From Heptranchias perlo (lineage: Eukaryota): a stretch of DNA of 64,000 nt. The stretch spans positions 24,428,001 through 24,492,000 of the forward strand of contig NC_090359.1 of NCBI RefSeq assembly GCF_035084215.1, given 5' to 3'. Below, piece by piece: positions 1 to 64,000 of this stretch. Position numbers and translations under genes: made by a program. Under the pieces are notes generated by a model. The model was given only the letters and a program-made list of their open reading frames with translations, was not told where the DNA came from and did no database searches. The first letter of the stretch is position 1. Each line of letters opens with the position of its first letter.

Positions 1-12769: not shown

Positions 12770-14182
12770 TAACTCTCACTGAGGTACAGATCCATGGATC
12801 CTGACTCTCACTGGGGTACAGTTCCACGGGCACTGACTCTCACTGGGATAGGGGTTCCATGGGCACTGACTCTCACTGGGATAGGGGTTCCATGGGCACT
12901 GATTCTCACTGGGGTACGGGTTCCATGGGCACTGACTCTCACTGGGGTACAGTTCCACGGGCACTGACTCTCACTGGTGTATGGGTTCCACAGACACTGA
13001 CTCTCACTGGGGTGCAGTTCCACAGACACTGACTCTCACTGGGGTGCAGTTCCACAGACACTGACTCTCACTGGGGTACAGTTCCACGGAGACTGACTCT
13101 CATTGGGGTACAGTTCCACGGACACTGACTCTCACTGGGGTACAGTTCCAGGGGCTCTGACTCTCACTGGGGTACAGTTCCACGGACACTGTCTCTCACT
13201 GGGGTACAGTTCCCCGGGCACTGACTCTCACTGGGGTACAGTTCCACGGGCACTGACTCTCACTGGGGTACAGTTCCCCGGGCACCGACTCTCACTGGGG
13301 TACAGTTTCACGGGCACTGTCTCTCACTGGGGTACAGTTCCACGGGCACTGTCTCTCACTGGGGTACAGTTCCACAGACACTGACTCTCACTGGGGTGCA
13401 GTTCCACAGACACTGACTCTCACTGGGGTGCAGTTCCACAGACACTGACTCTCACTGGGGTACAGTTCCACGGAGACTGACTCTCATTGGGGTACAGTTC
13501 CACGGACACTGACTCTCACTGGGGTACAGTTCCAGGGGCTCTGACTCTCACTGGGGTACAGTTCCACGGACACTGTCTCTCACTGGGGTACAGTTCCCCG
13601 GGCACTGACTCTCACTGGGGTACAGTTCCACGGGCACTGACTCTCACTGGGGTACAGTTCCCCGGGCACCGACTCTCACTGGGGTACAGTTTCACGGGCA
13701 CTGTCTCTCACTGGGGTACAGTTCCACGGGCACTGTCTCTCACTGGGGTACAGTTCCACAGACACTGACTCTCACTGGGGTACAGTTCCACGGGCACTGT
13801 CTCTCACTGGGGTACAGTTCCACAGACACCGACTCTCACTGGGGTACAGTTCCATGGGCACTGACTCTCACTGGGGTACAGTTCCACAGGCACTGACTCT
13901 CACTGGGGTACAGTTTCACGGGCACTGTCTCTCACTGGGGTACAGTTCCACGGGCACTGTCTCTCACTGGGGTACAGTTCCACGGGCACTGTCTCTCACT
14001 GGGGTACAGTTCCACGGGCGCTGTCTCTCACTGGGGTACAGTTCCACGGGCACTGTCTCTCACTGGGGTACAGTTCCACGGGCACTGTCTCTCACTGGGG
14101 TACAGTTCCACGGGCACTGTCTCTCACTGGGGTACAGTTCCACGGGCGCTGTCTCTCACTGGGGTACCTTTTACGGGCACTG
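12770..14182. repeat. 32-bp minisatellite (ctgactctcactggggtacagttccacgggca) with a 384-bp (12-unit) higher-order duplication
   Basis: Identical 93-aa ORFs at 13103 and 13487 are offset by 384 bp. Confidence 0.95.
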
Positions 14183-14270
14183 AGTGCCTCTGATAAAATT
14201 CCACTGAGCTGCAAGGCATAGAGTATAAATTTCTATAAATGATCAGGTGACAAATTGAACTGTGCTGTAT

Positions 14271-14416
14271 TTCCGGGAAATCTGCTCAGAGAACTGATGA
14301 CGAGTCATCCCATCTCTTTCTGAATATAGCTGAACAAAAACAGGTTTTTTGAAACAGCTCACCAGATCATAACTTCCCCCATCTTCCTGTGTAACTCATG
14401 AGTCAGCATCAGCTGT
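14271..14416. promoter_or_regulatory. Candidate immune/stress enhancer motif cluster (STAT-GAS, PU.1/ETS, NF-E2/ARE, E-box)
   Basis: TTCCGGGAA 14271-14279; aacttcccc 14371-14379; cttcctg; ATGAGTCAGCA 14398-14408; CAGCTG. Confidence 0.35.
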
Positions 14417-14459
14417 TGTTTTCACATTTTGAAAATGTTCCTTCTTAATTCATGTGTCA

Positions 14460-15080
14460 CAAACAGACCCCTGTATAACACACCCCTCACTGATATCCCA
14501 CTCCCTCCAATAGACCCATTTAAACAGCCCCTGTATAACACACCCCTCACTGTAACACTCACTGATATCCCACTCCCTCTAATAGACCCATGTAAACAGC
14601 CCCTGTATAACACACCCCTCACTGTAACACTCACTGATATCCCACTCCCTCTAATAGACCCATGTAAACAGCCCCTGTATAACACACCTCACTGTAACAC
14701 TCACTGATATCCCACTCTCTCCAATAGACCCATATAAACAGTCCCCTGTATAACACCCCTCACTGTAACACTCACTGATATCCCACTCCCTCCAACAGAC
14801 CCATGTAAACAGCCCCCTGTATAACACACCCCTCACTGATATCCCACTCCCTCTAATAGACCCATGTAAACAGACCCTGTATAACACACCCCTCACTGTA
14901 AACACTCACTGATATCCCACTCCCTCTAATAGACCCATGTAAACAGACCCTGTATAACACACCCCTCACTGTAAACACTCACTGATATCCCATTCCTTGT
15001 AATAGATACCCATATAAAACCCCCCTCACTGTAAGACTCACTGATACTCCACTCCCTCCAATAGAGGCCCATGTAAACAG
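14460..15080. repeat. 60/72-bp minisatellite (cactgatatcccactccctctaatagacccatgtaaacagcccctgtataacacacccct[cactgtaacact])
   Basis: Visible periodicity; 24-aa repeats in the ORF track. Confidence 0.93.
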
Positions 15081-15094
15081 TACCAATATGAATG

Positions 15095-15585
15095 ATCCGC
15101 AGGATGCACTCCAGCAACTCAGCAAACTTACTTTGACAGCACTTCCCTCCACCGAGAAAGACAAGGGCAGTAATGTCACGAGAACACCATCATCTCCGAG
15201 TTCCTCTCCAAGTCACACACCGCCTTGACTTGAAAACATATCTCCGTTTCTTCATCATCACTGGGACAATATCAAGAAGAAGGCCCACCACCACCTTCTC
15301 AAGAGGCAACTAGGGATAGGAACAAGGGAACATAGGAACAGGAGTAGGCCATTCAGCCCCTCGAGCCTGTTCCTCCATTCAATCAGATCATGGCTGAAAC
15401 TGTATCGTAACTCCATTTACCCGTGTCGAGACCCTCACCTAACAAAAATCTCTCAATCTCAGTTTTGAAATATGCAAATTGACTCCCAGCCCCAGCAGCT
15501 TTTTGGGGGAGAGAGTTCCAGATTTCCACTACCAGATGGTCAATAAATGGGGCCTGGCCAGCGATGTCCACTTCCGGAGACTGTT
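15095..15585 (+). mobile_element. Old 3' fragment of the 11171-12680 LINE family, interrupted by a minus-strand CR1 3' fragment (~15325-15530)
   Basis: aagaagaaggcccaccaccaccttctcaag...caataaatg..ggcctggccagcgatg matches the tail of the 11.2-kb element. Confidence 0.75.
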
Positions 15586-15789
15586 TTTTTAAAATTAAAA
15601 AGTAGGCCTCCTTTCACTAAACTCACAATTCTATCTGGAGTTCAGCGCTGAACTGGTTGATGAAAGAAAGCCTTGGGGATATCGTTAACGTAGGAACCAT
15701 TTTTCTGCACTGGGACACAGGAGGAAAGGTTAGGAAGATACGCATGGACTGCACTTTGAGGCCAGCCGGTGCCGACCAGGCCGGGAGCT

Positions 15790-16145
15790 GTTGCCAACTC
15801 TCCAGGATTGCCCCGGAGTCTCCAGGAGTTGAAGATTAACCTCCAGGACACTGCTACGATCAAACACGGGAGAAAAAAAATCATAATTGTGGGGGGTTTT
15901 TCTTTCATTTTCTTCAAACGCTTTCACTTATCAGTTATAAAAATGTTGGAGATGAGGCGGGGAAAGGCTGTTTCCTTAACGGTCAAGATTAATCCAATTG
16001 GGTAACAAAGAGTTTGTTCCCTTTCCAATTGGCCGTGGGTAGGCGGTGCGCCTGGAGGATGGACCAATGGCGGGGGTGTGGGGGTGGGGCGCGAGGTCAT
16101 GTGATGAAATCTCCAGGAATATGCCCAACCAGAGTTGGCAACCCA
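15790..16145. mobile_element. Non-autonomous DNA transposon (MITE, probably hAT-like) with terminal inverted repeats
   Basis: gttgccaactct (15790-15801) and agagttggcaac (16131-16142) are perfect 12-bp inverted repeats; no ORF. Confidence 0.75.
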
Positions 16146-16544
16146 AGGGCACAGGCCGAAAGCCTGCCGTGATTGGACACCTAGGGACGAGGGGTGACGA
16201 CCTTGTCTAAAATGTTAACCTCCACTAGGTCAAGGTTGGGGGAAGGGGTCGTTTAATCCAACTGTAGTCAATGGCATGAGAAATCAGATGCAGCATTACC
16301 TCAGGAGACTCTGCCTGGTTTCTGTCCCAATTCCCTTCAGCCGCACTGAGGCCCGGTGAGACAACTTCTCATTTCGCAGAACTCACCGCCGAACTCTGCG
16401 GCTGAGATGAAAAGATGGAAAATTTCCGACGATGGTTCAGTTCGATTCAGGGTCAAGTCTGTAAATCCTGACTGGCTGGTGAGATGTTATATGGGGGAAC
16501 GACCAGTTGAACGGAGCAGCATTTTGAGAACGAGGGGCGTCACA

Positions 16545-16960
16545 GAAGGAAGAACTTCAAGATGTCCCAAAACGCTCTGCGGCCGCTGAAGTACTTTCAC
16601 CGTTGCAGGAAACGTGGCAGCCAATTTGCGCACAGCAAGATCCCACAAACAGATAATCTGGTTTTTTTTAGTGATGTTGGTTGAGGGGTAAATATTGGCC
16701 CAGGACACCAGTAAGAACTCCCCCTCTCCTTCTTCGAAATAATGCCATGGGGTCTTTTACGCCCACCTGAGAGGCAGGCGGGGCCTCGGTTTAACATCTC
16801 ATCCGAAAGACGGCACCTCTGACAACGCAGCACTCCCTCGGTGCTGCACTGGGAGTGTCAGCCGAGATTTTGTGATCAAGTCTCTGGAGAGGGGCTTGAA
16901 CCCATGACTTTCTGACTCAGAAGGAGAAGAATCTTATCCATTGAGCCATGGCTGACACCG
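16545..16960 (-). mobile_element. DeuSINE (SacSINE1-like)
   Basis: Reverse complement of the 9211-9625 copy. Confidence 0.9.
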
Positions 16961-17453
16961 TAATAGAGGACAAGTTTTTGCATATTTAGCTCATTAATAT
17001 TCCAATTCGCTGTCCTAAAGAACATCACTGAAATTTATCTTTAAACTTTAATTATTAACATTTTTTATTCGCTTTCCTTTTCTCACTCTCATGTGTACCT
17101 CCTGGACGGTGACATCCCTCCCCCCAACTCCCAACCAGCCAGTGGATTTGTGTGGGACTTCGGGTTGGGACGGACTTGGGGCTCGACGGCGATGCCCCCT
17201 GTGGCCGAATAGCATCCTCACCATCGGCGCCCGGGCTCAGAAATAAAAATGGCCGTTTGGACAGCAGGCCCTGGCGAGAGGTTCGGGGCCTCGGGAGACG
17301 AGGTGAGAGAGGCGGGAAGAAACAGAAAATCAAGGGAAGACGCAGTCTCGGAAGAGAAGCCGTGAGACGTCTGGGGAAGGGAGGGAGTCGAGACCAAGTC
17401 AATCGGTTCAACGCTGACCTTTCACCTCTGCGACCCAGGTTCAAACCTAACTC

Positions 17454-17680
17454 ATGTAAGCAATCTTACGACACCAGGTTATAGTCCAACAGTTTTATTT
17501 GAAAATCACAAGCTTTCGGAGATTATCTCCTTCGTCAGCCTCCGATAGCTTGTGATTTTCAAATAAAACTGTTGGACTATAACCTGGTGTTGTAAGATTC
17601 CTTACATTTAGAGTTATACAGCACGGATAGAGGCCCTTCGGCCCATCGTGTCATTTGTCCACCCCAGTCCATCTCCACAT
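17454..17680. mobile_element. Palindromic Penelope-like element remnant with a 14-bp target-site duplication and a nested CR1 tail
   Basis: ~68-bp inverted arms 17454-17521 / 17540-17607; tcaaacctaactca duplicated at 17441-17454 and 17680-17693. Confidence 0.8.
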
Positions 17681-18035
17681 CAAACCTAACTCAGACCACT
17701 GAGACCAAAGTCTCCTTTCTGTGCCCGAAGAGACACCCATCGAGAATGAAATTTGAAATATTGCATAATAACATCAGGAAATATTTTTCTTAACGCAAAA
17801 CGATTGCGCAAAACGATCACATGCGTCTGGGTCACTATGATCAGTGTTTAGTGATTCAGTGACTGGCTGCAGTGAGATTTCCTCAATGAGATCGGCCGGG
17901 AACTGCTGCTCTGTGTTATAATTCCTGATCCGCACTCGTGCAGTGTGACGAAGCAAAATATTTACTCCCAGCTCACTTCCTCGATAAGAGGTCCGTCTCC
18001 TGATCTTTAGATGGGCTTCTCCCTCTCTGACGTCT

Positions 18036-18550
18036 ACTCGGTTGGTGGCACTCTCTCCTCGGAGTCGGAAGGTCAAGTGTGTTCGAAGTCCCACTCCAGA
18101 GACTTCAGCACATCATTTAGGCCGACACTCCCAGTGCGGTACTGAGGCGGAGGTGCCGTCTTTCGGGTGAGACGTTGAACCGAGGCCCTGCCTGCCCTCT
18201 CAGGTAAAAGACCCTGCGGCACTATTTCGAAGAAGAGCAGGGGGGAGTTCTCCCCGGTGTCCTGGGGCCAATATTTATCGCTCGACCATCATCACTAAAA
18301 CAGATTATCTGGTCCGTATCACATTGCTGTTTGTGGGATCTTGCTGTGCGCAAATTGGCTGCAGTGTTTCCCTACATTACAACAGTGACTACACTTCTAA
18401 AGTACTTCATTGGCTGTAAAGCGGTTTGGGACGTCCTGAAAGGCTCGATAGAAATGCGGGTCTTTCCTTCTACCTTCTTTTTGGTGTCCTGGACCAATAT
18501 TTATCCCTCAACAAATATCACTAAAAAACAGATCATCTGGTCATTTATGG
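18036..18550 (+). mobile_element. DeuSINE plus a partial second copy
   Basis: tRNA-like head, Deu core, tail. Confidence 0.88.
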
Positions 18551-18614
18551 GTGGTAGCTGATACATTTTACATCCCATTTTTATTCCCATTGACTGCAAT
18601 GGACATGGTGGATA

Positions 18615-21600
18615 ATGGGCGGGGCATACAATGGGCGGGGCGTTCAAGGGGCGGGGCATACAATGGGCAGGGCGTTCAAGGGGCGGGGCATACAATGGGC
18701 AGGGCGTATACCGGGCAGGATGTATAATGGGCGGGGCGTATAATGGATGGGATGTATGATGAGCAGGATGTTTAGCGGGTGTGGGCTATAACGGGCAGAG
18801 CGTATAACGGGAAGGGTATACAACGGGAAGGGTATATAACGGGAAGGGTATACAACGGGAAGGGTATATAACGGGAAGGGTATATAAAGGGAAGGGTATA
18901 TAACGGGAAGGGTATATAACGGGAAGGGTATATAATGGGAAGGGTATATAACGGGAAGGGTATATAACGGGAAGGGTATATAACGGGAAGGGTATATAAA
19001 GGGAAGGGTATATAACGGGAAGGGTATATAAAGGGAAGGGTATATAACGGGAAGGGTATATAACGGGAAGGGTATTTAACGGGAAGGGTATATAATGGGA
19101 GCGGTATATAACGGGAAGGGTATATAACAGGAAGGGTATATAAAGGGAAGGGTATATAACGGGAAGGGTATATAAAGGGAAGGGTATATAAAGGGAAGGG
19201 TATATAACGGGAAGGGTATATAAAGGGAAGGGTATATAACGGGAAGGGTATATAACGGGAAGGGTATATAATGGGAGCGGTATATAACGGGAAGGGTATA
19301 TAACGGGAAGGGTATATAACAGAAAGGGTATATAACGGGAAGGGTATATAAGGGGAAGGGTATATAATGGGAAGGGTATATAACGGGAAGGGTATATTAC
19401 AGGAGAGGTATATAACGGGAGGGGTGTATAACGGGAAGGGTATATAACGGGAAGGATATATAACGGGAAGGGTATATAACGGGAAGGATATATAACGGGA
19501 AGGGTATATAACGGGAAGGGTATATAACGGGAAGGGTATATAACGGGAAGGATATATAACGGGAAGGGTATATAAAAGGAAGGGTATATAACGGGAAGGA
19601 TATATAACGGGAAGGGTATATAACGGGAAGGATATATAACGGGAAGGGTATATAACGGGAAGGGTATATAACAGGAAGGGTATATAACGGGAAGGATATA
19701 TAACGGGAAGGGTATATAACGGGAAGGGTATATAACGGGAAGGATATATAACGGGAAGGGTATATAACGGGAAGGGTATATAACGGGAAGGGTATATAAC
19801 GGGAAGGATATATAACGGGAAGGGTATATAACGGGAAGGATATATAACGGGAAGGGTATATAACGGGAGGGGTATATAACGGGAGGGGTATATAACGGAA
19901 AAGATATATAACGGGATGGATATATAACGGGAAGGGTATATAACGGGAGGGGTATATAACGGGAGGGGTATATAAAGGGAAGGGTATATAACGGGAAGGG
20001 TATATAATGGGAAGGGTATATAACGGGAGGGGTATATAACGGGAAGGGTATATAACGGGAAGGGTATATAACGGGAAGGATATATAACGGGAAGGGTATA
20101 TAACGGGAAGGGTATATAACGGGAAGGGTATATAACGGGAAGGGTATATAACAGGAAGGGTATATAACGGGAAGGATATATAACAGGAGAGGTATATAAC
20201 GGGAAGGATATATAACGGGAAGGATATATAACGGGAAGGGTATATAACGGGAAGGATATATAACGGGAAGGGTATATAACGGGAAGGATATATAACGGGA
20301 AGGGTATATAACGGGAAGGGTATATAACAGGAGAGGTATATAACGGGAAGGATATATAACGGGAAGGGTATATAACGGGAGAGGTATATAACGGGAAGGG
20401 TATATAACGGGAAGGATATATAACGGGAGGGGTATATAACGGGAAGGGTATATAACGGGAAGGGTATATAACAGGAGAGGTATATAACGGGAAGGATATA
20501 TAACGGGAAGGGTATATAACGGGAGAGGTATATAACGGGAAGGGTATATAACGGGAAGGGTATATAATGGGAAGGGTATATAACGGGAGGGGTATATAAC
20601 GGGAAGGATATATAACGGGAAGGGTATATAACGGGAGGGGTATATAACGGGAAGGATATATAACGGGAAGGGTATATAACGGGAGGGGTATATAACGGGA
20701 AGGATATATAACGGGAGGGGTATATAACGGGAAGGGTATATAACGGGAAGGATATATAACGGGAGGGGTATATAAAGGGAAGGGTATATAACGGGAAGGG
20801 TATATAATGGGAAGGGTATATAACGGGAAGGGTATATAACGGGAGGGGTATATAACGGGAAGGATATATAACGGGAAGGGTATATAACGGGAAGGATATA
20901 TAACGGGAAGGGTATATAACGGGAAGGGTATATAACGGGAAGGATATATAACGGGAAGGGTATATAACGGGAAGGATATATAACGGGAGGGGTATATAAA
21001 GGGAAGGGTATATAACGGGAAGGGTATATAATGGGAAGGGTATATAACGGGAAGGGTATATAACGGGAAGGGTATATAACGGGAAGGGTATATAACGGGA
21101 AGGATATATAACGGGAAGGGTATATAACGGGAAGGATATATAACGGGAAGGGTATATAACGGGAAGGATATATAACGGGAAGGGTATATAACGGGAAGGG
21201 TATATAACGGGAAGGGTATATAACGGGAAGGGTATATAACAGGAAGGGTATATAACGGGAAGGATATATAACGGGAAGGGTATATAACAGGAAGGGTATA
21301 TAACGGGAAGGATATATAACGGGAAGGGTATATAACGGGAAGGGTATATAACGGGAAGGATATATAACGGGAAGGATATATAACGGGAAGGGTATATAAC
21401 GGGAAGGGTATATAACGGGAAGGGTATATAACGGGAAGGGTATATAACGGGAAGGGTATATAACGGGAAGGGTATATAACGGGAAGGGTATATAACGGGA
21501 AGGGTATATAATGGGAAGGGTATATAACGGGAAGGGTATATAACGGGAGGGGTATATAACGGGAAGGGTATATAACGGGAGGGGTATATAACGGGAAGGG

Positions 21601-22974
21601 TATATAAAGGGAAGGGTATATAACGGGAAGGGTATATAACAGGAAGGATATATAACGGGAAGGGTATATAACGGGAAGGGTATATAACAGGAAGGGTATA
21701 TAACGGGAAGGATATATAACGGGAAGGGTATATAACGGGAAGGGTATATAACGGGAAGGGTATATAACGGGAAGGGTATATAACGGGAAGGATATATAAC
21801 GGGAAGGATATATAACGGGAAGGGTATATAACGGGAAGGGTATATAACGGGAAGGATATATAACGGGAAGGGTATATAACGGGAAGGGTATATAACGGGA
21901 AGGATATATAACGGGAAGGGTATATAACGGGAAGGGTATATAACGGGAAGGGTATATAACGGGAAGGATATATAACGGGAAGGGTATATAACGGGAAGGG
22001 TATATAAAGGGAAGGGTATATAACGGGAAGGATATATAACGGGAAGGGTATATAACGGGAAGGGTATATAACGGGAAGGATATATAACAGGAAGGATATA
22101 TAACGGGAAGGGTATATAACGGGAAGGGTATATAACGGGAAGGATATATAACGGGAAGGGTATATAACGGGAAGGGTATATAACGGGAAGGGTATATAAC
22201 GGGAAGGGTATATAACGGGAAGGATATATAACGGGAAGGGTATATAACGGGAAGGATATATAACGGGAAGGGTATATAACGGGAAGGGTATATAACGGGA
22301 AGGATATATAACGGGAAGGGTATATAACGGGAAGGGTATATAACAGGAAGGATATATAACGGGAAGGGTATATAACGGGAAGGGTATATAACGGGAAGGA
22401 TATATAACGGGAAGGGTATATAACGGGAAGGGTATATAACGGGAAGGATATATAACGGGAAGGGTATATAACGGGAAGGGTATATAACAGGAAGGATATA
22501 TAACGGGAAGGGTATATAACGGGAAGGGTATATAACGGGAAGGGTATATAACAGGAAGGATATATAACGGGAAGGGTATATAACGGGAAGGGTATATAAC
22601 GGGAAGGATATATAACGGGAAGGGTATATAACAGGAAGGATATATAACGGGAAGGGTATATAACGGGAAGGGTATATAACGGGAAGGGTATATAACGGGA
22701 AGGGTATATAACGGGAAGGGTATATAACAGGAAGGATATATAACGGGAAGGGTATATAACGGGAAGGGTATATAACGGGAAGGATATATAACGGGAAGGG
22801 TATATAACGGGAAGGGTATATAACGGGAAGGGTATATAACAGGAAGGATATATAACGGGAAGGGTATATAACGGGAAGGGTATATAACGGGAAGGATATA
22901 TAACGGGAAGGGTATATAACGGGAAGGGTATATAACGGGAAGGGTATATAACAGGAAGGATATATAACGGGAAG
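18615..22974. repeat. 16-bp satellite (taacgggaagggtata), ~270 units, with G/C-richer diverged units at the left end
   Basis: 16-aa repeat in the ORF track equals 3x16 nt. Confidence 0.98.
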
Positions 22975-24010
22975 CCGTCCCATTACCACCAGCTTTGCCG
23001 AAGATGAATTTCACCCTTCGGTGCCTTAACTTTATCAACAAGCCTCCAATCTGTCACTTTAACATCAACTGGATTTTCTGTATCAGTAAACTCCGTCTGT
23101 ACCTCAAAGAACTCCATTAAGTTTGTCGGGGATGATTGTCACTGCTAATGTTTCAATGTTAATAATTAAATGCATGCTTTGTTCAAAGGTACAATGCTTT
23201 GTTAAAACTGAAACTGCTTACAGTGCCATGGTATGATGCATGTCATGTACGCAAATACTCATGATTCCTCTTTGTGGTTTAGTTTCCTTAAAATCACTTC
23301 CAATGAGCTTTCTCGAAATTGTACAAAAATAACCAATGATGTCTGCAAACTGATAGCGTGGCTGTAATGAACACCTCAGGCAGTGTGAGAGTCTCACTGT
23401 GTTCATGGCTGTTGTTCTATACTAATCATGAACAGTTTCAGGGAAATTTGTCAGTTTTACTGGAGTGGGTGCCAGGGATGAGGGACTTCAGTTTTGGTTT
23501 ATTTTTGTCACAGTGTCATTGTAGAAAATGAAAAGCGAGATTATATCATAAGTTCTGATGATAATGTGAGCTGCTGAGCTGTGAGACAGCAGCTCAAGTG
23601 CAAATATGTGACCTAGGAGATCAAACAATTTGGCCCTCTTCATGTGGATGGTTAGTGACAACTCCAGTGTCACCTCTCCGCTACGTTTACTGCATCACAT
23701 CGATGGCTTGTAGAAAGATAGTTTCATTCCAATTTTTAACCGGTTTCAGGCTGGAGTGTCCCCTCTGATCTATTCTGACCACCATCGCTTAAGGTCCCAA
23801 TTTTCAGTTGTCTTCTGAGGGAGCTAAGCTATGAGTCCTATGATAACCTCACCAACATTGTTCTAGTATCAGCCTATTGTGCGCAGACTATTCAAACATG
23901 GGGCGAATAACCTCCCAGGAGATTACATGGCTGCAGTGGTGGGGGGAGTAGGATGTGTCACGTCATGATACCCCAGCATTGTACCCTCTCTAAAGCCTGA
24001 ATATCCATCC

Positions 24011-24703
24011 TTTTTTAAAAATTCGTTCATGGGATGTGGGCGTCCCTGGCGAGGCCGGCATTTATTGCCCATCCCTAATTGCCCCTTGAGAAGGTGGTGG
24101 TGAGCCGCCTTCTTGAACCGCTGCAGTCCGTGTGGTGACGGTTCTCCCACAGTGCTGTTAGGAAGGGAGTTCCAGGAATTTGACCCAGCGACGATGAAGG
24201 AACGGCGATATATTTCCAAGTCGGGATGGTGTGTGACTTGGAGGGGAACGTGCAGGTGGTGTTGTTCCCATGTGCCTGCTGCCCTTGTCCTTCTAGGTGG
24301 TAGAGGTTGCAGGTTTGGGAGGTGCTGTCGAAGAAGCCTTGGTGAGTTGTTGCAGTGCATCCTGTGGATGGTACACACTGCAGCCACAGTGCGCCGGTGG
24401 TGAAGGGAGTGAATGTTTAGGGTGGTGGATGGGGTGCCAATCAAGCGGGCTGCTTTGTCCTGGATGGTGTCGAGCTTCTTGAGTGTTGTTGGAGCTGCAC
24501 TCATCCAGGCAAGTGGAGAGTATTCCATCACACTCCTGACTTGCGCCTTGTAGATGGTGGAAAGGCTTTGAGGAGTCAGGAGGTGAGTCACTCGCCGCAG
24601 AATACCCAGCCTCTGACCTGCTCTTGTAGCCACAGTGTTTATATGGCTGGTCCAGTTAAGTTTCTGGTCAATGGTGACCCCCAGGATGTTGATGGTGGGG
24701 AAT
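24011..24703 (-). mobile_element. 5'-truncated young copy of the CR1/Jockey-group LINE at 11171-12680
   Basis: Near-identical translated sequence (LNWTSHINTVATRAGQRLGILRRV...). Confidence 0.92.
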
Positions 24704-24965
24704 CCTAGTGTGAAGCCCAATACTGCACACAATACTCCAACTGAGGTCGTATTAAAGTTTTACATACAGGCTCATGGCCTATTGGCCTTTAATTCTTGTG
24801 ATAAAACCTAGAATTCCATTAGCTTTTCTTTAGCAGCCTTATCGACTTGAGGGGCTGCCTTCAATGTCCTACAAACCTATACTCCCCAAATCTCTCCGCA
24901 TGGGCTTCAGTCCAGAATATAATTACTGCTGCCAATTTACCAAAATGCATCACCTCGCACTTACT
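24704..24965 (-). mobile_element. Old CR1 ORF2 fragment
   Basis: Reverse strand reads CEVMHFG...PQLEYCVQ-like CR1 motifs. Confidence 0.7.
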
Positions 24966-24973
24966 AACGTTGA

Positions 24974-25560
24974 CCGTCTTTCGGTGAGACGTTAAACCGA
25001 GGTCCCGTCTGCCCTCTCAGGTGGACGTAAAAGATCCCAAGGGCCACTATTTCGTCGAAGAGCTGGGGGAGTTCTCCCCATTGAGCTGGGCCAATATTTA
25101 TCCCTCAACCAACACCATTAAAATCTGGCAAAAGAACCAGAGGGGAGATGAGGAGAATTTTTTTTACGCAGCGAGTTGTGATGATCTGGAATGGGCTGCC
25201 TGAAAGGGCGGTGGAAGCAGATTCAATAATAACTTTCAAAAGGGAATTGGATAAACACTTGAAGGGGAAAAATTTGCAGGGCTATGGGGAAAGAGCAGGG
25301 GGGAGTGGGACTGATTCGATAGTTCTTTCAAAGAGCCGGCACAGGCAGACTGGGCCGAATGGCCTCCTTCCATGCTGTATCATTCTATTATTCTATGATT
25401 TATTTCATTGCTGTTTGTGGGATCTTGCTGTGTGCAAATTGGCTGCTGCGTTTCCTACATTACAACGGTGACCTCACTTCAAAAGTACTTAATTGGCTAT
25501 AAGGCACTTTGGGACGACCTGAGGTTGTGACAGGCGCTATATAAATGCGAGTTCTTTCTT
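24974..25560 (+). mobile_element. DeuSINE split by a CR1 3'-end insertion (~25125-25400)
   Basis: Deu core at 24974-25120 resumes at ~25400; the insert reads FFTQRVVMIWNGLP...FKRELD. Confidence 0.85.
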
Positions 25561-26351
25561 CATTGAATTCCATTGGCCACTTTTACCCCATTCCCCCATC
25601 TCATCGATACCCCTTCGCAGCTTCCTTTGGCCTTTAGGGGGGCATTTTACCATTTGTCAAACGGGTTCCTGTCTTATTTTATGTTGTTTATTCTCGTCAC
25701 ACAGACAAAATACCACAAAACGAAACTCTGCAAAGGCCCGAGTCGACAGCTTGTTCCTGTTTAGGTGCAGAGTGACCAATGTGCCGAATGACCCTCCCTC
25801 TCAGCCCTGTATGTTCATTTGTTTAGTGATTGATTTCCTGGCCCATTAGTGAGCCATAATTAGGTCATTAAACTGGGGGAGGGGGGGAGACCAGAAGTAT
25901 CTTACATCAGCGACATTGCCAGCTTGATAATGGGGGGATGGGCTGGGGAGTGCGAGCTGTTTACATTGGTGCAGAGTCAGGGGCCAGGCAGGACTTGAAT
26001 GTGATGTGTGTTGTACATTGGTCTGGACCCTTGTCTGCCCTGTGGAGACCTTACAGGCTTGTTGAAGGGGCAGAAAGGAGCCTGGGACCTCAGAATGGGC
26101 CATTTCCTCTGGCAAGTGTCTCCATGCCACCCCGAAGTAGCAAGGACCACATGTCTGCCCTTGACAGTAGGATTATCAACTGGCCCACGGGTTCACCATG
26201 GGACCTTGACTGGTGGCCAAGGAGGCATTGACTTGAGCCAAGTTCTGTTGAGATGTCCATCACCCAGTGAGCGATGGATCGTTCACAGATTGCTTGGACC
26301 ATGGCAAGAAGATAAGGCAATTGGACCTGATACCCACTGAATCCACTACAT

Positions 26352-27880
26352 CAATCCCACTGCCCCGCTCTCCACATAACCCTGTATCAATCCCAAATAA
26401 ATCCCACTGCCCCGCACTCTCCCCATAGCCCTGTATCAATCCCAAATAAATCCCACTGCCCCGCACTCTCCCCATAGCCCTGTATCAATCCCAAATAAAT
26501 CCCACTGCCCCGCTCTCCCCATAGCCCTGTATCAATCCCAAATAAATCCCACTGCCCCGCACTCTCCCCATAGCCCTGTATCAATCCCAAATAAATCCCA
26601 CTGCCCCGCACTCTCCCCATAGCCCTGTATCAATCCCAAATAAATCCCACTGCCCCACTCTCTCCCCATAGCCCTGTATCAATCCCAAACTAATCCCACT
26701 GCCCCACTCTCTCCCCATAGCTCTGTATCAATCCCAAACTAATCCCACTGCCCCACTCTCTCCCCATAGCCCTGTATCAATCCCAAACTAATCCCACTGC
26801 CCCACTCTCTCCCCATAGCCCTGAATCAATCCCAAACTAATCCCACTGGCCCACTCTCTCCCCATAGCCCTGTATCAATCCCAAACTAATCCCACTGCCC
26901 CACTCTCTCGCCATAGCCCTGTATCAATCCCGAACTAATCCCACTGCCCCACTCTCTCCCCATAGCCCTGTATCAATCCCAAACTAATCCCACTGCCCCA
27001 CTCTCTCGCCATAGCCCTGTATCAATCCCAAACTAATCCCACTGCCCCACTCTCTCCCCATAGCCCTGTATCAATCCCAAACTAATCCCACTGCCCCACT
27101 CTCTCCCCATAGCCCTGTATCAATCCCAAACTAATCCCACTGCCCCACTCTCTCCCCATAGCCCTGTATCAATCCCAAACTAATCCCACTGTCCCGCTCT
27201 CTCCCCATAGCCCTGTATCAATCCCAAACTAATCCCACTGTCCCGCTCTCTCCCCATAGCCCTGTATCAATCCCAAACTAATCCCACTGCCCCACTCTCT
27301 CCCCATAGCCCTGTATCAATCCCAAACTAATCCCACTGCCCCACTCTCTCCCCATAGCCCTGTATCAATCCCAAACTAATCCCACTGCCCCACTCTCTCC
27401 CCATAGCCCTGTATCAATCCCAAACAAATCCCACTGCCCCACTCTCTCCCCATAGCCCTGTATCAATCCCAAACTAATCCCACTGCCCCTCTCTCTCTCC
27501 ATAGCCCTGTATCAATCCCAAACTAATCCCACTGTCCCACTCTCTCCCCATAGCCCTGTATCAATCCCAAACTAATCCCACTGCCCCACTCTCTCCCCAT
27601 AGCCCTGTATCAATCCCAAATAAATCCCACTGCCCCGCTCTCCCCATAGCCCTGTATCAATCCCAAACTAATCCCACTGCCCCACTCTCTCCCCATAGCC
27701 CTGTATCAATCCCAAATAAATCCCACTGCCCCGCTCTCTCCCTGTAGCCCTGTATCAATCCCAAACTAATCCCACTGCCCCACTCTCTCCCCATAGCCCT
27801 GTATCAATCCCAAACTAATACCACTGCCCTGCTCTCTCCCCATAGCCCTGTATCAATCCCAAACTAATCCCACTCTCTCC
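26352..27880. repeat. 47-49 bp minisatellite (aatcccactgccccactctctccccatagccctgtatcaatcccaaact), ~31 units
   Basis: Period 49 (26401 to 26450); unit resembles the CR1 3'UTR. Confidence 0.97.
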
Positions 27881-27993
27881 CAGGAGTCCTGTGTCTATCT
27901 CATGGAGAATCTGAGATGTTCCACCGTGATATCAGAGCAGTTTAATTTCCACGCTGGAGGCAAAAAAATTCCATAATTAAGAAGAAAGCAAAT

Positions 27994-28200
27994 TGAGTCA
28001 CAACCATGTGACAATCATAACATTTCCTAACTGAGTAACAATTCCTCTCACCACTACTGGTCAGGGAGGATTGGCCAATGTGGAGAGTACCCTCCAGTCA
28101 CGAAAGTGAACGTCACACTTTGTGATGTCTGTGTTACTATAACCACAGCTGAATAAATAGCATTTGCCGGTTCCCTTCTTGCTCAGTGTTTGGTTTCCTG
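27994..28200 (+). promoter_or_regulatory. Candidate promoter/enhancer of the IgV gene: AP-1, double CCAAT, ISRE-like, RUNX, TATA-like, ETS
   Basis: TGAGTCA 27994-28000; ATTGGCCAAT 28070-28079; GAAAGTGAAC 28102-28111; AACCACA 28141-28147; gaataaatag; ggtttcctg. Confidence 0.4.
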
Positions 28201-28252
28201 CCGCTTAGACACTCACTGTGGGCTAAGTGTTCATTCCTTTCTTTCTTCGCAG

Positions 28253-28316
28253 GACGTTTCAGGAAACTACTTGAAGTCTTTAACATCTGTCGGCTGATCT
28301 CCCCCTGCTTTGGACG
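28253..28316 (+). other. Probable non-coding 5'UTR exon of the IgV gene
   Basis: Strong acceptor (ttcctttctttcttcgcag), donor acg|gtgagt, no ATG, 1.5 kb upstream of the leader exon. Confidence 0.55.
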
Positions 28317-28545
28317 GTGAGTATTGCTTGCCAGTTGCTTTTTTTTTTCGTTTCCGAGCTGTGATTGCCCCAGACTGGTCCAGAGAGAAATCTGGGACCA
28401 AAACGGTCTGTCACCCCAACCTTCATTTCGAGGAGGGTCACGAGAATCATCCCTTGTTGAAAAGCCCTTAGTTATCAAAATGGACGTTGAGAGCTGGGTC
28501 TTTACCCTAGCAATGTGTGGGGTGATTTAATTGAAAAAATAAATA

Positions 28546-28968
28546 AAGACTTACACTAATATTGTACCTTTTCATGACCTCAGGATGTCCCAAAGCGCTT
28601 TATAGCCGATTGAGGTACTTGTAACGTGGGAAAAGTGGCAGCCAATTTGTGCACAGCAAGATCCCACAATGTGATAACGACCAGATAATCTGTTTTAAAG
28701 ATGTTGGTTGAGGGATAAATGTTGGTCAGGACACTCCTGCTCTCCTTTGAAGTAGTGCCCATGGAATCTTTTACGTCCACCTGAGAGGGCAGACGGGGCC
28801 TCGGCTTAATGTCTCATCCCAAAAGACGGCACCTCTGACAGGGCGGCGCTCCCTCAGTACTGCACTGGAGCATCAACCTAGATGATGTGCTTGAGTCTTC
28901 GGAGCGGGACATGAACCCTCAAGCTTGTGACTCAGAGGCTGAAGTACTGGCCATTGAGACATGGCTGG
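28546..28968 (-). mobile_element. DeuSINE (SacSINE1-like)
   Basis: Reverse complement of the Deu core and tRNA head. Confidence 0.88.
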
Positions 28969-29189
28969 CCCAAATGAAGCTTTTAAAAGGATGGAGGGAC
29001 TAGACTGGGTCTGTGCAGACAGACTATTTCAACGAGATAGGTTAGGAGAAAACGGGGGTGGGGTGGAGGTCGCGCATTTAAGCTCACGCAGAGGGCTGTC
29101 GACATTTGGAGCAAGTTAGCAGCTCGCCTGGCGACTTCCCACGACAGTCGAGAACGGAGATGGGCGGGTCGTCCGCTGGTGGCTGATAT

Positions 29190-29725
29190 CACAACAACAA
29201 CAAGTTGCATTTGTATAGCGCCTGAAACATAGCGAAACATCACAAGGCGCTTCACGGGAGCGACTATCAAACAAAAATTTGGCACTGAACCACATAAGGA
29301 GATATTGGGACAGGCGACCAAAAAGCTCGGTCAAAGAGGTAGGTTTTTAAGGAGCGTGTTCAAGAAGGAGATGGATGGAGAGGTGGAGAGGTTTAGGGAG
29401 GGAATTCCAGAGCTTAGGGCCTAGGCAGCTGAAGGCACGGTACACAGTTCCTAAAGTGTGGTGGCCAGAATTGGACCCAATACTCCAGCTGAGGCCTAAC
29501 CAGTGATTTAGAAAGGTTTAGCGTAACTTCCTTGCTTTTGTACTCTACGTCTCTATTAATAAAGCCAAGGATCCCGTCTGCTTTTTTGACAGCTGGCCGC
29601 CTTCAAAGATTTTTGTATGTGAACTCCCAGGTCTCTCTGTTCCTGCACCCCCTTTAAAATTGCACCATTTTGTTTACATTGCCTCTCCTTGCTTTTCCTT
29701 TCAAAATGCTTCACTTCGCATTTCT
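29190..29725 (-). mobile_element. L2 3' end (29190-29440) adjoining a CR1 ORF2 fragment (29440-29725)
   Basis: (caa)n tail + caagttgcattt...; matches the L2 tail at 50600-50840 and CR1 at 33940-34220. Confidence 0.8.
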
Positions 29726-29782
29726 AACTACGTAAATGTAGAAGCAGGAAATTCCTGAGATCTGTGCGGAGTGATTCGGGCC

Positions 29783-30026
29783 TGACCCCTGTGACCTTTA
29801 ATGTGACCCAAGGGATTAAGTCTGTGCTGACGGATTTGGTTTCTACTCTCTCTCTCTCTCTCGGCAGGACCGCAGTGATTGAAGCGATGGCCTCCCTGTA
29901 CTTGAGTGCGGCCCTCGGTCTGCTTCTAGTTGCTGGATGCTCGCTCGCTGGTAAGGCAATGTCGCTCTCTACCTGCCCTTCCTGTAATGGCGTCTTGTGC
30001 TCGGACAGGTCAAAGGTCAGGGTTCA
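29783..30026. promoter_or_regulatory. Six nuclear-receptor half-sites flanking the leader exon (DR3 plus a third site upstream; DR1-DR1 downstream)
   Basis: TGACCCctgTGACCTttaatgTGACCC 29783-29809; AGGTCAaAGGTCAgGGTTCA 30007-30026. Confidence 0.5.
29887..29950 (+). CDS. Coding exon 1 (signal peptide MASLYLSAALGLLLVAGCSLA) of a single-IgV B7-family-like GPI-type protein; the exon starts at 29868
   Basis: (tc)n-ggcag acceptor, Kozak gcgATGG, hydrophobic leader ending S-L-A, phase-1 donor ctg|gtaagg. Confidence 0.9.
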
Positions 30027-30079
30027 CCCTCACGATTTCGCCCTGGCGACCAGTGAGAGCCTGGACTGCGGGGAATAAA

Positions 30080-30880
30080 CGTGAGGCGGTGCATTTTGGT
30101 AGGAAGAATAAGGAGGCCTCGTACTGCTTGGATAATAAGTCTAAACGAGATAGAGAAGCAGAGGGATCTAGGGGTACAGATGCACAAATCACTAAAAGTA
30201 GCGACACAGGTTAATAAGGCCATAAAAAAGACAAATCAAACACTAGAATTCATTTCTAGAGGGATAGAATTGAAAAGCAAAGAAGTTATGTTAAACATGT
30301 ATAGAACCTTGGTTAGACCACACTTGGAGTATTGTACACAGCTCTGGTCTCCATATTATAGAAAGGATATAGAGGCATTGGAGAGGGCGCAAAAAAGATT
30401 CACAAGGATGATACCAGAACTGAGAGGATATCCTTATCAGGAAAGGCTGAACAGGCTGGGGCTCTTTTCTTTAGAAAAGAGAAGGCTGAGGGGCGACCTG
30501 ATAGAGGTCTTTAAGATAATGATAGGGTTTGATAGGGTAGATGCAGAGAAAATGTTTCCACTTGTGGGGGAGACCAGAACAACAGGTCATAAATATAAAA
30601 TAGTCACTAATTCAGGAGAAACTCCTTTACCCAGAGAGTGGTGAGAATGTGGAACTCGCTCCCACAAGGAGTAGTTGAGGTGAATAGCAGAGATGCATTT
30701 AAGGGGAAGCTGGATAAACACATGAGGGAGAAAGGAATAGAAGGATATGCTGATAGGGTGAGATGAAGTAGGGAGGGAGGAGGCTCGTGTGGAGCATAAA
30801 CACCAGCATAGACCAGTTGGGCCGAATGGCCTGTTTCTGTGCTGTAGTTTCGATGTATCTCGATGTAACTCAATGTAATT
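30080..30880 (+). mobile_element. CR1 LINE 3' fragment (ORF2 C-terminus + 3'UTR) in the leader-V intron
   Basis: RDLGV...LVRPHLEYC...LGLFSLEKRRLRGDLIEVFK. Confidence 0.93.
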
Positions 30881-31024
30881 AAGCACAGGGCCCCTCGCCT
30901 GATCTCCATGCACTCACAGACATGTGCACTTTCCCGTTGGGTTGGTGAGGTGCATCATGGATGATTTCCATCACCCACCCCATCCCCCCATCCAGACCAA
31001 ACGCACTGACGCTAGTGAATGTCA

Positions 31025-31930
31025 ATGAAATGTGTTTGTCAGTTTCCATCCAGTTCCCAGTGGGCCAAAGCCCATGACAACGGATTAGCACTAAATTGCC
31101 GTTCTCACTCTGACACTCCATTTTGGTACAGGAAGTGGGCAACTCCCACTGGTGCTGTAGTGCGTTAGAGTGCATAGAGGGAGCTTTACTTTGTATCTAA
31201 CCCGTGATGTACCTGCCCCTGGGAGTGTTTGATGGGACAGTGTAGAGGGAGCTTTACTCTGTATCGAACCCGTGCTGTACCTGCCCTGGGAGTGTTTGAT
31301 GGGACAGTGTAGAGGGAGCTTTACTCTGTATCGAACCCGTGCTGTACCTGCCCTGGGAGTGTTTGATGGGACAGCGTAGAGGGAGCTTTACTCTGTATCG
31401 AACCCGTGCTGTACCTGCCCTGGGAGTGTTTGATGGGACAGTGTAGAGGGAGCTTTACTCTGTATCTAACCCGTGCGGTACCTGCCCTGGGAGTGTTTGA
31501 TGGGACAGTGTCGAGGGAGCTTTACTCTGTATCTAACCTGTGCTGTACCTGCCCTGGGAGTGTTTGATGGGACAGTGTAGAGGGAGCTTTACTCTGTATC
31601 GAACCCGTGCTGTACCTGCCCTGGGAGTGTTTGATGGGACAGTGTAGAGGGAGCTTTACTCTGTATCTAACCTGTGCTGTACCTGCCCTGGGAGTGTTTG
31701 ATGTGACAGTGTAGAGGGAGCTTTACTCTGTATCTAACCCATGTTTATGTACCTGCCCTGGGAGTGTTTGATGGGACAGTGTAGAGGGAGCTTTACTCTG
31801 TATCTAACCCATGTTTATGTACCTGCCCTGGGAGTGTTTGATAGTGACACTGAGCTCTTGAAATGGAATATTGTTCAATTTCCCAGCTCTATTTCCCCTC
31901 ACCTTCATGAACATAAGTTGCCAATAAAAA
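31025..31930 (+). mobile_element. LF-SINE-related retroposon containing an internal 67-68 bp tandem expansion (31175-31840)
   Basis: Flanks tgaaatgtgtttg...tccagttcccagtgg and caccttcatgaacataagttgccaataaaa resemble the LF-SINE body and tail as recalled; the array is directly visible. Confidence 0.55.
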
Positions 31931-32019
31931 GATAAACAATAAGTTCTCAAGGGTAGTTTATCTGATTCAACATTTTTATTAGTTATTCACAGAAATACTG
32001 TGGCATTGATAGATGGAAA

Positions 32020-32830
32020 GAAAGAGAAATAGAGACAGAGGCGGAGTGAGAAAACAGACAGAAAACAACAGAAGGAGAGACAGAGATAGAGACAGATTGT
32101 TAGGGACATAAAGAGAGGCAAACAGAGAAAGATAGAGAGACAGAGATTGTTATAGGTATAGAGAGAGGCAAACAGAGAAAGGTGGAGAGACAGAGATAGA
32201 GAGACAGAGATTGTTAGAGACATAGAGAGAGGCTAACAGAGAAAGGTGGAGAGACAGAGATTGTTATAGGCATAGAGAGAGGCTAACAGAGAAAGATAGA
32301 GAGACAGAGATTGTTATAGGTATAGAGAGAGGCTAACAGAGAAAGGTGGAGAGACAGAGATAGAGAGACAGAGATTGTTAGAGACATAGAGAGGCAAACA
32401 GAGAAAGATAGAGAGACAGAGATTGTTATAGGCATAGAGAGAGGCAAACAGAGAAAGAAAGAGAGACAGAGATTGTTATAGGCATAGAGAGAGGCTAACA
32501 GAGAAAGGTGGAGAGACAGAGATGGAGAGAGAGATTGTTAGAGACTTAGAGAGAGGCAAACAGAGAAAGATAGAGAGACAGAGATAGAGAGACAGAGATT
32601 GTTAGAGACATAGAGAGAGGTAAACAGAGAAAGATGGAGAGACAGAGATAAAGAGAGAGATTGTTAGAGACATAGAGAGAGGCTAATAGAGAAAGATAGA
32701 GAGACAGAGATAGAGATCAAGAGAGAATGAGACAGGTAGACAAAAAAAGAGATATAGAGGCAGTTAGCGAGATGGTGATAGAGAGATAAATATTGATATC
32801 TAGATAGGCAAGACAGAGGGACAGCTGTAA
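32020..32830. repeat. GA-rich degenerate tandem repeat (gagacagagattgttataggcatagagagaggc...)
   Basis: Direct reading. Confidence 0.9.
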
Positions 32831-32908
32831 GGAGCTGGGAGAGTTGAGTGTGTTTGAAGTGAGAGGCACAGCTCGGTACTGACTGGGTTTATGTGTCTCT
32901 TTTCCCAG

Positions 32909-33262
32909 AGAGCATTAAGTGTGAGATGAATCGAAACAGAGTGATGGCCCGCAGTGGGGACACTACTTCACTGCCCTGCCACTTCAGCACCAGCGGACAG
33001 TCGGAGCAGCTGCTGAAAGTGGCCTGGCAGACAAAGGTCGGTCTCGTGGTGCACGCAGAGAATAGCACGATGGTGTGGACGGAATCGCAGGACGAGGCGT
33101 TTAAAAGCCGCACCTCCATGTTTCCCTCGTGGCATCGAACCGGCAACGCGACCCTGCAGATCACCCAGGTGCGGCCCAGTGATTCTGGGAGTTACACCTG
33201 TTACATAAGAACGGATCAGCGGCCGACAATATGCGCTCAACTGGACTTGACGGTGAATGCAG
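32909..33262 (+). CDS. Coding exon 2: Ig V-set domain of B7/butyrophilin type (VTCN1/HHLA2/CD276-like)
   Basis: 354-nt phase 1-1 exon (ttttcccag| ... gcag|gtacga); LPC-x15-W, QDEAFKSRTSMF, GNATLQI, DSGSYTCY and LTV motifs. Confidence 0.95.
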
Positions 33263-33679
33263 GTACGAGAGCACGTTTCTTTCGCTGAATCGAATGCGGC
33301 CGTTCCCGTCAAGGGAATGCTACCCCTCGGCCGGTGCTGAATTGGCCGTGTTCAGCCGGGGTTAACGGTTGGGGTGCTGCGATTTTGGCCTCAGTGCCCT
33401 CCCTAGGCCCGCGGGTGGGTGGATCCTCATCGTCAGCCTTGTTAGAAAGTGGCAGGAAGTGCGAGCAGTGGACGGGAAGGGGCTATGGCTGCGATGTCCC
33501 CACCCCACAACCATGGTAGAATAGCCCGATTGCTGGCCCGGTCCCTGCATACAGCTGGGTCGATGAATCAGAGGGTGGCAGGCTCCTGCAGAACCATGAC
33601 CCAGCGAGGGGAGAGGGCGGGGGGTGGGGGTGAGGCAACCCTTTTGGGCCATTCAACCATGGGGAGCATCGTGGCCCAA

Positions 33680-34700
33680 CAGAGAGTAGTGGTGAACGGT
33701 TGTTTTTTGGACTGGAGGGAAGTGTCCAGTGGTCAGTGCTGGGACCACTGCTTTTGTTGATATATATTAGTGACTTGGACTTGGGTGTACAAGGCACAAT
33801 TTCAAAATTTGCAGATGACACAAAACTTGGAAGAGTAGTGAACAGTGAGGAGGATAGTGATAGACTTCAAGAGGATATAGACAGGCTGGTGGAATGGGCG
33901 GACACGTGGCAGATGAAATTTAACCCAGAAAAATGCGAAGTGATACATTTTGGTAGGAAGAACGAGGAGAGGCAATATAAACTAAAGGGCACAATTCTAA
34001 AAGTGGTACAGGAACAGAGAGATCTGGGGGTATATGTGCACAAATCATTGAAGGTAGCAGGGCAGGTTGAGAAAGCGGTTAAAAAAGCATACGGGATCCT
34101 GGGCTTTATAAATAGAGGCATAGAGTACAAAAGCAAGGAAGTCATGATGAACCTTTATAAAACACTGGTTCGGCCACAACTGGAATATTGTGTCCAGTTC
34201 TGGGCACCGCACTTTAGGAAAGATGTGAAGGCCTTAGAGAGGGAGCAGAAGAGATTTACTAGAATGATTCCAGGGATGAGGGACTTTAGTTACGTGCATA
34301 GACTGGAGAAGCTGGGGTTGTTCTCCTTGGAACAGAGACAGTTGTGAGGAGATTTGATTGAGGTGTTCAAAATCATGAAGGGTCCAGACAGGCAGAGTAG
34401 ATAGAGAGAAACTGTTCCCATTGGCGGAAGGGTCAAGAACCAGAGAACATAGATTTAAGGCAAAAGAATCAAAGGTGACATGAGGAAAAACTTTTTTACA
34501 CAGCGAGTGGTTGTGATCTGGAATGCACTGCCCGAGGGGGTGGTGGAGGCAGATTCAATCATGGCCTTCAAAAGGGAATTGGATAAGTACTTGAAAGGAA
34601 AAAATGTGCAGGGCTACGGGGATAGGGCGGGGGAGTGGGACTAGCTGGATAGCTCTTGCCGGCGCGGACTCGATGGGCCGAATGGCCTTTCAATGATTCT
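33680..34700 (+). mobile_element. CR1 LINE fragment (RT C-terminal half to 3'UTR)
   Basis: SVLGPLL...KFADDTKL...WQMKFNPEKC...RPQLEYCVQFW. Confidence 0.95.
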
Positions 34701-34714
34701 ACGCAGCGACGGGA

Positions 34715-34925
34715 TTCAACAACCTGCATTTATATAGCACCTTTAACGTAGTGAAAACGTCCCACGGTGCTTTGCAGGAGCGATTACCAAACGAAATTTG
34801 ACACCGAGCCACGTTAGGAGATATTAGGACAGGTGACCAAAAGCTTGGTCAAAGAGGTAGGTTTTAAGGAGCGTCTTCAAGGAGGAGAGAGGGGCGGAGG
34901 GGTTTAGGGAGGGAATTCCAGAGCG
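34715..34925 (-). mobile_element. L2 3' end fragment
   Basis: Matches the L2 tails at 29190-29440 and 54480-54700. Confidence 0.8.
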
Positions 34926-35028
34926 TTTTCCACCTTCGAGATGTTCTCTAAATTCAAGTCGTCGTTCTTCTTCTCTCTCCACGCTGGTTCCAATTCACCA
35001 AACTTCCATTTCTTTCTCGTTCAAACAG

Positions 35029-35108
35029 CTGGGGCCGTCAGATGCTGTGGAGACCTCTCTGCCTGGATCATGACTCTACTACTGCCACTGGCGAAGCTTC
35101 TAACTTGA
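35029..35108 (+). CDS. Coding exon 3: terminal exon (A)GAVRCCGDLSAWIMTLLLPLAKLLT*, probable GPI-anchor signal
   Basis: Long polypyrimidine tract + aacag acceptor; phase 1 matches the V-exon donor; small residues N-A-A-G, polar spacer, hydrophobic C-terminus, stop TGA 35106-35108. Confidence 0.75.
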
Positions 35109-35189
35109 TTTGCAATCCTGTGTTTCTGAGGTGGGTCCCCACATAGGCCTCACTCCACCAAGAGAGCTGGCTAACGCCTGATAACCTTT

Positions 35190-38100
35190 CCGCCTGACTC
35201 CCTCCGGTCGTTTCTCCCGGGGCGGGGGGACGGAGTGAAAGAAACTTTTTTCAACGCTGGCTGTAACGGTGAAGCAGGCCCCAGCCTCACACCCAGCTAG
35301 CCCACGGTCCGAAGCTCAAAGATTTACGTCATGGGCCAAGAGGTGAAGGGGAGGTTGGGTTGCAGGTGGCTCCTGGCACAGCAGAAAACCAGCCCCGCGA
35401 TATCTTGCTAACCCTGCAGGACTTCCCGAGGAGCAGATACTTTGACCCCTTTGTGCCCCCGCAGAACAAGGAACGGACGCTAGCGGTCCACGTATTTAAC
35501 CCACATGTGCCCGTCATGGATGTGCTGATTTCCCTCAAGCGATATGTGGACAGAGCGGGTCAAAGCACGGACATCGCGGACGTGCATGGGATCTGGTCCA
35601 GCATGAGGAGCATCCAAGGGAAGCTGAGGACGGAGGCCAACAGAAACAGCCCCCATCAGGTTTCGTGATCGGGACAAGCCAGGTGGTGTACCAGGGGCAG
35701 CCCCAGAGTGTGCCGATCCTGCGGCAAACCCAAGCACGAGGCAGCCTCCGGCAAGGCAGTGATCTGCAGGAACTGCAGGAAGGAGGGCCGCCAGACACCG
35801 GACTGTCAGGAGGCCAAGTGCTGCAGCCTGTGCGGAGAGGCTGGTCGCCCGTCCGAGACGTGCCCAAACCGCAGGCTCAGCTACGCACGGGCAGCGAGAG
35901 GCGAGGAGAACAGGGCAGCAGTCGTGGCTGCCCCTAAGGAGGCCAGGCCGCTCCCCAACGCTGTGATCCCACGTGAAAGGGCCAACAGCCAGGTGGAGGA
36001 TGAAGAGCAGGAAGGGAGAGTCGAGGTAAGGAACCAAACCCCAATACCCAGCCCCGAGACCTTCCCTGAGAACGCAGAGCCGATGGAAAGAGAACCAGGG
36101 AACGGTAGAAGGATGGATGATACAAGCAAAAGCGGAGGTCCCGCAGGACCAGAGGCACAAACGCCAAAGGTGCGGCCAGCAGCAAGAGAAGCTTAGAGTC
36201 CCCAACGGACAATAGCGACCAGTCCTCGGACGATGAGCAAGGAAAAAGGAGGAAAGCCCACCTTCATCAAAGGACGAGGCAAAACGCAACAGTGACCGGT
36301 AACACCGACAACGCTCTCCAGCTCCAGGAACCTGGGAGCAGCAACGTTCAGCTTCGGGGCACTGGGAGCAGCGACGCGCCCAATGCACCCCAACTCCGGA
36401 ATGCCAGGGGCAGCAACGCGGAGAGCGAGGTCCCCCAACTCCGGGCAACCGGGGGCAGCACGGTGGCGGTGGAGAGCGAGGCACCAACGACAGCCGAGGA
36501 GCCTGACCTGGCCGAGGATCTCACGGACACACCACCCCACGAGAGCCCGCCGTTGACCCCTGAGCGCGGACCCTCCCCCAATGGAGGACAGGCCTCCTTC
36601 CTCAGCCCAAGGACCGTCCAGAAGTTCCTGCACACCACACAAATGCAGAATCCGGACCGAGGGTCCCAAATGGACAGTAACACAGAACCCGGACTGATAC
36701 GATTGTGAGACCATAATGTTTTGTTCTTTTGTATTTTTAAAATGGATTTGAAAAATTACATCCATAAACGTGCATGGTATCGTGGCGTAACCCTGAACTA
36801 CCTGTCCAGAGTCAAGAGGGATCTGCTGTTCTTGCAGGATCCTGCACCTCAGCAACTACCGGCAGTGGTCATGCACGTGTACCCAGGGGCAGTCGATCTG
36901 GTCAGGAGGCAACGCCAACCGTTCCTCGGGCCTGGGGATTCTGCTGCGAGGAGGCCGATTTACCATCACCGAGGTTAAGGAGGTGGTGGTGGTGGGGGGG
37001 CCGCCTGCTCGTAGCAGACGTTCTGTACAAGAACGCCCCTCTCCGACTGATCAATGTGTACGCCCCGACCCTCAGGAGCGAGTGGCTGGAGGTCTCCCAA
37101 CATCTCCCAATGCTGCCAGCGATCTCCAGGCCGATCGTTCTCACCAGAGACTTCAGCTGCATCATCGATGCGGCTGGACGATCCAGCAGGGGCGGAGGTA
37201 TGCTAGACACCACGTCCAAACTCCCGATGGAGGCGGTGAAAGCCGCAAAGCTTCGCGACGTCTCCAGCAACCCTGCAGACGGAGCGCCGCAGAGATGCAC
37301 CTGCTCCAGGCCAGGCGGGTCCGTCCGTTCCAGGATAGACTTCCCATTCGTATCTCCAACACTCAAGGTCAGATCCACCGACGTCCAGCTAGTGTTCTTC
37401 TCTGACCACTGCCTCCTACTGGCCGACTGTCAATCGCAGGAGGACCAGAGGGCGGGCAGCGGGGTATGGAAGGTGAACGTGAGACTGTTGACCCCAGTGA
37501 ACATCGAGGAACTAGAGAGGGATTGCACTGGTGGGAAGCGATCATGGCCAACATCAAGAGGTTCTTCATCCTCAACGGTGTTCAGAAGGCGAGAGAGAGA
37601 GAGACAGAGGGAAGTGTCACAACTCCAGAAAAGCATGCAGGATCTGCTGCAGTCGATGGGGGTCGATGTCAGGGAGGAACTCCGAGAGGTGAAGGGCCAG
37701 CAAGCCTCGCTCTTCGCCTCCGAGGCCTCCAAGATCATCTTCCGGTCCAGGGTCCGCTCCGTGGAGCAGGGCGAGAAGTGCTCGTGCTTCTTCTTCCAGA
37801 AGCTGCACAGAGAGAGACCTCTGTGGTCAGCAGCCTGAAAGAGGAAGACGGCTCGGTGACATCCTCGCAGGCCGACACACTGAGGATCAGCAAATCCCTT
37901 TATGCCGGGCTGTATGACGCGAAGCCCACGGACAGCATGGCCTCCCAGCCCTTCCTGTCCTCTATCACAGAGATCTTACAGGACAGCGAGCGGGAGAGCA
38001 CGGATTGGCCACTGACCTTGGACGAGCTGACAGAGGCCGTCCGGTCCTTCGAGAAGAGCAGAACTCCCGGAAACTTACCGGTCGAGTTGCTCTCGGCTCT

Positions 38101-38499
38101 GTGGGACTGGATAGGCCCAGACCTGCTGGAAGTGTAGGGGGCGGGGCGGGCATGCTATTGGCAGGCAGCATGCCAGAGTCTGAGGAATGGCATCATCACC
38201 CTCATCGACAAGCGGAAGGGGGGGAGAGGGAAGAAATCAGAAATTGGCAAACCCATCTCCTTGTTAAAGGTCGACTACAAGATTCTGTCCAAGGCCATCT
38301 CCAACAGGCTCAAGTCTGACCTGTTCTGTACCTGGAAGGACAATCTCTGATTGTAACAATGAGATCATAGTGTCTATGATCTGCACTGTATTGCTTTGAA
38401 CTTCTGTGTCACATTTCATGCCCTTTATTGAACTGTGTTTAAACCGTGTGTATCTTTAAATTTTATGAAATAAAGTATATTTTGAAATGTAAAGAAAAA
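35190..38499 (+). mobile_element. Degenerate Tx1/L1-clade non-LTR retrotransposon: ORF1 (zinc knuckles, ZCCHC3-like), ORF2 endonuclease and RT start, internally deleted, 3'UTR with poly(A) signal
   Basis: CRSCGKPKH / CRNCRKEG / CSLCGEAG knuckles; LLFLQ, RLINVYAP, SRIDF, FSDH endonuclease motifs; VDYKILSKAISNRLK then a jump to 3'UTR at ~38350; AATAAA 38469-38474; many frameshifts. Confidence 0.9.
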
Positions 38500-40177
38500 C
38501 CTTGCTAACCATTATACATTGGAAAGGTGACTCGGGGGAGGTTATAACACCACCACATCCTTCCTCGGAGTGAGATGGTTGCCTTGTATGAAATCGCCGA
38601 TGAGTGCAGCTTCCTCGTCCTCCCCCCCCCACTGCTTTTTTCTCTCCAGCCACACCAAGGGACCCGAGTGCGTCCCTCATCTCACCAACCCTCTCCGTGA
38701 GGTGAGGGGAGGAGGAGGTGAGAGGGGCGGCTGGAGATGCACTTGGGAGGGCGGTCGGCCGAGGGACTCGCGATGCTCTTCGAATGGCCGCCTTTTAGTT
38801 CGGGGGGCTGAGTGTTGGTCAAGAGTCCAATTGACCACTTGGCTGAAGACTTGCGTCAACCCTTGAGGTGTCAAAGGTCACCCTCAACACCAAAGACTGG
38901 TTGAGATGAACAGCCAGCGTTCCCCGTTTGTGCATTCCCCGAAACTCTGCTCTGTAACATTTTTGGAACTTTTATATAACTTGGAAGGTAATTCAATGCC
39001 AACAAGTAATGGCCCCAGTGCCCTCTTCTACCTCTGGGTTCTCTGAGCGTCTCTCCACAAGGTGGTAACCTGTGCTGGAGCCTGGTTTCAAGGGCACTGT
39101 TACCTCACCGAGCGGCGGAGAGGATGGACCTTATTCCCACCGTACCAGCAAGGGGTAGGGGGAAGAGGGGGTGGAAGGGGTTTCGTGAGGAGTAAATCTA
39201 CCTCAGAGTCTTAACAAAATTCCAAAAATTATCCCGCTCCGTCTAATTTTCAGCGTGAATTCTACATACTGTATAAAAAAACAACCCAGGGCCAAAATTG
39301 GACCTCCCGTGGCGTTGCTCTTGCTGGGCGTGCCCCATCTCTGAGTCGGCCATCTTAGTTCTCTGCTGCCTTTCCCTTCTCTTGAGTGCTGTTTTCCGTC
39401 TCCGCCTCTTCGGCGTGGCCCCCTCGATAATGCACCAGGCAGCGATCCGGACGGTTACGCTCCGTTCCCACCCAGCCCCCCCACCACCCGCGTGCCCGTC
39501 GGCGGCCTCTAGCGTTGACCGTAATACTTTAGAAAGGACGAGCGGCCTGGGATTTATGTGGTGCCTTATCAGGCCTGGCGGAAACACCTCAAAACACTTC
39601 CCATCCAAAGAGTTACTCTGGAGTGCAGCGAATGTTATGCAGGCAGATCCAGCAAAGACCAGATATTGATGTGCGTTTGGCGGTGTTGCTTGAGGTGCTA
39701 ATGTTGGCCCAGGTCACCCGTGGAGGGCTCCATGCCATGCCTTCTTCCATGCCATGCCATGTGATTGGGGTGTCCTCTGAAGAACGGCGCCCAATCACCA
39801 ACAACATTCACGGGAAGAATGATTCTGATTGAGTCATGTGAGGTTGGCCACATCCCTCGACGAGCGGGAGAGGGAGCAGGATTGGATCGTGCCAGTGGTC
39901 TGCTGGGGACGGACCAATCCAACAGGGCAAATGGCCTTTCTCGTGTGCTCCAGCGGGCCGGAGTTACAAGTCATAGAGAGCTCGGCGAACCCTTACAGAC
40001 CGCAGAGTCCCCCCGGGATGCTGCTCTCAAACACAGAGAATTACATGCCACAGCCCACAAGTCAGCCATGAGCAGCCAGCCATGAGAGGTATCTTCCACC
40101 TCGATCGCTTCAGAGAGTGCGGCCCGCAGTAAAAGGATGGGAAACAACATCATTGTCAACAAGTCAGAACACTTCAA

Positions 40178-43100
40178 CACCCATCACTAACTCTGTATTA
40201 CACAGTGTGTACAGACCCATCACTAACCCTGTATTACACAGTGTTTACAGACCCATCACTAACCCTGTATATTACACAGTGTGTACAGACCCATCATTAA
40301 CCCTGTATTACACAGTGTGCACAGACCCATCACTAACCCTGTATTACACAGTGTGTACAGACCCATCACTAACCCTGTATTACACAGTGTGTACAGACCC
40401 ATCATTAACCCTGTATTACACAGTGTGTACAGACCCATCACTAACCCTGTATTACACAGTGTGTACAGACCCATCACTAACCCTGTATTACACAGTGTGT
40501 ACAGACCCATCACTAACCCTGTATTACACAGTGTGTACAGACCCATCATTAACCCTGTATTACACAGTGTGTACAGACCCATCACTAACCCTGTATTACA
40601 CAGTGTGTACAGACCCATCACTAACCCTGTATTACACAGTGTGTACAGACCCATCACTAACCCTGTATTACACAGTGTGTACAGACCCATCATTAACCCT
40701 GTATTACACAGTGTGTACAGACCCATCACTAACCCTGTATTACACAGTGTGTACAGACCCATCACTAACCCTGTATTACACAGTGTGTACAGACCCATCA
40801 CTAACCCTGTATTACACAGTGTGTACAGACCCATCATTAACCCTGTATTACACAGTGTGTACAGACCCATCACTAACCCTGTATTACACAGTGTGTACAG
40901 ACCCATCACTAACTCTGGATTACACAGTGTGTACAGACCCATCACTAACCCTGTATTACACAGTGTGTACAGACCCATCACTAACCCTGTATTACACAGT
41001 GTGTACAGACCCATCACTAACCCTGTATTACGCAGTGTGTACAGACCCATCACTAACCCTGTATATTACACAGTGTGTACAGACCCATCACTAACTCTGT
41101 ATTACACAGTGTGTACAGACCCATCATTAACCCTGTATTACACAGTGTGTACAGACCCATCACTAACCCTGTATTACACAGTGTGTACAGACCCATCATT
41201 AACCCTGTATTACACAGTGTGTACAGACCCATCACTAACCCTGTATTACACAGTGTGTACAGACCCATCACTAACCCTGTATTACACAGTGTGTACAGAC
41301 CCATCACTAACCCTGTATTACACAGTGTGTACAGACCCATCATTAACCCTGTATTACACAGTGTGTACAGACCCATCACTAACCCTGTATTACACAGTGT
41401 GTACAGACCCATCAATAACCCTGTATTACACAGTGTGTAAAGACCCATCATTAACCCTGTATTACACTGTGTGTACAGACCCATCACGAACCCTGCATAT
41501 TACACAGTGTGTACAGACCCATCACTAACCCTGTATTACACAGTGTGTACAGACCCATCACTAACCCTGTATTACACAGTGTGTACAGACCCATCATTAA
41601 CCCTGTATTACACAGTGTGTACAGACCCATCATTAACCCTGTATTACACAGTGTGAACAGACCCATCACTAACCCTGTATTACACAGTGTGTACAGACCC
41701 ATCACTAACCCTGTATATTACACAGTGTGTACAGACCCATCACTAACCCTGTATAACACAGTGTGTACAGACCCATGATTAACCCTGTATTACACTGTGT
41801 GTACAGACCCATCACTAACCCTGTATTACACAGTGTATACAGACCCATCACTAACCCTGTATTACACAGTGTGTACAGACCCATCACTAACCCTGTATTA
41901 CACAGTGTGCACAGACCCATCATTAACCCTGTATTACACAGTGTGTACAGACCCATCACTAACCCTGTATTACGCAGTGTGTACAGACCCATCACTAACC
42001 CTGTATATTACACAGTGTGTACAGACCCATCACTAACACTGTCTTACACAGTGTGTACAGACCCATCACTAACCCTGTATTACACAGTGTGTACAGACCC
42101 ATCATTAACCCTGTATTACACAGTGTGTACAGACCCATCACTAACCCTGTATTACGCAGTGTGTACAGACCCATCACTAACCCTGTATTACGCAGTGTGT
42201 ACAGACCCATCACTAACCCTGTATTACACAGTGTGTACAGACCCATCACTAACCCTGTATTACGCAGTGTGTACAGACCCATCACTAACCCTGTATATTA
42301 CACAGTGTGTACAGACCCATCACTAACCCTGTCTTACACAGTGTGTACAGACCCATCACTAACCCTGTATTACACAGTGTGTACAGACCCATCATTAACC
42401 CTGTATATTACACAGTGTGTACAGACCCATCACTAACCCTGTATTACACAGTGTGCACAGACCCATCATTAACCCTGTATTACACAGTGTGTACAGACCC
42501 ATCACTAACCCTGTATTACGCAGTGTGTACAGACCCATCACTAACCCTGTCTTACACAGTGTGTACAGACCCATCACTAACCCTGTATTACACAGTGTGT
42601 ACAGACCCATCACTAACCCTGTATTACACAGTGTGTACAGACCCATCACTAACTCTGTATTACACAGTGTGTACAGACCCATCACTAACCCTGCATTACA
42701 CAGTGTATACAGACCCATCACTAACTCTGTATTACACAGTGTGTACAGACCCATCACTAACCCTGTATTACACAGTGTGTACAGAACCATCACCAACCCT
42801 GTATTACACAGTGTGTACAGACCCATCACTAACCCTGTATTACACAGTGTATACAGACCCATCACTAACTCTGTATTACACAGTGTGTACAGACCCATCA
42901 CTAACCCTGCATTACACAGTGTATACAGACCCATCACTAACTCTGTATTACACAGTGTGTACAGACCCATCACTAACCCTGCATTACACAGTGTGTACAG
43001 ACCCATCACCAACCCTGTATTACACAGTGTGTACAGACCCATCATTAACCCTGTATATTACACAGTGTGTACAGACCCATCACTAACCCTGTATATTACA

Positions 43101-45752
43101 GTGTGTACAGACCCATCATTAACCCTGTATTACACAGTGTGTACAGACCCATCACTAACCCTGTATATTACACAGTGTGTACAGACCCATCATTTACCCT
43201 GTATTACACAGTGTGTACAGACCCATCACTAACCCTGTATATTACACAGTGTGTACAGACCCATCACTAACCCTGTATTACACAGTGTATACAGACCCAT
43301 CATTAACCCTGTATTACACTGTGTGTACAGACCCATCACGAACCCTGTATTACACAGTGTATACAGACCCATCACTAACCCTGTATTACACAGTGTGCAC
43401 AGACCCATCATTAACCCAGTATTACACAGTGTGTACAGACCCATCACTAACCCTGTATTACGCAGTGTGTACAGACCCATCACTAACCTTGTATATTACA
43501 CAGTGTGAACAGACCCATCACTAACCCTGTATATTACACAGTGTGTACAGACCCATCACTAACCCTGTATTACACAGTGTGTACAGACCCATCACTAACC
43601 CTGTATTACACAGTGTGTACAGACCCATCACTAACCCTGTATATTACACAGTGTGTACAGACCCATCACTAACCCTGTATTACACAGTGTTTACAGACCC
43701 ATCATTAACCCTGTATTACACTGTGTGTACAGACCCATCACTAACCCTGTATTACACAGTGTGTACAGACCCATCATTAACCCTGTATTACACAGTGTGT
43801 ACAGACCCATCACTAACCCTGTATTACACATTGTGCACAGATCATTAACCCTGTATTACACAGTGTGTACAGACCCATCACTAACCCTGTATTACGCAGT
43901 GTGTACAGACCCATCACTAACCCTGTACATTACACAGTGTGTACAGACCCATCACTAACCCTGTATTACACAGTGTGTACAGACCCATCATTAACCCTGT
44001 ATTACACAGTGTGTACAGACCCATCACTAACCCTGCATTACACAGTGTGTACAGACCCATCACTAACCCTGTATTACACAGTGTGTACAGACCCATCACT
44101 AACCCTGTACTACACAGTGTGTACAGACCCATCACTAACCCTGCATAACACAGTGTGTACAGAACCATCACCAACCCTGTATTACACAGTGTGTACAGAC
44201 CCATCATTAACCCTGTATATTACACAGTGTGTACAGACCCATCACTAACCCTGTATATTACACAGTGTGTACAGACCCATCATTAACCCTGTATTACACA
44301 GTGTGTACAGACCCATCACCAACCCTGTATTACACAGTGTGTACAGACCCATCATTAACCCTGTATATTACACAGTGTGTACAGACCCATCACTAACCCT
44401 GTATATTACACAGTGTGTACAGACCCATCATTAACCCTGTATTACACAGTGTGTACAGACCCATCACTAACCCTGTATATTACACAGTGTGTACAGACCC
44501 ATCATTTACCCTGTATTACACAGTGTGTACAGACCCATCACTAACCCTGTATATTACACAGTGTGTACAGACCCATCATTTACCCTGTATTACACTGTGT
44601 GTACAGACCCATCACTAACCCTGTATATTACACAATGTGTACAGACCCATCACTAACCCTGTATTACACAGTGTGTACAGACCCATCACTCACTCTGTAT
44701 TACACAGTGTGTACAGACCCATCATTAACCCTGTATTACACAGTGTGTACAGACCCATCACTAACCCTGTATTACACAGTGTGTACAGACCCATCACTAA
44801 CCCTGTAATACAGTGTGTACAGACCCATCATTAACCCTGTATTACACAGTGTGTACAGACCCATCATTAACCCTGTATTACACAGTGTGTACAGACCCAT
44901 CATTAACCCTGTATTACACAGTGTGAACAGACCCATCACTAATCCTGTATTACACAGTGTGTACAGACCCATCACTAACCCTGTATATTACACAGTGTGT
45001 ACAGACCCATCATTAACCCTGTATTACACAGTGTGTACAGACCCATCATTAATCCTGTATTACACAGTGTGTACAGACCCATCATTAACCCTGTATTACA
45101 CAGAGTGTACAGACCCATCATTAACCCTGTATTACACAGTGTGAACAGACCCATCACTAACCCTGTATATTACACAGTGTGTACAGTCCCATCACTAACC
45201 CTGTATTATACAGTGTGTACAGACCCATCACTAACCCTGTATATTACACAGTGTGTACAGACACATCACTAACCCTGTATTACACAGTGTTTACAGACCC
45301 ATCACTAACCCTGTATTACACAGTGTGTACAGACCCATCACTAACCCTGTATTACACAGTGTGTACAGACCCATCACTAACTCTGTATTACACAGTATGT
45401 ACAGACCCTTCATTAACCCTGTATTACACAGTGTGTACAGACCCATCATTAACCCTGTATTACACAGTGTGTACAGACCCATCATTAACCCTGTATTACA
45501 CAGTGTGTACAGACCCATCACTAACCCTGTATTACACAGTGTGTATTGACCCATCATTAACCCTGTATTACACAGTGTGTACAGACCCATCACTAACCCT
45601 GTATTACACAGTGTGTACAGACCCATCACTAACCCTGTATTACACAGTGTGTACAGACCCATCACTAACCCTGTATTACACAGTGTGTACAGACCCATCA
45701 CTAACCCTGTATTACACAGTGTGTACAGACCCATCACTAACCCTGCATTACA
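40178..45752. repeat. 36-bp (occasionally 38-bp) minisatellite acccatcactaaccctgtattacacagtgtgtacag, ~150 units
   Basis: 12-aa repeats in the ORF track; direct reading. Confidence 0.98.
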
Positions 45753-46234
45753 GAGTGAGCACTGCAGATTCCCTCCTCAATGCAGTGATGCCGCCTCCCT
45801 AAGATCAAGCGAATCACTTGGTTCATTGATGTGAACACAGTTCAGCGTGAATGGTGCCTCACCCCGCTTTGAACTGCCTTTATCAGATGCACCTTTCACC
45901 ACATCACAAGGAGTTATCCGGGAGCCCCAGTGTGACATTTGTGTTTCCCAGGCCCGCTGTGTACATTGGCACTGGGTTTCCTGTGGTGAGACCACGTGTC
46001 AGCTCCCGCCCTGTGCTATTGCATCATGTTCTCAACTCCTCTCTGTGCTTCAGGGCCCTGGTGAGCGCGATCATCAGCTACCACCTCTCATCCTCTGCAC
46101 CACTTCTGTCGTGGCTTCCAATTCACACAACAGAGGTGCTGGCTCCCCGAATGATAAAGTTCCCCTCCATTCTTGTTTACAATGTGACGTAAGACTTGCG
46201 TCCATTTCAAAATGAAACCCGTTTTTGTGTATGA

Positions 46235-46500
46235 ACACAAATGCATTTAAGGGAAAGGGAGTAAAACACATGAGGGAGAAAGGAATAGAAGGTTATGCTG
46301 ATTGGGCTGGATGAAGAGGGGCGAGAGGAGGCTCGCATGGAGCATAAACACCGGCATAGACCAGTTGGGCCGAATGGCCTGTTTCTGTGCCGTACTTTCC
46401 ACGTAATTCAATGTGACGTCTGCTTGCCTCAGTTGGTAGCACTCTCACCTCTGTTCGGAAGGTTGTGGGTTCAAGTCCCGCTCCGGGACTGGGGCACATA
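46235..46500 (+). mobile_element. CR1 3' end followed by a DeuSINE tRNA-like head
   Basis: gcatttaagggaaag...gggccgaatggcctgtttctgtg; ctcagttggtagcactctc...ggttcaagtccc. Confidence 0.8.
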
Positions 46501-47256
46501 AGGACCGATTTTGGTCAATTGTGACACGGGCGTGGACCCTCGCACACCCGCCGCTGGGGTGAGTAGCCAACGTTCATGAGATTCGATGCTGCCATGGGGG
46601 CCGAGATGTCATTAAGCCACCTGCTTGTAAAGTATCCAACCACCCAGTGCCATCCCGAGGGAGCATTATATTGACACAGCTTCCATCAACTCCTGCTCCA
46701 TTTGAGGCCACTTGAGGAATGACAGAACAGAAAGACGTCAGTCCTAGCTCTTCAAATGCACTCATCCACCACTTCAACATCCTTTCCCCAGATCCTTTAG
46801 TACCCGTCCTATTCAAATTCCTGTCCAATTTAATTTTTATGATGATGTTATCTCAGGCTCCCTTGTGGTGAATCATTCCTCATCTTAATTTGAGTGAACA
46901 AAAATCTTCTATCTTCACCCTTGATTTTTCTAGTGACGATTTCCAAAAAAAATTGGTGCCCCTCCAACTCATTTCTTGATCGCCCAATGGCCACTGTTAA
47001 CTTTGACCCTCGCTCTCAGGGTGAAGCCAGTGAGTTGTCGCGAAAGGAGCTGAGTGTTGGGGGCCATTGCCCAGACTTTTACTTCCTGCTATCTGTATCC
47101 TGTTTAACACTTGGCAATCGCACAGGAAGCATCAGTCCTGCAAGCTGAGTCAGGCGCTTCAAGAGCTGCTGAGTTTGTCGATTTGCACAGAGTTAACGAA
47201 AGATAAAATATTGGTACCGCCGCCAATCGCACGCAAAGGGGCTCTTTAAGGAGAAA

Positions 47257-47822
47257 ACAAAGACTTGCATTTCTAAAGCACTTTTCATGGCCTCAGGACG
47301 TCCCGAAGTGCTTTACAGCCGATTAAGTACTTTTGAAGTGTAGTCACTGCTGTGATATAGGAAACGTAGCAGTCGACTTGCAAACAGGTCCCACAACCAG
47401 CAATGTGATAATGACCAGATCATCTGTTTTAGTGATATTGGTTAAAAGATGAATATTGGCCCCAGGACACCGGGGAGAACTCCCCCCGCTCTTCTTCGAA
47501 ATAGCGGCCGTGGGATCTTTGACGTCCACCTGAGAGGGGCAAACGGGGCCTCGGTTTAACACCTCATCCGAAAGACAGTGCAGCACTCCCTCAGTGCTGC
47601 GCTGGGAACGTCAGCCTGGATTTTGTGCTCCAGTCTCTGGAGTGGGACTTGACAGGGATTTGCGGGGTAACGGGGAAAGGGCGGGGGCGTGGGGCTAGCT
47701 GGATTGCTCTTGCATTGAGCCAGCGCGGACCCAATGGGCCGAGTGGCCTCCTTCCATGCTGTAACCTTCCTATGATCCTATGACCTCAGAGGCGAGAGTG
47801 CTACCCACCGAGTCACGGCTGA
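47257..47822 (-). mobile_element. DeuSINE interrupted by a plus-strand CR1 3' tail (~47653-47782)
   Basis: Deu core reverse complement; the head resumes at tgacctcagaggcgagagtgctacc. Confidence 0.85.
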
Positions 47823-48136
47823 ACTGAACCCATGAATGAAGGGAGAGCAGGCCACTTAATTGCTTACTCTGTAACATTGCTGGTAGGCTCTGGAGTTCAG
47901 TGCTGTCAAGGGCTGTTTGTTGGCTCAGCCCCCAGTGCTTCCCCAACTCTAGATCTCCGCCGAGCTGTGGGGAGTCTGACCCCATTAATTTCCACGTATC
48001 TCAAGTTGCCAATGCTAACCGCTCTCGGGGGTTTTGATTAAGGACCTGTCCGTCAACCAGGCAACAGCGGTGAGAAACAACCCCCTCTGTCCAAACCTCC
48101 GGCCCCATGAAATTCAAACCGGGCAAACCCATGAAA

Positions 48137-48420
48137 AAGACTTGCATTTCTATAGAGCCTCAGGACGTTCCAAAGCGCTTTACAGCCAATGAAGTACTTT
48201 TGAAGTGTAGTCACTGGTGTAACGTAGGAAACGCGGAAGTCAATTTGCGCACAGCAAGATCCCACAAACAGCAATGTGACAATGACTGGATAATCTGTTT
48301 TGGCGATGTTGATTGAGGGATAAATATCGGCCAGGACACCGGGGCTAACTCCCCCGCTCTTCTTCGAAATAGTACCGTGAGATCTTTTACATCTACCTGA
48401 GTGGGGAAGACGGGGTTTCA
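48137..48420 (-). mobile_element. DeuSINE 3' portion
   Basis: Reverse complement of the Deu tail and core. Confidence 0.85.
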
Positions 48421-50842
48421 GGGCCTCCATTTCAACTCATCATGCCCTCTCTCCTCTGCGTTCACTGCCCTCCTATTCTCCCTTAATCTCTCCCTCTATA
48501 TAAACTCCCCTTCCGATATTCATGGCCACCCATTAGACCTTGCCATCTCACGTGGCCTCTCTACTCCCATGGTGTCAATCACGGATGAGGCCACCTCTGA
48601 TCACTTCCTTGTATCCCTCTCCACCCACATCCCCCTTCCCCCTCCCACCCCCACTTCCAAAACTCTCCCGCAAGTCACTTACAAAGGCACTTTCAAAGTT
48701 CCAACCGTCTAGCCCTTTGGCCCTCCTTTCACCACGACATTTCTGCAGCTACCGATCTGCTCAATCACACCCTCATCTCCACCTTTGATGCCCTTGTCCC
48801 CATTAAAACCATTACTCTCTCACCCCCCGGTCGTTCCCCCTGGTACGGCTCTCATCTCCACTCCCCTAAGTCCAAGGGACGTAGGCTTGAATGTTAATGA
48901 CAGACAACTGGCTTAGCCATTCATGGCCAGATCTGGCTGGACCACATAAAGCACTATCGGGTCCTGCTCTCCTCTACCAAAACTGCTCACTATTCCAGGA
49001 TCATCCTGGAATGCAAAGATAACTCCCCGTATTCTCTTCTCCACTTAAAACCATCTTCCTAAACCCCTCTCCCTGCCTCCTCCACCCTCACCTCCAACAA
49101 AAAATATGACTTCTTTGTCACTAAGATTGAGACCATCCGTTCAGATGCCTCTGCCGCTTCCCTCACTTCCCCATAGCCCACCGAGCCAAACTTCCCCTAA
49201 AGTTCCCCCTTGCCCTTGCCCTGAACTCACATCCTTCTCTAGTTTCTCTCCTATCTCCCCTCATGCCCTCTCCGAGCTCATCTTGTCCGTGAGACCCACC
49301 TCCTGCTCCCTCCACCCTATTCCCACCAAACTGCTGACCACCCAACTTCCCGTCCTGGCCCCCGTGTTAGCTGATTTTGTTAACGGTTCCCTCTCCTCAG
49401 GTACTGTCCCCCTCCCCTTCAAATCTGCCGTCATCACACCGCTCCTCAAAAAAAACACACTTGACTCCTCTGTCCTTGCAAACTACCGGCCAATCTCCAA
49501 CCTCCCTTTCCTCTCCAATGTCCATGAATGTGTTGTTGCCTCCCAAATCAATGTCCATCTTTCCTGTAACTCCATATTTGAATTCCTTCAATCAGGTTTC
49601 CGCCCCTGCCACAGTACTGAAACGGCCCTTATCGAAATCACAAATGACATCCTATGTGACTGTGACCGCGGTAAACTGTCCCTCCTCATCCTTCTCCATC
49701 TGTTCTGCAGCCTTTGACACGGTTGGCCACATCATCCTCCTCCAACGCCTCTCCTCCATCTGGGTGGGACTACGCTCTCCTGGTTCCATTCCTATCTGTC
49801 CAGTCGTAGCCAGAGAATCCCCTGCAATGGCTTCTCGTCCTGCTCCCACACCGTTAGCTCTGGAGTCCCCCAAAGATCTATCCTTGGCCCCCTCCTATTT
49901 CTCATCTACATGCTGTCCCTCGGCGACATCATCTGAAAACACGTCACATTCTACATGTACGCTGATGACACCCAGCCCGACCTCACCATCACCTCTCTCG
50001 AACCCTCCATTTGTCACACTGCTTGTCCGACATCCAGTACTGGATGAGCAAAAATTTCCTCCAACTAAATATCGGGAAGACCGGAGCCATTGTCTTCGGT
50101 CCCCACCACAAACTCCATTCCCTGGACACCGACTCCATCCCTCTCTCTGGTCACAGTCTGAGGCTGAACCAGACTGTTCGCAACCTTGGCGTACCTATTT
50201 GACCCTGAAATGAGCTTCCGACCACCTATCCGCTCCATCACCAAGACCGCCTACTTCCACCTCCGTAACATCGCCCGTCTCCGCCCCTGCCTCAGCTCAT
50301 CAACTGCTGAAACCTTCATCCATGCCTTTGTTACCTTTAGACTCGACTGTTCCAATGCTCCCCTGGCTAGGCTTCCAACTTCCACCCTCCATAAACTTGA
50401 GTTCATTCAAAACTCTGCTGCCCCGATCCTAACTCATACCAAGTCTTGTTCCCTGTGCTCGCTGACTAAAATTCTCATCCTTGTTTTCAAATCCCTCCGT
50501 GGCCTCGCCCCCTCCCTATCTCTGTAACCTCCTCCCAGCCCTACAACCCTCCTAGATCTCTGCGCTCATCCAATTCTGGCCTCTTGCACATCCCTGATTT
50601 TAATCGCCCCACCATTGGCGGCCGTGCCTTCAGCTGCCTGGGCCCTAAACTCTGGAAATTCCCTCCCTAATCCTCTCCGCCTCTCTAACTCTCTTTCCTT
50701 CTTTAAGACGCTCCTTAAAACCTACTTTTTGACCTGTCCTAATATCTCCTTATGTGGCTCGGTGTCAAATTCTGTTTAATAATGCTCCTACAAAACGCCT
50801 TAGCTACGTTAAAGCCCTATGTAAATTCAAGTTGTTGTTGTT
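48421..50842 (+). mobile_element. L2 LINE, degenerate ORF2 (endonuclease end through RT) and 3' tail
   Basis: GHPLDLAISR..SDHFLV; NYRPISNLPFLS; QSGFRPCHSTETAL; SAAFDTV; YADD; tail caagttgttgttgttg. Confidence 0.93.
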
Positions 50843-51074
50843 GTAATGTCTCATCCGAAAGATGGCACCACTGACAGAGCAGCGCTCTCTCAGTAACGCA
50901 CTGGAGTGTCCACCTGGATTATGCCCCTGTATCTGTTGTGTGTTTTTGAGGAGGGAGCACCAGGTAGTCACAATGCATGGGGGGGGGGGGAGCAAGTGTT
51001 GGAGGGAACCTCTGTGACAAACATTGGTGTGTAATCATTGTCCTGTAATCATCAATGCAATCACTACCCTGCAA

Positions 51075-51256
51075 TCACTAAAACAGACGATCTGGTCACT
51101 ATCACATTGCTGTCTGTGGGATCTTGCTGTGCACAAATTGGCTGCCACGTTTCCTACATTACAACAGTGACTCCACTTCAAAAAAGTACTTAATCGGCTG
51201 TAAAGCGCTTTGGGACATCCTGAGGTCGTGAAAGGCGCTATCTAAATGCAAGTTTT
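51075..51256 (+). mobile_element. DeuSINE 3' portion
   Basis: gtgggatcttgctgtgcacaaattggctgcc...gtaaagcgctttggg. Confidence 0.85.
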
Positions 51257-51659
51257 TGTTTTAGATGGTGGGACATGGGTGGTGTTTACACAGAATTTAC
51301 AGCACAGGGACAGGCCATTCGGCCCAACAGGTCCATGCCGGCATGTTTACATGCAAGTTGAAGACGATGGTGCAAAACGGACAAGTAATTACAGAGAAAT
51401 GTGGGAACGTGCGGTTATCACAAGAACATTCTTTAAAAGATCTAAAGATACCTTCAGTCGTGTGGTCACATTGATCGACTTTGGACATCTCTTCTGCACA
51501 AACCACTGTTTCCACGCTCGGGCTTTGCACTGGTTGAGCGAGCTCAGAAGCAACATCAAAATTGTACAGACCGAGAGGAACGGTTCACAGTACACTGAAA
51601 CCAAAAGGTATTACTTGCACTTTTCCTGCCCCCATGCTTTATATAGAATCACGTAGAAT

Positions 51660-52080
51660 TTACCAGGCCATTTGGCCCAACTAGTCTATGCTGGTGTTTA
51701 TGCTCCACATGAGCCTCCTCCCACTCTACTCAATCTAAACCCATCAACAAAACCTTCTATTCCTTTCTCCCTCATGTGTTTAAGTGCTTTCCCTCAAATA
51801 CATCTACACTATTCACCTCAAATACTCCATGTGGGAGCGAGTTCCACATTCTCACCACTCTCTGAGTAAAGGAGCTTCTCCTGAATTCCTAACTGGATTT
51901 ATTAGCGACTATCTTATTTTTATGGCCCCTAGTTTTGGAATCCCCCACAAGTGAAAATATTTTCTCTCTGTCTACGCTAGCAAAACCCTCCATGATTTTT
52001 AAAGACCTCTATCAGGTCACCCCACATCCTTCTCTTTTCTAGAGAAAAGAGCCGCAGCCTGTTCAGTCTTTCCTGACAGA
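51660..52080 (-). mobile_element. CR1 3' fragment
   Basis: ERLNRLRLFSLEKRRMWGDLIEVFK on the minus strand. Confidence 0.9.
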
Positions 52081-52137
52081 TTGTGTCTCTGTGTGTGTCT
52101 GTGTGTGTGTCTGTTTGTGTGTGCATGTGCCTGTGTG

Positions 52138-52268
52138 NNNNNNNNNNNNNNNNNNNNNNNNNNNNNNNNNNNNNNNNNNNNNNNNNNNNNNNNNNNNNNN
52201 NNNNNNNNNNNNNNNNNNNNNNNNNNNNNNNNNNNNNNNNNNNNNNNNNNNNNNNNNNNNNNNNNNNN
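52138..52268. other. Assembly gap (N)
   Basis: Run of N. Confidence 1.
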
Positions 52269-52580
52269 AGTACCGTGCACAGTTCTGGTCTCCATATTAT
52301 AGAAAGGACATGGAGGCATTGGAGAGGGTGCAAAAAAGATTCACAAGATGATATCAGAACTGAGAGGATATCCTTATCAGGGAAGGCTGAACAGGCTGGG
52401 GCTCTTTTTACTAGAAAAGTGAAGGCTGAGGGGCGACCTGATAGAGATCTTTAAAATAAAGATAGGGTTTGATAGGGTAGACGTGGAGAAAATGTTTCCA
52501 CTTGTGGGGGAGTCCAAAACTAGAGGTCATAAATATAAAATAGTCGCTAATAAATCCAATAGGGAATTCAGGAGAATTCT
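52269..52580 (+). mobile_element. CR1 ORF2 fragment
   Basis: QFWSPYYRKDMEALERVQKRFTR. Confidence 0.9.
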
Positions 52581-53743
52581 ATGTGTGTATCTCTCTCTCT
52601 CTATGTGTGTCTCTCTCTCTATGTGTGTGTGTATCACTCTCTATGTGTGTGTGTATCTCTCTCTATGTGTGTATCTCTCTCTATGTGTGTGTGTCTCTCT
52701 CTCTATGTGTGTATCTCTCTCTATGTGTGTGTGTCTCTCTCTCTATGTGTGTATCTCTCTCTATGTGTGTGTGTCTCTCTCTATGTGTGTGTCTCACTAT
52801 GTCTCTGTGTGTATCTCTCNNNNNNNNNNNNNNNNNNNNNNNNNNNNNNNNNNNNNNNNNNNNNNNNNNNNNNNNNNNNNNNNNNNNNNNNNNNNNNNNN
52901 NNNNNNNNNNNNNNNNNNNNNNNNNNNNNNNNNNNNNNNNNNNNNNNNNNNNNNNNNNNNNNNNNNNNNNNNNNNNNNNNNNNNNTGTGTATCTCTCTCT
53001 ATGTGTGTGTGTATCTCTCTATGTGTGTGTATCTGTGTGTGTGTGTCTCTCTCTCTATGTGTGTGTATCTGTGTGTGTGTGTATCTGTGTGTGTGTATCT
53101 CTCGCTATCTGTGTGTGTATCTCTCTCTATGTGTGTGTATCTGTGCCTAAGCATGTGTCTCTATGTCTCTGTGTATCTCTCTCTATGTGTGTGTGTATAT
53201 CTCTCTATCTGTGTGTGTATCTCTCTCTATGTGTGTGTGTATATCTCTCTATCTGTGTGTGTATCTCTCTCTATGTGTGTGTATCTGTGCCTAAGCATGT
53301 GTCTCTATGTCTCTGTGTATCTCTCTCTATGTGTGTGTGTATATCTCTCTCTATGTGTGTGTCTCTGTGTCTCTGTGTGTATCTCTCTCTATCTCTCTCT
53401 ATGTGTGTATCCCTTTCTATGTCTCTGTGTGTAGCTCTCTATCTATGTGTGTATCTCTCTCTCTGTGGCTCTGTGTGTATCTCTCTCTATCTCTCTCTAT
53501 GTGTGTATCTCTCTCTATCTCTCTCTATGTCCCTGTGTCTATCTCTCTCTATCTCTCTCTAGGTGTGTATCTCTCTCTATCTCTCTCTAGGTGTGTATCT
53601 CTCTCGATGTCTCTGTGTGTATCTCTCTCTATCTCTCTATGTGTGTATCTCTCTCTATCTCTCTCTCTATGTCTCTGTGTGTATCTCTCTCTATCTCTCT
53701 CTATGTGTGTATCTCTCTCTATCTCTCTCTATGTCCCTGTGTG

Positions 53744-53776
<33 letters not shown>

Positions 53777-54420
53777 GTCCCTGTGTGTATCTCTCTCTAT
53801 CCCTCTCTGTGTCTCTGTGTGTATCTCTCTCTATCTCTCTCTATGTGTGTATCTCTCTATCTCTCTCTATGACCCTGTGTGTATCTCTCTCTATCTCTCT
53901 CTATGTCTCTGTGTGTATCTCTATCTATCTCTCTCTATGTGTGTATCTCTCTATCACTCCCTATGTCTCTGTGTGTATCTCTCTCTATCTCTCTCTAGGT
54001 GTGTATCTCTCTCTATCTCTCTCTAGGTGTGTATCTCTCTCTATCTCTCTCTAGGTGTGTATCTCTCTCTATCTCTCTCTATGTGTGTATCTCTCTCTAT
54101 CTCTTTCTACGTCCCTGTGTGTATCTCTCTCTATCTCTAGGTGTGTATCTCTCTCTATCTCTCTCTAGGTGTGTATCTCTCTATGTCTCTGTGTGTATCT
54201 CTCTCTCTATGTCTCTGTGTGTATCTCTCTCTATCTCTATGTATGTTTCTCTCTCTATCTCTCTCTATGTCTCTCTATGTATCTCTCTCTATTTCTCTCT
54301 ATGTCCCTGTGTGTATCTCTCTATATCTCTCTCTATGTCCCTGTGTGTATCTCTCTCTATCTCTCTCTATGTCTCTGTGTGTATCTCTCTCTATGTATCT
54401 CTCTCTATCTCTCTCTATGT
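52580..54420. repeat. (TG)/(TC)/(TA) compound microsatellite, containing an N gap at 52820-52985
   Basis: Direct reading. Confidence 0.97.
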
Positions 54421-54474
54421 GATTGTGTGTTGCGATTCAGAATGTCTGAACTTCCAAAGGAGACTTATATATCA

Positions 54475-56070
54475 ACAAGAAAAACAATTCGCATTTATAC
54501 AGTGCCATTATTGTAGTAAAATGACCCGAGGAGCTTCACAGGAGCGATTATCAGACAAAATTTGACACCGAGCCACATAAGGAGATATTTGGACAGGTGA
54601 CCAAAAGCTTGGTCAAAGAGGTAGGTTTTAAGGAGCATCTTAAAGGAGCAGAGAGAAGTAGAGAGGTAGAGAGGTTTAGGGAGAGAATTCCAGAGCTTAG
54701 GGCCCAGGCAGCTGAAGGCACGGCCGCCAATGATGGGGCGATTAAAATCAGGCAAGAGGCCAGAATTTGAGGGGCCAGAGATCTTGGAGGGTTGTAGGGC
54801 TGGAGGAGGTTACAGAGATAGGGAGGGGGTGAGGCCATGGAGGGATTTGAACACGAGGATGAGAATTTTAAAATTCGAGGGGTTGACGGACCGGGAGCCA
54901 ATGTAGGTCAGCGAGCACAGGGGGTGATGGGTGAACGGGACTCGGTGCGAGCTGGGATACGGGGCAGCAGAGTTTTGGATGAGTTTGAGTTTACGGAGGG
55001 TGGAAGGTGGGAGGCCGGCCAGGAGAGCGTTGGAATAGTCGAGTCGGGAGGTAACAATGGCACGGATGAGGGTTTCAGAAGCAGGTGGGCTGAGGCAGGG
55101 ACGGAGACGGGCGACGTTTCAGAGTGGGGAGTAGGCGGTCTTTATGATGGAGAGGTTACGGGGTCGGAGGCTCAGCTCAGGGTCAAATGAGGTTGTGAAT
55201 AGACTGGTTCAACAGTCAATGACCAGGGAGGGGGATGGAATCGGTAGCGAGGGAACGGGGTCTGTGGCGGGGGGCCGCAGACAATGGCTTTGGTCAATAA
55301 GAACATAAGAAACAGGAGCAGGAGTAGGCCAATCGGCTCCTCGATCCTGCTCCGCCATTCAATAAGATCATGGCTGATCTGATCCTAACCTCAAATCTAA
55401 ATTCATGTCCAATTTCCTGCCCGCTCCCCGTAACCCCTAATTCCCTTTACTTCTAGGAAACTGTCTATTTCTGTTTTAAATTTATTTAATGATGTAGCTT
55501 CCACAGCTTCCTGGGGCAGCAAATTCCACAGACCTACTACCCTCTGAGTGAAGAAGTTTCTGCTCATCTCAGTTTTGAAAGATCAGCCCCTTATTCTAAG
55601 ATTATGCCCCCTAGTTCTAGTTTCACCCATCCTTGGGAACATCCTTACCGCATCCGCCCGATCAAGCCCCTCCACAATCTTATATGTTTCAATAAGATCG
55701 CCTCTCATTCTTCTGAACTCCAATGAGTAGAGTCCCAATCTACTCAACCTCTCCTCATGGTGTGGCCAACCGTGTCGAAGGCTGCAGGCCGGTCGAGAAG
55801 GATGAGGAGGGAGATCACACCATGGTCACAATCGCACAGGGTGCCATTTGCGACTTTGATCAGGGCCGTTTCGGTCCCGTGGCAGGGGCGGAAACCCGAT
55901 GGGAGAGGTCCAAACATGGAGTGGCGGGAAAGAGGGGCACGGATTTGGGAGGCGACAAGGAATTTGGAGAGGAAAGGGAGGTTGGAGGTGGTTTGCGGGG
56001 GCAGGAGGGTCGAGGGGGTTTTTTTTTTTGAGGAGGGGGGTGATGACGGCAGATTTGAAAGGGAGGGGGA
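54475..56070 (-). mobile_element. L2 LINE fragment split by a minus-strand CR1 3' fragment (~55297-55757)
   Basis: GGRAFSCLGPKLWNSLP on the minus strand; L2 RT (AAFDTVGH) resumes at ~55760; insert starts aagaacataagaaacaggagcaggagtaggcc. Confidence 0.88.
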
Positions 56071-56477
56071 CGCATTTACAATATCTGAACCAATCCCCCC
56101 ATCATTGGCTGACGGGCACTATTCTCACCATCTTTCATTTTGGACTAACTCTGTCCTGTCCCCTCTCCGTTTGGTCACGTGATTTGAGCCTGACGCCAAC
56201 TGTCATCTCTTGTGATTGCTGCGCTGGGCCGTCCTGACTATTTAACCCAGCCGTCTCTGTCTGACGATTAACAGCTGCTATTCTTGTCCCTCTGTCAGCA
56301 CCTCGGGCCGACACCATCTCGTAGATCACAGCTGCTCCACACAACTTGTGGCTTTGCTGATACCAAGCCACGGTTTCCGGTGCGAGACGGTTTTTGAATC
56401 ATTGCACGGCAACACTTGCCACTCAAAAGCTCTCGAAACCTGAGCTCACTGTCCACCTTGCGATTATTTCCGGATTT

Positions 56478-57048
56478 CACAGAATCATACAGCACGGAAG
56501 GAGGCCATTCGGCCCATCGTGCCTGTGCCGGCTCTCTGAAAGAGCTATCCAATTAGTCCCACCCTCCAACTTCCCCACCCACCCCTGCTGTTTCCCCCAT
56601 AGCCCTGCAAATATTTCCTTTTCGAGTATTTATCCAATTCCCTTTTGAAAGTTATTATTGAATCTGCTTCAACCGCCCTTTCAGGCAGCGCATTCCAGAT
56701 CAGAACAACTCGCTGCGTAAAAATAAGTCTCCTCGTCTCCCCTCTGGTTCTCTTGCCAATTATATTAAATCTGTGTCCTCTGGTCACTAACCCTCCTCCC
56801 ACTGGAAACAGTTTCTCCTTATTTACTCTGTCAAAACCCGTCATCATTTTGAACACCTCTATTAAATCTCCCCTTAACCTTCTCTGTTCTAAGGAGAACA
56901 ATCCCAGCTTCTCCAGTCTCTCCACGTAACTGAAGTCTCTCATCCCTGGCACAATTCTAGTAAATCTCCTCTGCACCCTCTCCAAGGCCTTGACATCCTT
57001 CCTAAAGTGTGGTGCCCAGAATTGGACACAATACTCCAGCTGAGGCCT
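56478..57048 (-). mobile_element. CR1 3' fragment
   Basis: RPQLEYCVQFWAPHFRKD...FKRELDKY. Confidence 0.93.
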
Positions 57049-57569
57049 CATTTGCGTGAATTCTCCCATAGTGCTGCCTGAACCCAGCCAGATCCACTAC
57101 CTGGCTAGCAGGAGGGAGGGGGAATTCGGCAGCTGGAGGCCACGATCAGGGGGAGGGGTTGGGGCCTGGGGAGGCCCAAGGCTTCTTCAGGAGGCCCGGA
57201 GCAGCACTCCTGCCTCTCCTGGCCTACCTGGAAACTTAAGATAATGTTATCAAACTTACCTGCCTGGGCCTCTTCTGCCCCTCGATCCCCCTCCCGGCAG
57301 GTCTGGCCTGACAGGGAAGCCGTCACTGAACCCTCCACTCGGACCTCGGGTTAAAATTGCAGTCAGATCCCGATGATATCACCCGGGACCCCACTTCCTG
57401 CGGTTGTCCCGTTCGCCTGCTGTAGGGGGCAGGTTAAGATCGGGGCACGCTGAAGAGACGGCGAGATCGGAGGGGGGAAAGTGACTCGCCTCATTTTAAC
57501 TGCCCAACCCCCTCCTCTCGCACCCCCTGCCCGATTTCCACCAGCTGGTGGCATTTAAAATCAGGGCCC

Positions 57570-60500
57570 ACGGAATGAGAAACACGGAGTGCGAAACAGA
57601 GAGTGAGAAACAAGGAGTGAGAAACATGGAGTGAGAAACAGAGAGTGAGAAACACGGAGTGCAAAACAGAGAGTGAGAAACACGGAGTGCAAAACACGGA
57701 GTGCGAAACAGAGAGTGAGAAACACGGAGTGCAAAACACGGAGTGCGAAACAGAGAGTGAGAAACAAGGAGTGAGAAACATGGAGTGAGAAACATGGAGT
57801 GATAAACACGGAGTGCGAAACAGAGAGTGAGAAACATGGAGTGAGAAACAGAGAGTGAGAAACAGAGAGTGAGAAACACAGAGTGAGAAACACGGAGTGC
57901 GAAACACGGAGTGCGAAACAGAGAGTGAGAAACAGAGAGTGAGAAACAGAGAGTGAGAAACACAGAGTGAGAAACACGGAGTGAGAAACAGAGAGTGAGA
58001 AACAAGGAGTGAGAAACATGGAGTGAGAAACATGGAGTGAGAAACACGGAGTGCAAAACAGAGAGTGAGAAACACGGAGTGCAAAACACGGAGTGCGAAA
58101 CAGAGAGTGAGAAACATGGAGTGAGAAACATGGAGTGCAAAACAGAGAGTGAGAAACAGAGAGTGAGAAACATGGAGTGAGAAACATGGAGTGAGAAACA
58201 TGGAGTGAGAAACACGGAGTGCGAAACAGAGAGTGAGAAACAAGGAGTGAGAAACATGGAGTGAGAAACAGAGAGTGAGAAACACGGAGTGCAAAACAGA
58301 GAGTGAGAAACACGGAGTGCAAAACACGGAGTGCGAAACAGAGAGTGAGAAACACGGAATGCAAAACACGGAGTGCGAAACAGAGAGTGAGAAACAAGGA
58401 GTGAGAAACATGGAGTGAGAAACATGGAATGAGAAACACGGAGTGCGAAACAGAGAGTGAGAAACATGGAGTGAGAAACAGAGAGTGAGAAACAGAGAGT
58501 GAGAAACACAGAGTGAGAAACACGGAGTGCGAAACACGGAGTGCGAAACAGAGAGTGAGAAACAGAGAGTGAGAAACAGAGAGTGAGAAACACAGAGTGA
58601 GAAACACGGAGTGAGAAACAGAGAGTGAGAAACAAGGAGTGAGAAACATGGAGTGAGAAACATGGAGTGAGAAACACGGAGTGCAAAACAGAGAGTGAGA
58701 AACACGGAGTGCAAAGCACGGAGTGCGAAACAGAGAGTGAGAAACATGGAGTGAGAAACATGGAGTGCAAAACAGAGAGTGAGAAACAGAGAGTGAGAAA
58801 CATGGAGTGAGAAACATGGAGTGAGAAACATGGAGTGAGAAACACGGAGTGCGAAACAGAGAGTGAGAAACAGAGAGTGAGAAACACGGAGTGCGAAACA
58901 GAGAGTGAGAAACATGGAGTGAGAAACACGGAGTGAGAAACAGAGAGTGAGAAACACGGAGTGCGAAACAGAGAGTGAGAAACATGGAGTGAGAAACATG
59001 GAGTGAGAAACATGGAGTGCAAAACAGAGAGTGAGAAACACGGAGTGCGAAACACGGAGTGCGAAACAGAGAGTGAGAAACAGAGAGTGAGAAACACAGA
59101 GTGCGAAACAGAGAGTGAGAAACACGGAGTGAGAAACAGAGAGTGAGAAACACGGAGTGCGAAACAGAGAGTGAGAAACAAGGAGTGCGAAACAGAGAGT
59201 GAGAAACAAGGAGTGAGAAACACGGAGTGAGAAACAGAGAGTGAGAAACACGGAGTGCGAAACACGGAGTGCAAAACAGAGAGTGAGAAACACGGAGTGC
59301 AAAACACGGAGTGCGAAACAGAGAGTGAGAAACAGAGAGTGTGAAACAGAGAGTGAGAAACACAGAGTGCGAAACACGGAGTGAGAAACAGAGAGTGAGA
59401 AACAAGGAGTGAGAAACATGGAGTGAGAAACATGGAGTGAGAAACACGGAGTGCAAAACAGAGAGTGAGAAACACGGAGTGCAAAACACGGAGTGCGAAA
59501 CAGAGAGTGAGAAACATGGAGTGAGAAACATGGAGTGCAAAACAGAGAGTGAGAAACAGAGAGTGAGAAACATGGAGTGAGAAACATGGAGTGAGAAACA
59601 AGGAGTGAGAAACACAGAGTGCGAAACAGAGAGTGAGAAACAGAGAGTGAGAAACACGGAGTGCGAAACAGAGAGTGAGAAACATGGAGTGAGAAACACG
59701 GAGTGAGAAACAGAGAGTGAGAAACACGGAGTGCGAAACAGAGAGTGAGAAACATGGAGTGAGAAACATGGAGTGAGAAACATGGAGTGCAAAACAGAGA
59801 GTGAGAAACACGGAGTGCGAAACACGGAGTGCGAAACAGAGAGTGAGAAACAGAGAGTGAGAAACACAGAGTGCGAAACAGAGAGTGAGAAACACGGAGT
59901 GAGAAACAGAGAGTGAGAAACACGGAGTGCGAAACAGAGAGTGAGAAACACGGAGTGCGAAACAGAGAGTGAGAAACAAGGAGTGAGAAACACGGAGTGA
60001 GAAACAGAGAGTGAGAAACACGGAGTGCGAAACACGGAGTGCAAAACAGAGAGTGAGAAACACGGAGTGCAAAACACGGAGTGCGAAAAAGAGAGTAAGA
60101 AACAAGGAGTGAGAAACAAGGAGTGAGAAACACGGAGTGAGAAACAGAGAGTGAGAAACATGGAGTGCGAAACAGAGAGTGAGAAACAAGGAGTGAGAAA
60201 CAAGGAGTGAGAAACACGGAGTGCAAAACAGAGAGTGAGAAACATGGAGTGCAAAACATGGAGTGCGAAACAGAGAGTGAGAAACAAAGAGTGAGAAACA
60301 CAGAGTGCGAAACAGAGTGAGAAACACGGAGTGCGAAACACGGAGTGCGAAACAGAGAGTGAGAAACACGGAGTGCGAAACAGAGAGTGAGAAACACGGA
60401 GTGCGAAACACGGGTGCGAAAAAGAGAGTGAGAAACAGAGAGTGAGAAACAGAGTGAGAAACACGGAGTGCGAAACACGGAGTGCGAAACAGAGAGTGAG

Positions 60501-63500
60501 AAACACGGAGTGCGAAACACAGAGTGCGAAACAGAGAGTGAGAAACAGAGAGTGGGAAACACAGAGTGTGAAACAGAGAGTGAGAAACACGGAGTGCGAA
60601 ACACAGAGTGCGAAACAGAGAGTGAGAAACACGGAGTGCGAAACACGGAGTGCGAAACAGAGAGTGAGAAACGGAGAGTGAAAAACACGGAGTGCGAAAC
60701 AGAGTGAGAAACAGAGAGTGAGAAACACGGCGTGCGAAACAGAGAGTGAGAAACAGAGAGTGAAAAACACGGAGTGCGAAACAGAGAGTGAGAAACACGG
60801 AGTGCGAAACACGGAGTGTGAAACAGAGAGTGAGAAACAGAGAGTGCGAAACAGAGAGTGAGAAACATGGAGTGAGAAACATGGAGTGAGAAACATGGAG
60901 TGCAAAACAGAGAGTGAGAAACACGGAGTGCGAAACACGGAGTGCGAAACAGAGAGTGAGAAACAGAGAGTGAGAAACACGGAGTGCGAAACACGGAGTG
61001 CGAAACAGAGAGTGAGAAACAGAGAGTGAGAAACACGGAGTGCGAAACACGGAGTGCGAAACAGAGAGTGAGAAACAGAGAGTGAGAAACACGGAGTGCG
61101 AAACAGAGAGTGAGAAACACGAAGTGCGAAACAGAGAGTGAGAAACACGGAGTGCGAAACAGAGAGTGAGAAACACGGAGTGCGAAACACGGAGTGTAAA
61201 ACAGAGAGTGGGAAACAGAGAGTGAGAAACATGGAGTGAGAAACACAGAGTGAGAAACAGAGAGTGAGAAACACGGAGTGAGAACCAGAGAGTGTGGAAC
61301 AGAGAGTGAGAAACACTGAGTGCGAAACATGGAGTGCGAAACACGGAGTGAAAAACAGAGAGTGGGAAACAGAGAGTGGGAAACAGAGAGTGAGAAACAT
61401 GGAGTGAGAAACACAGAGTGAGAAACACAGAGTGAGAAACACGGAGTGAGAACCAGAGAGTGTGGAACAGAGAGTGAGAAACACTGATGCAAAACACGGA
61501 GTGCAAAACACGGAGTGAGAAACACGGAGTGCGAAACAGAGAGTGCGAAGCAGAGAGTGCGAAGCAGAGAGTGAGAAACAGGCAGTGCGAAATAGAGAGT
61601 GAGAAACAGAGAGTGAGAAACACAGAGTGCGAAACAGAGAGTGAGAAACACGGAGTGAGAAACAGAGAGTGAGAAACACGGAGTGAGAAACAGAGAGTGA
61701 GAAACAGAGAGTGAGAAAGACGGAGTGAGAAACACAGAATGCGAAACAGAGAGTGAGAAACACGGAGTGAGAAACAGAGAGTGAGAAAGACGGAGTGAGA
61801 AACATGGAGTGAGAAACAGAGAGTGAGAAACATGGAGTGAGAAACACGGAGTGCAAAACAGAGAGTGAGAAAGACGGAGTGCGAAACAGAGAGTGTGGAA
61901 CAGAGAGTGAGAAACACTGAGTGCGAAACACGGAGTGCGAAACACGGAGTGAGAACCAGAGAGTGGGAAACACGGAGTGAGAACCAGAGAGTGGGAAACA
62001 CGGAGTGAGAAACACGGGTGTGAAACAGAGAGTGAGAAACACGGAGTGAGAACCAGAGAGTGAGAAACACGGAGTGAGAACCAGAGAGTGGGAAACACGG
62101 AGTGAGAACCAGAGAGTGGGAAACACGGAGTGAGAAAGACGGGTGCGAAACAGAGAGTGAGAAACACCGAGTGAGAACCAGAGAGTATGAAACACGGAGT
62201 GAGAAACATGGAGTGAGAAAGACGGAGTGCGAAACAGAGAGTGTGGAACAGAGAGTGAGAAACACTGAGTGCGAAACACGGAGTGCGAAACACGGAGTGA
62301 AAAACAGAGAGTGGGAAACAGAGAGTGAGAAACATGGAGTGAGAAACACAGAGTGAGAAACAGAGAGTGAGAAACACGGAGTGAGAACCAGAGAGTGTGG
62401 AACAGAGAGTGAGAAACACTGAGTGCAAAACACGGAGTGCGAAACATGGAGTGCGAAACACGGAGTGAAAAACAGAGAGTGGGAAACAGAGAGTAAGAAA
62501 CATGGAGTGAGAAACACAGAGTGAGAAACAGAGAGTGAGAAACACGGAGTGAGAACCAGAGAGTGTGGAACAGAGAGTGAGAAACACTGATGCAAAACAC
62601 GGAGTGCAAAACACGGAGTGAGAAACACGGAGTGCGAAACAGAGAGTGCGAAGCAGAGAGTGAGAAAAAGTGAGTGCGAAATAGAGAGTGAGAAACAGAG
62701 AGTGAGAAACACGGAGTGCGAAACAGAGAGTGAGAAACACGGAGTGCGAAACAGAGAGTGCGAAACAGAAAGTGAGAAACACGGAGTGAGAAACAGAGAG
62801 TGAGAAACAGAGAGTGAGAAAGACGGAGTGAGAAACAGAGAGTGAGAAACAGAGAGTGAGAAACAGAGAGTGAGAAACAGAGAGTGAGAAAGACGGAGTG
62901 AGAAACACAGAATGCGAAACAGAGAGTGAGAAACACGGAGTGAGAAACAAAGAGTGAGAAAGACGGAGTGAGAAACATGGAGTGAGAAACACGGAGTGAG
63001 AAACACGGAGTGAGAAACAGAGAGTGAGAAAGACGGAGTGAGAAACAGAGAGTGTGGAACAGAGAGTGAGAAACACTGAGTGCGAAACACGGAGTGCGAA
63101 ACACGGAGTGAGAACCAGAGAGTGGGAAACACGGAGTGAGAACCAGAGAGTGGGAAACACGGAGTGAGAAACACGGGTGCGAAACAGAGAGTGAGAAACA
63201 CGGAGTGAGAACCAGAGAGTATGAAACACGGAGTGAGAAACACGGGTGCGAAACAGAGAGTAAGAAACACGGAGTGAGAAACAGGGAGTGCGAAACAGAG
63301 AGTGAGAAACAGAGAGTGAGAAACACGGGGTGCGAAACAGAGAGTAAGAAACACGGAGTGAGAAACAGGGAGTGCGAAACAGAGAGTGCGAAACAGAGAG
63401 TAAGAAACACGGAGTGAGAAACAGAGAGTGCAAAACAGAGAGTGCGAAACAGAGAGTGAGAAACACGGAGTGAGAAACAGAGAGTGAGAAACAGAGAGTG

Positions 63501-64000
63501 AGAAACATGGGGTGCGAAACACGGGTGCGAAACAGAGAGTAAGAAACACGGAGTGCGAAACAGAGAGTGAGAAACACGGAGTGAGAACCAGAGAGTGGGA
63601 AACACGGAGTGAGAACCAGAGAGTGGGAAACACGGAGTGAGAAACACACGTGCGAAACAGAGAATGAGAAACACGGAGTGAGAACCAGAGAGTATGAAAC
63701 ACGGAGTGAGAAACACGGGTGCGAAACAGAGAGTAAGAAACACGGAGTGAGAAACAGGCAGTGCGAAACAGAGAGTGAGAAACAGAGAGTGAGAAACATG
63801 GGGTGCGAAACACGGGTGCGAAACAGAGAGTGAGAAACACGGAGTGCGAAACAGAGAGTGAGAAACAGAGAGTGAGAAACAGAGAGTGAGAAACACGGGG
63901 TGCGAAACACGGGTGCGAAACAGAGAGTAAGAAACATGGAGTGCGAAACAGAGAGTGCGAAACAGAGAGTGAGAAACACGGAGTGAGAAACAGAGAGTGA
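57570..64000. repeat. 14-bp satellite (gagtgagaaac[aga/acg/atg]) running off the window end, >6.4 kb
   Basis: 14-aa repeat in all three minus frames equals 3x14 nt. Confidence 0.98.

What the first reader, a model, noticed from the sequence alone, without database searches (positions are those of the whole stretch)
29868..35108. Complete gene for a single-V-domain, probably GPI-anchored B7-family-like protein (Thy-1/CD160-type architecture)
Seen: three exons with canonical splice sites and matching phase-1 junctions (64+354+80 nt = 498 nt). They give a 165-aa protein: leader (1-21), V domain (C45, W61, C119; N-glycosylation sequons N73, N101), then LTVNA-AGAVRCCGDLSAWIMTLLLPLAKLLT*. I found no IgC exon, no full transmembrane helix and no cytoplasmic tail. 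Known: QDEAFKSRTSMF...GNATL..DSGSYTCY is typical of B7/BTN V domains (VTCN1, HHLA2, CD276), which usually have V+C domains and a TM; single-V GPI proteins are exemplified by Thy-1 and CD160. Inference: N138-A-A fits omega to omega+2 with a 27-aa propeptide. This may be an undescribed cartilaginous-fish B7-like ligand or decoy that cannot signal on its own and can be shed. The ORF track does not reveal the terminal exon.
Basis: partly seen in the sequence, partly recalled or inferred. Interest (0 to 1): 0.75.

Follow-up and report, generated by a model that had tools for sequence, protein, structure and literature searches.

The report
Shark-wide lipid-anchored single-domain B7-like protein
This spliced shark gene encodes a small protein with one antibody-like domain related to the B7/butyrophilin immune regulators, kept in the same short form in seven other sharks, rays and chimaeras, which is predicted to hang on the cell surface by a lipid (GPI) anchor and likely serves as a non-signalling ligand for another cell's receptor.

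Summary
Three coding exons give 165 aa, letter for letter RefSeq XP_067828264.1, 'CD276 antigen-like' of Heptranchias perlo. The V-to-tail junction 33262/35029 is spliced in 4 of 4 laid runs (one sample). So the gene model is already annotated. The new point is the family: full-length 162-177 aa relatives in seven other cartilaginous fishes, a chimaera and a ray among them, carry four different automatic names. All eight have leader + one V domain + a 24-28 aa tail too weakly hydrophobic for a membrane span, and an invariant extra Cys pair, C26/C130. They form one clade apart from CD276 (support 0.997; sister unresolved). A GPI anchor is the best reading (about 0.75) but no GPI predictor or experiment was run. 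The V domain is closest to B7-H3, BTN3, MOG, B7-H4 and PD-L1, yet the V+C+TM layout of B7 and the PD-1-binding Asp are absent. Ten literature searches found no description. Partner and function are untested. Verdict: an undescribed, conserved variant of a known kind, of moderate interest.

The parts
28185..28316 (+). Candidate first (non-coding) exon; inferred, not seen in reads
   Evidence: Only G|GTRAG donor between 25000 and 29868 is at 28317; the unlaid letters of the X3 and X4 contigs would place their starts at 28176 and 28208; TATA-like word at 28153 and initiator-like word at 28185. Motif reading is after the fact.
29868..29950 (+). Leader exon: 19 nt of 5' UTR, ATG at 29887, residues 1-21, phase-1 donor
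   Evidence: Acceptor AG before 29868, GT at 29951; identical to the N-terminus of XP_067828264.1; leaders of seven relatives align at 33-62%.
32909..33262 (+). V-set Ig exon, residues 22-139: C45-W61-C119 core, extra Cys pair C26/C130, sequons N73 and N101
   Evidence: Pfam V-set 3.7e-13; model with strands 24-138; covered with no other letters in 4 of 4 runs.
35029..35108 (+). Coding part of the last exon: residues 140-165 and stop; predicted GPI signal peptide
   Evidence: Spliced joint in 4 of 4 runs; tail 29-56% identical in seven relatives, best 19-residue insertion energy +6.1 against -0.5 to -3.9 in 13 of 13 TM controls.
35109..38488 (+). 3' UTR, shown by single contigs to 36448/36622; extension to about 38480 inferred
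   Evidence: Contig pieces; beyond 36622 the pieces are separate and of a multi-copy element.
35273..38320 (+). Decayed LINE (L1/Tx1-like) retrotransposon inside the 3' UTR, same strand
   Evidence: Pfam RBD_ZCCHC3_2nd 1.9e-9 at 35273-35665; CCHC knuckles and endonuclease-like motifs in broken frames (class name recalled, no Pfam hit for those frames).
38469..38474 (+). AATAAA, candidate poly(A) signal at the end of the retroelement
   Evidence: Only AATAAA/ATTAAA between the stop codon and 41000.
33634..34690 (+). CR1-like LINE fragment in intron 2 (not part of the mRNA)
   Evidence: Pfam RVT_1 3.6e-7; skipped by the spliced contigs; subclass name recalled.

Best explanation
The gene is spliced into an mRNA for a 165-residue protein with a leader, one B7/butyrophilin-type V domain and a short hydrophobic tail that is predicted to be swapped for a GPI anchor, so that it would sit on the cell surface without a cytoplasmic part and likely act as a ligand for a receptor on leukocytes. 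Steps: (shown) splicing of V exon to tail exon and the same architecture in eight cartilaginous fishes; (inferred) the leader takes it into the ER, GPI transamidase cuts at N138 or within two residues of it and removes about 25-27 residues; (inferred) the mature domain of about 117 residues carries two N-glycans and two disulfides, C45-C119 and C26-C130, the second pinning strand A to strand G right above the anchor; (inferred) with no stalk it lies close to the membrane, cannot signal by itself, and presents its GFCC' face, where Q62 (8 of 8), E72 (7 of 8) and R122 (7 of 8, Lys in the eighth) are kept; (inferred) soluble forms arise from tail-less splice variants or phospholipase release and could compete with the anchored form.
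For: Junction 33262/35029 in 4 of 4 runs, contigs pass through the stop. Seven full-length relatives at 34-54% identity, E 2e-44 to 6e-21. Tails of 24-28 residues begin with a small-residue cluster, end in 13-19 uncharged residues, have 0-1 Lys/Arg in the last five and no cytoplasmic part in 8 of 8; best 19-mer energy +4.0 to +8.5 against -0.5 to -3.9 in 13 of 13 TM segments from the same hit list (scale values recalled, no positional weighting). This fits the layout in PMC2571997 (passages): omega 20-30 residues from the end, small residues at omega-1 to +2, hydrophobic tail from omega+10; typical omega C, D, G, N, S. Tail identity (29-56%) equals V-domain identity (32-53%), so the tail is kept. 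Best solved relatives by sequence are CD276, BTN3, MOG, B7-H4, PD-L1; by fold B7-H6 Z 16.2, B7-H3 16.0. Extra Cys at -19/+11 from the core Cys in 12 of 12 family proteins. Tail-less isoforms are annotated in Hemiscyllium (141, 142 aa) and Callorhinchus (155 aa).
Against: No GPI predictor or experiment was run. The 11 residues before the proposed omega are strand G in the model, whereas PMC2571997 describes a low-structure linker there. The conserved Gly at 140 is the split codon at the splice junction, so part of its conservation may come from splice signals. The fold search does not single out immune ligands: VCBP3 (Z 16.0), CAR (15.9), nectin-3 and MPZ (15.2) tie with B7 members, and Foldseek mixes PD-L1, CAR and MPZ. 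The F-G loop is variable and the PD-1-binding Asp is absent in 8 of 8. Tissue of expression is unknown. The four runs are one sample and may be the data behind the RefSeq model. In X2, the run with the highest depth, the contig enters the V exon from intron 1 rather than from the leader exon.
Confidence: 0.5

Rival explanations
1. It is GPI-anchored but works as a general adhesion or membrane-organising molecule (Thy-1-, CAR- or MPZ-like) in nerve, epithelium or gametes, not as an immune ligand.
For: CAR, nectin-3 and MPZ tie with B7 members in the fold search; CAR ranks among BTN3 and CD276 in the profile search; a 151-aa cluster automatically named Thy-1 scores 0.93 by language-model features; Thy-1 is also one Ig domain with two disulfides (PMC6305390, passages); one gene per species was found, without the expansion seen in teleost B7/BTN-like genes.
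Against: Sequence searches put CD276 or BTN3 first for all four queries; the top Atlas hit is a VTCN1-named cluster (0.95); orthologue identity of 34-54% is low, as recalled for immune surface proteins.
Confidence: 0.27
2. The tail is not a GPI signal: it is a marginal transmembrane segment without cytoplasmic tail, or the protein is secreted or held in the ER.
For: No predictor was run; the last 19 residues average 1.1-1.7 on the Kyte-Doolittle scale; the model has helices at 151-161, though at pLDDT under 60; tail-less isoforms exist.
Against: 13-19 uncharged residues, a Pro or Lys inside the stretch in most species, no basic stop-transfer cluster, and energies 4.5 kcal/mol or more above the weakest TM control; small-residue cluster at the right distance in 8 of 8.
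Confidence: 0.18
3. It is a strongly diverged orthologue of a described gene (Thy-1, CD160, CD276, B7-H4 or MOG).
For: RefSeq names are CD276-like, MOG-like, PD-L1-like and nectin-2-like; leader/V/tail exon layout resembles Thy-1 (recalled).
Against: The eight sequences form their own clade on a long stem, apart from four CD276 rows; 36% identity over the V domain only to teleost CD276; CD276 is reported present and well conserved in all gnathostomes and CD160 as mammal-specific (PMC13262535, passages).
Confidence: 0.07

Closest known systems
CD276 (B7-H3), VTCN1 (B7-H4), PD-L1
   Same: B7-type V domain: best PDB sequence hits (CD276 per-domain 37-40 bits, B7-H4 34); fold Z 15-16; shared W-Q, VH, Q-x-x-x-F/Y-x-x-R-T and GNA-x-L motifs (alignments).
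   Different: No IgC, no TM, no cytoplasmic tail; extra C26/C130 pair; separate clade; no Asp at the PD-L1 D122 position in 8 of 8.
Butyrophilins (BTN3/BTN2) and MOG
   Same: Profile of the family scores BTN3 V domains at 56-62 bits, the best single-domain PDB matches; MOG has a single V domain (recalled) and is the top Atlas structure row.
   Different: No IgC, TM, heptads or B30.2, which PMC12841164 (part 1 of 4 read) gives as the butyrophilin layout; MOG has membrane segments (recalled).
Thy-1 (CD90) and CD160
   Same: One Ig domain; Thy-1 has two disulfides; CD160 is mainly GPI-linked (PMC6127213, passages).
   Different: Neither is among the best 60 PDB sequence hits shown and no sequence of either was at hand for a direct comparison; CD160 is described as mammal-specific. 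Likeness is of architecture.
Teleost tandem-V 'CD276-like/butyrophilin-like' proteins (e.g. Girardinichthys XP_047242614.1)
   Same: Some of their V domains also hold an A-strand and a G-strand Cys: 14 of 290 non-family domains, in 8 proteins.
   Different: Spacing -16 to -20/+8 to +11, never -19/+11; several V domains, a true TM in the one named; not grouped with the family.

Membership tests
B7 family | N-terminal V-set domain similar to B7 members | tested here: met
B7 family | IgV followed by IgC (typical layout, PMC11599192 passages) | tested here: not met
   V exon splices to the tail exon in 4 of 4 runs; 8 of 8 species have one domain.
B7 family | Transmembrane segment with cytoplasmic tail | tested here: not met
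   8 of 8 tails fall outside the range of 13 TM controls and end without a cytoplasmic part.
B7 family | Nests with a named B7 member in a V-domain tree | tested here: inconclusive
   Own clade 0.997, sister support 0.055; the set held CD276 but no identified shark B7 member.
B7 family | Binds a CD28-family or NCR receptor | not testable with these tools
   No partner sequence at hand, no binding data.
B7 family | Lies in an MHC paralogon (PMC11599192 passages) | not testable with these tools
   No genome held; no neighbouring gene recognised in the window.
PD-L1 orthologues | Conserved D122 that binds PD-1 (PMC12151841 passages) | tested here: not met
   Aligned via mouse PD-L1: Asp in 0 of 8 at position 128 or 129 (Glu in 2 of 8 at 128).
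Butyrophilins | IgV-IgC-TM-B30.2 layout | tested here: not met
GPI-anchored proteins | N-terminal signal peptide | tested here: inconclusive
   Hydrophobic 21-residue leader on its own exon, conserved in position; SignalP not available.
GPI-anchored proteins | Small residues at omega..omega+2, 20-30 residues from the end, then spacer and hydrophobic tail | tested here: met
   Rule-based scan finds candidates in 8 of 8 (rules and recall).
GPI-anchored proteins | Unstructured linker of about 11 residues before omega | tested here: not met
   Residues 127-138 are strand G in the model. PMC2571997 gives this as a rough general feature, not a strict rule.
GPI-anchored proteins | Anchor shown chemically or by PI-PLC release | not testable with these tools
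   Bench test.
Thy-1 / CD160 orthologues | Reciprocal best similarity and shared synteny | not testable with these tools
   No Thy-1 or CD160 sequence was returned by any search; no genome held.

The most novel reading that the evidence does not exclude
Cartilaginous fishes have kept, since before chimaeras split from sharks and rays, a separate B7/butyrophilin-lineage gene that other jawed vertebrates lost or never had: a GPI-anchored, two-disulfide single V domain that regulates lymphocytes as a raft-bound ligand, with secreted splice forms as built-in decoys, possibly for one of the orphan shark CD28-family receptors or for gamma-delta TCR. It would add a member to the ancestral co-signalling set.
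Probability: 0.25. Interest if true: 0.65.

Novelty: new variant of a known kind. Interest (0 to 1): 0.38.

Why it matters
Shark genomes are the reference for what the first adaptive immune system contained. Cartilaginous fishes have CD28-family receptors whose ligands are open (PMC11599192, listing and passages). A conserved single-V B7/BTN-like surface protein that hides under four different automatic names is a concrete candidate ligand and is easy to test by expression mapping and a binding screen. It also warns that 'CD276-like', 'MOG-like' and 'PD-L1-like' RefSeq names in sharks can be one separate gene. If it proves to be a plain adhesion molecule, the value is a corrected annotation. 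Single-V GPI proteins as such are known (Thy-1, CD160), so nothing here is categorically new.

Tried and rejected
No genome is held, so synteny could not be read. Word-index protein searches were weak: searches found only the protein itself, and the profile search found 3 of the 12 known family proteins plus three teleost CD276 entries, so it cannot show absence elsewhere. One search lists only the best 150 of 1634 hits; the Atlas has unnamed chordate single-V clusters of 161-176 aa at 0.93-0.95 that I could not open, so 'restricted to cartilaginous fishes' is not established. Atlas search with the tail alone gave no usable hit. Homodimer prediction: no answer, score 0.00 in two runs, alignment not used; no evidence either way. 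Run search: no RNA holder listed on record; the four laid runs are guessed RNA, and no DNA run was laid beside them. Bins 38656-40100 had next to no cover in 4 of 4 runs; absence of cover proves nothing. A downstream IgC/TM exon: 44 acceptor-like sites after 33300 were translated in phase 1; 11 were flagged, 8 in CT/GT microsatellites, and 3 others (46792, 50556, 56685), of which two lie in repeat-derived sequence; none looked like an Ig or TM exon. The idea that the tail exon is a recent capture from the adjoining retroelement was rejected: the same tail is in seven other species. An IRF-like word at 28102 occurs once, 0.82 expected by chance in the window: not evidence. Literature searches (the Callorhinchus LOC number: 0 papers) found no description of the family; the key paper on B7 evolution in sharks (PMC3709836) is not held, nor most subscription papers; the one supplement of PMC3964593 gave 0 hits for six terms. 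Earlier scan findings: none.
Full report
Observation. 29868 is a splice acceptor 19 nt before the ATG at 29887, so the gene has at least four exons. The middle exon is a V-set domain (Pfam 3.7e-13). The model is thus already annotated, by an automatic name.

Transcript evidence. I laid 4 of the 24 listed runs, the four best holders, on 32800-40100. They are assembled contigs of one sample and one study and only guessed to be RNA; they may underlie the RefSeq model. All four show the joint that skips 1766 nt with GT..AG ends, i.e. 33262 to 35029. Single contigs continue through the stop codon to 36448 (X2) and 36622 (X3), so the tail exon is a terminal exon with a long UTR. That UTR runs over a decayed LINE (ZCCHC3-like RNA-binding domain at 35273-35665); the only AATAAA after the stop up to 41000 is at 38469, and contig pieces end at 38475-38488, but these pieces belong to a multi-copy element, so the mRNA end is inferred. 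At the 5' side, X3 and X4 leave the genome at 32908 with 223 and 191 letters not shown; subtracting the leader exon leaves 141 and 109, which fits an exon ending at the one strong donor at 28317 and starting near a TATA/initiator-like pair at 28153/28185 (inferred). Against a simple picture: X2 enters the V exon from intron 1, and X1 holds both paths (depth arithmetic); that form has no leader. X1 also has a low-depth contig (6 against 82-184) that reads from the V exon into intron 2, which would end the protein eight residues after the domain or be pre-mRNA.

Family. phmmer against 1.84 billion representatives gave 1634 hits, of which the best 150 were listed. Seven were short single-domain proteins matching nearly the whole length; all others were multi-domain or matched the V domain only. 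Their clusters are from Heterodontus, Carcharodon, Hemiscyllium, Mustelus, Scyliorhinus, Mobula and Callorhinchus, named CD276-like, MOG-like, nectin-2-like or PD-L1-like. Full-length forms are 162-177 aa and 34-54% identical to the query. Invariant positions include C26, C45, W61, Q62, A71, W96, C119 and C130. The extra Cys stand at -19 and +11 from the core Cys in 12 of 12 family proteins; among 290 other V domains from the hit list 14 (8 proteins) have some such pair, none with that spacing. In a FastTree tree of 139 domains (best domain per protein, 117 columns; seven redundant rows, domains under 95 aa and under 30 bits left out) the eight species form one clade, support 0.997, stem 0.90, with unresolved sister (0.055) and unresolved inner order; four CD276 rows lie outside. 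The split of chimaeras from elasmobranchs, about 400 million years or more, is recalled. Whether bony vertebrates have the gene is open: the searches were limited (see Tried and rejected).

The tail. After the last V-domain residue all eight have 24-28 residues: a cluster of small residues, a polar spacer, and a hydrophobic end with 13-19 uncharged residues and no cytoplasmic part. The best 19-residue insertion energy is +4.0 to +8.5, against -0.5 to -3.9 for 13 of 13 TM segments that I picked from the same hit list (simple sums of recalled values). This matches the GPI signal layout in the PredGPI paper (PMC2571997, passages), in which Asn and Ser are typical omega residues. N138 fits in this species; position 138 is Arg in Carcharodon and Ile in Mobula, position 139 is Ser in 6 of 8, so omega is best given as 138-140. 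One general feature does not fit: the residues before omega are strand G, not a loose linker. Tail identity equals V-domain identity, so the tail is conserved and not a capture from the neighbouring retroelement. Tail-less isoforms are annotated in Hemiscyllium and Callorhinchus.

The domain. PDB sequence searches rank CD276, MOG, BTN3 and B7-H4 first for the query, CD276, BTN3 and CAR for the family profile, and CD276 and PD-L1 or CAR for the ray and chimaera proteins. The AlphaFold model (10 sequences, mean pLDDT 79) is a V-set sandwich from 24 to 138; structure searches give B7-H6, VCBP3, B7-H3, CAR, PD-L1, nectin-3 and MPZ within about one Z unit and PD-L1, CAR and MPZ by Foldseek, so fold does not decide the family. 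PD-L1 D122, reported conserved to sharks (PMC12151841, passages), has no Asp counterpart in 8 of 8. The placing of Q62, E72 and R122 on the GFCC' face rests on strand alternation and general knowledge of V domains, not on coordinates.

Mechanism. Most likely the protein is a GPI-anchored (about 0.75), non-signalling surface ligand; that its partner is a leukocyte receptor is the better but weaker guess (overall 0.5), resting on B7/BTN kinship of the V domain. An adhesion role is the main rival (0.27), a non-GPI tail next (0.18), hidden orthology to a described gene last (0.07).

Known and new. It works like Thy-1 or CD160 in architecture and resembles B7/BTN in sequence, but fails the V+C+TM layout of B7 (PMC11599192, passages) and of butyrophilins (PMC12841164, first of four parts), so it should not be filed as a member of either. 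Ten searches and term look-ups in PMC12227049, PMC10751288, PMC13262535, PMC6127213 and PMC6305390 (passages only) showed no description; PMC3709836 could not be read, and supplements of the shark IgSF papers, other than that of PMC3964593, were not searched and may list the gene. Verdict: real, annotated but misnamed, conserved, undescribed as far as these searches reach; new variant of a known kind; interest 0.38.

Noticed in passing
window 32601-32908: In run X2 the contig enters the V exon from intron 1 (109 laid bases plus 199 beyond the stretch); X1 holds both paths, X3 and X4 only the spliced one. A leaderless or intron-retaining form that differs between libraries; first in-frame ATG would be M28.
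   Followed up: partly
window 35273-38488: A decayed L1/Tx1-like element supplies most of an approximately 3.4 kb 3' UTR and probably the poly(A) signal; its reverse-transcriptase part is mostly missing.
   Followed up: partly
window 33263-33288: Read-through of the V-exon donor gives a stop after eight residues; a low-depth X1 contig covers this path. Matches the kind of tail-less isoform annotated in Hemiscyllium.
   Followed up: partly
window 28100-28190: IRF-like (28102) and RUNX-like (about 28141) words, TATA-like word and initiator-like word just upstream of the candidate first exon; names recalled, the IRF-like word is within chance for the window.
   Followed up: partly
window 6740-8366 and 31175-31842: The same 67-68 bp minisatellite unit occurs at two places 23 kb apart, 96% match within each array.
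   Followed up: no
window 18787-22974, 40179-45757, 57572-64000: Large tandem arrays (16/32 bp, 36 bp, 14 bp units) that create long spurious ORFs; no other protein-coding gene was recognised in the 64 kb.
   Followed up: no
window 39243-39713 (- strand): Open frame with an AAGATGGCGG-type start word near 39350, no Pfam hit; may be a promoter or element end.
   Followed up: no
P0029, P0009, P0031, P0102, P0131: Tandem-V B7/BTN-like proteins (P0029 is from a teleost) also carry an A-strand/G-strand Cys pair with other spacing; either convergent or a distant link to this family.
   Followed up: partly
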